Shown in pieces: positions 1 through 64,000 of a DNA stretch of 64,000 nt. The notes below the pieces were generated by a model, which saw nothing but the letters and a program-made list of their open reading frames with translations, searched no databases and was not told the origin of the DNA. Where the stretch lies: IMG/VR virus record IMGVR_UViG_2209111019_000003, positions 1 through 64,000 of that record, one strand, 5' to 3'. Position numbers and translations under genes: made by a program. The stretch comes from a virus (Duplodnaviria; Caudoviricetes). The first letter of the stretch is position 1. Each line of letters opens with the position of its first letter.

Positions 1-39
1 CATCGCATCAACCCGAGACCTCCGGAAGGAGACGGTCAA

Positions 40-837
40 GTGACCACCGCCAACCGACCCTGCCCCAGCGTCGACATCCGCGCCTACGACCGATGGGTAC
101 GCCGGCAGAAGGGCTACGGCCGCTGGCAGCCCTTCGTCGACGCCCAGCCCGCACGCGACCACGTCCAGCAGGTCATGGCCACCACCGGCATCGGCTGGCG
201 CCGCTACGCCGACCAGGCCGGCGTACCCCGCGCCACCCTCACCTACCTCCTGTACGGCAACAACGGCCGACGCGCCAAGCGCATCACCCCCACCACCGAG
301 ACGAAACTCCTGGCGCTCCACGCCGACAGCGCCCACACCGTCACCGTCCCAGCCATCGGCGCCCACCGGCGCATCCACGCCCTCATGGGCGAAGGCTGGC
401 CCCAGATCCACCTCGGCCCGCACTTCGGCACCCACCCGCAGTACGTCTCCCAGATCCTGCACAACGACCGCATCACCATCGCCACCGCCGAAGCCGTCGC
501 CACCGCCTACGAAGCACTCCACGGAGTCGACCCGCTGACGGCCGGCGCCACCGCGCACGGCGTCACCCTCGCCAAGCGTGCCGCGGCCCGCAACAACTGG
601 CCGGACCGCACCTTCTGGGACGACATGGGCGGCATCGACGACCCCGACTTCGACCCGGCCAGCCTCACCGAACTCCCCAAGTACATGCAGCTCGGCGAGG
701 ACGCCCTGTGGCTGCGAGACCAGGGCTACACGCGGCAGCAGGTCGCCGACCGCCTCGGCGAATCCATCGACTACATCGACCACTCGATCAGGCGCTACCG
801 CGCCGCCCTCGCCGACAACGAGCAGGTCGCCGCATGA
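40..837 (+). CDS. Phage early protein, probable DNA-binding (HTH-like segments)
   Basis: RBS GAAGGAG before GTG; C-terminal 'GYTRQQVADRLGESIDYIDHSIRRY' is HTH-like; ATGA overlap with next gene. Confidence 0.65.
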   Translation: MTTANRPCPSVDIRAYDRWVRRQKGYGRWQPFVDAQPARDHVQQVMATTGIGWRRYADQAGVPRATLTYLLYGNNGRRAKRITPTTETKLLALHADSAHTVTVPAIGAHRRIHALMGEGWPQIHLGPHFGTHPQYVSQILHNDRITIATAEAVATAYEALHGVDPLTAGATAHGVTLAKRAAARNNWPDRTFWDDMGGIDDPDFDPASLTELPKYMQLGEDALWLRDQGYTRQQVADRLGESIDYIDHSIRRYRAALADNEQVAA

Positions 838-1250
838 CCGCCCGCGCCAGCGTCGCCGCCCTCGAAGCGAAGTGGCGGCACCACACCGTCGACATCGACG
901 GCGGGCATCTCGCCTGGACTGGCCCGGAAAAGATCGCGTGGCGAGGCCGCGAACTCCGCCCCGCCCACGCCGCGTACATCATCCGCACCGGCCACGAACC
1001 CGAGGGCCGGTCCCGCGCCGACTGCGGACACCGCGGATGCATCCAGCCCGCCCACGTCGAAGACGCCGCCGGCCGCGCCCGCATCCGCGAGCAGTTCCGC
1101 ACGCTCACCGGCATCCGCGCCCGGGCCGCCACCTGCCGCCAAGGCCACGACCAGACCGACCACGGCCGGCTCACCCCCGGCGGCATCTCGTACTGCCAGA
1201 CCTGCATCACCACCAGCCGACGCACCACCCGAGAGGAGGTGACCGCATGA
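834..1250 (+). CDS. HNH-like / zinc-binding protein (degenerate HNH)
   Basis: ATG at 834 overlaps the upstream stop; 'HLAWTG...AHAAY...CGHRGCIQPAHV' and 'CRQGH...YCQTC' motifs. Confidence 0.55.
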   Translation: MTARASVAALEAKWRHHTVDIDGGHLAWTGPEKIAWRGRELRPAHAAYIIRTGHEPEGRSRADCGHRGCIQPAHVEDAAGRARIREQFRTLTGIRARAATCRQGHDQTDHGRLTPGGISYCQTCITTSRRTTREEVTA

Positions 1251-1353
1251 CCGCCACCCCGATCCCGAAGGACGACGCCGTCTGGTTCCCCGCGTAACCG
1301 ACCCGCCGGCCCGGGCCGCCACACAAGCCCGGGCCGGCACACCACAACACAAA

Positions 1354-1377
1354 GCCCCGCGGTAGTCACCGCGGGGC
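1354..1377. terminator. Stem-loop between convergent genes
   Basis: GCCCCGCGGT-AGTC-ACCGCGGGGC perfect 10-bp stem. Confidence 0.6.
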
Positions 1378-1403
1378 CAGAAGACGAGGGAGGAGGAGAC
1401 GTG

Positions 1404-1679
1404 TCAGCTACGACGCTTCGGTACACGGACCACGCGCTTCGCCTTGGCCGGCGCGTCATCGGAGACAGGCGGGGCCTCCTTCAGTTCGAGCTGCCTCTCC
1501 TCGCCGAGGGCTTCGAGGGCGCGCTCGTAGAAGTCCACGCCGACGAGGACGGCGACGCGTTTGCCACGGGACGTCAGCACGGTCGTCTCGTCGTAGTAGC
1601 GGGCCTTCTCGATCGCGTCGGCGAGCGCATTGCGCACGTCCGCGATCCGCTCCTCGTGCTCCTTCTTGGGCGCGGTCAT
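1404..1679 (-). CDS. Phd/YefM-family antitoxin-like DNA-binding protein (no adjacent toxin)
   Basis: 'IADVRNALADAIEKARYYDETTVLTSRGKRVAVLV' matches the Phd/YefM N-terminal fold; -10 TACACT lies 6 nt before the ATG (leaderless). Confidence 0.75.
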   Translation of the reverse strand: MTAPKKEHEERIADVRNALADAIEKARYYDETTVLTSRGKRVAVLVGVDFYERALEALGEERQLELKEAPPVSDDAPAKAKRVVRVPKRRS

Positions 1680-1685
1680 GTCGGC

Positions 1686-1738
1686 AGTGTACCTCAGAAC
1701 CATGATGTACATCAGCGCGATGACCGCTATGATGTACA
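1686..1738. promoter_or_regulatory. Promoter/operator of the Phd-like gene (TGTACA palindromes)
   Basis: Perfect palindrome TGATGTACATCA at 1703-1714; second ATGATGTACA at 1729-1738; -10 at 1686-1691 on the minus strand. Confidence 0.65.
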
Positions 1739-1836
1739 CGAGACGCGACGAAGGTCGCGGCGAAATGCACTTCCGCCCTGAAGCGAAATGCAATCCCGCG
1801 CCTCCGACCGATTCGCAACCTCCGAAAGAAGTTCCG

Positions 1837-2871
1837 ATGCCCTGGGTCCGCTTGGACGATCGCTTCCCCTCGCACCGCAAGGTCGCGCTGCTGTCCGACC
1901 GCGCCTTCCGCCTGCACGTCTCGGCGCTGTGCTGGGCCTCCGAGAACCTCACCGAGGGCAAGATCCTCGACCGCGAGCTGAGCGTCATCGCTCGCGTCCG
2001 CGGGGCGAAGACGGCTGCGAAGGAACTGGAGACGGCCGGCCTGTGGGACCGAGCCGACGACGGCTGGCAGATCCACGACTACCTGGAGTACAACCCCGAC
2101 CGCGCCAAGGTGCAGGCCGAGCGTGAGGCGAACGCCGCCCGGCAGCAGGCGTGGCGAGACCGCAAGCGCGCCGAGCGTGAGGCGAAGAAGGCCGCCGAAG
2201 ATGCGGCCCGTAATGCCGCGCGTAACGGCGTTACGCAGACGCCTTCGGAGCCCGAAAACAGCACGACGGCGACACGAACGCGACACGACGGCGACACGAA
2301 CGCGCGAGAAAACCACCTCGCAAATCAGTCATCGCCGCAGGTCAACGCGTTTCGTAACGCCGTTAATAACGGCACCCCGTCCCGACCCGTCCTTCCTTCT
2401 CCTATGGAGAAGGAAGAAGAAGAGACAGCTAGCTACGCGAGCCCGCCCACTCGGATCGGCGATCGCCCCCGCATCCCCGCCGCCTCGCAGCCCCTCGTCG
2501 ACGCCCTCCACGCTGCCGGCCTCATCACCGGATGGGACCTCCACGACACCGAGTGGTTCCTCATCGAAGCCCTCATCCGCCGCTGCGGCATCCCCGCCCT
2601 CGTTGTCTCCGCCCGCGGCAGCTGGCAGGGCGCCAACAAGCAGCCCCGCACCGGCCGCTACTTCCTGCCCGCCTGGCGGACCCTGCCTGACGCCCCAGCC
2701 CAGACCGAGCAGCAGCAGTACCTGCCCGCCGTGGTGGGCGACAACGTCCACCACTTCCCGAACCCCGGGCATCGGCCCTCCACCACCGACGCGCGCGTCA
2801 ACCAGGCCGTCGAGACCGGCCGCCGCCTCCAAGCCCTCGCCGACGCCGCCCGAGCCCAGGAGCAGCAGTGA
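1837..2871 (+). CDS. Putative phage replication initiator protein
   Basis: N-terminus 'MPWVRLDDRFPSHRKV...LCWASENLTEG...ELETAGLW...GWQIHDYLEYNP' typical of actinophage Rep-like proteins; low-complexity middle contains DNA repeats. Confidence 0.7.
   Translation: MPWVRLDDRFPSHRKVALLSDRAFRLHVSALCWASENLTEGKILDRELSVIARVRGAKTAAKELETAGLWDRADDGWQIHDYLEYNPDRAKVQAEREANAARQQAWRDRKRAEREAKKAAEDAARNAARNGVTQTPSEPENSTTATRTRHDGDTNARENHLANQSSPQVNAFRNAVNNGTPSRPVLPSPMEKEEEETASYASPPTRIGDRPRIPAASQPLVDALHAAGLITGWDLHDTEWFLIEALIRRCGIPALVVSARGSWQGANKQPRTGRYFLPAWRTLPDAPAQTEQQQYLPAVVGDNVHHFPNPGHRPSTTDARVNQAVETGRRLQALADAARAQEQQ
2209..2373. repeat. Iteron-like repeats inside the rep gene (candidate origin)
   Basis: CACGACGGCGACACGAACGCG at 2262-2282 and 2284-2304 (22-bp period); CGTAA(T/C)G(C/G)CG at 2209, 2221, 2353; palindrome GCGTAAC-GGC-GTTACGC at 2220-2236. 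Confidence 0.6.
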
Positions 2872-3587
2872 ACGAGACCATCACCTTCGAGCAGGTCGGC
2901 ATGATCCTCGGCCTCGCCGCCGCCCGCGACCAGCGCACCACCGGCGACGCCGACGCCCTCGCCTGGCACGCCGACCTCAACGCCGCCGGCATCAACTACT
3001 CAACCGCCGCCGACGCCCTCACCCGCTTCTACGTCGACCAGGCCGCGATCCCCGCGGACAAGCGGTACAGGGCCACCACCCCCGACGTCATCGCGATCTC
3101 CCGGAAGATCCGCGCCGAGCGCCTCGAAGGGTTCGTGTACGAGCCGCCCCCGGGCGACAGCGACCCGCACTACCTCGAACGGCTGAAGGAGCAGCGCGCC
3201 GCCGTCGCTGACGGGCTACGCCCCGCCGTACCCCCGCAGGCCGCCATCGAAGGCCCCCCGCCGGCGTCCCTGTCACGGATGCTGACCGGCCTCGGCCGCA
3301 GCGTGCCCGACGTCGATGACGAGATCGCAGCCGTGAAACGGCCCGGACCACTCGGTATCGAATGCCCCAAGTGCCGGGCCCCGATTGGCCGCCCCTGCCG
3401 CCTCCCCGGAGGGCGCGAGCGGCCCGCGCACCCGGCCCGCACGACGGCTGCGGGTGGCGAAGTGGTGGAGCTGGACCGAGAGCAGCAGCAGGAGATCGAA
3501 CGGCGCCGCGCCATATCCCGCAGTGCAGTCGAGCCCGGCACCGTCATCGAACCGAACGACGGCTTCCAGCACGGGGAGGCGTCGTGA
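2868..3587 (+). CDS. Putative helicase-loader-like protein with C-terminal zinc finger
   Basis: Directly downstream of rep (GTGA overlap); 'CPKCRAPIGRPCR...HPAR' Zn finger; loader role inferred from position. Confidence 0.5.
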   Translation: MNETITFEQVGMILGLAAARDQRTTGDADALAWHADLNAAGINYSTAADALTRFYVDQAAIPADKRYRATTPDVIAISRKIRAERLEGFVYEPPPGDSDPHYLERLKEQRAAVADGLRPAVPPQAAIEGPPPASLSRMLTGLGRSVPDVDDEIAAVKRPGPLGIECPKCRAPIGRPCRLPGGRERPAHPARTTAAGGEVVELDREQQQEIERRRAISRSAVEPGTVIEPNDGFQHGEAS

Positions 3588-3895
3588 GCGAGCCGGAGAT
3601 CACCCCCGACGACACGCACGTGATGCGGAAGCAGGGCGACTGGCGGGCGTACCTCGACAGCGAGATCGCCAAGGGCAACGCCCGCCGCGCCAAACCCGCC
3701 ACCAAGCCCCAGGCGCCCGCACCGCCCGGCCACCGCCCCGGGGCATGGCCGCCAGGCACCCGGCCCCCCGACCCGCCCGACCCCATACCGGCCGCCGAGA
3801 TCGAACAAGCCCTCGCTGCCTACCGGGTCAACCCCGACGAAGACCACCCCTGCCAGTGCACCGCCTGCCAACAACTCACCGGAGGAACCCGATGA
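3584..3895 (+). CDS. Hypothetical phage protein
   Basis: GTGA overlap, RBS GGGGAGG; ends with a CxCxxC motif. Confidence 0.6.
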   Translation: MSEPEITPDDTHVMRKQGDWRAYLDSEIAKGNARRAKPATKPQAPAPPGHRPGAWPPGTRPPDPPDPIPAAEIEQALAAYRVNPDEDHPCQCTACQQLTGGTR

Positions 3896-4227
3896 CCACA
3901 ACCGAACGCCACCTCGCGCTCATGAGTCTGATGAACGACATCGAGGTCCCGACGAAGATCTACCGGTCCGCGCTCCGCAAGGCGTGGAGCACCGAGACCG
4001 ACAGCCCCGAGAACAACGCCGCGAAGGACAAGGGCAACATCGCCCTGGAGGAGATCGAGGGCATCGTCCGCGACTGGGTCGCCAACCACCCGGACGCCCG
4101 ACTGTGCGGGTTCACCCGGGCTGGCTACGACCCCTGTGCCCGGCCCGCAGGTCACGTCGAGGCGTACTGCCGCAACGCCGCAGAGACCCAGTTCTTCCTG
4201 CGCGAAGACGCCGGGGTGACCGCGTGA
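3892..4227 (+). CDS. Hypothetical phage protein
   Basis: RBS GGAGG, ATGA overlap, high-GC3 codon usage. Confidence 0.65.
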   Translation: MTTTERHLALMSLMNDIEVPTKIYRSALRKAWSTETDSPENNAAKDKGNIALEEIEGIVRDWVANHPDARLCGFTRAGYDPCARPAGHVEAYCRNAAETQFFLREDAGVTA

Positions 4228-4535
4228 CCGCCCGCTACGGAACCCCGGCCCCGGAAGGCATCCGCCACCTGGCCCGCGCCAAGCACCACCCGGCGCGTGC
4301 CGTCGAATGCCCCCACTGCGCAGCCCACCCCCACGCCCCCTGCACGACCATCTCGAAGCGCCGCCGCCTGGACCAGCCCCACCCCGGCCGCATCACCGCT
4401 TGGGTCCGCGACACGGCCGTCTGCCCCAGCTGCCAGGTCGAACCCGGCATTCCCTGCCACAACGGCGGCTGGGAACTCGAAGGCGGTCAAGTCCACGACC
4501 AGCGCCGCCAGGAAGCTGAGGTGACCGCGGCATGA
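4224..4535 (+). CDS. Tandem zinc-finger protein
   Basis: Two CPxCxAxPxxPC...H-type repeats, the same motif as the C-terminus of 2868-3587. Confidence 0.65.
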   Translation: MTARYGTPAPEGIRHLARAKHHPARAVECPHCAAHPHAPCTTISKRRRLDQPHPGRITAWVRDTAVCPSCQVEPGIPCHNGGWELEGGQVHDQRRQEAEVTAA

Positions 4536-4816
4536 GCGTCAACAAGCCCGGAACCGGTCGTTTCCCGCTCCACCCCGGCCGCCCCTTCGTATTTCGCTGC
4601 CGTCGCCGCGGCGTCTGGGGCTTCATCTGCGACTGCCTCGACCAGGCCAGTACCGGGCAGTTCGGCACCGAGCATCCGAACCGTGACGACTGGGTCGACG
4701 CCCTACGCAAAGCCCAGGACCACATCCGGTACTGGCACAAGACCGCGGCCGAGTTGGAGACCGAACGCTTGGAGCGCATGTTCGCCGCCGACGCCTTCAC
4801 CGGGAGCGGGTCATGA
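4532..4816 (+). CDS. Hypothetical phage protein
   Basis: ATGA-coupled within the operon. Confidence 0.55.
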   Translation: MSVNKPGTGRFPLHPGRPFVFRCRRRGVWGFICDCLDQASTGQFGTEHPNRDDWVDALRKAQDHIRYWHKTAAELETERLERMFAADAFTGSGS

Positions 4817-5064
4817 GCGTCCGCCCGGAGATCGCCGCGCTCATCGCCGCCGGCCACACCGACACCGCCATCGCCAAGCGTCTCGGCATCGACCGCTCGA
4901 CCGCCAACAAGGCCCGACACGAACTGCGCTGGGCCAGCCAGCGGCCCGAAGGCCGCCTCGCCCTGGAGTCGATCCCGACCGGCCACGCACTCCGCCGCCG
5001 CGACTGGACGGCTGAGGAGCAGGCCGCCCACCGCGCGGAACTCCTCGCCGCACTCGCCGCCTGA
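4813..5064 (+). CDS. Small HTH protein
   Basis: 'GHTDTAIAKRLGIDRSTANKAR' helix-turn-helix. Confidence 0.65.
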   Translation: MSVRPEIAALIAAGHTDTAIAKRLGIDRSTANKARHELRWASQRPEGRLALESIPTGHALRRRDWTAEEQAAHRAELLAALAA

Positions 5065-5079
5065 CCACCAGGAGAAGCC

Positions 5080-5235
5080 GTGACCGAGGAGCCCACCAGC
5101 GCCAGCATCCGCGCCGCCCTTGAGGCCACCGAAGGCGAAGACACCTGCCCGACCTGCCTCAAGACGAAAAGCCAGTACGACGCCGCCTACTACGCCAACT
5201 ACCGCAACGAGACCGCCACCCGACCCGCCGCCTGA
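5080..5235 (+). CDS. Small hypothetical protein (51 aa, CxxC)
   Basis: RBS AGGAG before GTG; below the ORF-track length cutoff. Confidence 0.5.
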   Translation: MTEEPTSASIRAALEATEGEDTCPTCLKTKSQYDAAYYANYRNETATRPAA

Positions 5236-5247
5236 AGGAGAAACGCC

Positions 5248-5508
5248 ATGACCAGCCAGACCACGACCGAAGAAGCCCGTGACCGTCTCGGCCGTCGCGC
5301 CGAAGCGATGGACACCGAGCGCAACGAATGGCGCCAGCGAGCCTGGACCGCCGAAGCCGAGTTGGGCCGCATCGAACGCGAGTTGCTCAACGCCATCGGC
5401 GACGACCGCGAGCTCCACCCTGACGGCGCCGACGCCCAGCCCCGCCTCGGCCTCCTCGCCGCGCTCCGGATCGTCCAGGGCGACCGCTTCGGCGCCCCCG
5501 CCGCTTAA
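5248..5508 (+). CDS. Hypothetical phage protein
   Basis: RBS AAGGAG; coiled-coil-like. Confidence 0.6.
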   Translation: MTSQTTTEEARDRLGRRAEAMDTERNEWRQRAWTAEAELGRIERELLNAIGDDRELHPDGADAQPRLGLLAALRIVQGDRFGAPAA

Positions 5509-5558
5509 CCCGCCCGTCCCCGTTCCGCCGACACCGCCGCCTGAAAGGAACCGCCGCC

Positions 5559-6329
5559 ATGACCCCCAGCCCGTACTGGACCAGCCCCGACGGGGAGGTG
5601 ACCCTCTACCACGGCGACTGCCGCGAGATCCTGCCGGAGCTCGGGCTGCAGGCCGACCTCGTTGTCGCGGATCCGCCCTACGCCGAAACCAGCCTCGCCT
5701 GGGACCGGTGGCCCGAAGGCTGGCCCACCCTCGCCGCCGGCGTCGCCAGCAGCATGTGGTGCTTCGGCAGCATGCGCATGTTCCTCGACAGGCGAGACGA
5801 GTTCGCCGCCTGGAAGCTGTCGCAGGACATCGTCTGGGAGAAGCACAACGGGTCCGGTTTCGCCGCCGACCGGTTCAAGCGCGTCCACGAGATCGCCACC
5901 CACTGGTACCGCAGCGACTGGCGCGACATCCACCACGACGTGCCCACCGAGAAGTCCGGGCGACGCGGGGGCGGCGAAGGCGGACTGTCGGCAACGGCGA
6001 CCGCACGGGAGCACACCGGCAAGATCGCCGGGAAGGTCTGGGACGGATCGGATGGTGTCCGGCTTCTCCGCAGCGTCTTCAAGGTCCGGTCCATGCACGG
6101 ACGCGCCCTGCACCCCACCGAGAAGCCCCTCGGCATCCTCACCCCGCTGATCACCTACGCCTGCCCGCCCGGCGGCTTGGTCGTCGACCCGTTCTCGGGC
6201 AGTGGCAGCACCTTGGACGCCGCCCGGTCCGTCGGCCGGCGCGCCGTCGGTATCGAAGCCGACGAGCGCTACTGCGAAGCCGCTGCCCGCCGCCTCGACC
6301 AACTCGCCCTGTTCGGCGACACCGCCTGA
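5559..6329 (+). CDS. DNA amino-methyltransferase, beta class (probably N6-adenine)
   Basis: Motif IV DPPY before motif I DPFSGSGST; HPTEKP motif. Confidence 0.9.
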   Translation: MTPSPYWTSPDGEVTLYHGDCREILPELGLQADLVVADPPYAETSLAWDRWPEGWPTLAAGVASSMWCFGSMRMFLDRRDEFAAWKLSQDIVWEKHNGSGFAADRFKRVHEIATHWYRSDWRDIHHDVPTEKSGRRGGGEGGLSATATAREHTGKIAGKVWDGSDGVRLLRSVFKVRSMHGRALHPTEKPLGILTPLITYACPPGGLVVDPFSGSGSTLDAARSVGRRAVGIEADERYCEAAARRLDQLALFGDTA

Positions 6330-6389
6330 CCCCCGCCTGGCCCTTCCGCCGTAACGCCACCCGACCACCCGACCACCCGAGGAGACGAC

Positions 6390-6776
6390 ATGACCAACAC
6401 CGAGACCGAACCCGCGACGACACCGCGGCGCGTGCAGCGGACCCGGCCCCGCATCAAGGGCACGAAGGGCATGCCGCCCGGCGCCGTGTACGTCGGCCGG
6501 CCCGGACGGTGGGGCAACCCGTTCCCGGCCTACGACAGCGGCATCAAGGAACGAGCCCTCGCCGCCCTCCTGTTCGCCAACCTCCTCGCCCAACGCGACA
6601 GCCACCCCTTCCCCGAGCACCTGATGCCCTATCCGACGGACGCGGACATCCGTGCCGAACTGGCGGGCCGGGATCTGGCGTGCTGGTGCCCGCTGCCTGC
6701 GTCGGGCGAGATCGACCACTGCCACGCCGCGGTCCTCCTCCGGATCGCCAACTCGCCTGCCGGGGCCGGCCTGTGA
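6390..6776 (+). CDS. DUF4326-like protein
   Basis: 'VYVGRPGRWGNPF' and 'LAGRDLACWCP...CHAAVL' signature. Confidence 0.8.
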   Translation: MTNTETEPATTPRRVQRTRPRIKGTKGMPPGAVYVGRPGRWGNPFPAYDSGIKERALAALLFANLLAQRDSHPFPEHLMPYPTDADIRAELAGRDLACWCPLPASGEIDHCHAAVLLRIANSPAGAGL

Positions 6777-7906
6777 GCGGCGTGTGGCAGGCCGCGGGGG
6801 ACAGGGCGGGCGACCCCGGGACGGGCGGACGGCCTTCCCCGACCCCATCCCGGGGCGTGGTGCGGCCACAGACGGCCCCAGACCGCGTCCGTGGGGCTTT
6901 TCCCGCACCGACCTCTCCCGAAGGCTTCACGGGCCGTACAGAGACGCGGGTCATCGGCGACCTGTTCGCCGGCCCCGGCGGACTCGACGAAGCAGCCCGC
7001 CAGATGGACATCCGATCCATCGGCATCGAGTACGACCCGGACGCCTGCACCACCCGACGCGCCGCGGGCCACCCCACCGTCGAAGGCGACGTCCGCGAGT
7101 ACGGACCCGCAGACTTCCCCGACGCGAACGTCCTCGCCGGCGGTCCGCCCTGCCAGACGTTCTCCACCACCGGCAACGGAGCCGGGCGGGCAGTCCTGAC
7201 CCAACTCCAGCGGGACGCCAAAACCATGGCCGCCCGCCAGCCGGTCCAGCCCACACTCGGCGACGAACGCTCCGCCCTCGTCCTCGAACCCCTCCGCTGG
7301 GCACTGGCAGCGATCGACACGGGCCGGCCCTATCGGGCGATCGTCCTGGAACAGGTCCCGCAGGTACTCCCGATCTGGGAGACCTACGTCGAGCTGCTGC
7401 GCGCCGAGGGCTACCAGGCCGCCTGCGGGATCCTCAAGGCCGAGGAGCACGGCGTGCCGCAGACCCGGCGCCGCGCGGTCATGCTGGCCCGCCTCGACGG
7501 TCCCGTGGCGCTCCCGGAGCCGACCCACGCGGCATACCGCAGCCGTAGCGCGGGACTGCCCGCACCCGTCGCCATGGGCGATGTCCTCCCGCACCGCGGC
7601 GAGTTCACCGTCGTCTCCAACTACGGCACTGGCGGCGACCCGAAGAAGCGCGGACGCCGGCACTCCACGGAGCCCGCGGCCACCGTCACCGGAAAGATCA
7701 ACCGCAACCGGGTCCTCAACCCCGACGGGTCGGAACAGCCCCGCCTCACCCCGAGCGAAGCCGGCCAGCTGCAGGGCTTCCCCGCCGACTACCCGTGGAC
7801 CGGCAACGACACCTGGCAGCAGATCGGCAACGCCATCCCCGTACCGCTCGGCCGCGCACTCCTCACCGCGGCACTCGGAGCCGACTACGAGGGAGCTGCC
7901 GCATGA
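6773..7906 (+). CDS. DNA (cytosine-5)-methyltransferase
   Basis: DLFAGPGG (I), GGPPCQ (IV), EQV (VI), PQTRRR (VIII), QIGNAIP (X); GTG start overlapping the upstream stop is assumed. Confidence 0.9.
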   Translation: MSGVWQAAGDRAGDPGTGGRPSPTPSRGVVRPQTAPDRVRGAFPAPTSPEGFTGRTETRVIGDLFAGPGGLDEAARQMDIRSIGIEYDPDACTTRRAAGHPTVEGDVREYGPADFPDANVLAGGPPCQTFSTTGNGAGRAVLTQLQRDAKTMAARQPVQPTLGDERSALVLEPLRWALAAIDTGRPYRAIVLEQVPQVLPIWETYVELLRAEGYQAACGILKAEEHGVPQTRRRAVMLARLDGPVALPEPTHAAYRSRSAGLPAPVAMGDVLPHRGEFTVVSNYGTGGDPKKRGRRHSTEPAATVTGKINRNRVLNPDGSEQPRLTPSEAGQLQGFPADYPWTGNDTWQQIGNAIPVPLGRALLTAALGADYEGAAA

Positions 7907-8103
7907 GCGCCGTCGTGATCCACCGCATCCGCTGCGACGCCCCATGGCCCGAGGACGGAGGCCAGTGCCTCACCGAATGGGACGCACCGTTCCCGACATC
8001 CACGGCAACCGAACTGCGCGCATGGCTCAAGTCCCGCGGATGGCACCGCACCCGCGCCACCGGCGACATCTGCCCCGACTGCTGGAAAGAGGGACGTCGA
8101 TGA
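7903..8103 (+). CDS. Small Cys-rich hypothetical protein
   Basis: ATGA overlap; 'RGW...DICPDC'. Confidence 0.55.
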   Translation: MSAVVIHRIRCDAPWPEDGGQCLTEWDAPFPTSTATELRAWLKSRGWHRTRATGDICPDCWKEGRR

Positions 8104-8234
8104 GCGCTCACGACACCTGCCCGTGTGGCCACGACTGGATCGACCACTGGCTGCCCGCACCCCACCCCTGCAAGCGCTGTACGTGCACCGGGTGGTGGGA
8201 CAGGCGCGACTACGGGCGCACCAAGCAGAAATGA
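8100..8234 (+). CDS. Small Cys/His-rich hypothetical protein
   Basis: 'CPCGH...H...CKRCTC'; ATGA overlap. Confidence 0.45.
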   Translation: MSAHDTCPCGHDWIDHWLPAPHPCKRCTCTGWWDRRDYGRTKQK

Positions 8235-8337
8235 CCCCCACCCTCGGACGGCCGGCCGTGCCTGCGGCTAACAGGCGGGGCCGGCCGCGCCCCTCATCCC
8301 ACCACCACCCGCACACAACAACAACCGGAGGAACACC

Positions 8338-9387
8338 GTGACCGCCACCCACGCCGCAGGGGACGCCCGCCACCTACCCCTGGCCGACCAGTCGGTGGAC
8401 CTGGTCGTCACCTCCCCGCCCTACTGGCGCAAGCGCGACTACGGCGTGGCCGGGCAGCTTGGCCAGGAGTCAACCCCGGCCGGGTACACCGCCGCGCTCA
8501 TGGACTGCCTCACCGAATGGGGCCGTGTCCTCACCCCGAGCGGCAGCGTGTTCCTCAACGTCGGCGACGGGTACGCCAAACGCAGCCTCGCCGGGATACC
8601 AGCCCGCATCGAGACCGCCGCCCAGGACGCTGGATGGCTGCTCCGCAATCGGATCATCTGGGCCAAGACCCGGGGCATGCCCGACCCGGCCCGCGACCGC
8701 CTCGCGGGACGGCACGAGTACGTGCTGCACCTGACCCGCCGCGCCTACCACTACGACCTCTTCGGATACGCGGAGCGGTACGGCAACGGCGCCAACCCCG
8801 GCGACGTGTGGGCCATCGAACCCGAGCGGTCCCTGTCCCCACACCTGGCCCCGTTCCCCACCGAACTGGCCCGCCGCGCGATCCTGCTGGGCTGCCCGCG
8901 CCGCGTCTGCACCACCTGCGGACTGGCGCCCCAGCGCATCCTCGGCCGCAGCGCCCGCCTCGATCCGAACCGCCCGCAGGCCGTTCGCGCCATGCAGCTT
9001 GCTGAAGCCGCACGACTGACGCCCGCTCACATCGCGGCGATCCAGGCCACCGGCATCTCGGACGCAGGCAAGGCCATGAAGGTCCAGACCGGGACCGGCC
9101 GCAACAGCGCAGCGGTCCAGGCACTGGCTACTGAGGCGAAGGCTGCGCTCGGCGGGTACTTCCGCGAATACACGATGGCTCCCCGCGTGACCACTGGCTG
9201 GACCGACTGCGACCACGGGGCGTGGCGTCCTGGGCGCGTGCTGGACCCGTTCTCCGGGACCGGCACCACCGGCGTTGCGGCCACCGAGCACGGCGCCGAC
9301 TACATCGGCATCGACCTCGACCCCGCCTGTCACGCCCACGCCCGGAGCAGACGCCCCGCGCAACTCGATCTCACCCCCGCCGCCTGA
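8338..9387 (+). CDS. DNA amino-methyltransferase, beta class (probably N4-cytosine)
   Basis: TSPPY motif IV, HLAPFP, VLDPFSGTGTT motif I; long insert bounded by CxxC and C. Confidence 0.9.
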   Translation: MTATHAAGDARHLPLADQSVDLVVTSPPYWRKRDYGVAGQLGQESTPAGYTAALMDCLTEWGRVLTPSGSVFLNVGDGYAKRSLAGIPARIETAAQDAGWLLRNRIIWAKTRGMPDPARDRLAGRHEYVLHLTRRAYHYDLFGYAERYGNGANPGDVWAIEPERSLSPHLAPFPTELARRAILLGCPRRVCTTCGLAPQRILGRSARLDPNRPQAVRAMQLAEAARLTPAHIAAIQATGISDAGKAMKVQTGTGRNSAAVQALATEAKAALGGYFREYTMAPRVTTGWTDCDHGAWRPGRVLDPFSGTGTTGVAATEHGADYIGIDLDPACHAHARSRRPAQLDLTPAA

Positions 9388-9452
9388 CCCCCACCCCACC
9401 CGCGTGCCCGTGTTCCCGGTTGCCCGGGGACACGGGCCAGAAAGGACCCGCC

Positions 9453-9935
9453 ATGAGCACGCCCGAGACCGTCACCGACCTGCGGCGCGAACTGGAGAAG
9501 GCCCGCGACGCTCTGACCGCCGCCGAACTGCACCTAGCCCGGCACGCCGAGATGAACGCAGCCCTGCACGTATCCGACCGCGTCATGCACTCGCCACTCC
9601 ACGCCAAGGTCCAAGCGGCCATCGTCGGCATCGACCACGCGCTCGCCCGGACTGACCAGCCGAACGTCCCGACACTCGACAGCCGGTCGCCGGACGGCCC
9701 GTGGGCCGCGCTCGTCGCCGACCTCGACCGGTGCCAGCACGGCCGCCACCAAGGCGACGACTGCGCCGACTGCGGCGGCCGGTCCATCGGCAATGCGCGC
9801 TTCGAACCCGGCCAGCCCATCGGCTACGACAGGCACGGCCGCGACATCGTCGTACCCAACCGCGCCGACAAGCACGACCCCGCCGCGTGGCGCACCCGGA
9901 CCGCCCCGGCCGTCGGGGAGCAGCCCCATGCCTGA
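9453..9935 (+). CDS. Hypothetical phage protein
   Basis: RBS GAAAGGA; coiled-coil N-terminus, 'DLDRCQHGRH...C..C' C-terminus. Confidence 0.6.
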   Translation: MSTPETVTDLRRELEKARDALTAAELHLARHAEMNAALHVSDRVMHSPLHAKVQAAIVGIDHALARTDQPNVPTLDSRSPDGPWAALVADLDRCQHGRHQGDDCADCGGRSIGNARFEPGQPIGYDRHGRDIVVPNRADKHDPAAWRTRTAPAVGEQPHA

Positions 9936-10071
9936 CACGTGGGCGGAGGCAGCGGCCCGGATCGCAGCCCGGTGGGCCCACGGTCACGACCAGCTCACCG
10001 ACGGCTGCGCCCTCTGCCAAGCCGAATACGACGAAGCCCGCACCTGGACGACCGGAGCCCCCGATGCCTGA
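9928..10071 (+). CDS. Small His/Cys metal-binding peptide (paralog of 55942-56124)
   Basis: RWAHGHDQLTDGCALCQAE motif. Confidence 0.55.
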   Translation: MPDTWAEAAARIAARWAHGHDQLTDGCALCQAEYDEARTWTTGAPDA

Positions 10072-10131
10072 CGACACCACGACCACCGAGGCAGTGAGTA
10101 ATGCCAGCTATCCCAGAGAGGGAGACCACCA

Positions 10132-10293
10132 GTGATCTGCACCCCCTGCGCCACCGCAGCCGACCACCAGCTCAACCGCGACGCCCACTGCCACAACGCA
10201 GGCTGCACCTGCGGCCACCGCACCGAACGCTACGGAACCGTCACCGAACAGAACACGGCCACAACGCCCCCGAACGGCAGACGCGATGGCTAG
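10132..10293 (+). CDS. Small Cys/His-rich hypothetical protein
   Basis: RBS GAGGGAG; 'ICTPC...HC...CTCGH'. Confidence 0.5.
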   Translation: MICTPCATAADHQLNRDAHCHNAGCTCGHRTERYGTVTEQNTATTPPNGRRDG

Positions 10294-10519
10294 CCCCGGC
10301 GACCAGCGGCCCGCGATCTGGCTGCCCGTCCGCGAACAACTCGCCTACAGCCGGATCGTGCAGCACGAGACCAACGCGCCCGGCCGGCGACTCCTCGACA
10401 TCTGGGCCCGGCCCGAAGACCTCGGGCCGAACGCGGAGCGGATGCTGACGGAAACGTTCAAACTGATGTGGCGCACGCCCGCCGACCCGCACCCCGAAGG
10501 AGACAACCCGTGTCCGTGA
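10286..10519 (+). CDS. Hypothetical phage protein
   Basis: Overlaps both flanking genes in the operon. Confidence 0.5.
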   Translation: MASPGDQRPAIWLPVREQLAYSRIVQHETNAPGRRLLDIWARPEDLGPNAERMLTETFKLMWRTPADPHPEGDNPCP

Positions 10520-10818
10520 AGACCGTCGAACACAAGGCCGCCAAGGGCAGCACGCTCACCCTCGACGAGCTGGCAGCATTCGTGGACGACGCCCGCCGCT
10601 CCGGTGCGACCGGCGGCGAGATCGTCTCCGTCACTGCTTCCTGGGGCGGGAAGATCCAGAAGCTCGCGGTCGAAGTGCAGGCGGGCGCAGAACCAGTGGC
10701 CCCTGAAGGGCGGATCGAGACGACGAAGGACGGAACCTTGGAAGTCGTTCCGTGGACGAAGCAGCAAGTCGAAGAGTGGAACCGCACCGGCCGGACCCCG
10801 CGCCCCGACAAGGCGTGA
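10510..10818 (+). CDS. Hypothetical phage protein
   Basis: RBS GAAGGAG before GTG. Confidence 0.6.
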   Translation: MSVKTVEHKAAKGSTLTLDELAAFVDDARRSGATGGEIVSVTASWGGKIQKLAVEVQAGAEPVAPEGRIETTKDGTLEVVPWTKQQVEEWNRTGRTPRPDKA

Positions 10819-11027
10819 CCGCCGACGACGCCCCGCTGCCCGGCCTCGATGACGAGGGGCTGGCGGCGGGGCGCAGTCTTGTCCGCTGCGGAATGTGCGG
10901 GCATCCGCTCACCGGCCGAGAGGCGAGGCTCAGGGGACTCGGGGACGACTGCGCCGCGAAGCTCGGGTGGCGAGGCGTCCGCGGGCCCGGCAGGTTCGAG
11001 ATGGAGCAGGACGGGCTGTTCGGCTAG
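10815..11027 (+). CDS. DUF6011-like zinc-ribbon protein
   Basis: 'CGMCGHPLTGREARLRGLGDDCAAK'. Confidence 0.7.
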   Translation: MTADDAPLPGLDDEGLAAGRSLVRCGMCGHPLTGREARLRGLGDDCAAKLGWRGVRGPGRFEMEQDGLFG

Positions 11028-11028
11028 A

Positions 11029-12057
11029 TCACAGTCCGATGTCCTCCGATGCGGCGTCGGTCCACTTGTCGGCTTCGCGGATGTAGCCCCAGAAGGCGGG
11101 GCTGTTCTCGGCGTGCCCGGACTGCTCGCGGATCTTCTCCTCGCGCTTCCCGGCCCGGCGGGAGGTGGTGATGAACCCGGCTCGCATGCTGTGTCCGGTC
11201 AGTCGGACTGCGACGCCTGCGCGTTCGGCGTTGCGGGCGATGATCTCGCGGACGGCTTCGGCGGTCAGGTGGCGTTCGGGGATGTTGCCCCACTTGTCGA
11301 TCGCGCGGAAGGCCGGTCCGGTAGTGATGCCGGCTGCTGCCTTCCAGGTGGACCATGCTCGGACGGGGCAGGTGTCGGGGTTCTTGCCGTACATGACGAC
11401 GACTTCGCGGGCGGGCCGTCCCTTGACGCCGGGGACGCGGACTTTGAGGCCTTCGCTGTGGAGGGTGATGCCGTCGGTGCGGAGGGCGGCGACTTCGGCG
11501 GAGCGGCCTGCGATGAAGAAGGCCATGAGCCAGAGGGCGCGGTCTCGGAGGCCGGTGAGTCCGTCGGGGATGGCGGCGGCCATCTGCTTGAGTTGTTCGG
11601 GGGTGGCTGCTTTGGCTTGGCCTCGGCCGCGGGCGATTCGGTCCTCGTCGGCCTTGAGCGGCTTGAGGGCTTGGCGGGCGGCGACGGTGGCTTCCTTGGG
11701 GACTTCGATGCCGTGTTCGCGGCGGGCCGTGACGGTGACGCCGGTGATCCTGCGGTCGATGCTGTTGGGTGCGGCTAGCTTGATGGTGTCGAGCCAGACG
11801 ACGAACCCGACGAGAGTGCCCTTGGTGACGGCGGTGGACGGCATGCGGTGGCCGGTGCGGTCGGCGAGCCAGTCGTGGAACTGCTCCCACAACGCCCAGT
11901 CGTTGGCGTAACCGCGCTTCGTGTTGTGGGGACGGATCGCGTCGAGGTGCTCGTCTGCAGCCTTCTCCATGGCGGCGAGGACGGCGAGCGTCGCAGCGTC
12001 GTAGACGGCGGGAGTAGCCTCCGGCTGATGCGGGACGAGAGCGGCGGAGTCGGTCAC
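11029..12057 (-). CDS. Cre-like tyrosine recombinase
   Basis: SAM-like N-domain 'NTKRGYANDW'; 'GLRDRAL...GRSAEV' (R), K, 'GHSMRAG' (HxxR), 'SGH', 'WGY' (catalytic Y); no arm-binding domain. Confidence 0.88.
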   Translation of the reverse strand: MTDSAALVPHQPEATPAVYDAATLAVLAAMEKAADEHLDAIRPHNTKRGYANDWALWEQFHDWLADRTGHRMPSTAVTKGTLVGFVVWLDTIKLAAPNSIDRRITGVTVTARREHGIEVPKEATVAARQALKPLKADEDRIARGRGQAKAATPEQLKQMAAAIPDGLTGLRDRALWLMAFFIAGRSAEVAALRTDGITLHSEGLKVRVPGVKGRPAREVVVMYGKNPDTCPVRAWSTWKAAAGITTGPAFRAIDKWGNIPERHLTAEAVREIIARNAERAGVAVRLTGHSMRAGFITTSRRAGKREEKIREQSGHAENSPAFWGYIREADKWTDAASEDIGL

Positions 12058-12293
12058 GACGCCTCGATCCGGAATCGATGGCCGCACGGCTCGATGTTGA
12101 CGAGCACATCGCCGTTGAGGTTCCTGCTGTCGGCGATCTCGGTGGCCGCGGCGCTGCACTCGGGGCATGCGGGAAGCGGCGGGTAGTCCGGCTGTTGGAG
12201 CAGTCCGGCCAGAATGGTCGCCTGTCGCTCCTGAAGTTGAAATTCAAGGAGCGCGCCCCACTCGCGGCTGATGTTGATGCGGTCGTTTGCCAT
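12054..12293 (-). CDS. Small zinc-ribbon protein co-transcribed with the recombinase
   Basis: CPEC...PCGH; -10 TACAAT just before the ATG; GTGA overlap with the recombinase. Confidence 0.6.
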   Translation of the reverse strand: MANDRINISREWGALLEFQLQERQATILAGLLQQPDYPPLPACPECSAAATEIADSRNLNGDVLVNIEPCGHRFRIEAS

Positions 12294-12313
12294 GCCTGAT
12301 TGTACCGGTTTTT

Positions 12314-12343
12314 CGCCCGTGATATGGCATGTTATCGCGAGTG
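12314..12343. other. Candidate lox/dif-like recombination site
   Basis: CGCCCGTGATAT-GGCATG-TTATCGCGAGTG: imperfect inverted arms around a 6-8 bp spacer, directly upstream of the recombinase operon. Confidence 0.5.
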
Positions 12344-12467
12344 GCATCGTCCATGTGGGGGAGTCGACGGCACCCCTTTCGTGTCACAGCTCCGTCACTG
12401 CCGCCGCCCCCCGAGCCGTCGACTGTCACGCTCATCCCCGCCACAACCACCCAGAGGGGGACTGATC

Positions 12468-13097
12468 GTGCACACCCGCACAACACTCGCCGCCAGCCTG
12501 CTCGCCGCCGGCGCTCTCACGCTCACCGCATGCTCCAGCACCAGCAGCGGCACTGACGCCGCAACCCAGCCGGCCAGCACCAAGAAACCCACGGCGACCA
12601 AGTCGGTCGACTGCTCGGACCCGAACCTCAGCCAGGCCCAATGGACCGCGCACTGCGACACCAGCGCCAAACCCAGGAGCCTGCACCTGCAGTTCGGGCA
12701 GACATACACCTGGCCTGACGGGGTGAAGGCCACCGTCACCGAGGCGAAGGTCTTCACGGCCTACGACAAGAGCATCGACGAGAAGCCCACCCCGGGCGCC
12801 GTCGACTACCAGGTCATGGTGAAGGTGACGAACGGCAGCCACGTCCCCCTCGACCTCGGCAACCTGTCCGTCATCACCGAAGGCGCCACGAACGGCGGCG
12901 AAGCGTCCATCACCGGCTGGACCAACGCCGCACCCGGCTTCGAAGGCCGTCTCGCCCCCGGTGTGACCGTGACGAAGGCTGACCAGGAGACCCTGCAGAA
13001 CAAGTTCGGCCGGAAGATCGTCGTCACCGTGCAGCGCACAAGCGCCGACAGCACCGTCATGGACTTCCCCGAGTTCACAGGCTCGATCACCAGCTGA
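12468..13097 (+). CDS. Lipoprotein (DUF4352-like beta-sandwich; possible superinfection exclusion)
   Basis: Signal peptide with lipobox LTAC, S/T-rich linker, beta-rich C-domain. Confidence 0.75.
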   Translation: MHTRTTLAASLLAAGALTLTACSSTSSGTDAATQPASTKKPTATKSVDCSDPNLSQAQWTAHCDTSAKPRSLHLQFGQTYTWPDGVKATVTEAKVFTAYDKSIDEKPTPGAVDYQVMVKVTNGSHVPLDLGNLSVITEGATNGGEASITGWTNAAPGFEGRLAPGVTVTKADQETLQNKFGRKIVVTVQRTSADSTVMDFPEFTGSITS

Positions 13098-13110
13098 GGC
13101 CAGACGTGCC

Positions 13111-13146
13111 GCGGCCCCCGGGGACCCTCCAGGCCCCGGGGGCCGC
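13111..13146. terminator. Stem-loop between convergent genes
   Basis: GCGGCCCCCGGGG / CCCCGGGGGCCGC 13-bp stem. Confidence 0.65.
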
Positions 13147-13167
13147 TCACCCAGCCCCGCCGGGTGG

Positions 13168-13359
13168 TCAGTGGCCGCCCCGCCGCCTACGGGTCCTCGC
13201 CGCCTTGCGGGCCATCACGGACCGCTGCACGCGCGTCCGGCCCGCGTTGCTGATGCGAGCCGCCTTCGACTTGGACGCTCCCTGCCGGCGCAGCGCCTTG
13301 TACACGCGCTGACGATTGAGGTAGACGAAGCCCCAGCGTCCGCCACGGTCAGAGACCAT
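13168..13359 (-). CDS. Small highly basic protein
   Basis: 'YKALRRQGASKSKAARISNA' motif; R/K-rich. Confidence 0.65.
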   Translation of the reverse strand: MVSDRGGRWGFVYLNRQRVYKALRRQGASKSKAARISNAGRTRVQRSVMARKAARTRRRRGGH

Positions 13360-13482
13360 CACATGTCTCCGCGATTCCTCGTCATCGTTCCCATCTCCGC
13401 CCATCAGGTATCAGAATCGAAGACGTAAGGCCAAAATGGCCTACGATTCAAAGGTACCCGCACGGTAGGCCGGAGGCACCCG

Positions 13483-14085
13483 ATGAGCGACACCACCGAG
13501 TGGGAGCACGACGACATCCCGCCGCCGCCCCCCAGGCTGGAACAGCCCCGCAACGCCGGCAACCACATGTTCATGTCGCCCCGCAATCAGCGCGAACGCG
13601 ACGTATGGGCAGCCGAACGGTGGACCAAGAACGGCTGGACGTTCGAGCAGATCGCAGAGGCCCTAGAAGTCGCCGGCAGGAGCCGCGCATACCTCTACGT
13701 GAAGCGCGGCCTCGCCATCACCGGCGCCCCCGTGGAAGCAGCCGCCGCCGAAGCCCGCGCTATCCACCGCGCCCGCTTGGAGATGGCCACCGAAGCGGCC
13801 CTGCAAGTCCTGGAGAACCCACACGTCACTGTCTCCAACGGGCAGATCATCCGCGTCGATGGGAAGCCGCTGCCTGACGACGGGCCGGTCCTCGCCGCGA
13901 TTGACCGCATCGTGAAGATCTCCGAGAGCCTGCGAAAGCTCGACGGAATCGACGCGGCCACGAAGGTCGACGCCAACATCACGGTCAACCCGCAGGACAT
14001 CGAACTAGCCCAGATCATCCGGCAGACCGAGGAGGCGAACGAGGCCCAAGTCGCCCTGATCAAGGGCGAAAACGCCGATGACTAG
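13483..14085 (+). CDS. Terminase small subunit
   Basis: RBS GGAGG; HTH 'GWTFEQIAEALEV'; 'AIDRIVKI...KLDGIDA'; first gene of the late module. Confidence 0.75.
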   Translation: MSDTTEWEHDDIPPPPPRLEQPRNAGNHMFMSPRNQRERDVWAAERWTKNGWTFEQIAEALEVAGRSRAYLYVKRGLAITGAPVEAAAAEARAIHRARLEMATEAALQVLENPHVTVSNGQIIRVDGKPLPDDGPVLAAIDRIVKISESLRKLDGIDAATKVDANITVNPQDIELAQIIRQTEEANEAQVALIKGENADD

Positions 14086-14185
14086 CCCTCTGATCTGCGA
14101 CAATAGAAGGACAGTTGAACACGGAGGACCCCGGCGAGTGCTACCAACACTCCCGGGGCATGGCCGATCTACAAAGGAGATCGAC

Positions 14186-14854
14186 ATGGTCGAGGCTACA
14201 TGCGTCGTGCGCGATTGCGTGAGGGGCGTCTACGTCAAGAAGTACGGGTGGTGCAACGCGCACTACCAGCGGTGGCGAAAGTACGGGGACCCAGAAGGCC
14301 GAGCCGTCGTCACTGGAGGACTGCCCTGCACGTTCACGGACTGCCCTCACCCCAGACGGTACGACCGCCTTTGCATGGGCCACTACAACCAGCAGCGCCA
14401 GGGCCGGCCGCTCGCCCCGCTGCGGAGGACCACGGACCCGACGGCGAGGGATGCCCACGGACGTAAGCAGTGCCGTCGCTGCGAAGCATGGCTGGCGACC
14501 GAGTCCTTCTGCACCAACAAGGCGAGGCCGGATGGGCTCGCTGCGTACTGCCGGCGCTGCGAGCGGGACAAGGCTCTGATCCACAACTACGGCATCACGT
14601 TGGCGCAGTGGGAAGTGATGTTCGAGGCGCAGGGCGGGGGTTGCGCCATATGCGGGCGACTCAGCAAGGGCGGCAAGCCCTTGTTCGTTGATCACGATCA
14701 CGCGTGCTGTGCTGGTCAGAGAACCTGTGGGCGCTGCGTGAGGGCCCTGCTGTGCGGCGACTGCAACCTCGGCATCGGCTACTTCACTGACAGCATTGAC
14801 CGACTGGAAGAGGCCGTCGCATACCTCGCCCGGCATGCTCGGAGGCGCAGTTGA
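14186..14854 (+). CDS. Endonuclease VII-family (homing-type) endonuclease
   Basis: RBS AAAGGAG; 'YGIT...QGGGCAICG...VDHDH...VRALLCGDCNLGIG'; N-terminal Zn-finger repeats. Confidence 0.88.
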   Translation: MVEATCVVRDCVRGVYVKKYGWCNAHYQRWRKYGDPEGRAVVTGGLPCTFTDCPHPRRYDRLCMGHYNQQRQGRPLAPLRRTTDPTARDAHGRKQCRRCEAWLATESFCTNKARPDGLAAYCRRCERDKALIHNYGITLAQWEVMFEAQGGGCAICGRLSKGGKPLFVDHDHACCAGQRTCGRCVRALLCGDCNLGIGYFTDSIDRLEEAVAYLARHARRRS

Positions 14855-16407
14855 CCAGCTACCTCTGCGATCCCGACGGAGCTCCCTACGATGCCGGTAC
14901 GTTCGACCTTGGCGACTATGCCGCCAGGATCGACCCGCGCCTCCTGGAGAGCTCTGCTGGCCGGCGGGCCCTGACGCGGCTTGATCCCCTGCTCTGGGCC
15001 GTGCTCTACGTACCGCACCTGCTGAAGGACCAGGAGGGCCGCATCACCTTCGGGGACGTCCACCTCGGCATCTACCGCGACGCCCTCAACCTGGTGCGCG
15101 ACCCGGGCCCGAAGGAAGCACGCGACGCCTACGTCGCGCCCCGAGGCTCCGGCAAGAGCACCACTCTCTTCCTGATCGTCCCCCTGTGGGCTGCCTGCCA
15201 CGGCTGGGTGCGCTTCGTGGCTGCCTTCAGCAGCTCCGCAACACAGGCGCAGGACCACCTCGCTGGACTGCGAAGGGAGATGCAGGTCAATAAGCTGCTC
15301 CGCGAGGACTATGCGGAGGTCGTAGAGCCCGCGCGCAAGGCCAACGGCACCCCCGTTGCGGACAGTCAGTCGATGCTCCACACCCGCTCAGGGTTTTCCT
15401 TCGCTGCTCGCGGCATCGACACGGAAGTCCTCGGCCTGGTCGACCCCGAGAACCGACGCCCCGACATGCTGCTTCTCGACGACATCGAGGGCGAGGAAGG
15501 GGCCGGCTACTCCGTCTATCAGGCGAAGAAGCGCCGTACCACGCTGATCGACGGCATCCTCCCGATGAACGACAGGGCCCACGTGAAACTCGTCGGCACC
15601 GTGAACCTGCCGGGAGGACTCCTCGACCAGTTGACCAAGAGCGTCACGTCTCCCGCCCCGCCCGAGCAGTGGATCGTCGATGAGCGGTTCCGCGTCACCT
15701 ACTTCCCGCCGCTCGTCGACCTGCCAGACGGCACGCAGCGGTCCCTGTGGCCCGGCCGCTGGAGCACCGAGTACCTGCAGTCCATCGCTGCGACGCGGAG
15801 CTATCAGAAGAACTTCGCGAACAAGCCCGTCCCGGAGGACGCCGAGTACTGGTCGCCGTCGGACTTCACCTACGAGGACTTCGCGTCCGTCCGGGAACTG
15901 CTGTCGGTGGACGGCGCAGTCACGACGAAGAAGGGCTCGGACTACACCGGCCTGTCGGTGATCGGCTGGGCTCCGCAGTCTCAAGAGGCCCCAGCGCGCT
16001 GCGTGGTCAGGCATGCCGAGCGCGTCAAGTTGCAAGGTGCCGCGCTCAGGGAGCGGGTGCTTGCGCTTCTCGACTCGTTCCCGAACATCGCAGCCGTGCT
16101 GGTGGAGACGAACCAGGGCGGCGACATGTGGCGTGAGGTGCTGCGTGGTCTGCCCGTGAAGCTGATCACCGTGCACAACACGGAGCCGAAGACGGTCCGG
16201 GCAGGTCGGCTGCTGAACCTGTACCAGATGATCCCGACCCGCGTTGTGCACGCCAAGCCGTTGCCAGCGTTGGAAGAAGAGATGACGGCGTTCCCGAACG
16301 TGCTGCACGACGACCTCACGGACAGCGTGGGGAACGGAGTGTTGCGGTTCCTGCGGCCGCAGAAGAGGCAGGCTCCGTCTTCGGCTTCAAGCGCCTCATA
16401 CGTCTAG
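14851..16407 (+). CDS. terL: Terminase large subunit
   Basis: Walker A APRGSGKST, Walker B LLLDDIE, nuclease 'SVDGA...SDYT', 'HDDLTD'; TTG start. Confidence 0.92.
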   Translation: MTSYLCDPDGAPYDAGTFDLGDYAARIDPRLLESSAGRRALTRLDPLLWAVLYVPHLLKDQEGRITFGDVHLGIYRDALNLVRDPGPKEARDAYVAPRGSGKSTTLFLIVPLWAACHGWVRFVAAFSSSATQAQDHLAGLRREMQVNKLLREDYAEVVEPARKANGTPVADSQSMLHTRSGFSFAARGIDTEVLGLVDPENRRPDMLLLDDIEGEEGAGYSVYQAKKRRTTLIDGILPMNDRAHVKLVGTVNLPGGLLDQLTKSVTSPAPPEQWIVDERFRVTYFPPLVDLPDGTQRSLWPGRWSTEYLQSIAATRSYQKNFANKPVPEDAEYWSPSDFTYEDFASVRELLSVDGAVTTKKGSDYTGLSVIGWAPQSQEAPARCVVRHAERVKLQGAALRERVLALLDSFPNIAAVLVETNQGGDMWREVLRGLPVKLITVHNTEPKTVRAGRLLNLYQMIPTRVVHAKPLPALEEEMTAFPNVLHDDLTDSVGNGVLRFLRPQKRQAPSSASSASYV

Positions 16408-16506
16408 GTCCTGTGATTCGCAGGCGCACGTCCTTTCGGACGCGCCTACCTGCATCCTGACATGCCCGCTATCCTTCGATTCAAAGGGTCTAGTGGGAGG
16501 TTCGCC

Positions 16507-18048
16507 TTGGATGACGCGGCACGCGGCGACCTCATGTACGGAATCCATGAGCTGAAGGAATCTCGCCACGACTACGACAAGGCCGGCGCCTACTACGAGG
16601 GCCGTGTCTCCGAGGTGTTCTCCAGCCTGCGGCTGCGCCGCGCCCTGGCCATCCACGATCTGGACTTCGGCCTGAACTTCGCGAAGACGCCTGTCAACGC
16701 TGTGGTTGACCGGCTGGAGATCGCCGCGATCACCGGCAACGACGAGGCGACCGACGCCCTGATCTCCCAGCTGTGGCAGGACAACGCCCTCGACCTGGAG
16801 ATGCCCGACCTGCACCGGCGGGCCTGCGAGTTCGGCGACGCCTACCTGATCGTGCTGCCCGTCGAAGACGAGGCGGGCAACACGCTGCGGGTCGAGATGT
16901 ACTACAACTCCCCGCAGACCGTGCGGATCATCTACTCCGAAGAGAACCCGCGCCTCAAAGAGTTCGCGATCAAGAAGTGGTCGGAGGCCGGCTGCAACCG
17001 CGCCGAGCTCTACTACGCGGACCGCATCGAACGCTGGACCACCAACAAGGACCAGTCCGGCGACAAGCCCACCGAGTGGATGCACTGGCTCGCTGACCCC
17101 GAAGGCGACGACGCCTACGACTCCGAGTCGTGGCTGATCCCCCACGACTACGGCGAGATCCCCGTGTTCCACTACCGCACCGACCGGCCGTATGGGGTGC
17201 CGGAGCACTTCGGCGCCTACGGCCCGCAGAACGCCATCACCAAACTGCAGGCCACCCACATGGGCACCGTCGACTACCAGGGGTTCCCGCAGCGCTGGGG
17301 CCTCACCGACGCGGCGAACACCGACACGTCCGACCTTGACCCGGGCGACTGGGACGATGCCGAGTTCCCCCCGGACGCCAACGCCCTCGGCGTGAAGGAC
17401 ATCGGCGACGACAGCTCCCTGAAGGCCGGGCCCGGCGAGATGTGGCTGCTCCGCGGCTACAAAGCTGTGGGCGAGTTCAATGCGGCGCAGCCGCAGGTGT
17501 TCTGGGACCCGATTGGCGCGAACATTCGGGCGATGGCGCAGATCACGACGACGCCGACCCGCATGTTCGAGCACCAGACGATGATCCCCAGGTCGGGCGA
17601 GTCGTACAAAGCGGAGGACGATCCGTTCACCCGCAAGGTCCGCAACCGGCAGGTGTCGTTCGGTGCGACGCACCGGGAAGCGTTCGTGTTCGCCCTGCGC
17701 CGGCTCGGCGTGGAAGACCCCGTGGTCACGGTGCGGTGGACGCCGGCCGCGACGGTGGACGATCAGAGCGGCTGGCTGACCATCACCGAGAAGATCAAGA
17801 ACGGTGTGCCGCGGCGCCAAGCCCTCATCGAGGCCGGGTACCGGGCCGAGCAGGTCGACCTGTGGTTCTCCGGCACCGACGATGCCGAACTGGAACGGCG
17901 CGTGGAAATCCTCGCGAAGCTGGCTGCGGCTGCTCAGCAGCTAGGCACCGCTGCGACCCTCGGCGTGATCGACCAGGCGCAGGCATCCACGCTCCTCGCC
18001 GAGGTTCTAGCCGGGATCGACGCGCCCGAGCCTGCGGATGGCAGTTGA
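16507..18048 (+). CDS. Portal protein
   Basis: Follows TerL; RBS GGGAGG before TTG; 'YYEG', 'NFAKTPVNAVVDRL', SPP1-type portal features. Confidence 0.88.
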   Translation: MDDAARGDLMYGIHELKESRHDYDKAGAYYEGRVSEVFSSLRLRRALAIHDLDFGLNFAKTPVNAVVDRLEIAAITGNDEATDALISQLWQDNALDLEMPDLHRRACEFGDAYLIVLPVEDEAGNTLRVEMYYNSPQTVRIIYSEENPRLKEFAIKKWSEAGCNRAELYYADRIERWTTNKDQSGDKPTEWMHWLADPEGDDAYDSESWLIPHDYGEIPVFHYRTDRPYGVPEHFGAYGPQNAITKLQATHMGTVDYQGFPQRWGLTDAANTDTSDLDPGDWDDAEFPPDANALGVKDIGDDSSLKAGPGEMWLLRGYKAVGEFNAAQPQVFWDPIGANIRAMAQITTTPTRMFEHQTMIPRSGESYKAEDDPFTRKVRNRQVSFGATHREAFVFALRRLGVEDPVVTVRWTPAATVDDQSGWLTITEKIKNGVPRRQALIEAGYRAEQVDLWFSGTDDAELERRVEILAKLAAAAQQLGTAATLGVIDQAQASTLLAEVLAGIDAPEPADGS

Positions 18049-19061
18049 TGGCGTACAACTCCGGCGACCTGATGCGCCTGGTGCAGGAGGACCACACCGG
18101 CCAGGTGCGCGCCCTCGAAGACCGCACGAATCAGCAGGCTGCGGGTGATCTGGACGGGCAGTTCGACACGCTGGCCCGGAGCACCCTGACGGCGTGGGTG
18201 AAACTGTTCGGCGCCGCGACGGCCGTCGCCGCGGCAGGAGTAGCCCTCGACGGGATCGTTGCGGCTGTCCGGTCGGCTGTGCACCGCCTCTTGGACCAGC
18301 TTGGCCCGAGCGCCCGTCGCGCCATTCGCGACGCCCTACCTGCGGCCCTTGGTCTCGGCGCCACGCAGGGTGTGGAGTTCGTGCGGGCCGCTACCGGCCG
18401 GCGCCGTACCGCCCCTCAGTTGCGCGTGTTGACGGCTCTGGCGGATGAGGCGACACGGGTCGCGGACCTGGTGGCCGACCGTAGGGACCGGGCTCTGGCG
18501 CTCCTCACCCGCGGGCGGGTGACCCGCTGGTCGGATCTCCTGCACGCCATCGGCACGGCACGTTCAGCGGGGGCTGTGGTTCGTGCGCACACCGCGTGGA
18601 CGGTCGGGCAGGCTGTCAACGCGGGGCTGGATGCGGTCTCCGACGTGGTGGGCGCGGCCCGGCTGTGGGTAGCGGAGGCCGACGCGTGCGTGCGCTGCCT
18701 GGCGTACACCGGGCGTCTCGCGATCGTCGGGCACCCGTTCCCTGGGGGCCTTTCGTGGGATCCTCGCTCGCGGATCATCGGCGCCGAGGCGATCGACGGG
18801 CCGCCGCTGCATGCTCACTGCCGCTGCCGCACTGTCGCCTGGAACACCCGCTGGAAGCCTGACGGGGTGCCGTTCCCGGAGGCGTTGCAGCGCGAGGCGC
18901 ACCGCTCCATCGCCTACGGGGCGGGCCGGCCCACCGAGTCCCGTGCCGCACGGTTGCGTGCGGTGCGGGAGCTGCTGAGGACCGAACCGGACCTGCTGCC
19001 CGCTGTTGAGGCCCGCGCCCGGCAGGCGCTGGCCGCCAACCGCTTCCAGGCGGCGGCATGA
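18048..19061 (+). CDS. Minor head protein (MuF-like)
   Basis: 'ACVRC...PPLHAHCRC' motif; position after portal. Confidence 0.8.
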   Translation: MAYNSGDLMRLVQEDHTGQVRALEDRTNQQAAGDLDGQFDTLARSTLTAWVKLFGAATAVAAAGVALDGIVAAVRSAVHRLLDQLGPSARRAIRDALPAALGLGATQGVEFVRAATGRRRTAPQLRVLTALADEATRVADLVADRRDRALALLTRGRVTRWSDLLHAIGTARSAGAVVRAHTAWTVGQAVNAGLDAVSDVVGAARLWVAEADACVRCLAYTGRLAIVGHPFPGGLSWDPRSRIIGAEAIDGPPLHAHCRCRTVAWNTRWKPDGVPFPEALQREAHRSIAYGAGRPTESRAARLRAVRELLRTEPDLLPAVEARARQALAANRFQAAA

Positions 19062-19123
19062 CCCTTCAGACCCCGGCGCCCGTGACGGGCCGCCGTGACA
19101 CCAACCCCGTGATGGGAGACACC

Positions 19124-19822
19124 ATGGGCATCCACCCGAGCACGATCAGCGTCCCGCCGTGGCAGGTCCTCGGCTACCGCAAGGACGGCCGGCCGATCCA
19201 CCCGATAGCAGGCGGCGCCGAAGACGACATCGACGAGCTGGACGACGACGTGGAGCCGGAGCCGCAGGACGAGCCCGAGCCTGAGCCGGCGGAGAAGCCG
19301 AAGCCGAAGCCGCCCGCGGCGAAGGACGACCCGAAGCCGGGCGACGACGACTACAAGGCCCCGTCGAAGGCCGAGTGGGAGCGCACGCAGGCCGCGCTGA
19401 AGAAGGCGAACGACGACGCGAAGCGGCACCGGCTCCGCAACAAGGAGTTGGAGGACCAGGGCCGCGCCAACGAGACGGAGCACGAGAAGGCGCTGCGGTT
19501 GGCCCGTGAGGAGGGCGAGGCGCGGTTCCGGGAGCCGATGAAGCGCTCCGGGGTGAAGGCGGCTCTGATCGAGGCTGGGTTCGCGAGCCCGGACCGGCTG
19601 ATGAAGCTCGTCGACTGGGACGCGCTCACGGTGGACGACGATGGGGATCTGATCGGCGTGGAGGCCGAGACGGCCCGCTTGCGGTCGGAGTACCCGGAGT
19701 TCGTTCAGGTGGACAAGCCGAAGCCCAAGGCGAAGCCCACGGCGGCCCCGCGTTCGCCCAGCACTGACAAGCCGAAGACCACGGCGGAGATCCACGCCGA
19801 TCGGATCTTGCGCAGGGCTTGA
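19124..19822 (+). CDS. Capsid scaffolding protein
   Basis: Acidic/Pro-rich linker, coiled coil, 'GYRKDGRPIHPIAGG' leader; precedes capsid gene. Confidence 0.8.
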   Translation: MGIHPSTISVPPWQVLGYRKDGRPIHPIAGGAEDDIDELDDDVEPEPQDEPEPEPAEKPKPKPPAAKDDPKPGDDDYKAPSKAEWERTQAALKKANDDAKRHRLRNKELEDQGRANETEHEKALRLAREEGEARFREPMKRSGVKAALIEAGFASPDRLMKLVDWDALTVDDDGDLIGVEAETARLRSEYPEFVQVDKPKPKAKPTAAPRSPSTDKPKTTAEIHADRILRRA

Positions 19823-19956
19823 CCCGGCGCGGTATATTCAGCATCAGGTGAATTGCTCCGTGACGGAGCAGCCCACCGCCCTGCTTTGCGAAGGCGCCCG
19901 TGATGGGGCCCGAGCCCAACATCTCGCCCCATCACGCCGCCCGCAGGAGGGCCCCC

Positions 19957-20871
19957 GTGGCACGCAACACACTCGAAGCCTGGATCCCAGAAGAGTGGGA
20001 CTCCTCCCTCGTCGTCCAGAGCATCCAGCAGATCAGCGCCGTCGAGGCCCTCGCCTCCCACATCCCCATGGGATCCGACACCAAGCACGTCCCCCGCACC
20101 GCCGGCATGGGAGTCGACGTCGTCGCCAAGGGCGGCGCCTACGGCGAGGACACCTCGCTGAACGACGAGGTGCTGCTGTCCGTCGCGAAGCTGGGCAAGG
20201 CCGCCCGCATCGCCGAAGAGGACATCGACGACTCCGTCGCGAACATCATCCAGGCGAAGATGATGGGCTGGTCCAAGAGCTACGCGAAGTTCCTCGACAA
20301 CGCGACCCTCGCCGTCACCGCCGCCGCATCCCCGCCCAGCGTGCCGTTCACCAGCCTGTACGCGCTGCTGAACACCACCGACGCCACGCTCAGCTACACC
20401 GGCGGCACGAACATCACCACCGCCGCGACGGCCGGCTCGCCGACCTACGGCGAGTTCTCCACCGCGATCGGCAGCGTCGAGACCGGCGACTACTTCGACC
20501 CGAACTCGATGGTCGCCATCGCGCACCCGGCGTTCCGCAAGAGCCTGCGCGGTGTCCTCGACCTGCAGCAGCGCCCGATCTTCGTCGAAGGCGGCGCCGG
20601 CACCCCCGACACGATCTTCAACGTGAACATCCGGTGGTCGCTCGGCGCGAAGACGTCCGCGGTCGCCACCAGCTCCCCGACCGGCCGCCCGATCATGGCG
20701 TTCGTGTCGCCGGAGCTGATGCTCCTCGGCATCCGGTCCGGCCCCGAGTCGGTGTTCATCGACGGCCGCGACGGACTGTCGGCCCTGACCGACGAGTCGA
20801 TCCTGAAGATGAGGGCGCGCCGCGGCTGGGCCTACGGCCACCCCAACGGCGCGGCGATCCTCGTCGGCTGA
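19957..20871 (+). CDS. Major capsid protein (HK97 fold)
   Basis: RBS AGGAGG; 'WIPEE', 'KLGKAARIAEEDIDDS', 'LDLQQRPIF'. Confidence 0.9.
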   Translation: MARNTLEAWIPEEWDSSLVVQSIQQISAVEALASHIPMGSDTKHVPRTAGMGVDVVAKGGAYGEDTSLNDEVLLSVAKLGKAARIAEEDIDDSVANIIQAKMMGWSKSYAKFLDNATLAVTAAASPPSVPFTSLYALLNTTDATLSYTGGTNITTAATAGSPTYGEFSTAIGSVETGDYFDPNSMVAIAHPAFRKSLRGVLDLQQRPIFVEGGAGTPDTIFNVNIRWSLGAKTSAVATSSPTGRPIMAFVSPELMLLGIRSGPESVFIDGRDGLSALTDESILKMRARRGWAYGHPNGAAILVG

Positions 20872-20885
20872 CCTCTCCTTCTGCA

Positions 20886-20917
20886 CCCGTACCGCCCACG
20901 GCTCCGGGCGGTACGGG
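20886..20917 (+). terminator. Stem-loop after the capsid gene
   Basis: CCCGTACCGCCC / GGGCGGTACGGG 12-bp stem. Confidence 0.65.
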
Positions 20918-20938
20918 CCACCCGTTGGGAGGTGAGCC

Positions 20939-21316
20939 ATGGCAACCAGCAAGAACGCCACCAGCACGCGGGCCAAGCAGTTCCCCGCGAAGGCCGGCGA
21001 GCCCGAAGTCGAGGTCGACGAGCGGTCCGCGGACGGCTCGGAAGGCGTCCGGCACGTCAAGGAATTCGTGGTCCTGGCCCGCGAATGGGCTGACAGCGAC
21101 GACGCGCACGAGGCGAACAAGGCCGCGGTCGCCAACGAGGCGATCCAGCGTGGCCTGCACCCCCGCGGAGGCGTGTCGTTCGACGGGGCGGAGGACCAGC
21201 CGGACGGCCAGTCTCTGACCCTCACCTACTCCGTGGAGACAGTGCCGGCGTCGGTCGACCACCGCCCGCAGGACACCACCACTCCCCGCAAGATCCTCAC
21301 CGAGGTCGACGACTGA
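20939..21316 (+). CDS. Hypothetical virion-module protein
   Basis: RBS GGAGGTG; position. Confidence 0.65.
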   Translation: MATSKNATSTRAKQFPAKAGEPEVEVDERSADGSEGVRHVKEFVVLAREWADSDDAHEANKAAVANEAIQRGLHPRGGVSFDGAEDQPDGQSLTLTYSVETVPASVDHRPQDTTTPRKILTEVDD

Positions 21317-21317
21317 C

Positions 21318-21758
21318 ATGGCCGCGGCCTGGGCTAACGCGAGCGACGTCATCAACGCCACGGGCGTGAATGTGACGGAGCAGCAGCTTGCCCAGGCCCA
21401 GGACGACATCGAGATCGCGTCCGGCCGGATCTACCCGGACACGCCGCGGCTCCGGCCCCGGGATGTCTATTGGCTGGGCAAGGCCGTCGGGCGTCAGGCG
21501 GCGTGGATCGCCGGGCAGTTCGGCTTGGAAACGCGGTTGGATGCCACGCAGACCCAGCAGGACGGCGTGTCGAACACGTTGACGACCGACGGCCTTGTCC
21601 TCGCACCCATGGCGGCCCGGGCTTTGAAGCGGGTGTCGTGGATGCGGTCCCGGACTGTGCATGTCCGCGCACCGATCGAGGGATTCGGGCTGGTCGGGAA
21701 CATCCTCTCCGAGGGCAACGACGAACTGGAGCCCTGGTCTCCGATGGGCGGTGGCTGA
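21318..21758 (+). CDS. Head-to-tail adaptor
   Basis: 'WANASDV...' N-terminus, size and position. Confidence 0.65.
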   Translation: MAAAWANASDVINATGVNVTEQQLAQAQDDIEIASGRIYPDTPRLRPRDVYWLGKAVGRQAAWIAGQFGLETRLDATQTQQDGVSNTLTTDGLVLAPMAARALKRVSWMRSRTVHVRAPIEGFGLVGNILSEGNDELEPWSPMGGG

Positions 21759-22087
21759 TGCAGGCCATCGCCACCACCCAACTGACCGTGCTCCGTGGCA
21801 CCAGCAAGGACGCCTACGGCGACGAGCAGGACACCGACACGCCCGTCGCCGTCAACATCCCCGCCAGCCTGACGGAGCAGTCCCGCCGGGTCACGACCCG
21901 CGACGATCCGACACCACGGATCATCCGCACCGCGATCGCCCGGGTGCCGGCCGGAACAGACATCCGCGACCAGGACCGGGTGCGGGACCAGCGCACCGGG
22001 GCCGTGTACATCGTCGATGCCCCGTCGTCGATGACCAACCCTGCCCTCGCCGTCGATCTGCGACTGGATCTGCGGCGCACCACCTAA
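21758..22087 (+). CDS. Head-to-tail stopper
   Basis: 'DAYGD', 'DIRDQDRV...Y.V' pattern. Confidence 0.65.
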   Translation: MQAIATTQLTVLRGTSKDAYGDEQDTDTPVAVNIPASLTEQSRRVTTRDDPTPRIIRTAIARVPAGTDIRDQDRVRDQRTGAVYIVDAPSSMTNPALAVDLRLDLRRTT

Positions 22088-22164
22088 CCGAACACAGCTA
22101 GGGGCCATCAGCTTGGGGAGACCAGGCGGCCCGCACAACGACCGGACCCGGAGAGGGGGCGGCC

Positions 22165-22536
22165 ATGGCAGCACGCGGTGCACGCATTGACCCGTCCGCT
22201 TCCGCGCATGTGGATGAGGCGATCGGGGACTGGCTCGGTGACGTCATCGGGCCGGCGATCCGCGATGACGCCAAGGCCATCGTCCACAAGAAGTCCGGCC
22301 GCCTCGCGAACTCCCTGGTCTCCGAGGTACAGGGCAAGGTGCTGCGCGTCGGGTCCACCGATGTGGACTACTCGGTGCCCCTGGAGATGGGCGCGATGCC
22401 CCACGTCATCCTGCCGGTGAACAAGAAGGCGCTCTCCTGGCCCGGCGCGGCGCACCCGGTGGCCTACGTCAATCACCCGGGCAACCGGCCCTTCCCGTAC
22501 CTCCGCCCGGCCCTGTTCCAGCGGAGGACGCCGTGA
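22165..22536 (+). CDS. HK97 gp10-like tail completion protein
   Basis: 'KSGRLANS', 'VGSTDVDYSVPLEMG', 'PFPYLRPAL'. Confidence 0.75.
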   Translation: MAARGARIDPSASAHVDEAIGDWLGDVIGPAIRDDAKAIVHKKSGRLANSLVSEVQGKVLRVGSTDVDYSVPLEMGAMPHVILPVNKKALSWPGAAHPVAYVNHPGNRPFPYLRPALFQRRTP

Positions 22537-22985
22537 CGACGCCCGTGCTGCGCCCCAACAACGAGCTCGTCACCACGGCGTTCCTCGTGAGCATCGTCGG
22601 GGACCGGGTGGCGACGACCCTCCCCAAGGACATCGCGGGCTGGGCAGAGGACGGCTTCGTCACCGTCGACACGGTCGGCGGCACCCCGAACATCTACCTG
22701 CCGATCCGCGAGCCCGTCATGGGCGTGCAGTGCTGGGCCGTCAACCCGAACAGCCAGAAGCCCCCGTGGAACAAGGCCGCGTCCCTCGCAGGCGCCATCC
22801 AGGACGCCTGCTGGGACCACCCCGCCGTGCCGCGGAATCTGGTGCTGCTTGGCGGCTACCCGATGGTGCAGGTCAAGAGTGCGTATCTGACGGGCGAGCC
22901 CCGCAGGGTCCCGGACGACCCGTCGAGCTATGCCCGGTACTCCATCCCGGGTCTGGTCGTGGTGTGGACGGTGATGCAGCCGTGA
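22533..22985 (+). CDS. Tail terminator protein
   Basis: Size and position; 'VGGTP', 'VQCWA'. Confidence 0.65.
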   Translation: MTTPVLRPNNELVTTAFLVSIVGDRVATTLPKDIAGWAEDGFVTVDTVGGTPNIYLPIREPVMGVQCWAVNPNSQKPPWNKAASLAGAIQDACWDHPAVPRNLVLLGGYPMVQVKSAYLTGEPRRVPDDPSSYARYSIPGLVVVWTVMQP

Positions 22986-23212
22986 GCCGCCGCTACGCAG
23001 TCGAATCGCTGCTCCCCCCGCGCGACCTCCTCACCTGGCGCGGCCGGGTCCTGATCCACGACTCCCGGCCCGAGCTGGAGTTCCTCCTCGCCGGGGACGT
23101 CCGGGTGATCGAACTGCCCCGGGATGTCCCACCGGAGCAGTGCATGGAGATCCGCTACCACCCTCAGCTCGCGTCCATGCGCTGGCCCCTTGACCGGAAG
23201 GACTTCCGCTGA
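22982..23212 (+). CDS. Hypothetical protein
   Basis: GTGA and TGATG overlaps on both sides. Confidence 0.55.
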   Translation: MSRRYAVESLLPPRDLLTWRGRVLIHDSRPELEFLLAGDVRVIELPRDVPPEQCMEIRYHPQLASMRWPLDRKDFR

Positions 23213-23394
23213 TGCACACCGTCCGCACCACGATGCGGCCCGACGTGGAGGTCGAAGTCGACGACGCCGACTACCTCGACCTGAAGCGGCAGGGCCTCCT
23301 CGTCGAGACCACCGAAGCGCAGCCGGATCCCACCCCCGGGCCGGCCGCACCCAAGAAGGCCGCCCCGTCGGCCACCACCAGCAAGGAGGGCTGA
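23212..23394 (+). CDS. Small virion-module protein
   Basis: 'VRTTMRPDVEVEVDDADYLDLKRQGLLV'. Confidence 0.6.
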   Translation: MHTVRTTMRPDVEVEVDDADYLDLKRQGLLVETTEAQPDPTPGPAAPKKAAPSATTSKEG

Positions 23395-23397
23395 CCC

Positions 23398-23973
23398 ATG
23401 GCGGTCACCACCACCAACCTCATCCAGGGTCCGGCGACCCTCTACTCCGGTGCGTTCGGGGCGACCGAGCCGGCCGACACTGCCGTCAACACGACCCCGC
23501 AGGCGTCCGCGTGGACGGACTGTGGCGGCACCCAGGACGGCGTGAAGCTGTCCATCGACCAGACCTATGGCGAGCTGGAGGTCGACCAGATCACGCTGCG
23601 CGTCGGCTCCCGCCTCACCAAGGCCGACTACATGATCGAGACGACGTTCGCGGAAGTCACCCTCAACAACCTCGCCTACGTCCTCAACGGCGGCACGCAG
23701 GCCACGGGTGCGGGATTCGCGTCCTACGACCCGAACGTGGCCTCCTCCGCGACGCAGCCCGCCTACAGCGCGATGCTCTTCGACGGCTGGGCGCCGCTGC
23801 TCGCCTCCGGTGGTGCGGCGCGCCGCCGGGTCATCGCCCGCAAGGTGCTGTCCACCGACTCCATCGAGGTCGCGTACACGAAGGACAAGCAGACCGTCCT
23901 CGCCGCGAAGTTCGCCGCGCACTACGTCTCCGGCGCGATCACCCCCATCCACATCGTTGACCAGACCACCTGA
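23398..23973 (+). CDS. Major tail (tube) protein
   Basis: RBS AAGGAGG; 'GGTQDGV', position before chaperones and tape measure. Confidence 0.85.
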   Translation: MAVTTTNLIQGPATLYSGAFGATEPADTAVNTTPQASAWTDCGGTQDGVKLSIDQTYGELEVDQITLRVGSRLTKADYMIETTFAEVTLNNLAYVLNGGTQATGAGFASYDPNVASSATQPAYSAMLFDGWAPLLASGGAARRRVIARKVLSTDSIEVAYTKDKQTVLAAKFAAHYVSGAITPIHIVDQTT

Positions 23974-24011
23974 TCGACGACCGAGCTCTGCCCGCACGAG
24001 GAGATCCACCC

Positions 24012-24425
24012 ATGGCATCCACCACCACCACCACCCGTCAGTCCACGGCCCGTAAGCGGACCGCTGCCCGAGCTGCTGTCCGCCCGCCCGCCTCCGTGGC
24101 GGCGGACGGCTTCGAGCCCATCCGGATCCTCGCCGACGAGGACGTCCCCGAAGACCGGACCACGCTCTTCTACATCGGCACCACCGAGTACACCGTCCCC
24201 ACGAAACTCCCTGCCGGCCTGGCCCTGGAGTACCTGCGGGTCGCCAAGCAGTTCGGGCAGGAAGTCGGCGCCGGCGCGCTGCTGTCGCGGGCGCTCGGCG
24301 AGGAGGCGTACACGGCCCTGGAGCAGTCGCGGGGCCTGACCGACGAGCAGCTCGACCAGATCATCAGTCTCGTCCTGGACCTGGCGCTCGGCCGGGCGGA
24401 GAAGGGGGGAAAAGCCGGGAGCTAG
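24012..24425 (+). CDS. Tail assembly chaperone (gpG analog)
   Basis: Position; ends just after slippery G-GGA-AAA at 24407-24413. Confidence 0.8.
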   Translation: MASTTTTTRQSTARKRTAARAAVRPPASVAADGFEPIRILADEDVPEDRTTLFYIGTTEYTVPTKLPAGLALEYLRVAKQFGQEVGAGALLSRALGEEAYTALEQSRGLTDEQLDQIISLVLDLALGRAEKGGKAGS

Positions 24426-24808
24426 TCGCCTGGGCTGGCAGGCCGCTGCGGCGGATCGGGGGCATGGGCTGCCTGGTCGCGGCGGGTGAGCGTGTGGAGC
24501 AGGTGCTGTGGGTGCTGGATCACGAAGCTGATCTGGATGCGGACTTCCTGGCGATCTACGGGATTGACCTGGACGTCTACGACATGGATGGCCCCCGCTA
24601 CCTGGCTCTCGCGCACCGGCTTCCGGCCTACCAGGGGGTGATGGCGGCCCGTGTCGATGAGGAACGCGACGACGCACCGGCGAGCAGCAGTGCGGCGCCA
24701 GCAGTACAGGACTACCAACCGCCGCAGGCCAGCGGCGACAGGCGAGAAGTGAGTTTGACGGCGTTCCGGATGCAGTTCCCGGGGCTCGTGTCGATAGCGA
24801 ACGGTTAG
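24410..24808 (+). CDS. Tail assembly chaperone extension (gpT analog) reached by -1 frameshift
   Basis: -1 frame is open from the slippery site to 24808; 'LDADFLAIYGIDL'. Confidence 0.75.
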   Translation, partial: KSRELVAWAGRPLRRIGGMGCLVAAGERVEQVLWVLDHEADLDADFLAIYGIDLDVYDMDGPRYLALAHRLPAYQGVMAARVDEERDDAPASSSAAPAVQDYQPPQASGDRREVSLTAFRMQFPGLVSIANG

Positions 24809-24823
24809 CGAGGGGAGGCAGGC

Positions 24824-27800
24824 ATGGCGGGTGCGTTCCGCATCGCGGAGGGATACGTCGAGGTCACCGCCGACCGCGAGGCTTACGACCGGACGATCGA
24901 GCGGCTGAAGTCGGAGCGGAACACTGTCAAGGTCGGCGTTCAGGTCGATGACCGTGACGCCATGGCCCGCCTGGACCGTCTCGCCCGGGACCGGCTCGCC
25001 ACCGTCAAGATCCGGGTCGACGACGCGGCGCTGTCGCGGCTGAAACTCAACAACCTCGACGTCAAGGTCAACCCGACGATCCCCGAAGCCGCGCTGCGCC
25101 GGGTGCAGGGCCAGCTCGACAAGCTCACCGCTGACCGGGTCGTTCGGATCCGCGCCGACGTCGACACGCGGGTGGGTGCGGCGGAGATCCGCAACCTGAT
25201 CCAGCGGCGCACGGCCCGTATTGGCGTGGACGTCGATACGCGCGTCGCCGCGGCTGATCTGGCGAACCTGACGCGGACCCGCACCGTCAACATCAACGCG
25301 AACGCCCGTACCGCAGACGCTCGCCTGCAGCTCGACCGCCTTGCTCGTGACCGGCACGTCAATCTCGATGTTGGCCTGGGCGGCGCCGGTGGCGCCAGCG
25401 GCGGCATCGGGGCGCTGTCGTCCAGCATGTCCAAGCTCGTCGCCGCCGCCGTCGGCGCGGCGCCCACCCTGGCCAGCCTCGGCGAGTCCCTGATCCAGAT
25501 GGGGCCTGCTGCGGCCGTTGCTGTGCCGGCCGTCCTCGGCCTGGCGACGGCATTCGCCGCCATCAAGATCGGCACGGCCGGGATCAGCGACGCGTTCAAA
25601 GCCGCGTTCCAGCCGGCGGTCAAGGGTGCGGCTGGCGCACTGTCCGGCGCCAAGGCCGTGGAGAGCGCGGAGCGGTCCCTGGCGAAGGCTGTGCAGGCGG
25701 AGAAGGACGCGGAAGTCAACGCCGCAGCCGCCCGGGTGCAGGCCGCGCGCGCTGTCGGCGATGCGCAGCAGAACTTGAAGAACACCTACCGGGACGTCGC
25801 GGACGCCAACCACCAGGCCGCCGAGTCCCTGGCCGCAGCCGAACGCGACCTGACGAACGCGCAGCGAGCCGCGAAGCAGGCGCAACAGGATCTCACTCAG
25901 GCCCGCAAAGACGCGGCGATGAGTCTGGAGGACCTGAACAACAGCCTCACCGACTCCCAGCTCTCCCAGAAGCAGGACACCCTCAACCTGCAGGACGCCG
26001 AGGCCAAGCTGGCTGCGGACCGTGCGGCCGGCCTCGACACGAGCAGCGAGCAGTACCAGAAGGACGAGCTGGCCCGCGATCAGGCCGCGCAGGCGTTGAA
26101 GGAGCAGACCACCCAGACGCAGCGGCTGTCGGATCAGGCTGCGGACGCCAACAAGAAGGGCGTCGAGGGGAGCGATCAGGTTGCGGCGGCGAAGCAGGGC
26201 GTTGCCGACGCCAACCAGACGGTCTTGGACTCTGAGCAGAACCTGGCCGACGCCCAGGCCGCAGCGACCAAGGCGCAGACGGATGGGTTGCAGCAGATCG
26301 CGAAGGCGCAGCGGGACCTTGCCGACGCGCAGGCAGCCCAGGTCAAGGCTGCGACCGACGGGGCGCGGCAGATTGCGGACGCGCAGCAGGCTGTTGTCGA
26401 TGCGGCGAATGCGGTGGGGGAAGCGCAGCAGTCCGCGGCGTTGAAGACCGGCGGTCTCGCCGACGCCATGGCGAAGCTGTCACCGAACGCCCGGTCGTTC
26501 GTGGCCGCTGTTGTGGCGTTGCGGGGGGCGTGGACGGCCCTGCGCCTCGATGTGCAGGACCGGCTGTTCCAGGGGCTGGCGGGGACGCTGACGGGCATGG
26601 CGTCGGCTGCTCTGCCGTCCCTGCGGGTCGGGCTCGTCGGTACTGCCGGGGTCTTGAACACGATGGCGAAGAACGCGGCCAGTGCGGTCACGAACCTCGC
26701 GAAGACGGGGATGCTGCGCCGGCTGTTTGACGGGATCACCGCGGGTCTCAAGCCCCTGTCGCGGATCCCGGGTCAGTTCATCACTGCTCTGACGCAGATC
26801 GGTGTCGCTGCGGCGCCCGCTTTCAAGCGGTTGACGACTGCGGTGGGGGGCGAGGCGGACAAGATTGCGAAGAGGTTGAGTGACGCGTTCAAGTCGGGCG
26901 CCCTCACCGACAAGATCAACGGTGCGATCACCATCGCCAAGCAGTTCGGTCACCTGCTTGCGGACATCTTCGGCACCGTCGGCAACGTCATGAAAGCCGC
27001 CTCGGCCGGCGGTGGCGACGCTCTCGGCTTGCTGGGGCAGCTGTTTGCGATGCTCCGCAAGGTCACCGCCATGCCTGCGGTACAGAAGGCCCTCACCTCG
27101 ATCTTCAGCGCCATCAACATGATCGCGAAGCTGCTTGCGGGCACCCTCGGGAAGGCCCTCGGACAGCTCATCATCGGGCTCGCCCCGGTCGCCGATGCGA
27201 TCACGGCGGTGCTGGCGCACCTCGGGAATGTGGGGCCGCTGATCGGCGGGATCATCGCCGCGTTCAACCCGTTCCTGGGGATCCTCGTTCTGATCGCCCC
27301 ACTGATCGGGCAGTTGGCGAAGCCCCTCGTCGGGCTGGTGAAGTCCGTGGCCCCGCTGCTGAACATCCTGTCGTCGTTCGCATCGGGCCTGTTCACGGCC
27401 CTCGCCCCGATCATCGGCGCGCTGATCGACGTCCTGTCGGGGGTGCTGCAGGCTGTCGCGCCGGTGCTGGCGAAGATCGCGCCGGTGATCCTCAACGTGG
27501 TGAAGGCGATGGCTGGCCCGTTGGCTCAGGTCATCCGGGCGTTGATCCCGGCGATCGGGCCGCTGCTGGGCATCCTCACGGCGATGGACTTGGCGATGCT
27601 GCCGCTGGCCCCGCAGTTGATGAAGCTGATCCCGCCGATCGCCCAGTTGACGGTGGCGTTGCTGAACCTGACGGTGCAGGTGCTGACGCCGCTGCTGCCG
27701 CTGATCACAGGTCTGGCGTTTCTGCTGTCGACGGTCCTGTCGGGGGCGCTGTCGATCCTCGTACCGGTGATCAACACGGTGGTGGGGTGGATCACGGTGT

Positions 27801-29473
27801 TCACCAACGCGATCACCGCGTCGGTCAAGTGGATCGTCGACAAGTTCACCGAGCTGTACGACATCCTCGTCGGCCACTCGATCATCCCCGACCTCGTCAA
27901 GGCGATCATCAGTTGGTTCACGTTCCTGTGGACCGAGAGCAAGCGGATCTTCACGACGATGATGAACGGCATCGTCGCGATCTGGAAGGCGATCTGGACT
28001 GCGCTGCGCACCGCGTGGAACGGCTTCTGGTCCGGGTTGCAGGGCGCCTGGAACGCGGCCTGGTCGTGGGCGCGGAACTCCTTCAACACTCTGCGTTCGG
28101 GCCTGTCGAGCACCTGGTCTGGGTTGTGGAATGGCATCAAGTCCACGTTCACGTCGATCATCGGCACGGTCAGTTCGAAGATCAACGACTTTGCGTCCGG
28201 CACGAAGAAAGCCTTCTCCAGCCTCCGCGACAGCCTCGGCACCATCTGGAACGGCATCAAGGAAAAATTTGCCGCGCCCGTCCGCTTCACCGTCGGCACC
28301 GTCTACAACAACGGCATCCGCAAGATGTGGGACACCATCGCGTCCAAGGTCGGGCTGCCCCAGCTCCCCTCCATCAAGTTGGGGTTCAACGCCGGTGGTG
28401 TCGTCCCTGGGGATGGCCGGCGCGACACGGTACCGGCGATGCTCACCCCCGGCGAGCGGATTTTGTCCCTGTCGCAGGTCGCCCAGTTGGGCGGGCATCG
28501 GGCGATCGACGCGATGGTCGGCCGCTCCGACAAGCACGGCAACCACTACGGCATCGGCGGCATCGTCTCCGGCATCGGGGGCGCCGCATCCGGCGTGGTC
28601 AGCGGCGTCACCGGGGCACTGGGATCGGCCGCGGACTGGGCGAAGAACCTCGCCGTGGGCGGCCTCCAGGCTGCCGCGAAGAAGGCCATCAGCTCGGTCG
28701 TCAACCCGCTGATCAACCAGATCCCTGGGCAGGGCCCCGTCGGCGACCTGATGAAGGGCGTCCCGAAGACCATCCTCAGCGGGATCCTCGGGGTCCTCGG
28801 GAAGAAAGACAAGGACGCCACATCGTCCGGGCAGATCTCGTACAAGCCCGGCGCGGGCGTCGCCCAGTGGGCCGGCACGATCCTCAAGGCCCTATCGCTG
28901 CTCGGGCAGTCCCCGTCGTGGCTGGGCACCGTCGAACGCCGCATGAACCAGGAGAGTGGCGGCAACCCGACGGTCGTCAACCGGTGGGACTCCAACTGGA
29001 CCGCCGGCACCCCGTCCGTCGGCCTCATGCAGGTCATCGGCCCCACGTTCCGCTCCCACGCCGGCCCGTTCGGGAAGACCGGGCCGTTCATGTACGGCAC
29101 CAGCGTCAACCCGCTCGCCAACACGTTCGCCGGCCTCCACTACGCCCTCGGCCGCTACCACTCGCTGTCCGCCCTCAACCGTCCCGGCGGCTACGACTCC
29201 GGCGGCCTCCTCCAGCCCGGCGCCACCATGGCCGTCAACCGCACCGGGCGCCCGGAGCGGGTGTTGAACGCTGACCACACGGCGAAGCTCGACGCGCTCC
29301 TCACCAACAGCGGAGGCGCGGGCGTCACCATCCAGGCCGTCAACATTGGCGGGACGTTCGACTTCTCCAGCCCGGCAGACCGGCGCCGGGCGGCCAACGA
29401 ACTCGTCGAGGAGATGAAGGAAGCGTTGCGGAACCTCGACAACAGCAGGCAGAGGGGCGGGCGGCGACGGTGA
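24824..29473 (+). CDS. Tape measure protein with C-terminal lytic transglycosylase-like domain
   Basis: 1549 aa; coiled coil, amphipathic Pro/Leu and Trp repeats; 'PAMLTPGE'; 'MNQESGGNP...GLMQV'. Confidence 0.93.
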   Translation: MAGAFRIAEGYVEVTADREAYDRTIERLKSERNTVKVGVQVDDRDAMARLDRLARDRLATVKIRVDDAALSRLKLNNLDVKVNPTIPEAALRRVQGQLDKLTADRVVRIRADVDTRVGAAEIRNLIQRRTARIGVDVDTRVAAADLANLTRTRTVNINANARTADARLQLDRLARDRHVNLDVGLGGAGGASGGIGALSSSMSKLVAAAVGAAPTLASLGESLIQMGPAAAVAVPAVLGLATAFAAIKIGTAGISDAFKAAFQPAVKGAAGALSGAKAVESAERSLAKAVQAEKDAEVNAAAARVQAARAVGDAQQNLKNTYRDVADANHQAAESLAAAERDLTNAQRAAKQAQQDLTQARKDAAMSLEDLNNSLTDSQLSQKQDTLNLQDAEAKLAADRAAGLDTSSEQYQKDELARDQAAQALKEQTTQTQRLSDQAADANKKGVEGSDQVAAAKQGVADANQTVLDSEQNLADAQAAATKAQTDGLQQIAKAQRDLADAQAAQVKAATDGARQIADAQQAVVDAANAVGEAQQSAALKTGGLADAMAKLSPNARSFVAAVVALRGAWTALRLDVQDRLFQGLAGTLTGMASAALPSLRVGLVGTAGVLNTMAKNAASAVTNLAKTGMLRRLFDGITAGLKPLSRIPGQFITALTQIGVAAAPAFKRLTTAVGGEADKIAKRLSDAFKSGALTDKINGAITIAKQFGHLLADIFGTVGNVMKAASAGGGDALGLLGQLFAMLRKVTAMPAVQKALTSIFSAINMIAKLLAGTLGKALGQLIIGLAPVADAITAVLAHLGNVGPLIGGIIAAFNPFLGILVLIAPLIGQLAKPLVGLVKSVAPLLNILSSFASGLFTALAPIIGALIDVLSGVLQAVAPVLAKIAPVILNVVKAMAGPLAQVIRALIPAIGPLLGILTAMDLAMLPLAPQLMKLIPPIAQLTVALLNLTVQVLTPLLPLITGLAFLLSTVLSGALSILVPVINTVVGWITVFTNAITASVKWIVDKFTELYDILVGHSIIPDLVKAIISWFTFLWTESKRIFTTMMNGIVAIWKAIWTALRTAWNGFWSGLQGAWNAAWSWARNSFNTLRSGLSSTWSGLWNGIKSTFTSIIGTVSSKINDFASGTKKAFSSLRDSLGTIWNGIKEKFAAPVRFTVGTVYNNGIRKMWDTIASKVGLPQLPSIKLGFNAGGVVPGDGRRDTVPAMLTPGERILSLSQVAQLGGHRAIDAMVGRSDKHGNHYGIGGIVSGIGGAASGVVSGVTGALGSAADWAKNLAVGGLQAAAKKAISSVVNPLINQIPGQGPVGDLMKGVPKTILSGILGVLGKKDKDATSSGQISYKPGAGVAQWAGTILKALSLLGQSPSWLGTVERRMNQESGGNPTVVNRWDSNWTAGTPSVGLMQVIGPTFRSHAGPFGKTGPFMYGTSVNPLANTFAGLHYALGRYHSLSALNRPGGYDSGGLLQPGATMAVNRTGRPERVLNADHTAKLDALLTNSGGAGVTIQAVNIGGTFDFSSPADRRRAANELVEEMKEALRNLDNSRQRGGRRR

Positions 29474-30672
29474 GCTTCAACTGGGGCAGTGTCCAACTCG
29501 GCCGGAACCTCCTGCGAGAGACGTTCGACGTCAACGAGCAGGGCGGGGACCGCACCCTCGACTTCGACGGGCAGGAGTCGAACCCGCCGCTGACCCGGGC
29601 CGTGCTGACGGCGACTCACGACAACATCAACGCCATGGAGGCCGACAGTCCTGTCGCGGTCACGTGGACGGACAAGCCGGAGCGGAACGGCTTCTACCAG
29701 GTCAAGGCGAACTCCTCGACGCTGACGGAGTACAAGAACGACACCGTCACCGCGGACTGGAAGGTCACCTTGTCGCGGCTGGGGGCGGTCGGCGAGGTCG
29801 ACATCCAGTCCCGCCTGACGGGCGTGGTTCGCCTGAACGACTTCTCCCTCACGGGGGAGCGCTGGCATGCCCCGGCGATCGGGCACTTCGGCTACTACAC
29901 CGGGGCGACGAGCCCGTCCACGATGACGCGGGCCACCAGCGACGGCACGATCACCGTGTACCGCAGCGTGCCGGCCGGAGCGTCCCCGCGGTGGGGCTGT
30001 GATCCGCTGACCTACCTCAAGGGCCGCGTGCGGGTCGCGGACACCGTGGCGGGTCTGGAGGTCGATGGGACGGAGCGGTCCCTGCCTGCGGCTGGTTGGG
30101 CGCTGTCGAACGGTCTGGTCAACGTCGTCCCGACGGCATCTGGTGGCGTCATCGACGTGCAGGCGTACACCGGCGGGGCGTGGCACTCGAAGCTGTGGAA
30201 CGTCACGGTCGCCGGGTCGGGTGTCGCCGCCTGGGACTCCGCGTCGATTCTCCGTAACGACCTGGAGCACGCCATCCTGCGCCTGTCCGCGTCCCGCTCG
30301 CCGGGTCGGGTGACGCTGGATCTGGCGCTGCGGCGCGGGGCGCGCACGGTGGAGGGCTACCTGCAGTCCGGATCGAGTGCGACGTTGGCCGTGTACCTGC
30401 GGACCCTGGAGACCAACACGAGCGCCGCGGCCTCCGGGTACGTGACCGCTACCGGCAACGACGCGGACGGCAACCGGTTCGCCGCCGGATCCGCCCGATC
30501 CTTTACGGCGCACACCAACGGCGGGGTGAGCAAGGCATCGGCGACGGCCCTGGACTTCTGGCTGGGCGTTGTGGCCGGCGGAGGCAGCCCAGCATCGGGG
30601 GACGCGGCCACTGACCTGCGCAACATGTATATCGGCAGTCTGGCCGAAGCGACGTATGCGGTGAGGCGATGA
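29470..30672 (+). CDS. Minor tail protein
   Basis: Directly after tape measure; beta-rich. Confidence 0.75.
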   Translation: MSFNWGSVQLGRNLLRETFDVNEQGGDRTLDFDGQESNPPLTRAVLTATHDNINAMEADSPVAVTWTDKPERNGFYQVKANSSTLTEYKNDTVTADWKVTLSRLGAVGEVDIQSRLTGVVRLNDFSLTGERWHAPAIGHFGYYTGATSPSTMTRATSDGTITVYRSVPAGASPRWGCDPLTYLKGRVRVADTVAGLEVDGTERSLPAAGWALSNGLVNVVPTASGGVIDVQAYTGGAWHSKLWNVTVAGSGVAAWDSASILRNDLEHAILRLSASRSPGRVTLDLALRRGARTVEGYLQSGSSATLAVYLRTLETNTSAAASGYVTATGNDADGNRFAAGSARSFTAHTNGGVSKASATALDFWLGVVAGGGSPASGDAATDLRNMYIGSLAEATYAVRR

Positions 30673-33473
30673 CGGTTCAGGAGACCCTCAACGCGCTCGG
30701 CCAGTGGGAGATCGACCTGCTGCCGACGATCCCCCGCGAGAAGCTCGACGCCCTCCAGTTCTTCGGGCACGTGGCGATCGTCCACGGCCGTGTTGACCCG
30801 GCCGTGTACGGCGACAGCCTCCTCGCCCCGGGCGTGGCCCGCTACGTCGGTGTCCTGCGCACGAACTCCCTGTCGGACGACGCCCGCACGAAGATCCCCA
30901 ACGACAACGTCAAAATCGGCGGCGTCGGCATGGCGATGTGGCTCGGCGACCAGGACAACAAGGGCTCGATCATCGAGAACGCCACGACGTTCGCGACGGG
31001 CAGCCTCTTCCCCAACGTCATTCGCGGCCTGCTGCCCGCCTCCGGGGCGGTCACCGAGGGCACCTTCTATTCGGTGCCGGGCACGTACTCGGGCACGCAC
31101 CAGTGGCAGTCGCCGCTGCAGGCCATCCAGTACGTGTGCGACACGATGTCCACCCCATCGGCCCCGGTGGGGTGGCGCGTCAACAACAACGGCACCCTCG
31201 ACGCCGGCCCCGAGGCGAACCTGTACGTCACGACGCCGCAGGCCACGATCGTCGCCCGGGGCGACGGCCAGGACATGTCGATGCTCGGCATCCCGGGCAA
31301 TATGGATCTCGATGCGGATGTGGAGGACTACACGACACGGGTGGTGCTCCTCGCGCAGGGCGACGGGGCGTCGATCGCCACCGGATCCGCGGATCTCGCG
31401 CCGGGCTCCAACCCGTACAAGGATCTGCACGGCAACGCCGTGAAGCTCACCCGCCTCGTCAGCGAGTCGGACACCACGGCGCCCAATGCGCCGGCCCGGG
31501 CGGCTCTGGCTCTGGGCCAGTACACGACGCCGAAGCAGGATCTGCGACTCAGCATCCAGGACTACGACGTCGAGGGCACGTTCAGCGTCGGGGACTACAT
31601 CTACGCCTACGACCCGGACAAGGATCTCGTCGACACCAGCGTGGAGCTGGTCTTCCGCGGTCAGCGCCTGAATCCGATCAAACTGCAGGTCACGGAGATT
31701 CAGTGGGCGGTCACCGCGGACTACACGGTCGCGTACCGGGCCGCGGACGGCACGTGGACGGACATCACCGACCACATTGAGATTAACGACGCCGGGACCT
31801 ACGTCACCGTCGGCGGTTTCGCCCGTCCCCTCGTCGGGGGCGGCGAGCCAGTCGGGTCCCGCCCGAACCAGGACACGTCGGTGCCTGGCGTGCCGCATCT
31901 GGTGACGCCGTTCCTGGGCGCCGCCTACCTGGACAGCCGGGGCTTCACGCGGGCGCGGGTTGCGGTGACGTGGAACGCCCCGCTGAACGTGGACGGCAGC
32001 ACGATCCGCGACGGCGATCACTACGAGATCCGGTACGCAGTCGACACGGATCTGATCTACCCGGCGACCTGGAGCCAGGTCTCCCAGATCCGCTGGGAGG
32101 ACATGCAGATCTGGGCACAGCCCTTCGCCGCGCCGACGGGGCAGTGGCAGACGATGGTCGTCGGCTGGGACCAGACGTCCGCCCAGCTGCAGGACTTGTC
32201 GCCGGGCATCGGCTATGACGTGCAGATCCGGGCCGTCGACTCGGTGGGGAACACGGGGGCGTGGAGCGCGACGACGACGTTCGTGGCGACGTCCGACAAC
32301 ATTCCGCCCTCCACGCCGGCCGCGCCCACTGTGGCCGCCAGCCGGATTGCGGTGCAGGTCACGCACACGCTGGGCGTGGCCAGCGGCGGCACGTTCAACC
32401 TGGAATCCGATCTGGATCATCTGGAGATTCACGCCCAGTACGAGCCGTCGTTCACCCCCACGGACGCGACGCTGCTGGGGAAGCTGAAGGCCAACGCTGG
32501 CATGATCCAGGCGGAGATCCCCGCGGTCGGCACCTACCAGGTGGACTCGACGGTCGCCGTGTACGTGCGGGTTGTGGCGGTGGACATCTCCGGGAACCGC
32601 TCCGGCCCTAGCGATGCGGCGTCGGCGACGGCGCTGCTGATCGACGACGCGCACATCTCCGACCTGACCGTCTCCAAGGTCACCGCCGGCACCATCCAGG
32701 CCAGTTGGGTGATGGCCGGGGAGATCAAGACCGCCGACACCGGGGCCCGAGCCCGCCTGTCCTCCGCAGGCATCGAACTCTACGACGCAGCAGGCACCAG
32801 GACTCTCTACGGGAACGCCGCCGACGGCTCGGTCACCATGGTGGGAGAGCTCCGCAGCACCCTCTCAAGCGGCTCCGCGATGGTCGTCAATCCGGCTGGC
32901 GCACCAAATCCCGAGATGCGCTTCTACTCTGCCGATGGCTCTGCCTACGCACGCATTTTCAGCAACGACCAGGCGATCACTCCAGGCCCAGACGCGGCGA
33001 TCGTCATAAGGTCCAGCCCCGACGGATCGAACGTTGCCGGAATGATGTACACCCGAACTGTTGGCGTGCGCGTTGGCATGACGAAGTTTTCCAACGGCTA
33101 CTACAACGCTGGCGGATACCTCGATACGAGCAGTACGCACGGTGAGGTCGGCTGCCAGGACGAACTTGGCGGCACTCTCTATTCGAAGTTTGAGGCGACA
33201 ACGTCCGGGGCGAGAATCGCAGGCACGATGCGCGGCCCGTCGGGCAGCGACGACGCGATCGTGATGGGCGAGTCGGGATCGAACTCGGCGACGGTGTTCA
33301 TCACGAGCTACGGGGTGACTCTTCCGTCGAATCCTCACATCGTGGCGACTATCAATTCGGTGTCGAGTTCGGGTGGCAGTTGGATCTCTGCTAGGGCCAC
33401 CAGCAATTTTACGATGACGCGCGAACTGAACACGGGTTCGTGCACGGTCTCCTTCTGGGCGTGGATGCAATGA
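30669..33473 (+). CDS. Minor tail / tail-tip protein with fibronectin type III domain
   Basis: 'LSPGIGYDVQIRAVDSVGNTGAWS' FN3; 'ISDLTVSKVTAGTI' fibre-like segment. Confidence 0.82.
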   Translation: MTVQETLNALGQWEIDLLPTIPREKLDALQFFGHVAIVHGRVDPAVYGDSLLAPGVARYVGVLRTNSLSDDARTKIPNDNVKIGGVGMAMWLGDQDNKGSIIENATTFATGSLFPNVIRGLLPASGAVTEGTFYSVPGTYSGTHQWQSPLQAIQYVCDTMSTPSAPVGWRVNNNGTLDAGPEANLYVTTPQATIVARGDGQDMSMLGIPGNMDLDADVEDYTTRVVLLAQGDGASIATGSADLAPGSNPYKDLHGNAVKLTRLVSESDTTAPNAPARAALALGQYTTPKQDLRLSIQDYDVEGTFSVGDYIYAYDPDKDLVDTSVELVFRGQRLNPIKLQVTEIQWAVTADYTVAYRAADGTWTDITDHIEINDAGTYVTVGGFARPLVGGGEPVGSRPNQDTSVPGVPHLVTPFLGAAYLDSRGFTRARVAVTWNAPLNVDGSTIRDGDHYEIRYAVDTDLIYPATWSQVSQIRWEDMQIWAQPFAAPTGQWQTMVVGWDQTSAQLQDLSPGIGYDVQIRAVDSVGNTGAWSATTTFVATSDNIPPSTPAAPTVAASRIAVQVTHTLGVASGGTFNLESDLDHLEIHAQYEPSFTPTDATLLGKLKANAGMIQAEIPAVGTYQVDSTVAVYVRVVAVDISGNRSGPSDAASATALLIDDAHISDLTVSKVTAGTIQASWVMAGEIKTADTGARARLSSAGIELYDAAGTRTLYGNAADGSVTMVGELRSTLSSGSAMVVNPAGAPNPEMRFYSADGSAYARIFSNDQAITPGPDAAIVIRSSPDGSNVAGMMYTRTVGVRVGMTKFSNGYYNAGGYLDTSSTHGEVGCQDELGGTLYSKFEATTSGARIAGTMRGPSGSDDAIVMGESGSNSATVFITSYGVTLPSNPHIVATINSVSSSGGSWISARATSNFTMTRELNTGSCTVSFWAWMQ

Positions 33474-34024
33474 ACGAATACGTGATCAAGTCGGTTGGGT
33501 TCGACGGCCGCAACTGGGTCGTCAACTACGACGCGCCTGACGGAACCCCGTGGGCCCACAGTTTCCCCGTGGGGAATCTGGAAACCCTGATGGCCGAGTA
33601 TGGGCTCGATGACCCGGCGGAGGCCCTGGACGTGCTCCTCCACGACCCGCACGCCTGGGCGTGGATCGGCACCCTTGACCCGCGCGACGACCCTGCGGCA
33701 GTCGCCGGCTGGGTCACCACGGACCTGCCAGATGCGGAGCCCGTCACCCTGTTCAACGCCCGCTCCACCACCGATGCGAGGGGCGCGCATCGGGCGCGCA
33801 TTGCGGCCGTGAAGGAAGCCGGGGCGACTGCCGTAGTCGACCCCGACGGGCTCCTCGCCGAGGTGCTGTCCATGCCGCTTGACGACGCCAAGCAGCGCGA
33901 CCACGCCGAGCAGGTCGACGTCTACCGCTGGCAGCTGGTGTACGGGGGGCTGCCCGACCAGACCCCGCCGCTACCCCTCGACGCCGACCCCGGTATCCCG
34001 CTGATTTCGACCTTGAGAGGCTGA
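33470..34024 (+). CDS. Hypothetical tail-module protein
   Basis: ATGA overlap; position. Confidence 0.65.
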   Translation: MNEYVIKSVGFDGRNWVVNYDAPDGTPWAHSFPVGNLETLMAEYGLDDPAEALDVLLHDPHAWAWIGTLDPRDDPAAVAGWVTTDLPDAEPVTLFNARSTTDARGAHRARIAAVKEAGATAVVDPDGLLAEVLSMPLDDAKQRDHAEQVDVYRWQLVYGGLPDQTPPLPLDADPGIPLISTLRG

Positions 34025-34026
34025 CC

Positions 34027-34998
34027 ATGCCCGATCCGTCTACCACGCGCCTTGCGCTGTACAAGTCCAAGTCGGACGGCTCCGAGCTGGTCTCTTACAC
34101 GCAGGACATCGGCCAGAACTGGGACAAGGTCGACACGGCTGTCGGCTTCCAGGTCGTGACGTCGTCGACACGGCCATCGGCCCCGTACCCGGGCAAGCCG
34201 ATCATGCAGTCCGACACGGCCTACTCCACCTACGTGTCCAACGGCACCAGCCCGGCGTCCGGATCCTGGGTGGAGATCCCCAACAGCTCGGCCGTGTATG
34301 GCGGCCGGTTCATCAGCCTGTTCCAGGGCTCCACTGTCGCGTCGTCCCTGATGCGCCTCGCCCAGACCGGCAGCGCATCCGGGTCCCGGGCCTTCGCCAC
34401 CCGCGGCGCCACAGACACTTCCGACCACTTCTTCTTCGACTTCGATGGCCGCATGCAATGGTCCGGCGGCGGCGCATCAGCTGGCGACACCAACCTCTAC
34501 CGGGCGAGTGCGAACGTCCTCAAGACCGACGACGCCTTCCAGGCGGCATCGGTCGCGGGCAACAACGTTCCGTCGACCATCTTCAAGTCCGCGCTCACCG
34601 CCAGGGCCAGCAGCACAACCATCTCGAACGACCCCGACTTCATCACCACGCTAGGCGTCGGCACGTACACCTTCGAAGCCCTCTGCAAGATCACCGGTAG
34701 CGGCAACTTCAAGGCCCAGTTCGCCTACTCGGGCACCTTCGGCACCGGCGTCTACCAGGGCATCGGCTCCGACGTCTCCGGCGCGGCCGTGCTCTACAAC
34801 AACGGAGGAACGATCAGTGCAGGCTCGCCCCCAGTTTGGATGACCAACGGGGGCATCTTCCAGGCCGTCATGTTCGCGGGTTCCATCGTCACCACGGCCG
34901 GCGGCAGCTTGTCGCTCCAGTGGGCACAAGGCACGTCCAACGCCACGGCAGCCAACCTCCGGGAAGGCTCCTGGTTCCGGGTAACGCAGATCGCATAG
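34027..34998 (+). CDS. Tail fibre / receptor-binding-like protein
   Basis: 'TTRLALYK', 'DTNLYRASANVLKTDD', G/S/T-rich. Confidence 0.75.
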   Translation: MPDPSTTRLALYKSKSDGSELVSYTQDIGQNWDKVDTAVGFQVVTSSTRPSAPYPGKPIMQSDTAYSTYVSNGTSPASGSWVEIPNSSAVYGGRFISLFQGSTVASSLMRLAQTGSASGSRAFATRGATDTSDHFFFDFDGRMQWSGGGASAGDTNLYRASANVLKTDDAFQAASVAGNNVPSTIFKSALTARASSTTISNDPDFITTLGVGTYTFEALCKITGSGNFKAQFAYSGTFGTGVYQGIGSDVSGAAVLYNNGGTISAGSPPVWMTNGGIFQAVMFAGSIVTTAGGSLSLQWAQGTSNATAANLREGSWFRVTQIA

Positions 34999-35005
34999 GA
35001 GACCA

Positions 35006-35242
35006 ATGATCTACAAGATTGCCGTCCACAACGTCGAAGACCCCAACGTGTCCTCCTTCACCGTGGCCACGGTGGAGATCTCAGACGGTGGCAGCGGATC
35101 GTCCCAGCTCCCGTTCCCGACCCCGGAGCAGGTCTACGCGATCGCCGACTCGGCGGCGTCGATCCTGCAGACGGAGCAGTGGCCCCTCGCGGTGACAGTC
35201 ACGCAGACCAATGCGGACACTGAGGTTCCGCGCCCCGCCTAG
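35006..35242 (+). CDS. Small hypothetical protein
   Basis: RBS AGGAG; last gene of the tail operon. Confidence 0.6.
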   Translation: MIYKIAVHNVEDPNVSSFTVATVEISDGGSGSSQLPFPTPEQVYAIADSAASILQTEQWPLAVTVTQTNADTEVPRPA

Positions 35243-35475
35243 CCCTTGATGGGCGGCGGCTCGTCCCCGGCCGGCGCCATCGGCCGGGGGCGCGGCGGCG
35301 CCCCTTCGAGTTCGCGGACTCTGGCTTCCAGGTGCTCGATGTACCGCTGCTGCTCCTGGATCTTCGCGTCACGCATCAGGACGTCCTCGAACAGCCCCGT
35401 GGCGCGGGACCGTGCGACGAGCGCGACCGCTTCGTGGCTGACGGTGTTCGGGTCGGGCGTGGCGGGCGTGGTCAT
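35239..35475 (-). CDS. Small coiled-coil protein
   Basis: RBS AGGAG; ATGA overlap with the glycosyltransferase. Confidence 0.6.
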   Translation of the reverse strand: MTTPATPDPNTVSHEAVALVARSRATGLFEDVLMRDAKIQEQQRYIEHLEARVRELEGAPPRPRPMAPAGDEPPPIKG

Positions 35476-36110
35476 GTGGTGACTCCTGTCGGGAGGGCGG
35501 CATCACCCCGGCCGGGGATGCCGCTGCTATTCAAACCGTGGTGGCTCCACGACCAGGTGCGCCTCGGAATGTGCATGATGCGGGCCCCGGCCTGGGCGCA
35601 ACCGACGGTGAACTGAAAGTCCTCGCCGAAGTGCTGCCCATCGATGAGCGCCCTGTCAGGGACGTCCTGGAAGCCCACAGCCTTGGCGAGGTCGGTGCGG
35701 ACGAGCGTGGTGATCGTCGTCTGGTGCGGGGCCGCGTTGTTGAAGGGCTTCCCGAAGTGCCCGAGGGGGTCGTTGCCGGGCCACGGGCGGCCTGCCGCGT
35801 CGTGGACCATGTAGTAGGAGTAGACGTACTGGGCCCGGTAGATGTGCGCTCCGGCGGCGAGGACCCGCAGGTGCTCGGGGTAGAACCAGTCGTCGCTGTC
35901 GAGGAACGCCACCCATTCGGTGCGCACGGCGTCCAGGGCGCGCTGCCGGGTGACGGCGGCGCCGGCCCCGGCGTAGTCCACGGCGACGCTGATGTCCGCC
36001 GCAGGGTGCAGCTGGGCTTCCACGCTGGCCGCGGCCCGGTCAAGCATGCCGTTCGCCACCCGCGCCGGATGAGCGGGAATGCAGACGGTGATGTCGAGGT
36101 GCTGGGTCAT
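35472..36110 (-). CDS. Glycosyltransferase family 2 (GT-A)
   Basis: 'ITVCIPAH', 'GAAVTRQ', 'WVAFLDSDD' DxD motif, 'GEDFQF'. Confidence 0.88.
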   Translation of the reverse strand: MTQHLDITVCIPAHPARVANGMLDRAAASVEAQLHPAADISVAVDYAGAGAAVTRQRALDAVRTEWVAFLDSDDWFYPEHLRVLAAGAHIYRAQYVYSYYMVHDAAGRPWPGNDPLGHFGKPFNNAAPHQTTITTLVRTDLAKAVGFQDVPDRALIDGQHFGEDFQFTVGCAQAGARIMHIPRRTWSWSHHGLNSSGIPGRGDAALPTGVTT

Positions 36111-36298
36111 CTGTCAGCCGCCTCCTGCCAGGAGGTGTAGTCGTGGAGCTTGGCGGTCGCTTCCAGGCAGACCATCGCCGCTGCAAAGTGGGCCTGGGCC
36201 ACGGCGACGCGCGCCATGGCCTTGCTGTCGTAGTTGACGTTCACGTCCACGCAGGCCAGTTCCCGCTTGCCCGCCTTCAGGTGCTCCGGGCCGGTCAT
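36107..36298 (-). CDS. Small hypothetical protein
   Basis: 'MTGPEH...AQAHFAAA'; ATGA overlaps. Confidence 0.55.
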   Translation of the reverse strand: MTGPEHLKAGKRELACVDVNVNYDSKAMARVAVAQAHFAAAMVCLEATAKLHDYTSWQEAADR

Positions 36299-37188
36299 TC
36301 CGCCACCGCCTTGAGGGCCCGCTGGATGCCCTCGTCGAGGCCGACGCGGGGTTCGTAGAAGCCGAGCATCCGCTGGTTGTCGCACACCCGGTGGTGGACG
36401 CCCTGTGGGGCCGCCGGCAGGTGCTTGATCTGCGGCGAGTACCCGGCGGCATCGGTCACGTAGGACGCGAGGTCGTTGAACGTCGTGGCCCGCCCCCAGC
36501 CGAGGTTGACCGGGCCCGTGACGCCCTGCTCCAGCCCGGCGAAGACGGCGCCGACCAGGTCGTCGATGTGGATCCAGTCGCGGGTGGACCGTCCGTCGCC
36601 CCAGATCTCGAACGGATCCTCCCTGCGGGCGGCCCGGCCGATGAACGCCGGGAACGGGTAGCAGTCGTCCTGGTCCTCGCCGTAGCCACTGAAGGGGCGC
36701 GGGATCAGTAGGCGGCAGCCCTCCGCGTCCGCATACCGGGCCAACTGCTCCCCGGTGAGCTTCGCCAGCCCGTAGGTGGCGTCCGCGGGCCGCAGGTTGT
36801 CGAGGTCGATGTCCGACTCGCGGAGCCGGCGGATCGGCCCGGGCTGCTGGAGCTCCACCGGGTAGGCGGCGCTGCTGGAGAAGTAGACGGCGCGCGGGGT
36901 TTTCGACTTGACGAGCCACCGCATGTACCAGGCGTCCAACGCCAGGTTCGTGGCCACGGCAAGGGGGCTGCCGTCGATGGCGGCCCGGCCGCCGATGTTC
37001 GCCGCACAGTGGATCGCCAGGTCGTTGCGCTGCTCCGCGTACTGGAAGAACGTCAACGCGTCCATGCGCTTGACGCCGGGGGCTTCGCGCAGGTCGATGG
37101 CGATCACGTCGTCGCCCCGGTCCAGGAGCGCCCGGTGCAGGTGGCGGCCCACGAACCCGGCAGCGCCGCTCAGGAGGACTTTCATCAC
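36295..37188 (-). CDS. NAD-dependent NDP-sugar epimerase/dehydratase
   Basis: GAAGFVG Rossmann motif, 'SSSAAY', YGLAK (YxxxK), 'RDWIHIDD'. Confidence 0.92.
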   Translation of the reverse strand: MMKVLLSGAAGFVGRHLHRALLDRGDDVIAIDLREAPGVKRMDALTFFQYAEQRNDLAIHCAANIGGRAAIDGSPLAVATNLALDAWYMRWLVKSKTPRAVYFSSSAAYPVELQQPGPIRRLRESDIDLDNLRPADATYGLAKLTGEQLARYADAEGCRLLIPRPFSGYGEDQDDCYPFPAFIGRAARREDPFEIWGDGRSTRDWIHIDDLVGAVFAGLEQGVTGPVNLGWGRATTFNDLASYVTDAAGYSPQIKHLPAAPQGVHHRVCDNQRMLGFYEPRVGLDEGIQRALKAVAE

Positions 37189-37385
37189 TGCCCCCAGTAG
37201 GCGTTGAAGTCGACCACGTAGAGGCCGCCGTTCTCCTCGGACCAGCAGACTGTCAGGTCAGCCCCAAGGGAGGTCGTCAGCTTCATCGGCTCCCAGCGGA
37301 AGCCCGTCCTGCGGGCCTGCTCGGTGAGGACTTCGAGCACGTGCGACAGTTCCGCCGCCTCGTCGTCGGTCATGTAGGCGGTCAT
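37185..37385 (-). CDS. Small hypothetical protein
   Basis: Coupled overlaps on both sides. Confidence 0.5.
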   Translation of the reverse strand: MTAYMTDDEAAELSHVLEVLTEQARRTGFRWEPMKLTTSLGADLTVCWSEENGGLYVVDFNAYWGQ

Positions 37386-37996
37386 CGCTGCTCCCCGAGT
37401 ACGACTTGGAACTGCCCGACGGTCTCGTGCCGGACGACGGTGAACCCGCCCTGCTCGATCAGCGCTCGGTATCCGTCCTGGTCGAAACCCCAGGCGTGAC
37501 ACTCGTCGTGCGACTCCGGGGTCTCGTTCCACGGGGAGGAGGCGATCAGGTAGTCAGATCGGGTGCCGATCCACCGGACGACCTCGTGGGGGTCGGCCAG
37601 GTGTTCCAAGACCTCCGTGGTCACGCTGATGTCTCCGAGGGCAACGTTCGGCCTGTCCGCCCCGAATACGTCGGCTCGGTAAGCCCGAACCCCTCGCTCT
37701 CGCCAGCCAGCCTCGTTTGACGGCTGGAAGTCGTAGCCCCACGAGTAGAGGCCCGAGACGCTGTTGAGCAGGGACAGGAGGCCTCCGTCGCCGCAGCCCA
37801 GATCGGAGAGCCTCACGATGTCGTCCCGTGACGACACGCATTTCTGCAACGCCTGGATCGCGAACTCGGCAGCTTTCTCCAGCCGGCCGCGGTGGATGGG
37901 CTGTTCGAGGTGCGGGGCCCGCTCCCGGTGCCGGTGGAACTCCGGGGTGCTGACGTGCGGGGTCTCGCCGTCGGGGAAGAACCGGTACTCAGCCAT
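37382..37996 (-). CDS. Class I SAM-dependent methyltransferase
   Basis: 'DLGCGDG', 'EVLEHLADP'. Confidence 0.88.
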   Translation of the reverse strand: MAEYRFFPDGETPHVSTPEFHRHRERAPHLEQPIHRGRLEKAAEFAIQALQKCVSSRDDIVRLSDLGCGDGGLLSLLNSVSGLYSWGYDFQPSNEAGWRERGVRAYRADVFGADRPNVALGDISVTTEVLEHLADPHEVVRWIGTRSDYLIASSPWNETPESHDECHAWGFDQDGYRALIEQGGFTVVRHETVGQFQVVLGEQR

Positions 37997-37999
37997 GGG

Positions 38000-38203
38000 T
38001 CAGTCCCCGTTCCGGTCGTTGATCAGGTACGACTGCGTGTCCTGGTCCCAACCGAGGGCGAGCACGTTGCCGTCGATGCCGAGTTGGCCGTTGCCGTAGG
38101 GCATCAGGTCCACACCGGTTTCCTTGGTCATCTCGCTCATTGCGTCGAGCGCGGCTGCGACCTTGCGCATCTGCTCGGAGGTCAGGTTCAGGGGAGCGCT
38201 CAC
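38000..38203 (-). CDS. Small hypothetical protein
   Basis: RBS AAGGAGG. Confidence 0.55.
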   Translation of the reverse strand: MSAPLNLTSEQMRKVAAALDAMSEMTKETGVDLMPYGNGQLGIDGNVLALGWDQDTQSYLINDRNGD

Positions 38204-38406
38204 GAGGTCGCCTCCTTGTGCTCGTCGGCGATGTGGCGGTCCATCTCGCGGTTGGCGGCCTCCTGGCTGTGCAGGTCGCGTCCCACCCAGCCTTCACAGT
38301 TCAGGTCGCCCCAGCAGCGCCAGCCCCACATCTGCTTGCCGTGATCGTCGATGTGCGTGAAGAGCTGGGGCGGCTCGTAGGCGTCCGGTCGCGTCTGCTC
38401 AGCCAC
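38200..38406 (-). CDS. Small Cys/His protein
   Basis: RBS AAGGAG before GTG; 'WGWRC....C...H...H'. Confidence 0.5.
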   Translation of the reverse strand: MAEQTRPDAYEPPQLFTHIDDHGKQMWGWRCWGDLNCEGWVGRDLHSQEAANREMDRHIADEHKEATS

Positions 38407-39091
38407 GGCGGTACTCCTTGATCTGCCGGACCCAGTCGGGGAGCGTCTCGGCCTGCCACTGCTCGAACACGGCGCGGTCGGCGTCCATGAGCGCGTCGGT
38501 GTTGCACTCGGCGTAGCCCGCGTCCCAGGCGGCCTTTCCGGCGATGGGGTGCTGGTGTTCGACGACAACGTCCGGCAGGTACGTGATCGCACCGAGCGCG
38601 TTGCCGATGGCGAGCCACGCGTTGTCGATCCACAGGTGGACGATGCCCGGCGGCACCATGTGCCCGGTCGCCAGGACGATGTCCGACGTCATCGCCACCT
38701 GCGTGGGGAGCGCCTGCCCCTGGATCAGGTCATTGCCGTACACGAGACCCGTGCCGAGGCGGCCCAGCTCCTGCATGTAGGCCGTGTCCCAGCCGCGGGT
38801 ACGGGGCCGGTGATCGTCCCCCATGAACGCGACAGCCTCGCCGCGGGCCGCCCACTTGGGCCCGGCGACGTTCAGGGTGCCGCCGAGACGCAGCCGGGGC
38901 CCGGTCTCCAGCCGGAAGAACGGCTCGTCGAACAGCCGGTCGGCCAGCGTCTGGTAGCCGGGGAGCTCCGGGTCGTCGAGGTCGACACAGGCGACGAGCC
39001 GAGTGTCCCCGTCGCACGTCTCCTCAAAGGACGACCACAGTTCGGCGAGGTTCTGGGGCCGGCCACGAGTCGGCACGATCACGGTCAGCAT
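38399..39091 (-). CDS. Glycosyltransferase family 2 (GT-A)
   Basis: 'VIVPTRGRP', 'FMGDDH', 'VEHQHP'. Confidence 0.85.
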   Translation of the reverse strand: MLTVIVPTRGRPQNLAELWSSFEETCDGDTRLVACVDLDDPELPGYQTLADRLFDEPFFRLETGPRLRLGGTLNVAGPKWAARGEAVAFMGDDHRPRTRGWDTAYMQELGRLGTGLVYGNDLIQGQALPTQVAMTSDIVLATGHMVPPGIVHLWIDNAWLAIGNALGAITYLPDVVVEHQHPIAGKAAWDAGYAECNTDALMDADRAVFEQWQAETLPDWVRQIKEYRRG

Positions 39092-39456
39092 GGCGGCTCC
39101 CGGTCGGTCGGGGTGGTAGCGGCGGCCAGCAAGTCGTTGAGGCGCTGGACCTCACGCATCCACTCCAGGACGGAATGGGTTGAGACGTGTGCTTCGATGC
39201 GAGCTTCGACTCGGGTCGCGCGCTGAAGCATCGCCCGTCCTACGAGGGGCGCAACGAGGTCAGCGAAACCGGTGAAGCGCGGCGGCTCGGCTGCGAGTTC
39301 GGGCGCGGTTCGGTAGCCCATGACGGGGTGGTAGGCGGGATCGTCGGCCGCCGGGTTGCGGACGATCTGGAGCGCTTCGTCTGCCGTCGGATCGGGTTCA
39401 TCGTGATGCCAGCCGCAGTCGGGGAGCGGGCACAGGTAGCGGGTGGTGGGCGTCAC
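39085..39456 (-). CDS. Hypothetical C2H2-type zinc-binding protein
   Basis: 'YLCPLPDCGW' and 'HVSTH'; GTGA overlap. Confidence 0.55.
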   Translation of the reverse strand: MTPTTRYLCPLPDCGWHHDEPDPTADEALQIVRNPAADDPAYHPVMGYRTAPELAAEPPRFTGFADLVAPLVGRAMLQRATRVEARIEAHVSTHSVLEWMREVQRLNDLLAAATTPTDREPPC

Positions 39457-40526
39457 GTGAGGGCCTTCTTCCAGTCGTCGCCGTGCTGTTCGATCGTCCA
39501 GTCGGCTGCGCGCTCGCGGGCGTTGGCGCCCATTTCGGCCCGCATGTCGGGGTCCTCGACGAGGGCCCGCAGGTGCTTGCCCCACTCGTGGTCCGAACGG
39601 ACCAGGAACCCCGTGACGCCGTGCTGCACGAACTCCGCGTAGGGCCCGTAGTCGGACGCGACGACAGGGATGCCAAGGAACGCAGCCTCGACGACGCGGA
39701 GGGGGCTCTTGCTGGCGTTGAAGCGGTGGGCCCGCAACGGCGCGAGCATGATGTCGTAGTCGATGGCCCGCCAGTAGTCCGGGACGGACTCGGTCCAGCC
39801 GGTGACGCGGACCCGCTGCCGGGGCAGCCGGAACTCCTGGCTGTAGTCGGCGCCCATGACGTGGAACTCCACCCAGTCCGGGGCCCGGTCGAGGTAGCGG
39901 CGTACTTGCTGGCCGCATTCCTGCCAGTCCATGCGGTGCGTGGACGAGCCGCCCCAGCCGATGACGACACGGCCGGCGCGATGGGGCCGCTGGTGGTCCA
40001 ACAGCCAGCGCGGCAGGTAGTTGGGCAGGACGTGGACGTTCGCGTTGAGGGGGCGGATCAGGTCGGCCAACGGCTCGGTGGTGACGGTGACAGCGTCGGC
40101 GACCCGGATGTTCGCGTCGAGGTTGGCGCGGACCTGGGGGTCGCCGAAGAACGCGTGGGCGCGCTCGGACTGGTGCTCGATGTCCCACAGGTTGTCGTCG
40201 ATCTCGAACACGAGCCGGGGCCGGTGCTTGCGGCGGGCGAGGGTCTGCCACATCTCGGTCGGTCCGGCCAGGCAGATCCGCTGACCGATGAGGGTGCGCG
40301 GGAGCCGGTTCGTGTCCAGCCGTTCGGACCAGCCGGTGCGCAGCCCGTGCTCCCGCAACTCGGTGAGCGGCGTCATGATCCGGATATGGCCGCAACCGGT
40401 ACGGTCCGCCAGCCAGCCGTACACGTCCAGGGGGGGCAAGTTGGCCTGAAGCTCTGCCGCCATGACGCGAGCGGCTCTCCGGCGGTCGGTCGGATCGCTG
40501 AAGTCGAACTCCTGGACGGCACTCAC
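39453..40526 (-). CDS. Glycosyltransferase family 4-like (GT-B)
   Basis: 'FEIDDNLW', 'IGWGGSSTH', 'FNASKSPLRVVEAAFLGIPVVASD...HGVTGFL'. Confidence 0.9.
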   Translation of the reverse strand: MSAVQEFDFSDPTDRRRAARVMAAELQANLPPLDVYGWLADRTGCGHIRIMTPLTELREHGLRTGWSERLDTNRLPRTLIGQRICLAGPTEMWQTLARRKHRPRLVFEIDDNLWDIEHQSERAHAFFGDPQVRANLDANIRVADAVTVTTEPLADLIRPLNANVHVLPNYLPRWLLDHQRPHRAGRVVIGWGGSSTHRMDWQECGQQVRRYLDRAPDWVEFHVMGADYSQEFRLPRQRVRVTGWTESVPDYWRAIDYDIMLAPLRAHRFNASKSPLRVVEAAFLGIPVVASDYGPYAEFVQHGVTGFLVRSDHEWGKHLRALVEDPDMRAEMGANARERAADWTIEQHGDDWKKALT

Positions 40527-41080
40527 GAGGGCCGCCCTTCCTGGTTGATGATCGAGTTCCCGTGGCTGCTTGCCGGCGCTACTCCTTCGCGCCGGGCGCG
40601 GGTCAACCAGCCGCGCACTGTGCCCGAGGCGACGCTGTGCTTTTCCGCCATGGCCTGCGCGGGGTTTCTGTTGCCCGTCACCTGAAGCTGCACGTACTCG
40701 CGCGCGACGCTCGCCAGAAAGACGAGGCTCCGACGCCGACGGAGGGCATTGCCTCTGAGCGCTCCGTCAAGCTCGGGGAAGAGCCGACTGACCAACGCTT
40801 CCGGCTCAAGGTCGCTCGTTCCGTCCAGGTATGAAGTCAGTGCCTGTGCGGCGAGATCCTCTAGCCGGGCGAAGGGGGTGCTGTTCAACTGGAAGGCCCA
40901 GTTGCGGGGGCCTCCCATGTCGGTGGGGTTGCGGCGGACTTCGACTCCGTCCAAGCGTGCTCGCGGATCTAGGTCGTAGGTGAAGGTGACCGTGTCCTTG
41001 CCGTCATTGGCGAGGAGCGTGACGTGAGCTTGTTCGCCGTCGTCGCTGATCACGACGGCGGTGGTCAGCGGGGCAGTCAT
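40523..41080 (-). CDS. Hypothetical protein with C-terminal HTH (DUF6214-like)
   Basis: 'PAQAMAEKHSVASGTVRGWLTRARREG'; atypical codon usage. Confidence 0.65.
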   Translation of the reverse strand: MTAPLTTAVVISDDGEQAHVTLLANDGKDTVTFTYDLDPRARLDGVEVRRNPTDMGGPRNWAFQLNSTPFARLEDLAAQALTSYLDGTSDLEPEALVSRLFPELDGALRGNALRRRRSLVFLASVAREYVQLQVTGNRNPAQAMAEKHSVASGTVRGWLTRARREGVAPASSHGNSIINQEGRPS

Positions 41081-41625
41081 GCGGCACTCCGAAACTCGGT
41101 GTGCGCGTCGCGGGCATGCTTCAAGCCAGCGATAAAGCTCTCTAGCTCGTCAGTGAGCAGGAACCACTCGCCGCCTACGCGGAGATGATCGAACCGGTGG
41201 TGTAGCCATTGCTCGTTGCTCTCGCCGGCGCCGGGGATTGTGGCCAGCAGTCGCACGGGACCCACGGTCATTCCCTCGATCATGCATGATCCGGCGCTGA
41301 TGGCTTTGATGCGCTTCTCAAGATCGCACGAGTATCCGATCTTGACGAATCCGTCCCGTTCGACGAAGTAGACGAGCGACCTTGCCTGACGTTCCGCCCT
41401 GCGCTTCAAGCTGTTGGCATACGCGACGCCCTTAAGGGCGGACTCCGCCACTTCCTTCACGGCCTCGTCGTGGCGATCCCGGGGAAGGCGGATGGCATTC
41501 TCAATCGAGTCGAGGAGCATGTTCTTGTGCTGCCAGCAGACTGTGAGGTAGGCGAGGAACGGAGTGCCCTCTCGGCGGCAGCGCTGGCCATCGCTCACTG
41601 GCCAGTTGCAACGCTGGGCGCTCAC
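41077..41625 (-). CDS. GIY-YIG-superfamily nuclease (T5orf172/MUG113-like)
   Basis: 'VYF...VKIGYS...R...E..LHHRF....GEWF'. Confidence 0.85.
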   Translation of the reverse strand: MSAQRCNWPVSDGQRCRREGTPFLAYLTVCWQHKNMLLDSIENAIRLPRDRHDEAVKEVAESALKGVAYANSLKRRAERQARSLVYFVERDGFVKIGYSCDLEKRIKAISAGSCMIEGMTVGPVRLLATIPGAGESNEQWLHHRFDHLRVGGEWFLLTDELESFIAGLKHARDAHTEFRSAA

Positions 41626-42359
41626 CGCCCTTCCTCGTTCCGCGTGTGCTGCTCGTTCAGTTGGGCCGCACGCCGGTCCGGTTCCCGGTCGTCTTCCTTG
41701 GGCGAGTTCACCCGCGCCGCCCGCTTGGCGTCGCCGATGGCAACCTTGTACCCGTGCAGGTAGCCGGACGGGTCCGGGTGTTGTGCGTCCATCACCTCGG
41801 GATGCGTGGGCAGGCTCCGGACCTTGGTGAGCGCGCTGTCGTACTCGCTGGCCTGCTGCGCGTGTTCGCAGGAGTCGATGTGCGGCGGCCAGCCTTCGGT
41901 GAGCCATGCGGGTGCAACCCCGTGATCCGTCCAGCCGCAGTGCTTCTGCCCGATCTCGTAGCCGTGCCGCGCCCAGTTCCGGGCCTCGTCCAGTAGACCC
42001 TGCGCCGAGCCGACGACGTCGATGGACTCGTCGTCCGGGATCCCGAACGCTTCACACAGGGCTGTGCGCATCCAGCCGATGAGCTCCTTCAGTCTGCCGA
42101 TCTCGTTGCGGAGGAGCTCTGCCTCTCTGCCGTCGGACGCCGCTGCCGGCTGGTCCGTGCCGACGGCTTCGCGGACGCGCTCGATGATGCGCTCCAGGTC
42201 GCGGACCTGTTCGGCTACGGTCTGCGGCGGCGCGGGCTCCGTGATGCCCTCTTCCGGCTCGCTGTAACCGGGGCACCAGCCGGTGCCATCGGAGCGATCG
42301 TGGGCGTCATGCGGCGAGCCCATTCCCGGGAAGTAGCAAGGCTTGCTCTGGTCTTTCAT
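41622..42359 (-). CDS. Hypothetical protein, first gene of the leftward operon
   Basis: RBS GGAGG; coiled-coil segment. Confidence 0.6.
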   Translation of the reverse strand: MKDQSKPCYFPGMGSPHDAHDRSDGTGWCPGYSEPEEGITEPAPPQTVAEQVRDLERIIERVREAVGTDQPAAASDGREAELLRNEIGRLKELIGWMRTALCEAFGIPDDESIDVVGSAQGLLDEARNWARHGYEIGQKHCGWTDHGVAPAWLTEGWPPHIDSCEHAQQASEYDSALTKVRSLPTHPEVMDAQHPDPSGYLHGYKVAIGDAKRAARVNSPKEDDREPDRRAAQLNEQHTRNEEGR

Positions 42360-42551
42360 GGTGCCTCCGCGTGCGGGCGGGGTGTGCGGGTTAGGGGCGG
42401 CGGACCGGGACCCGCACGGCCGGGTCCGCCGCCGGGTCGGAGTCCGGACGACCCAAGGCACAGCGTAGCCGTTACCTTTGAATTGTGGGCAGAACCCCTA
42501 CGGAAAGCTACGATTCGTAGGAGTAGCACCCCGAATGCAGGGAGAACCCGC

Positions 42552-43475
42552 ATGACCGCCGCCCACCCCCGCCGCTACGGCCGCAAGCCCCCCAAGCGGG
42601 CCCGAGCGCTACAGCTCTCCCACTTCCTCACCGGTGTCGTCCCCGCCCACCCGGCCGCAGCGGACTACCTCGCCCGCCTGGGCGGCGGCTGGCAGATGCT
42701 CGGCAACGACGCCGCCGGGGACTGCGTCGCCGTCACCTGGGCGAACTTCCGCCGCCTCATGACAGCCCTCGTCACAGGCCGCGAGGTCTACCCGACGCAG
42801 GACCAGGTCTGGGCGGTCTACAAGACGCAGAACCCCGGGTTCGACCCGGCCGGCTCCGCCGACACGAACGGGCCGGGCTCCAGCCACGACCAGGGCATGG
42901 ACATCCAGACCCTGTGTGAGTACCTCGTCAAGCACGGCGGCCCCGACGGCGTGAAGGCCCTCGGGTTCGCGCAGGTCAACGCCCACAACACCGAAGAGGT
43001 CAAGGCTGGCATCGCCCTCTTCGGCGGGGTGTGGGTCGGCATCACCGTCCAGGAGATCAACCAGCAGCAGTTCTCCGAGGGCAAGCCGTGGGACTACTCC
43101 CGGACGTCTCCGGACGAGGGCGGCCACTCCGTCCTCGGCGGCGGCTACGGGTCGGGGGGTGCCGGGCCGCTCGGTGGAGACGAGAAGTTCATCACCTGGG
43201 CCGAGGAGACCTCGTTCACCGACGCCTTCTGGACGCACGAGACGGGCGAGGTGTGGGTCGTCATCTGGCCCGAGCACCTGAAGGACGCCGCGTTCCTGGC
43301 CGGCGTCGACATGCACGCCTTCGCCGCTGCCTACACGGTCATCACCAACGGCAAGCCGTTCCCGGTCGTCATTCCGCCGACTCCGGCGCCGACTCCGGCC
43401 CCGACGCCGGGCGACGTCGACAAGGCCATGGCCGCAGCGGCGAAGACCTGGCTCACCGCGAAGGGACTGTCGTGA
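42552..43475 (+). CDS. Papain-like cysteine peptidase
   Basis: 'MLGNDAAGDCV' (Cys), 'GGHSVL' (His), 'ITW'; RBS AGGGAG; coupled to the endolysin. Confidence 0.7.
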   Translation: MTAAHPRRYGRKPPKRARALQLSHFLTGVVPAHPAAADYLARLGGGWQMLGNDAAGDCVAVTWANFRRLMTALVTGREVYPTQDQVWAVYKTQNPGFDPAGSADTNGPGSSHDQGMDIQTLCEYLVKHGGPDGVKALGFAQVNAHNTEEVKAGIALFGGVWVGITVQEINQQQFSEGKPWDYSRTSPDEGGHSVLGGGYGSGGAGPLGGDEKFITWAEETSFTDAFWTHETGEVWVVIWPEHLKDAAFLAGVDMHAFAAAYTVITNGKPFPVVIPPTPAPTPAPTPGDVDKAMAAAAKTWLTAKGLS

Positions 43476-44356
43476 CTGTCTACGGCATAGACATCGCCTC
43501 CTACCAGGCGACGACGTTCAACACGACGAACCTCGGCTTCGTCATGGTGAAGGCCACGGAGGGCACCGGGTACGTCAACCCGCATCACGACGCGCAGATC
43601 GCCTACGGCCGCAGCCACAACCTGATCCCCGGGCACTACCACTTCCAGCGGCCCGGGTCCCCGACGGCGCAGGCCGCGTTCTTCCTGCAGCACGCCCGCC
43701 CCCAGGCGGGCGACATCCTGGCCTGCGACTGGGAAGACCAGGGCGTCTCCGACGACGCGAAGGACGCGTTCATCCGTGCCGTTCGTGCCGCACATCCGCA
43801 TCTGCGGACGCTCCTGTACTGCGACCTGTCGTTCTGGCTCGACCGGGACCGGACCGGGTTCTACGGGGACGGGCTGTGGATTGCCGACCCCGAGGCCGCC
43901 ATCGGCCACCCCCGCGTCACCGCGCCGTGGACCATGCACCAGTACGGCATCCAGGGCACCGACCGGGACGTCGCCAACTTCCCGGACCTCGCGGCGATGC
44001 GCGCCTGGGCCAACGGCACGAAGCCGCCGGCACCGAAGCCGAACCCCAAGCCGCTCGTCGCGGCCAAGAGCGTGCGGCTGCACGTCGCCGTGTGGGCGGC
44101 CACCCACTCCGCTGTCGACGAGCGGCGCTACCCGCAGAACGAGCCCGAGACCTACGCCATCCAGCGGGCCCTCGTCGCCAACAAGCACCTCACCGCAGGC
44201 CACTTCATTCCGGGGATCTTCGACACCCCCACCCTGCTCGGCTACAAGGCCGAGCAGGAGGCGCAGGGCTACCGCGGCAAGGCCGCCGACGGCATCCCCG
44301 GCCTCAAGTCCCTCACCCACCTCGGCAGGCAGCACGGCTTCACCGTCGCCGCCTAA
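43472..44356 (+). CDS. Endolysin, GH25 lysozyme with C-terminal peptidoglycan-binding domain
   Basis: 'GIDIASYQ', 'KATEGTGYVNP', 'GHYHF', 'DWE', 'ADGIPG'. Confidence 0.92.
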   Translation: MTVYGIDIASYQATTFNTTNLGFVMVKATEGTGYVNPHHDAQIAYGRSHNLIPGHYHFQRPGSPTAQAAFFLQHARPQAGDILACDWEDQGVSDDAKDAFIRAVRAAHPHLRTLLYCDLSFWLDRDRTGFYGDGLWIADPEAAIGHPRVTAPWTMHQYGIQGTDRDVANFPDLAAMRAWANGTKPPAPKPNPKPLVAAKSVRLHVAVWAATHSAVDERRYPQNEPETYAIQRALVANKHLTAGHFIPGIFDTPTLLGYKAEQEAQGYRGKAADGIPGLKSLTHLGRQHGFTVAA

Positions 44357-44383
44357 CCCTCACCCACAGAAACGGAACCCGCC

Positions 44384-44761
44384 ATGAAGATCCTCGGAAG
44401 AGAACCGGTGTACTGGCTCACCGCCGTCGCGGTCCTCCTCAAGCTCGTCGCGGCCTACGGCATCGACGTCTCCGACAACCAGCAGGCCACGATCAACGCC
44501 GTCCTGGCCGCGGCCGTCGGTATCGCCTCCGCCGTCGTCCTCAAGAGCGGGGCCCTCGCAGCGGCGATCCTGAACTTCGGGCAGGCAGGCATCGCCTTGT
44601 TCGTCGCGTTCGGTCTCAACATGGACGCCCACCAGCAGGGCCTCATCATGTCCGGCATCGCCACCGTCCTGGCGCTCGTCCTGCACGAGCAGGTCACCGC
44701 GCCGGTGCCGACGGTGCCGCTGGAACAGAGGTCTGCGGTCAAGTCTGTGCAGGGCGTCTGA
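44384..44761 (+). CDS. Holin
   Basis: 'MKILGREP', four hydrophobic segments, follows the endolysin. Confidence 0.8.
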   Translation: MKILGREPVYWLTAVAVLLKLVAAYGIDVSDNQQATINAVLAAAVGIASAVVLKSGALAAAILNFGQAGIALFVAFGLNMDAHQQGLIMSGIATVLALVLHEQVTAPVPTVPLEQRSAVKSVQGV

Positions 44762-44762
44762 G

Positions 44763-45206
44763 GTGCGGGCGGTGGTCCGCACGGTCGCCCGCCGGGTGGG
44801 CCACCGCGGCGCGCTCCTCATCCTCCTCGGCACCATCGCCCTGCTGTACGGGATCAGCCTCATCACCACCCCGCCACTGCCCCATCCGCTCGGCCTGCAC
44901 CTGCTCCTCGGCGTGATGGGACTCCACGGGTGGGGCGGCACCCTCGCCGCTGCCGGTGTCGTCGCGATCCTCTGCGCCCCGCTGAAGCAGGGACGGGACT
45001 GGCCCGGCTTCGCCGTCCTCGTCCTCGTCTGGCTCCCGTGGTCGCTGAGTTTTCTCGTGTCGTGGTGGCCCGCTCACGAGAACCCCCGCGGCTGGGTCTC
45101 CGCGCTGGTGTTCGCCGCACTAGCCGGAGTCCCAGCTGTCGGGGCCGGATGGGAAGAGCCCGAACCACGAGCGCGAGCGACCGATCAGCTACGGAGCACG
45201 AGATGA
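44763..45206 (+). CDS. Membrane protein (lysis cassette)
   Basis: About four transmembrane segments. Confidence 0.7.
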   Translation: MRAVVRTVARRVGHRGALLILLGTIALLYGISLITTPPLPHPLGLHLLLGVMGLHGWGGTLAAAGVVAILCAPLKQGRDWPGFAVLVLVWLPWSLSFLVSWWPAHENPRGWVSALVFAALAGVPAVGAGWEEPEPRARATDQLRSTR

Positions 45207-45526
45207 ACTGGACGACGATCATCGTCTCCGCAATGGCCGCTTTCGGGAGCACGATGGTCGGTCGCGCCGCCAAGCGCACCCCCCGCCAGGAGAAGCGCGA
45301 CGATTTCGAGAAGGTCACGCAGCGCCTCGACAAGGACATCGAACGCCTGGAAGGGCGCATCAGCAGGCAGGACATGCAGATCTCCGGGCAGACCTCAGCG
45401 ATCGGCTACCTGTCGGGGTGGGTGCGGACGCTGGTGCTGTTCACGCGGGCTCAGGGCCTGGAGCCGCCGGCGCCGCCGTTTGTCCCGGACGACGCCAAGC
45501 CCTACCTCCACAACATCGGAGTGTGA
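45203..45526 (+). CDS. Membrane-anchored coiled-coil protein (lysis cassette)
   Basis: N-terminal TM, coiled coil, Pro-rich end. Confidence 0.7.
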   Translation: MNWTTIIVSAMAAFGSTMVGRAAKRTPRQEKRDDFEKVTQRLDKDIERLEGRISRQDMQISGQTSAIGYLSGWVRTLVLFTRAQGLEPPAPPFVPDDAKPYLHNIGV

Positions 45527-45529
45527 GTC

Positions 45530-45883
45530 ATGCCGCTTCCCGGGGATGTGCCGACGTTCACGCTGGTCGCCGACTTTCCGCCGTTGTCGCCGGATGGGGC
45601 GGAGCGGCAGGGGTCGTTGACGTTCACGCCGGTGCCGCCGATCCTCGCCGACGCGGATGCCGTGTTCCTGGGGGTGGAGAACGCGACGCTCAACGCGTCC
45701 GGGTCCATGTCCAAGGAACTGGCCGCGAACGACGCGTTCGATGAGCCGTTCGTGTGGCGGGTCGACGGGAACATCGACGGGCAGCCGCCGTTCTCCGTGA
45801 ACATCTCCGTCCCGGCGTCGGCTGGCACCGTGAACCTGGGGGCCGCAGCGGAGTTCGAGGCGCTCCCCCCGACTACGTGGTGA
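45530..45883 (+). CDS. Fibre-like protein, N-terminal part
   Basis: Beta-rich domain; reading frame ends just after a C6 tract at 45865-45870. Confidence 0.65.
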   Translation: MPLPGDVPTFTLVADFPPLSPDGAERQGSLTFTPVPPILADADAVFLGVENATLNASGSMSKELAANDAFDEPFVWRVDGNIDGQPPFSVNISVPASAGTVNLGAAAEFEALPPTTW

Positions 45884-46902
45884 TCCTCGGCCCGCAGGGA
45901 CCGGAGGGACCAGCCGGGTCAGGCGGTGGCGCCGGTACCCCGTCGCCGACCGTCGTGGCCGGCACGTCGTTCGGAGCGTCCTCAACGGCTGGCGTCGCCA
46001 CGGCCTATTCGCGCGGCGACCACTCTCACGGGACGCCAGCCGCGCCGACGAAGAGCAGCGTCGGCTTGGGCAACGTCGACAACACGAGCGATGTCAGCAA
46101 GCCCGTCTCGACCGCGACTGGCGTAGCGATCGGAACGGTCTCCAGCGCCGTTTCCACGCACACCGCAGCGTCCACGTCGGTGCACGGCATCGCCGACACG
46201 TCGGCGCTCGTCACCACCACGGACCCGCGCCTGACGGACAACCGCACCCCGTCCGGTACGGCCGGCGGGGACCTCGGCGGCACGTTCCCGAACCCGTCCG
46301 TTGCCAAGGTCGCCGGGGCCACGGTCAGCGGCACCCCGGCCACCGGGAAAGTCCTGACGGCGACCTCGGGCAGCGCCGCGTCGTGGCAGTCCCCGTCGGG
46401 TGGCGGGGGTGGCGTGTCGATCGTGTCGCAGGGTGATGACCGGATCGACCTGGAGATCGTGACGCTGGTCAACTCGGGGACGTGGACCGTGGTCCGCACC
46501 TCGGGAGGCGTCGCGATCGGGAAGTCCGTGAAGGCCGCGGCCGGGGACCGCATCCTCGTCGCCCCGTCGTTCATGTACGCGGGGACGCAGTACGAGCTGG
46601 ATCTCGCGGTGATGGGCTCGGACGGGACGAGCATCACCCGGTACGCGGGTTCGTCCGGATCGGGCACGACGCCCGGTGCGGAGGGGTACGCGCCGCTGTA
46701 CACGCAGGCCACGAGCTTCCCGCACATCACCGGTCCGATCATGTTCACGGTCGCCCCGGGCGAGGTCGACGGGTCGGGCCTGTTCACCGTGAACCTCGCC
46801 TACCACGCGCCGAGCCTGTCGGGCACGGACCAGCACATCTACGCCGGCGCCGGATACATCGCCCGCTGGCTCATGCTCAACATCGGCCCCGAACCCGCCT
46901 GA
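45865..46902 (+). CDS. Fibre-like protein, C-terminal part (-1 frame; alternative GTG start at 45880)
   Basis: Collagen-like GPQGPEGPAG, 'RGDHSHG', 'VGLGNVDNTSD', 'GGDLGGTFPNP'. Confidence 0.7.
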   Translation, partial: PPDYVVILGPQGPEGPAGSGGGAGTPSPTVVAGTSFGASSTAGVATAYSRGDHSHGTPAAPTKSSVGLGNVDNTSDVSKPVSTATGVAIGTVSSAVSTHTAASTSVHGIADTSALVTTTDPRLTDNRTPSGTAGGDLGGTFPNPSVAKVAGATVSGTPATGKVLTATSGSAASWQSPSGGGGGVSIVSQGDDRIDLEIVTLVNSGTWTVVRTSGGVAIGKSVKAAAGDRILVAPSFMYAGTQYELDLAVMGSDGTSITRYAGSSGSGTTPGAEGYAPLYTQATSFPHITGPIMFTVAPGEVDGSGLFTVNLAYHAPSLSGTDQHIYAGAGYIARWLMLNIGPEPA

Positions 46903-46915
46903 CCCCGAACACGCG

Positions 46916-46953
46916 ACCGCCCCTGTCTGGCCATCGGGCCGGACAGGGGCGGT
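46916..46953. terminator. Stem-loop between the late operon and the transfer operon
   Basis: ACCGCCCCTGTCTGGCC-ATCG-GGCCGGACAGGGGCGGT. Confidence 0.75.
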
Positions 46954-46970
46954 TCGCTGCGTTGCGGGGG

Positions 46971-47441
46971 TTAGCGCTGGTGGACGTTGGTGGTGGATTT
47001 GCCGAACCACCGGTTCTCCTGGTGGACGTGCGTCTCGTTGTGGATGCGGGGCCGGCGGGCGACGAGGCCCGGCAGGGTGCGGGCGGCGACGACGAAGCAG
47101 GCGAGCCACAGCATGGTGCCGGTGCCGACCGCGGCGAACTCGCCGACGACCTGGGCGGCTCCCCAGCCGGCCCCCGCCGCGAGGGTTCCCCCTCCGATGC
47201 CGGCGCCGAGCATGCGCTGCGCGACGGGGTCCAACAGGGGCTGGGGGGTGAGGTCGCGGGGCTGGTAGACGGCGGGGGCCTGCGCGTATTGGGCGGGGAT
47301 GGCCACGGACCGGTTGGGGTCGTAGGGGTCGGGCACGAACACGATCGGGCCGGGGCGGTACATCTCGATGGGCTGGTGGATGGGGATGGGCTGGTAGGTG
47401 GGCTGCCCGGTCGTGGCGGGCCGCCGGTCGGGCAGCGACAT
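46971..47441 (-). CDS. Spd-like (plasmid spread) membrane protein
   Basis: Pro-rich N-terminus, two TM segments, 'HNETHVHQ' tail; context downstream of traB. Confidence 0.55.
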   Translation of the reverse strand: MSLPDRRPATTGQPTYQPIPIHQPIEMYRPGPIVFVPDPYDPNRSVAIPAQYAQAPAVYQPRDLTPQPLLDPVAQRMLGAGIGGGTLAAGAGWGAAQVVGEFAAVGTGTMLWLACFVVAARTLPGLVARRPRIHNETHVHQENRWFGKSTTNVHQR

Positions 47442-47450
47442 GGTGTTCTC

Positions 47451-48023
47451 CTAGATGGTGGCGGGGGTCTTGCTCGTGGCGGTCTTCGCGGTTTCGGGGA
47501 GTTGCATGTACCAGGCGCCGCCGATCGTGGCGCCGCCGTGGATCTTCCGTTCGTGGGCCTTGAGAGCAGCCGACGCGGTCTTCGCGTCGCGATACCTCGG
47601 CTTCTCGCCCTTGCCGCACGGGCACTTCCAGCCCATGAGCCCGGACCGTTTGTCGGGGCCGAAGCGGGCCTGACGGGCGACCACGGCCCGGCTGACCTTC
47701 ACCTGGGACGGCTTCGCGTCGCACGACTTGGAGCCGGTGAGGAGTCCCTTCTTGTCGTGGGTGGCGATGGTGCCGGTGCCGTGGCATTTGGCGCATCCGG
47801 CGTGGGTGGTGCGGAGGATTGCCGCGTCCTTGCGGGTGCGGACCGTGGCGCGGTGTCCTTCGGCCTGGCGGGCGATGAACAGGGCCAGCCACACGGCCAT
47901 CCGCTCAGGGAACGTCCTGCCGTGGGGGCGGACGGCGAGCCGCTTGCCTGCGGACGGCTTGCGCCGGGCGGGGGTGCGCTTGACGGGCTTCCGGCGGGGC
48001 GTCGGCCGCTTCTTGGCTGGCAT
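47451..48023 (-). CDS. Basic zinc-finger protein of the transfer operon
   Basis: K/R-rich N-terminus; 'CAKCHGTG', 'WKCPCG...H...H'. Confidence 0.65.
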   Translation of the reverse strand: MPAKKRPTPRRKPVKRTPARRKPSAGKRLAVRPHGRTFPERMAVWLALFIARQAEGHRATVRTRKDAAILRTTHAGCAKCHGTGTIATHDKKGLLTGSKSCDAKPSQVKVSRAVVARQARFGPDKRSGLMGWKCPCGKGEKPRYRDAKTASAALKAHERKIHGGATIGGAWYMQLPETAKTATSKTPATI

Positions 48024-48065
48024 GATCGGTGACCTTCCTCTCTACGTCACATATTCGGATCAATT

Positions 48066-48196
48066 GGGCGTCTCAGGGGCGTCTTGTGGCCGTCTTGAGG
48101 GCGTCTCACCTGCGACTTCATGACTGTGGCGAGACGGCCTCAAGACGGCCCCCGGACGGGGTGAAGACGCCCCCGAGACGGGGGTCAAGACGGGGC
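48066..48196. repeat. clt-like locus: two opposed arrays of 8-bp repeats with 11-bp period
   Basis: CGTCT at 48069, 48080, 48091, 48102; inverted (A/G)GACG at 48132, 48143, 48154, 48165, 48176, 48188; consensus SCGTCTYR; overlaps the traB stop codon. Confidence 0.75.
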
Positions 48197-50272
48197 AAAC
48201 AGGGCGGCGGCGGCCTGGTCGACGAACCGCCGCTCCCACCCGCGGGCCTGCTTCCCGTCCACGTACTCCTTGCTGGACTTCGCTGCCGGCACCAGCTCCG
48301 CGAGCAGGGCCTGCAGGCGGGCGCTGTCCTCCTCGGCCCCGGCCGCGACGATCACGGCGGTCGGCAGCCAGGCTGCCTGCCGGTCATCGAACAGCCGCAG
48401 CAGGACTGCGATCTTCGGGGCGCGCGGGTCGTCCAGTCGGTCCAGCCGATCGGCGACACTCTCCGCCGCGCGACCGTCCCGGGTGATGACGTGCAGCAGA
48501 TCAGCCGCGGCCAACGAGTCGTAGTCGAACCACGGCCGGCCCGCCGCTTTGCGGTCCTTGACGGCCTGCCGGATCTGGTCGCGGTCGAAACGGTTCCAAC
48601 GCCATTGGATGGGGCGCAGGAACCCGGGGCCCTGGATGTAGAACTTGCCCGCGTCGTACACCCGCTCGTCGTCCACGGCGGGCCGCAGCCGGTCCGGCCG
48701 GTAGCCGGATGCGGACGCGCCCTTCCCGAAAACCAGAAGGATGTCCTCGCTGCGGGACGCCAGCAGAACGCGGTAGGTGACGGCGCTGGCGATGGCATCA
48801 CCGAGGGCGTCCTTGGTGGCCTCCTGCGCGGCGAAGATCAGGTGGACACCGGTTTCGCGGCCAATCCGCAGCAGCTGGATGGCCAGCTCCTTGGCCTCGT
48901 CGGGCAGGAAGATGAACTCGTCGACTATGCCGTAGATCGTGGGGTCCTCCGGGGAGGGCTCCCACAGGTCGCCCATCTCCTTCCGCGTCTTGATCTTGTT
49001 GCGGGCGGAGGCGATGTCCACCAACTGCTGCAGCCGCTCCGTGCACGCCTTGCCACCCCGGATCGGCGGCAGCGCCATCGCGTCCGCGAACTCGGTCAGA
49101 CCGTCCTTGACGGGGTCCATCTCGATGGCGATGGCGTCCCGGCACGCGGTGATGGCCTCAGCGATGCAGCGCAGCGCACCCTTCGTCTTCGCGGCCCCGG
49201 ATGAGCCGATGACGAGCATCGACATGCCGCGCAGCCGGAACTCCAGCGGCGCCCCGTCCATGCCCCGCCCGTAGACGGCGACGTCCCGGACGGACAGGGA
49301 GTTCGGGGCGTGCACGGTCGGGCGGGGCATGTCGTCGAACGGGTCGGAGGTGACCAGGCGCAGCACGACGTGCGCGGCCTTGCCCGGGTCGGGTTCGATG
49401 AGAGTGCCGCCCTGCTGAATGTCGAAGTGCGAGTCAAGCTGTTCGGCGGCAGCGTTGACACGGCCCGGGGTGGAGCCCTTGAGCTGCAGGTCGATCTCCC
49501 AGCCCCAGCCGCGGTTCCCAAGGACGGTGATGGAACGAGTGTCGATGCCCTCGGCTTCCAGCGCCCGCCGCACACAGTCCTGGACCTGCTGCCCGTCCTT
49601 GCACCAGGCGAGGGGGAACGGCTCCTCACCGTCGTCAATGTCCTCCGCCGCGACGATCTCGGTCGGGCCCAGTTTGGCGTTCAACCGGTACCGCCCGTAC
49701 AGGGTCAGGGCGGCGCCCGCGGCGATCGCCTCGACGGTGGGGGCGGTGGCCAGCGCCTCCAGAGTGCCGAAGCCGGCGCCCTGGTCGAGACCCCACCACG
49801 CCAGGAGGTCGGCGACCGTGAGGCCGCCGGCGAGCTTGCCGAGGAAGCCCCACCGCTGGTGCCGTGTCTGGTGGACCTTCGCCCACTTGGGGCCGTCCAT
49901 GCCGCCGAGACTCTCGATGTGGTCGTGGGCGCGGACGTACCGCCAGCCGAGGATCGTGGACGCGGCGAGGCCGTGGCACAGCCACCGGGTGACGGCCCAG
50001 CCGCCGCGCCCGGTCGCACCGGCCGCGACGATCGCGGCAGAGCCGGTCCGGGTGAGGACGGGCCGCCGGTACGGCACGTACTCGATCATGCCGGGGGCGA
50101 GGTCGTCCTCGTCGGCCGCCGGCTTGGGAGCGTCCTTGGTGAGGTCGATCGTCGGCTGCTCGATGACCTCGCCACGGATCGTCTGCGGGGGCTTCGTCGT
50201 GTCGTCGAGGGGCTTCATCCACTCGGGCACGTCGAGGTCGCCGTCGTGGTGTGCATATCCGTTGATAGTCAT
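48185..50272 (-). CDS. traB: TraB-like FtsK/SpoIIIE conjugative DNA translocase
   Basis: N-terminal TM segments; 'LRLVTSDPF'; Walker A variant GSSGAAKT, 'DPVK', Walker B GIVDE, 'LLRIGRETGVHLIFAAQ'; C-terminal wHTH-like 'ARGWER'. Confidence 0.82.
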   Translation of the reverse strand: MTINGYAHHDGDLDVPEWMKPLDDTTKPPQTIRGEVIEQPTIDLTKDAPKPAADEDDLAPGMIEYVPYRRPVLTRTGSAAIVAAGATGRGGWAVTRWLCHGLAASTILGWRYVRAHDHIESLGGMDGPKWAKVHQTRHQRWGFLGKLAGGLTVADLLAWWGLDQGAGFGTLEALATAPTVEAIAAGAALTLYGRYRLNAKLGPTEIVAAEDIDDGEEPFPLAWCKDGQQVQDCVRRALEAEGIDTRSITVLGNRGWGWEIDLQLKGSTPGRVNAAAEQLDSHFDIQQGGTLIEPDPGKAAHVVLRLVTSDPFDDMPRPTVHAPNSLSVRDVAVYGRGMDGAPLEFRLRGMSMLVIGSSGAAKTKGALRCIAEAITACRDAIAIEMDPVKDGLTEFADAMALPPIRGGKACTERLQQLVDIASARNKIKTRKEMGDLWEPSPEDPTIYGIVDEFIFLPDEAKELAIQLLRIGRETGVHLIFAAQEATKDALGDAIASAVTYRVLLASRSEDILLVFGKGASASGYRPDRLRPAVDDERVYDAGKFYIQGPGFLRPIQWRWNRFDRDQIRQAVKDRKAAGRPWFDYDSLAAADLLHVITRDGRAAESVADRLDRLDDPRAPKIAVLLRLFDDRQAAWLPTAVIVAAGAEEDSARLQALLAELVPAAKSSKEYVDGKQARGWERRFVDQAAAALFAPS

Positions 50273-50275
50273 GGG

Positions 50276-51670
50276 TCAGGCGTCCTTCTGCGCGGTGTTC
50301 TGGCGGGCGGTTTCGGCTGCCGCGACCTTCGCGGCGGGGTGGTAGGGGGCGGTGTCGCCGGGGGTTCGGCGGGGCGGCGTGCCGCCGTTGAAGCGCCGTC
50401 CGTCGGGGGCGTTCGGGTCCCGCTTCTCACGCGGTGACATTTGGGAATCGACCAGTGACTTTCCGTCGTCCGCGACCGCCTCCCGGCGGGCCTGCGCAGC
50501 CCGGCTCAGCTCGTCGATTTCGGCCCGCATCCCGACGAGCTTGTAGCCCGTGACGTAGTACCAGGCGTCACCCCACAGCTGGTCGGAGACGACCGGCAGG
50601 CCACGCGCGGAACGCATGCCCTCGGCGACCTTCCAGACGTCCTCGTGGCCGCTCTGGCGGTCGGCGTCCTTCCGCTGCTGCTCGGCCTCGGCCGCCTTCC
50701 GCTGCGCCTCCCGATCGTCCGCGGCCTTCTTCGCGGACTGCTCCCGCTCGGTCTTCGCCGCGTCCTTCGCAGCCTGCTCCGCGGCGGCCTTCCCCTTAGC
50801 CGCGCGGGTCTCCCGCCACGACGGAATCCCGTCGGCCTTCTGCGCAATGCCGTGCTCGTAGGCCATCAGCACGATCGGCCCGCCGAGCGAGGCGATGGCA
50901 CCGATGAGACCGGCGTTGAACCCGATCCGCGGGTCGTGGCTGCCGTACATGTTGATCGCGGCGGCGATGAGCGCGCCGAGCATGATGCCGATCCGGTAGG
51001 GAGCGACGTCCCGGCGGTGCGCGACGGCCCAGGCAGCACCGAACGCCAGCACCAGCGCCAGACCTTCGAGCAGGGCCGGGGCGGCGATCAGGAAGGGCCG
51101 CTGCCGGTCCCAGAAGTGCAGGAACTGCACCGGCGCGGCGATGATCAGCCCGACGGCGTAGATGCCGCGGGCGCCCCACTTCCAGTACCGCTCGGTGCGC
51201 TGCTGCTCGGCGGTGCGGTCGGCCTTCTGCTGGGCTTCGGCCGCAGCGTCTTCTTCGGCCTTCTTCGCGGCTGCCTGTGCGGCCTTCTTCTTCGCCTCGG
51301 CCTCGGCGATCTTCGCCTCTTCAACGGCGCGCAGCCGTGCGGTGCGCAGCGCGGCCTGTTCGTTGGCGATCTCCTTGGCCTTCGCCTCCTGCACGGCGAG
51401 GATCTCAGCGGCGCGGGCGGCTGCTTCGGCCTCGACGATCTTGGCTTTGGCTTCGGCCTCGCCGATGGCCCGCATGCGGTCGGCTTCGGCGTGCTTGATG
51501 GGGTCGTAGGCCGGCTCGGCGGCCACGGTGGGCTCCTCGATCGGTGCGGCGGGGGTCTCGTTGGTGGCGGCGGCTGGGATGCCGCCGAGGTTTATGGGCT
51601 GCCAGCCGTCCCACTTGGGTGCGGCGTGCAGCTTGCCGTTCGCGGTCCCGTTGAGGGTCTGGCTGGTCAC
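50276..51670 (-). CDS. SpdB/TraA-like coiled-coil multi-pass membrane protein
   Basis: Ala/Glu/Lys coiled coils flanking four TM segments; immediately upstream of traB. Confidence 0.65.
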   Translation of the reverse strand: MTSQTLNGTANGKLHAAPKWDGWQPINLGGIPAAATNETPAAPIEEPTVAAEPAYDPIKHAEADRMRAIGEAEAKAKIVEAEAAARAAEILAVQEAKAKEIANEQAALRTARLRAVEEAKIAEAEAKKKAAQAAAKKAEEDAAAEAQQKADRTAEQQRTERYWKWGARGIYAVGLIIAAPVQFLHFWDRQRPFLIAAPALLEGLALVLAFGAAWAVAHRRDVAPYRIGIMLGALIAAAINMYGSHDPRIGFNAGLIGAIASLGGPIVLMAYEHGIAQKADGIPSWRETRAAKGKAAAEQAAKDAAKTEREQSAKKAADDREAQRKAAEAEQQRKDADRQSGHEDVWKVAEGMRSARGLPVVSDQLWGDAWYYVTGYKLVGMRAEIDELSRAAQARREAVADDGKSLVDSQMSPREKRDPNAPDGRRFNGGTPPRRTPGDTAPYHPAAKVAAAETARQNTAQKDA

Positions 51671-51999
51671 TGCGGGGCTCCTTCAGGCGTCGGGGTGGCG
51701 TATGCGTGGGCGTAGTGGGCCCGGGCGCGGGTGAACTCGTCGGCGAACGCCGCGGTGATGCCGGCGCCGGCGGTCTGGCCGAGCGGGGGCTTTCCGGTGC
51801 GGTCGGCGAGGTACAGCTCCAGCCACGACGCGAGGGTCGCGGCGATGGTGACGATGACGCGGGCTATGCGGAGGACGAGGACGGCCAGGCCGAGGGCCAG
51901 GTGCGCGGCGAGCACCGTCCCGGCGATCACGGCGCGGCGGATGGCGCGGGTGGTGCGCTGCCAGCGCGTCGGCTTGGCGACGACGTAGTACGGGTGCAC
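51667..51999 (-). CDS. Small membrane protein of the transfer operon
   Basis: RBS GAGGAG; hydrophobic core. Confidence 0.65.
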   Translation of the reverse strand: MHPYYVVAKPTRWQRTTRAIRRAVIAGTVLAAHLALGLAVLVLRIARVIVTIAATLASWLELYLADRTGKPPLGQTAGAGITAAFADEFTRARAHYAHAYATPTPEGAPQ

Positions 52000-52092
52000 G
52001 GCGGGCTCCTCTCGGTTCGTGGTGGTCTTGGGTGGCGCCCCGGGCCCGAGTCGATCGGGCGCCCTCGCGGCAGGTGGCCGGGGCTGGGTGGG

Positions 52093-52281
52093 TCAGCGGT
52101 TGCGGTCGACGGCGGCGAGGATCTGGGCGTCGGTGACGCCTGCGGCTCGGGCGTTCTCGATGGCGGTCTTGTCACGGAGGCTGGTGTGGGGCTTGCTCGT
52201 GCCGTCGCTCCCGACGTAGTTGCGGGTCTCGGCTGAGGCGACGACCGCGGCGAGCGCCTCGGCCTGCTTGCGTCCGAACAT
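52093..52281 (-). CDS. Small protein with MFGRK N-terminus
   Basis: RBS GAAGGA. Confidence 0.6.
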   Translation of the reverse strand: MFGRKQAEALAAVVASAETRNYVGSDGTSKPHTSLRDKTAIENARAAGVTDAQILAAVDRNR

Positions 52282-52323
52282 GGGGGTCCTTCCGGGCTGG
52301 GTGGGTGGTCAGCGGCCGCGCTT

Positions 52324-52500
52324 CTACCGGCGGTGCCAGGGGACGTTCTTCTCGGTCTCCAGCACGCGGGCGTTGAGCTCCCGGTAGGTGTCGGTCTCCT
52401 CGGTGACGCCTGTGGCCTGCTCGCGCTGCTGGTTGGCGTGCAGGGCGTTCTTGGCGTCCTTGTGGGCGGCGACGGCGTCGTTGTCCTTGCGTCCGAACAT
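52324..52500 (-). CDS. Small protein with MFGRK N-terminus (possible longer in-frame start at 52608)
   Basis: RBS GGAGGAGG. Confidence 0.6.
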   Translation of the reverse strand: MFGRKDNDAVAAHKDAKNALHANQQREQATGVTEETDTYRELNARVLETEKNVPWHRR

Positions 52501-52604
52501 GGGGTCCTCCTCCTGGTCGATGGCGTGGTGCGGGAAGTAGTGCTGGTCGTGGATCGGGCAGAGCAGGTGCGGGTCGGTGCAGGCGCCGATCGGGTGGGGG
52601 TCGG

Positions 52605-53213
52605 TCACTCGTCGGTCTCTTCGCGGACCGGGGTGGGCACGGGGGCGAGGGCGTTGCGCGCGTAGTCGCGGGCGGCCTGGGCGAATTCCTCGTCGGCGGT
52701 CATGTCGTGTAGTCGTCGTCGCAGGGCGGGATGGGGTCGCCGTGGCCCTGGCCGCACCAGTCGCAGGCCGTCGCGGCACTCACCGGACACCGCCCGTCTT
52801 GGTCCAGCAGGCGGCGGCGTGGGCTTGGGCGATCTCCCGGACCGCCGGCAGCCATTCGTTGACCCTGGCCGTCTCCTGTTCGGGCGTGTCGGTGGTGAGC
52901 GCGCCGGTGTTCCGTCGCCCCCACCAGTCGCAGCCGAAGCAGTCCGCGATGAGGTCGCCGGTCTCGGTCAGGTAGGAGACGTTGACGGTTTCGCCGCCTG
53001 AGGTGGTCGCCTGGGCGAGGACCCCCGCCGCCACGGCTACCGCGCTCACTGGGCACCGCCCTTGCCGGGCTCGACGTCCAAGACGCGCTCCCCGTAGGCG
53101 TCGCAGGCGGCGTTGGCGGCGATGAGCTGCCCGTAGGCGCGGCGGGCATCGGCACGCTGCTTCGGGGTGAGGGCCGGGTTGGTCATGCGGGCCTGCAGCT
53201 CGGTGGCGGTCAT
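52605..53213 (-). CDS. Run of four small coupled ORFs (53046-53213, 52780-53049, 52700-52783, 52605-52703)
   Basis: Chain of ATGA/GTGA overlaps; two have CxxC motifs. Confidence 0.5.
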
Positions 53214-53569
53214 GACTTGACCCCCGCTCCAGCGGCAGCGGCGTACCAGCCGGTGGCCGTCATGATGTCCTGTACCTCAAGGAAGGTGCGGCCCGCGACC
53301 CGCTCCCACGCCTCGAAGTCGGCCCACTGCGAGCCGGCACGGTAGGCCACGATCGCGTCCAAGCAGCGTTCGGCTACCCGGCGCACGTCATCGTTTCCAC
53401 CGATCGCCTGGTGGATCCCGAACGGCAGGGTCGGGTCCCAGCCGTCGCGTTCCAGTAGCGCCAGGCCGTTGGCCAGGACGTCCATGACCTGGGTCGGAGC
53501 GATCGCGGTGCCGGACGGACCGCGCCACATGGCGTCGGTGGGGGGCGGCGGACTCGGCGGGCGGCTCAT
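53210..53569 (-). CDS. Hypothetical protein (DUF6197-like)
   Basis: 'LLERDGW', 'WERVAGRTFLEV'. Confidence 0.55.
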   Translation of the reverse strand: MSRPPSPPPPTDAMWRGPSGTAIAPTQVMDVLANGLALLERDGWDPTLPFGIHQAIGGNDDVRRVAERCLDAIVAYRAGSQWADFEAWERVAGRTFLEVQDIMTATGWYAAAAGAGVKS

Positions 53570-53931
53570 TCGGCACCGTCCTGCATGCCGATGTGGCTGA
53601 GGCCGGCGTGAGCCCAGCCGATCGACTTGTAGAGGGCCTGCGCGTCGCCGACAGCCAACTGCAGCCCCTCGTAGACGAGGCCCAGTTCAGTGGCGAGCGC
53701 GTCACGGTCGGAGCGCAGGTTCCCGTCGCGGTCGAGCTTGTCGACGGCCTGCCGGGTCATCGTCAACGCCTGCGGGAGCATCGACGCGAGGTGCGCGAGG
53801 TGCCCGACCAGGACGTAGGCGTCACCCGGGGTGGGGAGCCCGGTGTACAGGGCGTGGTTGATGCTGCGGATACTCTCGGCCGCGGCCTCGGCTGCCACGA
53901 CAGCCACCGGCGTGTCCGTCCCGGCGCTCAT
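53566..53931 (-). CDS. Hypothetical helical protein
   Basis: 'AAESIRSINH...PGDAY...LPQAL'. Confidence 0.6.
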   Translation of the reverse strand: MSAGTDTPVAVVAAEAAAESIRSINHALYTGLPTPGDAYVLVGHLAHLASMLPQALTMTRQAVDKLDRDGNLRSDRDALATELGLVYEGLQLAVGDAQALYKSIGWAHAGLSHIGMQDGAE

Positions 53932-54179
53932 GCGGCGGCGCTGTCGGCGTAGGCGCGGGCGGCGGCGAGGCCCTCCAGGATCGCGTCCCGGTGGTCACGG
54001 ACCCGGCGGTACGCCTCGTCCATGATCGGGTCGGAGTCGCCGGCCTGGGCAACGACCGGGCGGACGTAGGACACGGCAGCGTGCGCGGCCTTGTCGGCCG
54101 GTGACTGCGGGTACGACGGGGCGATGCGGGCGAGGTGATCGGCGCGGGAGCGCACGCCGGTAGAGTTGGCGATAGCCAT
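53928..54179 (-). CDS. Hypothetical protein, first gene of the transfer operon
   Basis: RBS GAAGGGAA. Confidence 0.6.
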   Translation of the reverse strand: MAIANSTGVRSRADHLARIAPSYPQSPADKAAHAAVSYVRPVVAQAGDSDPIMDEAYRRVRDHRDAILEGLAAARAYADSAAA

Positions 54180-54306
54180 CAGGGGTTCCCTTCAAGAAGC
54201 CTGGTGGTAGGGCCGGCCCGCGAGGTAGGAGTCGCGGTGTCCGGCCCGTCTTTTGTTGTGGGGGGCGCCCGCGGACTGGGTCCGGTAGGAGTGGGCTCCC
54301 GGCCGA

Positions 54307-54428
54307 TTCTCAAATTGGGATTTGAGAACCTGCTGATCCGAAGGTAGGTGCTCACGTGACGGCTCGTCAAGCTCCGGACGAGTGTTATCAAGCCACATCT
54401 TGAGACGGCGCCGGATTCGCCCTACCCT
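54307..54428. promoter_or_regulatory. Divergent promoters with TCAA-N8-TTGA operators
   Basis: Leftward TTGACG-N18-TACCTT (54370-54341); rightward TTGAGA-N17-TACCCT (54400-54428); palindromes at 54307-54328 and 54388-54403. Confidence 0.65.
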
Positions 54429-54434
54429 CAACCC

Positions 54435-54677
54435 ATGGCCAACTCCCTCGACACCGCGCTCGCACCCCTCGCCGACCACATCAGAGCCATCGGCGACCAC
54501 CGCGAGCGCTACGAAGAGATCGAGGCAGCCGAACAACACTTCCTCGCCCTCAAGCGCGCACTCCTGCAGGAGGTCGCCCTCGGACTGCGAGCCCAAGGCA
54601 AGAAGTGGAAAGAGATCGGCGACACCCTGGGCGGCGTCACTTACCAGCGCGCCTTCCAGATGGGCCGTGGCCAGTGA
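54435..54677 (+). CDS. Small HTH regulator (probable repressor of the transfer operon)
   Basis: 'GKKWKEIGDTLGGVTYQRAFQM'; leaderless; divergent from the operon. Confidence 0.75.
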   Translation: MANSLDTALAPLADHIRAIGDHRERYEEIEAAEQHFLALKRALLQEVALGLRAQGKKWKEIGDTLGGVTYQRAFQMGRGQ

Positions 54678-54731
54678 ATCGGTCATGCCACCGAGTCAAC
54701 TGCTGCCGCCCCAGGGACACGATGAGCCCGG

Positions 54732-54790
54732 AGTGCACCGCCAGTGCAGTCCCGGTGCAGGCAGTGCAGCCGTAGTGCAGTAGCAGTGCA
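54732..54790 (+). repeat. Phased GTGCA repeat array
   Basis: GTGCA at 54733, 54744, 54755, 54764, 54775, 54786 (spacing 11,11,9,11,11). Confidence 0.75.
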
Positions 54791-54823
54791 ACTCCCCGCC
54801 ACCAGGCGCCAAGGGGGCCCAGG

Positions 54824-55459
54824 ATGGACGTCATCAGCACGTGGACCGGACGGTCAGCGTGCGCACTCCAGTCGGCCCTCCGCATGACCAACGAGGCATT
54901 CGCCGACCGCCTCGGCGTCCACGTCCGCACCGTCGCCACATGGCACGCAGACCCCGAGAAGGAACCCCGGGCCGAAATCCAGGCGGCACTCGACACGGCA
55001 TACGAGAAGGCAGGGGGCGCGGTGCAGCAGCGATTCGCAGCCCTGTCACGCCCGGCCGTGCCCGCCGCGGAGGTTCAGGCCCTGCGCGTCGCCATCGCCA
55101 TCGTGGTGCGCGGCGACGACGTCCTCCTCGTCTGCCGGCGCGGCGACGATGCCCTGTCGTGGCAGTTCCCCGCCGGCATGGTCAAGCCCGGCCGCGCCCC
55201 CGAGGGTGTCGCCGTACAGGAGACCCTCGCCGAGACCGGCGTGCACTGCGCCGTCCGCGCCCACCTTGGCAGTCGCATCCACCCGGCCACTGGCGTCCTC
55301 GCCTCGTACCAGCTGTGCGACTACCTGACCGGCGACGCCGCGAACTTGGACGAGGTCGAGAACATGGCCGTCGCCTGGGTGTCCCGAGCTGATCTGCCGC
55401 GTTTCATTCCCGCCGACCGGATCTTTCCGCCAGTGCTCACCGCCTTGGAGGCAGCATGA
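54824..55459 (+). CDS. XRE-type HTH fused to NUDIX hydrolase
   Basis: 'NEAFADRLGVHVRTVATW' HTH; Nudix box 'GMVKPGRAPEGVAVQETLAETGV' (degenerate). Confidence 0.85.
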   Translation: MDVISTWTGRSACALQSALRMTNEAFADRLGVHVRTVATWHADPEKEPRAEIQAALDTAYEKAGGAVQQRFAALSRPAVPAAEVQALRVAIAIVVRGDDVLLVCRRGDDALSWQFPAGMVKPGRAPEGVAVQETLAETGVHCAVRAHLGSRIHPATGVLASYQLCDYLTGDAANLDEVENMAVAWVSRADLPRFIPADRIFPPVLTALEAA

Positions 55460-55866
55460 CCACCGCCGACCAGCCCGTCGTCTCCATGGCGATCATCGCC
55501 CACGAGGGGGCCGTCCTGATGATCCGCCGGCGCCAGCGCGAGGGCGAGCTGCTGTGGGCGTTCCCGGGCGGCGCGGTCGAGGCGGGGGAGGCGCCGGAGC
55601 AGGCCGCGGTCCGCGAGGTCGCCGAGGAAGTCGGTCTGACGGTCGCCGCCGTGCGGGTGCTGGGTGAGCGCGTCCACCCGAAAACCGGCCGGCCCATCAG
55701 CTACACCGCCTGCACCGTGGTCGACGGCGAGCCGACCGTCCTCGACGCGGAAGAGATCGCCGAGGTCGCCTGGGTCAAGCACAGCGAGATCCCCGCGCAC
55801 GTGCCCTACGGCCTGTACGACCCGGTCCAGGCGTACCTCGACGAGGTACTCGCCCCCTCCGCCTGA
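55456..55866 (+). CDS. NUDIX hydrolase
   Basis: Canonical Nudix box 'GGAVEAGEAPEQAAVREVAEEVGL'. Confidence 0.9.
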   Translation: MTTADQPVVSMAIIAHEGAVLMIRRRQREGELLWAFPGGAVEAGEAPEQAAVREVAEEVGLTVAAVRVLGERVHPKTGRPISYTACTVVDGEPTVLDAEEIAEVAWVKHSEIPAHVPYGLYDPVQAYLDEVLAPSA

Positions 55867-55879
55867 CCCCGCACACGCC

Positions 55880-55909
55880 ACCGCCCCGACGCCGTAGCGC
55901 CGGGGCGGT
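55880..55909. terminator. Stem-loop between convergent genes
   Basis: ACCGCCCCG...CGGGGCGGT. Confidence 0.6.
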
Positions 55910-55941
55910 TTGCTGCGTGTGCCGGGGTTCGGCGCGGCGGG

Positions 55942-56124
55942 TCACGCGGGGGTGTTGCGGCGGTCAGCAGCCCGGGTGGCCGGGGGCGCGTTGACGGCGG
56001 TGAGTGCGGCGACTTCGGCGGCCTCGGCGGCGCACAGCGTGCAGCCGGGGGTGAGCCCGTCGTGGCCGTGCTCCCAACGCTGGTGGATGCTGGCCATAGC
56101 CGCACGCAGTTCGGACACGAACAC
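55942..56124 (-). CDS. Small His/Cys metal-binding peptide (paralog of 9928-10071)
   Basis: RWEHGHDGLTPGCTLCAAE; RBS GAGGAG. Confidence 0.55.
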   Translation of the reverse strand: MFVSELRAAMASIHQRWEHGHDGLTPGCTLCAAEAAEVAALTAVNAPPATRAADRRNTPA

Positions 56125-56151
56125 GACAGGCTCCTCTCGGGCGGGCGGGAC

Positions 56152-56325
56152 TCAGGCGGGGCGGGTGATGGTGCGCTTCCACTGCTGACGCTCGCCCCGC
56201 TTGCGGGCACGGCGGGCGGTCTTGCGGTCGCGGCCGGGGGCCTGTCCGCAGCAGTGGCAGTCCCTGCCGCCGGGCCCGTCGGGGCAACGCCGGCCGATCA
56301 TCGGGGCCTTCGCGTCACGCGTCAT
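56152..56325 (-). CDS. Small basic Cys-containing protein
   Basis: RBS GAAGGA; 'CHCC...RRARKRGERQQW'. Confidence 0.5.
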   Translation of the reverse strand: MTRDAKAPMIGRRCPDGPGGRDCHCCGQAPGRDRKTARRARKRGERQQWKRTITRPA

Positions 56326-56344
56326 GGCGTGTGGTCCTTCCTGG

Positions 56345-56890
56345 TCAGGCGGCGAGGGTGGCGTCGCCGTTGATGACGGGTTCGCGTCCGGCGGCGGTGA
56401 GCATGAGCAGGTTGCGCCAGCCGCGCCCGTTGTCGGGCTGGGTGTTGTCGGTGATCAGGCCGCGCTGCTGGAGGGCGGCGATGGTCTGTTCGGTGGCGTT
56501 GATCGGGAGGTCGTTGGCGAGTCGGGCGAGTGCCCGCTTCATCGCGGGGGTGAGGTTGGGGCTGGCCATGGCGGGCTCCTGCGGGTCGATGGTCATGCGG
56601 TCGGTGCGGAATGTGGTGTCCTCGCCGTCGCGCCAGTCGTAGGCGCGGCAGGTGATGCGCCCGGCGTTGGTGGGGTCGAGGCGGCGGGGCGTGATGTTGC
56701 GGACGCTGACAGTTCCGGTGGTGTCGACGTACCTGATCCGCACGGTCGCGCCCGCGTCGATGGCCCGGTAGAGGGCGACGAGGAGTCGGTAGTGGGCCCC
56801 GCGGGCGGCGGTTACCAGGCTGGGGCCGGCGGTGAGTGCGGCACGGATCGTGCGGCGGATCAGGCGGGCGGTACGGGCACGAGCATTCAC
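56345..56890 (-). CDS. WYL-domain protein with C-terminal winged-helix-like segment
   Basis: 'AIDAGATVRIRYVD..G..SVRNITP...AYDWRDGEDTTFRTDRM' WYL core, then 'IAALQQRGLI...LTAAGR'. Confidence 0.75.
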   Translation of the reverse strand: MNARARTARLIRRTIRAALTAGPSLVTAARGAHYRLLVALYRAIDAGATVRIRYVDTTGTVSVRNITPRRLDPTNAGRITCRAYDWRDGEDTTFRTDRMTIDPQEPAMASPNLTPAMKRALARLANDLPINATEQTIAALQQRGLITDNTQPDNGRGWRNLLMLTAAGREPVINGDATLAA

Positions 56891-56958
56891 GGGATCCCCC
56901 AGGCGGTGCGGTGCGGGTGGTTCGGGTGCCCGCCCCGGGAAGGGGCGGGCGGAGTGGG

Positions 56959-57258
56959 TCAGCGGAGGTAGGCCAGCGGATTGACGGGGGAGTCCGGGGT
57001 GCACTCCGCGACCAGCCAGCGGTCGAACCGGTTGGTGCGGGCGCCGAGGTAGGCCGGGCTCTTCTCTTCCTCGCGGTCCCGGTCGTTCATCCGGCTTTCC
57101 AGCTCGTCCATGAGCCAGCCGCGGGTGATCTCGACGGCTCGGCCGGACTGGCCGTTGGTGAGCATCCAGGTCTCGGCGAGCCGCTCGTTCGACAGGCGGC
57201 CGATGGAGGCGCGTGCGATGGCCTCGGACTGCTTGGCGTTGTCCTGAATGCTTCCCAT
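56959..57258 (-). CDS. Hypothetical protein
   Basis: RBS AGGGAG; first gene behind a clear promoter. Confidence 0.65.
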   Translation of the reverse strand: MGSIQDNAKQSEAIARASIGRLSNERLAETWMLTNGQSGRAVEITRGWLMDELESRMNDRDREEEKSPAYLGARTNRFDRWLVAECTPDSPVNPLAYLR

Positions 57259-57297
57259 GTCCGTCTCCCTGCTCGCCGCTTCCTTGCTGATGTCTCC

Positions 57298-57400
57298 ACT
57301 TTAGCCAAGCGGCTTGGGCAATACAAGTAGGCCAAGCAACTTGGTCAAGATTCTTTAGGGATGACCAAGCTTGCCCCATGGCTATGGCCAAGCGGCTTGT
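57298..57400. promoter_or_regulatory. Divergent promoter region with CCAAG-N3-CTTGG operators
   Basis: Palindromes at 57305-57317, 57332-57344, 57388-57400; leftward TTGTAT-N17-TAAAGT (57326-57298). Confidence 0.75.
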
Positions 57401-57415
57401 GCAACCATGTGGGGT

Positions 57416-57715
57416 ATGACCGACTACAGCCCGAGCCCGCAGCTCGCCGCAGCGCTGGCCGAATACGAAAAGGCGCAGGCGGCAGAAGAATCAGCCCGGA
57501 CCAACCTTCGGGCCTCAGTCGCCGACGACCTCAAGACCTACGACGTGACCAACGAGGTCATCGCGCCCCATCTGCCATGGTCCAGCGAGACCGTCCGGGG
57601 TATTGCCCGCGAGTACGGCGTGCCTCGCAAGAGGAAGCCCACCGTCAGGTCGATCAAGCCGAAGAAGCGCACCGGCACGCACACCCCCGCCCCGCCCGCC
57701 GCAGAGGAGAGTTGA
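57416..57715 (+). CDS. Small HTH regulator
   Basis: 'TNEVIAPHLPWSSETVRGIARE' HTH-like; divergent across the operator array. Confidence 0.65.
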   Translation: MTDYSPSPQLAAALAEYEKAQAAEESARTNLRASVADDLKTYDVTNEVIAPHLPWSSETVRGIAREYGVPRKRKPTVRSIKPKKRTGTHTPAPPAAEES

Positions 57716-57718
57716 GCC

Positions 57719-57976
57719 ATGACCGAGACTTCCGAGGCCAGGCACTGGCTGTACGTGGCCATCCGCGCTAACGCCAAGGTCAACGCGGTCCGCGAGCTAC
57801 ACCGCCAGGTGATGGCTGGTGGCGTGGCCATGGGCATTTGCCAGGAGTGCGGCAGGCCGTCTCCGTGCCCGACTGCTCAAGTCGTTGCTCGCGAGCCTGA
57901 CGGCCCGTGCGACTGCGGACCGGACTGCCCCAAGAACATCCCCGTTGCCCCGTCCGACGCGAGGGGCGGCAAGTGA
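57719..57976 (+). CDS. Small zinc-binding protein
   Basis: 'VRELH...CQEC...PCPT'. Confidence 0.6.
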   Translation: MTETSEARHWLYVAIRANAKVNAVRELHRQVMAGGVAMGICQECGRPSPCPTAQVVAREPDGPCDCGPDCPKNIPVAPSDARGGK

Positions 57977-58674
57977 GCGAGACGGACCGCGCCGAGATGG
58001 TGCGTTACGACCAGCTCGCCGCCCGCGTGTACGGGGAGCGCCGCATGCCGTCAGGCACGCGGGATCTGATCCTCGCCCTCGGCTGGGTGACGCTCCGGGA
58101 CCCGCGACGCCACGACCCGACCGTCGGCATCTGGGCCCGGGCAAGGGATGTGATGAACGCCGACAACAAGACCATGTGGCAGCTCATCAAGGACGACGCT
58201 CCCCGGTACGAACACGACTGGCACGCCGACCCCCACGGTTGCCAAGCCCCCATGGTTCGCATCGAGCGGCTCTGCGAGCGCAATGCGGTCGACCACTTCA
58301 CTGAGGCCGACACCGCGACGGGCCGATTCCGCACTTGGGGCTTCTGTTCCCGGCCCCGCTGCCAGGCCTACGGCAAGGGCATCTACGAGCGGGCGCAGCG
58401 CTCCAACGCTGCCGCCCCTGCGGCGATCCCCAACACGGGCGGCCTGCTGCCGCTGTTCTTCGAGTGGAACTGGGAGGCGAAGTACGCCAAGGCCGACCCG
58501 CTGTGGACGGCTCCGTCTTACGGCCTGTCTGCTGACGAGTGGCCGACTATCGCTGGCGAGGAGCCGGTGTACGCCTTCCCGAAACTGCGGCTGATCACCT
58601 CAGGTGGCGAGCTTGTCGGCTGGCCCTACCCGCGCCTCTTCCCCGCCCCGTCCGACCCGGGGAGCGGCACGTGA
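57973..58674 (+). CDS. Hypothetical protein (Cys-containing)
   Basis: GTGA overlap; high-GC3 codon usage. Confidence 0.6.
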   Translation: MSETDRAEMVRYDQLAARVYGERRMPSGTRDLILALGWVTLRDPRRHDPTVGIWARARDVMNADNKTMWQLIKDDAPRYEHDWHADPHGCQAPMVRIERLCERNAVDHFTEADTATGRFRTWGFCSRPRCQAYGKGIYERAQRSNAAAPAAIPNTGGLLPLFFEWNWEAKYAKADPLWTAPSYGLSADEWPTIAGEEPVYAFPKLRLITSGGELVGWPYPRLFPAPSDPGSGT

Positions 58675-58865
58675 GCGCCCGGGAACCCGTGGTGGTCGAG
58701 TTGACCGTGGACGAGTTCCACGCAGCGGCCCGGCGCGCCCTGGCCACCGTGGGCCTCACCTACGCCGAACTAGCCGCCCAAGCAGCCCGCCACCAGTTCG
58801 CCTCGGACCAGGCACGGAAGGTCTGGTCGTGCATCGGCGACACCCTGCCGGTGGAGTTCACGTGA
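58671..58865 (+). CDS. Small hypothetical protein
   Basis: 'ALATVGLTYAELAAQA...F'. Confidence 0.55.
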   Translation: MSAREPVVVELTVDEFHAAARRALATVGLTYAELAAQAARHQFASDQARKVWSCIGDTLPVEFT

Positions 58866-59135
58866 GCAGCCGCAACGCAGGCAATGACGGCCCGGCCGAA
58901 CATGGTCAACTCGCCCTGGTGGCCTGCGAGTACGCGTAAAATGGCCCCATAAAAGCATCGGCCGGACGGGCACTAACACCGTCCGGCCGCTTGCTTGGTG
59001 AGCGGGTTACCAGCCCGCTCGTGGCGCGCCCACCTCGAAGTAAGAAGCGCCCTACAACCGCCCCTGCAAGGAAGAGGTTGCCCTCTTGAAGATACAGACC
59101 ATCCCGCGCCGTCGCCAGCAGACGGGTCGGCTGCG

Positions 59136-59930
59136 ATGAGGACGTTCCGCACCATGCCGCCGGAGGGCTGGGTCCCAGTAGCGAACGCGACCGCGCAGAA
59201 CCGGCGACTGAGCTGGCGCGCCAAAGGTCTCCTACTGGACATGCTCAGCTTCCCCGACGGCTACGAGATCACCTTCGACCGCCTGATGGCCATGGCCAAG
59301 GCCGCCGGCGACCCCGACGTTGAAGGCAGGGACGCGATGCGCCGTGCGATGCAGGAGCTGGAGCGCAAGGGATACATCGTTCACGGCCGCCGGTCAGTGA
59401 AGGACGAGACGACAGAGCGCGTGCTCTGGCGAACGGAGACCGCCGTATGTGACCTTCCCGGGCGCATCAATGTCCGGGGTACGGGTTTTCAGGAAGCCGG
59501 AGATTCAGGAGGCCGGTCGTCCAGTACGACGGAGGACCAGGAACTCTCTAACAACACGGATCTATACAAGAAGGATCAGCAAGACGAGCTGGGCAAATCT
59601 TCCTCCGCGCTCGCTTCCGCTCGCGCGGGGCAGAGGACGAGCCTGCAAGATCGCCGCGATGTTCTCGCCGACCTCTACGCCGCCGCCGACAAGCTCGACG
59701 AGCAGCGGCTACGCAGGCACCTGCTGACGTTCGAACGCCGACGCCCCCGCATCTACCGCGAATGCAGGCAGGCAGCGTTGGGTCAGATCGGCGGGCAGGC
59801 GGGCGGCAAGCAGTTGATGGCCGGAGCGGACGGCGTGCGGATCATCGACCTACTGGCGTTCAAGTACGCGCTCCAGCACTACTCCGACAACCTGCCCGAC
59901 TGGCTCGTGAAGCTGCCACGGGCCGCCTAA
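59136..59930 (+). CDS. Second replication-initiator-like winged-helix protein
   Basis: 'NATAQNRRLSWRAKGLL...PDG...GRDAMRRAMQELERKGYI'; internal direct repeats plus AT-richer stretch. Confidence 0.7.
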   Translation: MRTFRTMPPEGWVPVANATAQNRRLSWRAKGLLLDMLSFPDGYEITFDRLMAMAKAAGDPDVEGRDAMRRAMQELERKGYIVHGRRSVKDETTERVLWRTETAVCDLPGRINVRGTGFQEAGDSGGRSSSTTEDQELSNNTDLYKKDQQDELGKSSSALASARAGQRTSLQDRRDVLADLYAAADKLDEQRLRRHLLTFERRRPRIYRECRQAALGQIGGQAGGKQLMAGADGVRIIDLLAFKYALQHYSDNLPDWLVKLPRAA

Positions 59931-59940
59931 CCCGCTCCTT

Positions 59941-59975
59941 CGCCCCGTCTGCCGCTTCGTGTGGTGGGCGGGGCG
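59941..59975. terminator. Stem-loop between convergent genes
   Basis: CGCCCCGTCTGCCGC / GTGGTGGGCGGGGCG with G-U pairs. Confidence 0.55.
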
Positions 59976-59983
59976 CTGTCGTG

Positions 59984-60382
59984 TCAGGGGGTCGGGTTGC
60001 AGACGGTGCAGGGCCCGGTGCCGTCGAAGGCGAGTTGCCCGCGGGCTTGGTCGGCGTCGAGCGGCATCAGGCGCGCCCAGTCGGCGGGCTCGTCGAGGGT
60101 CCAGCAGTCCGCGTCGTGGATGGTCGACCCGCCGTTGGGCCGGCGTTCGTCGACTTCCATCACGTACCGGGGCCCGGCCGCCTGCGCGGGTTCGCGGGGC
60201 ACGGCGCTGTAGTCCTCGCCGGCCACCTTGCCGATCGCATCCGCGGGGATCTGGATGACGGCCTGCGCCCACCAGCTGCCGTCCGGGCCTTGCCGCCAGG
60301 CGAGGAGCCGGCCTGGGGTGGTGCGGCCGTTGGGCAGGCGCACCTCGACCCGGGGCGGGGGAGCATCGGGACGGTCGGACAT
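59984..60382 (-). CDS. DUF6233-like protein
   Basis: 'IHDADCW...PCTVCNP'; leaderless. Confidence 0.7.
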   Translation of the reverse strand: MSDRPDAPPPRVEVRLPNGRTTPGRLLAWRQGPDGSWWAQAVIQIPADAIGKVAGEDYSAVPREPAQAAGPRYVMEVDERRPNGGSTIHDADCWTLDEPADWARLMPLDADQARGQLAFDGTGPCTVCNPTP

Positions 60383-60395
60383 GTGTTCGAGCTTA
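60375..60395 (-). promoter_or_regulatory. LexA (SOS) box overlapping the start codon
   Basis: TCGAAC-ACAT-GTCCGA, one mismatch to actinobacterial TCGAAC-N4-GTTCGA; adjacent -10 TAAGCT. Confidence 0.7.
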
Positions 60396-60426
60396 GTGCA
60401 GGGCGGCGCCCCCGCCAGTGCAGCTC

Positions 60427-60651
60427 CTACGCCTCCGCCGCGGCCCGCAGCGCCTTCTGCCCGGTCACGGTGTCCCACGGGGTGCCGGACCGCGCCGCCC
60501 GCAACACGCGCATCGCATCCAGCTCCGCCTGCCGTAGCTCCCGCCGGCGCTCCACGGACACGGCCTCGGTCTCGGCCATCAACGTCGCAGTCGCGGCGTC
60601 GAAGGCGCGTTGCGCGGCGAGCAGGTCTGCGGGGATCGGGGTATCAGCCAT
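60427..60651 (-). CDS. Small helical hypothetical protein
   Basis: 'IPADLLAAQRA'; leaderless behind a RecA-NDp-like promoter. Confidence 0.65.
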   Translation of the reverse strand: MADTPIPADLLAAQRAFDAATATLMAETEAVSVERRRELRQAELDAMRVLRAARSGTPWDTVTGQKALRAAAEA

Positions 60652-60657
60652 GCCGCG

Positions 60658-60680
60658 ACCCTACGGGCCGGGTACGACAA
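60658..60680 (-). promoter_or_regulatory. RecA-NDp-like DNA-damage promoter
   Basis: TTGTCGTAC-N8-TAGGGT-N6-ATG. Confidence 0.6.
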
Positions 60681-60686
60681 CCCCAC

Positions 60687-60863
60687 CTATGCCGCGAGCG
60701 CCGCTTCCTCGCGTGCTTTCGCGGCCTGCTCCTCGGCGACCAGCCGCACATACTCGGCGAGCTCCGTCGGCGTCCAGCGGGCCCGCTTCGCCAACGCCCG
60801 GATCTCCGCGTTCACCAGCGCAGCAGAGCGCACGGGACCACCAGCGGCACGGTTATCGGGCAT
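60687..60863 (-). CDS. Small hypothetical protein (58 aa)
   Basis: 'RSAALVNAEIRAL...EYVRL'; below the ORF-track cutoff. Confidence 0.6.
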   Translation of the reverse strand: MPDNRAAGGPVRSAALVNAEIRALAKRARWTPTELAEYVRLVAEEQAAKAREEAALAA

Positions 60864-60869
60864 GCGATC

Positions 60870-60892
60870 ACTTTACGGGCCCCATGTGACAG
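60870..60892 (-). promoter_or_regulatory. RecA-NDp-like DNA-damage promoter
   Basis: CTGTCACAT-N8-TAAAGT-N6-ATG. Confidence 0.55.
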
Positions 60893-60926
60893 ACGAGCAC
60901 ACGCGAGACTGGACGGCATATGCCCG

Positions 60927-61193
60927 TCAACGCGCAGCCGGCGGGACGTCAGCAACGAACGTGCCCCGCTGCGGCACCACCGTCACGATCCCGTCCTCAA
61001 CCAGCACAGCAATCGCCCGGCGGACCGTCGTCCTCGCCAGCCCGTACTGCTGCACCAGATCGTTCTCGCTGGCGATCCGCCGGCCCGGCGCCCAATCCCC
61101 GCGCCCGATCCGCGCCTGGAGGATCCCGGCGAGCTGCCGATAGGGCGTCACGGGCCCCTCGTGATCGATTGCCGCGTCCGGATCCCAGGTCAT
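60927..61193 (-). CDS. GntR-family winged-helix regulator (DNA-binding domain only)
   Basis: 'PYRQLA...PGRRIASENDLVQQYGLARTTVRRAIAVLVEDG...RGTFV'. Confidence 0.88.
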   Translation of the reverse strand: MTWDPDAAIDHEGPVTPYRQLAGILQARIGRGDWAPGRRIASENDLVQQYGLARTTVRRAIAVLVEDGIVTVVPQRGTFVADVPPAAR

Positions 61194-61396
61194 GTGATCG
61201 ACGCTAAGCGTCACCCTACGAAGCGGCATTTCCAGCTACGTCGCTGAACGTAGCGATACAAGGCGCTACATTTGGAGCACAAGAAACCCCCGCGACCGCG
61301 CGAACGGCCCGGGGGCACGGCCACCCGAGGTGAGGCGGGCGACATATGGATGCTAACGGCGCAGACGCAGGACCGACGAGGCCACGGCCAGTCATC

Positions 61397-61853
61397 ATGC
61401 AGTCCACGCGCGTCCAGCCCGCACGCGGCACCCGCCCCGCGTACATCGTCCACGCCCCCGGCGCCGACGTACCCGCCGAAGCGCCGGCCTGCCCCGCGGA
61501 CTGCCCGACGTGCGGGGGGCGAGCCTGATGGTCCCCTGCATCAAACACGGCGGGTTCGTGCCCGAGCGGGACGCGCACCTCATCGGCTGGGACGACACCG
61601 GCTCCGGGCCCGGCGTGGCCCGCTACGCGTGCACCGACTGCGTCCGCGAACACGGCCTCGTACCCCTCGCGTTCACCGGCCGCCGGGACGCCGCACCCGT
61701 ACCCCCGGGGGATGCCGCATGAGCCCGCTGCCCATCCGTTGCGCCCGCTGCCAGCAGCCCCTCACCCGGGACCAGGCCGTCGAGGTCGACGAGGCACAGG
61801 CCACCGCCTCGTCCCTCGTCTACATCCACCGCGGCCCGTGCCCACCCCGGTGA
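61397..61853 (+). CDS. Three small coupled Cys-rich ORFs (61397-61528, 61528-61722, 61719-61853)
   Basis: TGATG/ATGA overlaps, CxxC motifs, followed by a hairpin at 61856-61898. Confidence 0.5.
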
Positions 61854-62034
61854 CCGCCTGCCGTCGCCCCGCCCACCCCCGTCAGGGCGACGGCAGGCAC
61901 CTCTACCCCTGTTCGGGGGTGACAGCAGGTCAAGGCATATGCGCAGCCGAAAGATTCACCCGTGTGGGTTACAGATGCACCGTTGCCCCCAGTGCTGGAA
62001 GTGCGGGACGGTGAAGGCGGTTCTTACTCCAGGG

Positions 62035-62271
62035 TCAGTCGCGCACCAGGTGACTCAGGGGTACACCGAGCGCGTCAGCGATCAGATAGAGGTGGTCCAA
62101 TCGTGCGGACTGCAGTCCCAGCTCGGTGCGCACGATGGTCACGCGGCCTAGCCCGGAGAGTTCGGCGAGCTTCTCCTGGCTTAGCTCTCGAGCTTCTCTG
62201 GCGTGGCGGATCCGGGCTCCGACCGTCCGGCGCCGCCGCAGCAGGTGCTCGGGGACTTGATCGGAAACCAC
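62035..62271 (-). CDS. XRE-family HTH regulator
   Basis: 'GARIRHAREARELSQEKLAELSGLGRVTIVRTELG...IADALGV'. Confidence 0.88.
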   Translation of the reverse strand: MVSDQVPEHLLRRRRTVGARIRHAREARELSQEKLAELSGLGRVTIVRTELGLQSARLDHLYLIADALGVPLSHLVRD

Positions 62272-62497
62272 TCGTCAACGCTGGGCCGTTCATGATCCAA
62301 AGTCTGTATCGTAAACGATCCAATATAGGTGCCCGCTACATTTAGGCACCGCGGCCTCGAGCCGCCCCCCGACGGCCGTCGGCGGTGTCCTGCCCCCCAG
62401 GCGGTGCCGCCGGCGGTCCCTTTTTGTGTCCATCCGCGGTTGAGGCGCTTTGCACTCACGGCCCTCATCTGCTGGGGGATCCCGCCGTCCCGGTGTT

Positions 62498-62724
62498 CCC
62501 ACGGGAACCCCGCGCATCCAGGACCGTCAACCAACGACGCTCAGCGTCAACGAGCGTCAACCAAACGGGTTAATTTGCCCTACCCTGCGGCATCGCCGCA
62601 GGTCACAATGGTGCAAAGGATTGGGTTCAAGTCCCGTCACTCACCCCACGCGATCAAGGCCCGACCTGCGAAAACAGGCCGGGCCTTCTTCGTGCCCCAA
62701 AATTGGGAACCCCACGGGAACCCC
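62498..62724. mobile_element. attP-configured attachment site with tRNA-His 3'-end core
   Basis: Core GGGTTCAAGTCCCGTCACTCACCCCA (62623-62648: T-arm, acceptor strand, C73, CCA); arm repeats CCCACGGGAACCCC at 62498 and 62711; CGTCAAC at 62525, 62545, 62555; hairpin 62656-62687. Confidence 0.8.
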
Positions 62725-62765
62725 AACCCCTCCCCGACCAGCACAAACGGGTCTACCGTCCACTC

Positions 62766-64000
62766 ATGGCAAGCATCGTGGAACGCCCCAAAACGGACGG
62801 CTCGGTGACCTATCAGGTCAAGTGGCGGGAAGGCGGCGGCCGAACTGGCGCCGGCCAGACCGAGCGCTTCGCCGACCGCCCCTCCGCCGAGCAGTTCAAG
62901 CGCCTGGTCGACGCACACGACCAGCACTGGCCGCCCGGCTGGATCCGCGGCAAGGGCTTCGTCGAACCCGACACCAACCCCGACGACGTGCCGCTGCTCG
63001 AGTGGGCGCACCGCTACGCCGACAAGCTCACCGGCATCGACGGCCGCACCCGCAAGGACTACAAGCGGGACATCGACCGGCACTTCGCCCCGATCGTCCA
63101 CACCCGCAGCGACGGCGAGACCATCCCCGCGACCGTCTGCAACGTCACCCAGGACGACATCACCGACTGGGTCCGCACCCAGGAAGACGGCCTCGAGGAC
63201 CCCGAGCGGCCCGGTACGTGGCTACGGCGCAAGGCCAGCCCCAAGTCCATCGCCAACCGGCACGGGCTGCTGTGGTGCCTCTTCCAGGCCGCCGTGGACG
63301 CCACCCCGCAGCTACGGCCGGCCAACCCCTGCGCGAAGACGAAGCTGCCGCGGACCGACGACGGGATCGTCGAGGAGATGGTGTTCCTCGAGCAAGACGA
63401 ATGGCAGCGGATCCGCGCGGAGTTCACCGACCCCGACGCCCGGGACCTCGCGGAGTTCCTCGTCGGCACCGGCCTGCGCTGGGGTGAGGCGACCGCGCTG
63501 CAGGTTCAGGACGTGAACCTGCGGCAGTCGACGATCAGCGTCCAGCGGGCGTGGAAGCGGCAGGACGACAACACGTTCGCGCTCGGTCCGCCCAAGACCC
63601 GCAAGGCGCGGCGCACGCTCGCCCTGTCGCCCGATCAGATGGCCATGGTCCGCGGCCACATGGCGGGCCGCGCCCCGGAGTCGTTCATCTTCCGCGGCGG
63701 GATGGGGTCGGCGTGGCGGCACTCCAACTTCTTCCACCGCAAGTGGCAGCCGGCGGTGGCGGCGGCGATGGCCAAGGGGTTGCCGAAGAAGCCGCGGCTG
63801 CATGATCTGCGGCACACGCATGTGGCGTGGCTGGTGGCTGCGAACATTCCGCTTCCGGCGATCCAGGCCCGCGTGGGTCACGAGTCGATCACGACGACGA
63901 TCGACCGGTACGGGCATCTGGTGCGGGCGATGGACGGTGAGATCAGTGCGGCTGTACAGGCCGCCCTCGCGGGTGCCGCCGCTTCCCCAGGGCGGCACCT
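62766..64000 (+). CDS. int: Tyrosine integrase (3' end cut by the window edge; absent from the ORF track)
   Basis: 'MASIVERPKTDGSVTYQVKWR' arm-binding domain; 'TGLRWGEATAL', 'HDLRHTH', 'GHESITTTIDRYGHL'; -10 TACCGT 6 nt before the ATG. Confidence 0.93.
   Translation, partial: MASIVERPKTDGSVTYQVKWREGGGRTGAGQTERFADRPSAEQFKRLVDAHDQHWPPGWIRGKGFVEPDTNPDDVPLLEWAHRYADKLTGIDGRTRKDYKRDIDRHFAPIVHTRSDGETIPATVCNVTQDDITDWVRTQEDGLEDPERPGTWLRRKASPKSIANRHGLLWCLFQAAVDATPQLRPANPCAKTKLPRTDDGIVEEMVFLEQDEWQRIRAEFTDPDARDLAEFLVGTGLRWGEATALQVQDVNLRQSTISVQRAWKRQDDNTFALGPPKTRKARRTLALSPDQMAMVRGHMAGRAPESFIFRGGMGSAWRHSNFFHRKWQPAVAAAMAKGLPKKPRLHDLRHTHVAWLVAANIPLPAIQARVGHESITTTIDRYGHLVRAMDGEISAAVQAALAGAAASPGRH

What the first reader, a model, noticed from the sequence alone, without database searches (positions are those of the whole stretch)
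46971..55866. Temperate phage carrying its own Streptomyces-type conjugation module (phage-AICE hybrid)
Seen: directly after a complete head/tail/lysis gene set and before attP/int lies a leftward operon with an FtsK-like ATPase, coiled-coil multi-TM protein, further membrane proteins, a phased repeat array, a divergent repressor and NUDIX genes. No separate integrase, att core or rolling-circle Rep bounds this block. Established: mycelial actinomycete plasmids and AICEs (pSVH1, pIJ101, pSAM2) move dsDNA with a single TraB translocase acting at clt, helped by Spd proteins; plasmid-phages such as pZL12 are a partial precedent. Inference: this integrating phage may spread both as virions and by hypha-to-hypha TraB transfer of its excised circle, which would bypass receptor-based resistance.
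Basis: partly seen in the sequence, partly recalled or inferred. Interest (0 to 1): 0.9.

Follow-up and report, generated by a model that had tools for sequence, protein, structure and literature searches.

The report
Temperate phage carrying plasmid-type DNA-transfer module
A temperate Streptomyces phage, like many of its relatives, carries a built-in set of genes and a DNA site resembling the machinery that Streptomyces plasmids use to pump double-stranded DNA between hyphae, so these phages may be able to spread without making virus particles.

Summary
The record is a 73-kb virus contig; the window is its first 64 kb. It has a lambda-like temperate siphophage layout with an intact attP (tRNA-His 3' end) beside int.

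Between the lysis genes and attP lies a leftward operon:
- a 695-aa FtsK-fold translocase (48185-50272)
- a remote SpdB2/DUF2637-type membrane protein (50276-51670)
- small membrane ORFs
- two divergent NUDIX genes

New here: directly 3' of the translocase gene sits an array of about 10 copies of a CCGTCT-type 8-mer at exact 11-bp phasing, direct copies then inverted ones. It is conserved in place in relatives. Its sequence changes together with the translocase's C-terminal winged-helix domain, as expected of a TraB-clt pair.

The block has no att, int or Rep of its own. It recurs in 42 IMG/VR viral contigs and 15 genome loci, next to portal and terminase genes, so it belongs to the phage and is not an inserted AICE.

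The translocase fails the curated TraB and FtsK models. It is a separate clade, sister to pFP1-type plasmid Tra and lytic BE-phage FtsK-like proteins.

Transfer itself is untested.

The parts
46971..47441 (-). 156-aa protein with a hydrophobic C-terminal half; last gene of the leftward operon
   Evidence: GC3 0.97. Weak DUF6251 match, 3.1e-4, below cut-off. Translation. No BLAST relative in the 15 genome loci.
47451..48023 (-). 190-aa basic, Cys-rich protein (putative zinc-binding), conserved partner gene just downstream of the translocase and array
   Evidence: Translation. A homolog at 47-59% identity sits directly downstream of the translocase in 14 of 15 genome loci; the 15th contig ends there. 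Also present in G001 and G005. No family hit.
48065..48193 (.). clt-like array: about 10 copies of a CCGTCT-type 8-mer at 11-bp phase. Read in the translocase direction: 6 direct copies, a spacer containing CGCAGGT, then 4 inverted copies. The first copy overlaps the translocase stop codon.
   Evidence: 9 CGTCTY in about 130 bp; at most 3 in any other 180 bp. Conserved in place in L004-L008 and L018-L032. Motif classes co-vary with the C-terminal domain. Same layout after pFP1 tra.
48185..50272 (-). 695-aa TraB-like FtsK-family dsDNA translocase (P0001): N-terminal long helices, motor domain, C-terminal winged helix
   Evidence: phrog_12531 2.2e-74. Foldseek match to FtsK motor, 1.6e-16. K362, D451 and E452 invariant in 30 sequences. 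C-terminal model pLDDT 90.7 with winged-helix topology. Tree.
50276..51670 (-). 464-aa SpdB2-like membrane protein (P0002): Ala/Glu/Lys-rich coiled coil, hydrophobic core, charged C-terminal part
   Evidence: Translation. hhalign against the pFP1 DUF2637 protein: 93.8% probability, E 1.8e-7. 0 of 27 family members match Pfam DUF2637. BLAST relative in the same position in 12 of 15 loci.
51667..51999 (-). 110-aa membrane protein, start overlaps the end of the upstream gene
   Evidence: Weak SLATT_1 match, 2.1e-4, below cut-off. Homolog in 10 of 15 genome loci and in L004-L008.
52093..54155 (-). eight small ORFs (55-121 aa) forming the promoter-proximal part of the operon, spd-like by position only
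   Evidence: GC3 calls. One weak DUF6197 match, 1.2e-3; DUF6197 also occurs in 2 flanking ORFs of related loci. Otherwise no family hit.
54156..54434 (.). divergent control region with a perfect palindrome TTCTCAAAT-N4-ATTTGAGAA at 54307-54328
   Evidence: Related loci carry their own palindrome at the same place, read by eye. The consensus promoter scan found no promoter in 46700-56200.
54435..54677 (+). 80-aa protein divergent from the operon; candidate regulator
   Evidence: Translation. No family hit. Homolog at 41-46% identity in the same position in 4 of 15 genome loci and in G005.
54742..54790 (.). second phased array: GTGCAG 4 times (plus GTGCAA) at about 11-bp spacing, upstream of the NUDIX genes
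   Evidence: Equivalent CTGCA[C/T] arrays in L020, L025, L027 and L030.
54824..55459 (+). 211-aa NUDIX-domain protein with a degenerate Nudix box and an 85-aa N-terminal extension (XRE-HTH-like by eye)
   Evidence: PF00293 1.1e-13. Translation. Homolog at 59-72% identity in 6 of 15 genome loci.
55456..55866 (+). 136-aa NUDIX hydrolase with an intact Nudix box (Pif-like)
   Evidence: PF00293 9.5e-24. Translation shows GX5EX7REVAEEVGL. PADLOC PDC-S07 1.8e-19.
60927..61214 (-). 95-aa stand-alone GntR-type winged helix (Kor/TraR-class DNA-binding domain without an effector domain)
   Evidence: PF00392 1.9e-16, 59.9 bits. Similar to the N-termini of the GntR regulators next to the pFP1-type transfer operon.
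62623..62648 (+). attP core, identical to the 3' end of a tRNA-His gene in 24 of 26 positions
   Evidence: single copy in the record; matches tRNA-His GTG in a Streptomyces chromosome.
62766..64000 (+). tyrosine integrase (gene runs to 64019, just past the window)
   Evidence: PF00589 2.5e-19. Gene end.

Best explanation
The block is a phage-borne version of the Streptomyces plasmid TraB-clt-Spd system. It is an integral, conserved module of this temperate siphophage and of a large group of related Streptomyces prophages.

**Shown here.**
- The 695-aa protein has an FtsK-type motor with conserved Walker residues and a C-terminal winged helix.
- Directly after its stop codon lies an array of about 10 phased 8-mers.
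- Array sequence and winged-helix sequence change together across relatives.
- The upstream neighbour is a remote homolog of plasmid SpdB-type pore proteins.
- A Pif-like NUDIX pair is transcribed divergently.

**Inferred.**
- The translocase oligomerises on the array (a clt) on the circular, excised or replicating phage genome.
- Together with the SpdB2-like protein and the small membrane proteins, it pumps that double-stranded DNA across septal cross-walls into neighbouring hyphal compartments, and possibly across hyphal contacts into other mycelia.
- The NUDIX pair and the small regulators hold this off, or prevent transfer between cells that already carry the phage.

**Confidence by part.** I put about 0.8 on 'TraB/clt/Spd-type translocation module belonging to the phage' and about 0.5 on 'it moves the phage genome between compartments or cells'. 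The stated figure is for the whole statement.
For: **Translocase.**
- Motor fold: Foldseek 2ius E 1.6e-16, then conjugative TcpA 9e-13. phrog_12531 2.2e-74.
- K362, D451 and E452 are invariant in 30 homologs.
- C-terminal domain model: pLDDT 90.7, alpha-beta-alpha-alpha-beta-beta topology.

**Array.**
- 9 CGTCTY within about 130 bp at 11-bp phase, against at most 3 in any other 180 bp.
- Same place and layout in L004-L008 and L018-L032.
- In 41 of the 43 loci whose translocase ORF the script recognised (of 58 examined), the top 6-mer occurs at least 4 times in the 218 bp around the stop codon.

**Co-variation of array and winged helix.**
- At least six motif classes occupy fixed positions.
- C-terminal domain identity is 0.61 within and 0.27 between classes, against 0.78 and 0.60 for the motor (21 sequences).
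- L101 changed all copies from CTGCTCG to CCCCTCG/GTCCTCG, and its wing from NPRGYK to NPNGYK.
- L023 has a GTCT-clade motor but a different C-terminal domain and different repeats.

**Links to conjugative plasmids.**
- The family is sister (99*) to pFP1-type plasmid Tra and apart from chromosomal FtsK.
- pFP1 shows the same direct-plus-inverted repeats after its tra stop, with a shared CGCAGGT centre.
- pFP1 gene order is GntR, small ORFs, DUF2637, Tra.
- The P0002 profile matches the pFP1 DUF2637 protein at 93.8% probability.

**Belongs to the phage.**
- No own att, int or Rep.
- All 5 related virus records hold an SPP1 portal and an integrase, 3 of 5 a PF05065 capsid, and one has terminal repeats with 100% CheckV completeness.
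- Flanks of the genome loci hold portal (6 hits), capsid, protease and terminase among 76 ORFs.

**Literature.**
- The pWTY27 clt overlaps the tra 3' end and has direct and inverted repeats (PMC3583192, passages).
- The NUDIX protein Pif is the pSAM2 transfer-immunity factor (PMC2440964, passages).
Against: - No experiment and no expression data. No RNA run holds the stretch (not evidence either way).
- The protein fails both curated models: NF041214 gives 29.8 bits against a cut-off of 800, and PF01580 gives no hit. In whole-genome searches, family members score lower on NF041214 (27-41 bits) than chromosomal FtsK (65-67 bits).
- The P-loop is GxSG[S/A]AK[S/T], with Ala where functional plasmid TraBs, FtsK and EccC have Gly. 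The effect on ATPase activity is unknown.
- Its other near relatives are FtsK-like proteins of lytic 120-135 kb BE-type phages (89 of 89 isolated-phage hits). Their function is unknown, and one of them (Samisti12) has no array within 6 kb.
- The SpdB2 link is remote. 0 of 27 members hit Pfam DUF2637, and the hhalign target was a single sequence.
- The C-terminal domain has no significant PDB match (best E 0.038). FtsK-gamma is not among the listed hits.
- No TM segment passed a Kyte-Doolittle 1.6 threshold in P0001.
- No full-length GntR Kor-type repressor lies beside the block in this phage.
- The co-variation statistics are confounded by phylogeny, and several loci are duplicates of one record.
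- Excision of a temperate phage normally leads to lytic growth, so a transfer-competent, non-lytic state has to be postulated.
Confidence: 0.55

Rival explanations
1. The module acts inside the infected or lysogenic mycelium for the phage's own partitioning rather than for cell-to-cell transfer. The translocase binds the array and clears or pumps phage DNA through closing sporulation or vegetative septa, as FtsK and SpoIIIE do for chromosomes, so that spores and compartments inherit the phage.
For: - FtsK motor fold is the best structural match.
- The array is on the phage's own DNA.
- Relatives occur in strictly lytic BE-type phages, where conjugation makes little sense.
- Papers on Streptomyces phages link FtsK-like genes to host development or replication only speculatively (PMC13587820 and PMC11536984, passages).
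Against: - An integrated prophage is segregated with the chromosome and needs no such system.
- The SpdB2-like protein and Pif-like NUDIX genes are hallmarks of transfer and spreading, not of segregation.
- The closest cellular-element relatives are plasmid Tra proteins, not chromosomal FtsK.
Confidence: 0.2
2. The block is a passenger: an AICE- or plasmid-derived fragment captured by the phage and carried as a remnant, or as a moron of unrelated use, with no role in moving phage DNA.
For: - It lies in the accessory region between lysis and attP, on the opposite strand to the late genes.
- Block proteins are 55-66% identical between phages whose other genes are mostly unrelated, which suggests horizontal exchange.
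- A stand-alone GntR HTH looks like a truncated Kor.
Against: - All genes are intact with high GC3.
- The family has at least 343 full-length homologs at E <= 1e-10.
- The array and the winged helix co-evolve, including concerted change of all copies in L101. That requires ongoing selection on the protein-DNA pair.
- No att, int or Rep of its own.
- In most genome loci the block lies in a different place, upstream of terminase and portal.
Confidence: 0.1
3. The block is an exclusion or defence system carried by the prophage. It blocks incoming conjugative plasmids, AICEs or phages, for example by competing for transfer pores or through NUDIX-based signalling.
For: - NUDIX-2 matches the PADLOC candidate PDC-S07 (1.8e-19), and P0001 weakly matches mad8 (6.5e-6).
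- Pif is itself an immunity factor (PMC2440964, passages).
- A WYL-domain protein lies nearby at 56345-56890.
Against: - The PADLOC hits are generic domain matches.
- A defence role does not explain a cis array on the phage's own genome that co-evolves with the translocase.
- Nor does it explain the SpdB-type partner.
Confidence: 0.1

Closest known systems
pFP1-type Streptomyces theta-plasmid transfer locus (pFP1, NC_006912; NBC_00285 plasmid)
   Same: - Closest non-phage relatives of the translocase: 34% identity over 60% of the length, sister clade 99*.
- Same gene order: small ORFs, about 480-aa DUF2637 membrane protein, translocase.
- Same direct-plus-inverted repeat layout right after the tra stop, with a shared CGCAGGT centre.
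   Different: - The plasmid Tra is longer (863-935 aa) and has a canonical GGPGSGKS P-loop.
- A full-length GntR repressor is adjacent.
- The replicon is a plasmid with no virion genes in the stretch seen.
- The paper on pFP1 conjugation (PMC2423013) is not held. I saw only its title in a reference list.
pSVH1 / pIJ101 / pJV1 / pWTY27 TraB-clt-Spd system
   Same: - A single FtsK-like translocase with a C-terminal DNA-recognition domain.
- A clt of repeated 7-9-mers adjacent to or overlapping the tra 3' end.
- SpdB2 with coiled coil and TM helices.
- Translationally coupled small spd genes (PMC4447253 and PMC3583192, passages).
   Different: - Only distant sequence relation: 30 bits to NF041214, a separate clade joined at weak support of 81-84, and a Walker B of EE type in those TraBs.
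- Here the module sits in a 73-kb phage genome.
AICEs such as pSAM2 (int-xis-rep, KorSA, TraSA, Spd, Pif)
   Same: - Integrates by a tyrosine integrase into a tRNA gene.
- Carries Tra, Spd-like genes and NUDIX (Pif-like) genes (PMC2440964, passages).
   Different: - No AICE-type Rep found.
- The integrase and attP belong to a complete phage backbone with repressor/cro, RecT, packaging, head, tail and lysis genes.
- The translocase is invisible to PF01580, the model used to screen for AICEs (PMC3218068, passages).
Streptomyces plasmid-phage pZL12
   Same: An element that is both a phage and carries tra genes needed for conjugal transfer (stated in PMC3583192, passages; called an extrachromosomal temperate singleton phage in PMC7157519, passages).
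   Different: - pZL12 replicates as a plasmid. This phage has attP and int, and no plasmid Rep or Par was found among the ORFs scanned.
- pZL12 was not among the rows shown of the 89 phage records matching P0001 (30 best, 45 spread). I could not confirm that it is in that collection.
- The primary paper (PMC2897331) is not held.
FtsK-like DNA translocases of lytic BE-type Streptomyces phages (e.g. Samisti12)
   Same: 31-37% identity, same PHROG. In the tree they sit in the sister clade, with pFP1-type Tra.
   Different: - 604 aa; the P-loop aligns as APGGGKS.
- Neighbours are tRNAs and unrelated genes, with no SpdB-like or NUDIX genes and no repeat array within 6 kb.
- Those phages are about 130 kb and are taken here as lytic from recall, not from a call.
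SpdB2 homologues on phiC31 and VWB
   Same: Precedent for a spreading-type membrane protein on temperate Streptomyces phages, with the published suggestion that it helps spread phage DNA (PMC4447253, passage).
   Different: That passage mentions only SpdB2 homologues, not a translocase or clt. I did not examine those phage genomes.

Membership tests
Streptomyces conjugative translocase TraB | FtsK/SpoIIIE-type motor domain with Walker A and B | tested here: met
   Foldseek match to the FtsK motor, E 1.6e-16, TMt 0.66. K362, D451 and E452 invariant in 30 sequences. Deviation: the P-loop is GxSGxAKT.
Streptomyces conjugative translocase TraB | Match to the curated models (NCBIfam NF041214 plasmid_TraB; Pfam PF01580 FtsK_SpoIIIE) | tested here: not met
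   NF041214 gives 29.8 bits against a cut-off of 800. PF01580 gives no hit at E 0.01 and no hit at the block positions in 3 genomes.
Streptomyces conjugative translocase TraB | N-terminal membrane association | tested here: inconclusive
   Three long helices at 79-198 in the model, pLDDT 55-68. No segment passes Kyte-Doolittle 1.6.
Streptomyces conjugative translocase TraB | C-terminal winged helix that reads the repeats | tested here: inconclusive
   The domain model has pLDDT 90.7 and winged-helix topology. Many top Foldseek hits are winged-helix domains, but the best E is 0.038 and FtsK-gamma is not among the listed hits. Binding was not testable.
Streptomyces conjugative translocase TraB | clt: repeated 7-9-mers next to or overlapping the tra 3' end | tested here: met
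   About 10 phased copies at 48065-48193, the first overlapping the stop codon. Conserved in relatives.
Streptomyces conjugative translocase TraB | Repeat sequence specific to each TraB (co-variation) | tested here: met
   C-terminal identity 0.61 within and 0.27 between repeat classes, against 0.78 and 0.60 for the motor. L101 and L023 are switch cases. Not corrected for phylogeny.
Streptomyces conjugative translocase TraB | Required for transfer and pock formation | not testable with these tools
   Needs mating experiments.
SpdB2 / DUF2637 spreading protein | Match to Pfam DUF2637 | tested here: not met
   0 of 27 family members match at E <= 1.
SpdB2 / DUF2637 spreading protein | Remote homology and architecture (N-terminal coiled coil, TM core, position upstream of tra) | tested here: met
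   hhalign against the pFP1 DUF2637 protein gives 93.8% probability, E 1.8e-7, over 159 columns. Sequence features. Same position as in pFP1. One 60%-identical homolog is named DUF2637 by UniRef.
AICE (actinomycete integrative and conjugative element) | Own replication protein (RepSA, RepAM or Prim-pol) together with int and Tra | tested here: not met
   No such family among the ORFs scanned in 46-64 kb. None among the 25 families shown for 76 flanking ORFs of related loci. The only int beside attP serves a complete phage backbone.
AICE (actinomycete integrative and conjugative element) | NUDIX (Pif-like) gene and GntR or XRE regulator | tested here: met
   Two NUDIX genes, one with an intact Nudix box. 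GntR HTH at 60927 and XRE HTH at 62035.
Phage-plasmid (pZL12 type) | Extrachromosomal maintenance (plasmid Rep/Par, no integration module) | tested here: not met
   attP and a tyrosine integrase are present. No Rep or Par family in the ORFs scanned. The record is only 84% complete, so absence is not proven.
Temperate tailed phage | Packaging, head, tail and lysis genes plus int, attP and a repressor switch | tested here: met
   Portal, scaffold, capsid, tail tube, tape measure. GH25 lysin and int. Divergent HTH_31 pair, RecT. attP. TerL is assigned by position and size only.

The most novel reading that the evidence does not exclude
A large, so far unrecognised group of integrating Streptomyces siphophages has a second, virion-free route of transmission. 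A dedicated TraB-like translocase loads on a co-evolving clt array on the phage genome. With an SpdB2-like pore protein, it pumps the double-stranded phage genome across cross-walls and hyphal contacts. The phage can therefore lysogenise or infect neighbouring compartments and mycelia regardless of receptors. The Pif-like NUDIX pair prevents transfer into cells that already carry the phage. Because the translocase escapes PF01580 and NF041214, these elements are missed by screens for conjugative elements.
Probability: 0.35. Interest if true: 0.85.

Novelty: new variant of a known kind. Interest (0 to 1): 0.7.

Why it matters
- **A second transmission route.** If the module works as its anatomy suggests, temperate phages of mycelial bacteria can move as naked double-stranded DNA between compartments or cells. 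That would blur the line between phage and conjugative element. It would also bypass receptor-based resistance and change how phage spread, lysogeny and gene flow in Streptomyces soil populations are modelled.
- **A testable system.** It gives the old suggestion that SpdB2 homologues help spread phage DNA a concrete form: a defined protein, a defined DNA site and natural specificity variants.
- **A practical point.** This translocase family is invisible to the Pfam and NCBIfam models used to find conjugative elements, so current censuses of such elements in actinomycetes probably undercount it.
- **A tool.** The natural set of array and winged-helix specificities could serve as orthogonal DNA-transfer tags in Streptomyces engineering.

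Tried and rejected
- **'GxxGSAK[S/T] is a TraB signature.'** I first thought so, because a chromosomal NF041214-type copy in G006 reads GMNGSAKS. Rejected: that copy is frameshifted, and the plasmid TraBs pJV1, pCQ4, pFP4 and pFRL2 have Gly there.
- **Independent inserted element.** Direct repeats between the flanks of the block were no longer than in a control region (13 against 16 bp). The att core has no second copy even with 5 mismatches.
- **Close relatives among sequenced phages or plasmids.** megablast of 42000-64000 found nothing in 'phages' and only a 0.6-kb piece in 2 plasmids. 14000-35000 gave only 43-71-bp tape-measure matches.
- **Terminase of this phage in the 5 related virus records.** 0 of 5. 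They are different phages sharing the block.
- **Pfam Phage_portal PF04860 in those records.** 1 weak hit of 5, below cut-off. SPP1_portal gave 5 of 5.
- **Rfam on 44000-64000.** No family. ARAGORN on the window: no tRNA.
- **Consensus promoter scan of 46700-56200.** 0 promoters; 5 terminator-like sites against 3.2 expected. The promoter and operator reading rests on my eye only.
- **PADLOC.** Weak or generic hits only.
- **Sequencing runs.** 15 DNA holders, all with a share <= 0.20, and no RNA holder listed. I did not lay reads, because no run held half of the stretch.
- **Samisti12.** No repeat array within 6 kb of its FtsK-like gene.
- **Supplements.** Supplements of the papers were not consulted. 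Those of PMC4447253 (interaction tables) might bear on which TraB part contacts SpdB2.
- **In-print claim.** My statement that a TraB-clt module in integrating phages is not described rests and on the passages read. The pZL12 and pFP1 primary papers could not be read.

Full report
**What the record is.** The genome held for this window is one contig of 73,038 bp, and the window is its first 64,000 bp. The tools call it a virus record, linear, with a CheckV completeness of 84%. The DNA is about 70% G+C, so I called genes by third-position G+C.

**Phage backbone.** Pfam scans give a lambda-like temperate siphophage:
- tyrosine integrase 62766-64019
- a divergent pair of HTH_31 proteins at 64421-64843 (-) and 65054-65401 (+), then RecT and an exonuclease
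- an HTH protein, a phage zinc-finger protein, three DNA methylases and a second tyrosine recombinase at 11029-12057
- endonuclease VII, a 518-aa ORF in the terminase position (no Pfam hit), SPP1-type portal, scaffold, capsid, tail tube, a 1549-aa tape measure and tail proteins
- a minus-strand sugar-modification cassette at 35-42 kb
- a GH25 lysin at 43472

**attP.** Upstream of int lies a 26-nt sequence that is single-copy in the record. It matches, with 2 mismatches, the 3' end of a tRNA-His(GTG) gene in a Streptomyces chromosome. So attP is intact and internal, the record shows the excised form, and the block of the finding lies inside it.

**The block.** On the minus strand, 46971-54155 holds about 13 tightly packed ORFs.
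- *Translocase.* The 695-aa protein (48185-50272) has no Pfam hit and only 29.8 bits to NCBIfam plasmid_TraB, whose cut-off is 800. It matches phrog_12531 'FtsK/SpoIIIE-like' at 2.2e-74.
- *Its model.* The AlphaFold model, built from 30 homologs (pLDDT 72; the 220-600 core mostly 80-94), matches the FtsK motor domain at E 1.6e-16. The conjugative coupling protein TcpA and EccC follow.
- *Conserved residues.* The Walker lysine and the Walker B Asp-Glu are invariant. The P-loop reads GxSG[S/A]AK[S/T], with Ala where FtsK, EccC and functional plasmid TraBs have Gly.
- *C-terminal domain.* The last 100 residues fold on their own with pLDDT 90.7 into an alpha-beta-alpha-alpha-beta-beta winged-helix topology. 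The PDB search gave many winged-helix domains among its top hits, but none was significant and FtsK-gamma was not listed.
- *Upstream neighbour.* The 464-aa protein has an Ala/Glu/Lys-rich coiled coil, a hydrophobic core and a charged tail. None of 27 family members hits Pfam DUF2637. A profile of the family aligns to the DUF2637 protein of plasmid pFP1 with 93.8% probability. That protein sits in the same position relative to the pFP1 translocase.
- *Divergent genes.* These are an 80-aa ORF with no family hit and two NUDIX genes. The second has a perfect Nudix box. The first has a degenerate box and an N-terminal extension.

**The array.** The 160-bp gap just 3' of the translocase gene carries about 10 copies of a CCGTCT-type 8-mer at exact 11-bp spacing. 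Read in the gene's direction, there are six direct copies starting within the last codons, a 20-bp spacer, then four inverted copies.
- The hexamer CGTCTY occurs 9 times there, against 101 times in the whole record and at most 3 in any other 180 bp.
- The same layout stands at the same place in five related viral loci and in the 15 genome loci, though L026 is cut short by its contig end.
- In 41 of the 43 loci whose translocase ORF my script recognised, out of 58 examined, the commonest 6-mer occurs at least 4 times in the 218 bp around the stop. I ran no background control for those loci.
- The motif differs between subgroups while positions and phasing stay the same: CCGTCT, CCGTCC, CTGCTC[G/A], CTGCTA, CCCCTCG and a GATCAG type.

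**Co-variation.**
- Across 21 sequences, the C-terminal domain is 61% identical within a motif class and 27% between classes. The motor is 78% and 60%.
- L101 has changed every copy from CTGCTCG to CCCCTCG or GTCCTCG, and its wing motif from NPRGYK to NPNGYK.
- L023 has a motor that nests in the CCGTCT clade but a different C-terminal domain and different repeats.
- These numbers are not corrected for phylogeny, and some loci duplicate each other. Even so, a concerted change of all copies needs selection on a protein-DNA pair.
- Published clt loci are exactly such arrays, next to or overlapping the tra 3' end and bound by the TraB C-terminus (PMC4447253 and PMC3583192, passages read).
- Plasmid pFP1 shows the same layout after its tra stop, with a CGCAGGT centre shared with the phage arrays.

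**Phage module or inserted element?**
- No direct repeats bound the block above a control.
- No integrase or Rep family was found in the ORFs scanned between 46971 and 62700.
- The protein family is large: 343 proteins at E <= 1e-10 among 8000 candidates scored, with the 120 listed being 47-93% identical and mostly from Streptomyces.
- A first scan with the single protein found it in 5 IMG/VR viral contigs. A second scan with the family alignment found 42, which include those five records. It was also found in 15 loci of the one-genome-per-species collection, 14 from Streptomyces and 1 from Catenulispora.
- The five virus records first found are 75-90 kb and 93-100% complete. One has direct terminal repeats. 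All five hold an SPP1-type portal and a tyrosine integrase, and three hold a PF05065 capsid.
- Two of them, compared in full, share little else with this phage: tape measure at 26-30% and two lysis-region proteins at about 40%. The block proteins are 33-66% identical.
- In the 15 genome loci, the Cys-rich downstream protein is present in 14, a BLAST-detectable SpdB-like protein in 12, the 110-aa membrane protein in 10, both NUDIX genes in 6 (a seventh, L032, has one weak NUDIX match) and the 80-aa ORF in 4.
- A Pfam tally of 76 flanking ORFs of 190 aa or more gave 6 portal hits, 2 capsid, 2 prohead protease, terminase domains, 4 full-length GntR/UTRA regulators and 4 NUDIX. No plasmid Rep appeared among the 25 families shown.
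- So the block is a recurrent part of temperate phage genomes, sits at different places in them, and is probably exchanged among them.

**Where the translocase belongs.**
- The tree covers 35 motor domains (386 columns, quick IQ-TREE, SH-aLRT only), rooted on chromosomal FtsK.
- The phage-borne family is one clade (97*). It is sister (99*) to pFP1-type plasmid Tra plus the FtsK-like protein of the lytic phage Samisti12. That group joins the canonical plasmid TraBs (pWTY27, pJV1, pCQ4, pFP4, pFRL2) only weakly, at 81-84. Several branches are long, so the deep order is unsure.
- PF01580 does not find the family in three genomes that carry it. NF041214 gives it 27-41 bits against 65-67 for FtsK.
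- All 89 hits among isolated phages come from Streptomyces phages. Every row shown (30 best, 45 spread) is a 120-135 kb BE-type phage at 31-37% identity. Samisti12 has no array or spd-like neighbours.
- So it works like a TraB, but it is not a member of the curated TraB family.

**Control region.**
- Between the operon and the 80-aa gene there is a perfect palindrome at 54307-54328. Related loci have palindromes of their own at that place, and a strongly conserved hairpin-like stretch follows.
- A second 11-bp array, GTGCAG-type, lies upstream of the NUDIX genes and is conserved in four loci.
- A stand-alone GntR winged helix lies at 60927-61214.
- The consensus promoter scan found nothing, so the operator reading is an inference.

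**Literature.** I read passages, not whole papers.
- Thoma et al. [quoted passage not shown]
- te Poele et al. 2008 (PMC2440964) describe Pif, the NUDIX transfer-immunity factor.
- Wang et al. 2012 (PMC3583192) describe the pWTY27 clt and state that pZL12 transfer needs a tra gene.
- Ghinet et al. 2011 (PMC3218068) screened for AICEs with PF01580.
- Two recent Streptomyces phage papers (PMC11536984, PMC13587820) merely list FtsK-like genes.
- Five searches turned up no description of a translocase-clt-SpdB-NUDIX module in integrating phages.
- The primary papers on pZL12 and pFP1 are not held, and supplements were closed.

**Verdict.** The conjugation-type module is real, belongs to the phage and is under selection as a protein-DNA pair. 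Its function in moving phage DNA between compartments or cells is a well-founded inference, not a result. The element is a new variant of a known kind: plasmid-type TraB-clt-Spd machinery as a standing module of integrating phages, with a divergent translocase that current models miss.

Noticed in passing
window 35239-42359 (minus strand): A cassette opposite to the late genes encodes a family-2 glycosyltransferase, an NAD-dependent sugar epimerase/dehydratase, a methyltransferase and a group-1 glycosyltransferase. It may be a lysogenic-conversion moron that alters a cell-wall glycopolymer. Two of its genes have 49-67% identical relatives in G001.
   Followed up: partly
window 11029-12293 (minus strand): A second tyrosine recombinase (342 aa, PF00589 30 bits) with a 79-aa partner sits in the early region, opposite to its neighbours. 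It could be a dimer resolvase or a small inserted element.
   Followed up: no
window 5559-9387: Three DNA methyltransferases (two N6/N4 type, one C5 type) lie in the early region, presumably for anti-restriction.
   Followed up: no
genomes G006-G010 (loci L025, L031, L027, L020, L022): Pfam PF01580 and NCBIfam NF041214 do not recognise this translocase family in genomes that carry it. Screens for conjugative elements based on these models will miss it.
   Followed up: yes
L023 (Streptomyces sp. 549), 9791-12100: Apparent domain swap. The motor nests in the CCGTCT clade, but the C-terminal domain resembles that of the CTGCTC class, and the repeats are a third type (GCCGATCAG).
   Followed up: partly
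L063/L068 (G006:C1:1711005-1715114): A canonical plasmid_TraB gene (507 + 284 bits to NF041214) is split over two frames and reads GMNGSAKS in its P-loop. It is probably a decaying AICE copy in the same chromosome that carries the phage-borne family.
   Followed up: partly
L073 4565-4713 (pWTY27, NC_013667): The gene after the traB/clt region of plasmid pWTY27 is annotated 'phage major capsid protein' in RefSeq, which is odd for a 14-kb plasmid.
   Followed up: no
window 54156-54300 and the same place in L020, L025, L027, L030: A strongly conserved stretch with a GGGCCGG...CCGGCCC hairpin and repeated CTCCTACC words lies just upstream of the first ORF of the operon. It could be a leader or attenuator. 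Rfam finds nothing there.
   Followed up: no
window 57985-58611: The only stretch of 42-64 kb with nucleotide similarity to a sequenced plasmid: 82.5% over 627 bp to a 'hypothetical protein' gene of a 92-kb Streptomyces plasmid. It lies in the 233-aa ORF 57973-58674, which has no family hit.
   Followed up: no
window 46895-46907 and 55859-55871: The same 13-mer CCGCCTGACCCCG spans the stop codons of the last lysis-side gene (46066-46902) and of NUDIX-2 (55456-55866), at the two outer edges of the block. Its length is within what a control region gives (13 against 16 bp), so it is probably chance.
   Followed up: partly
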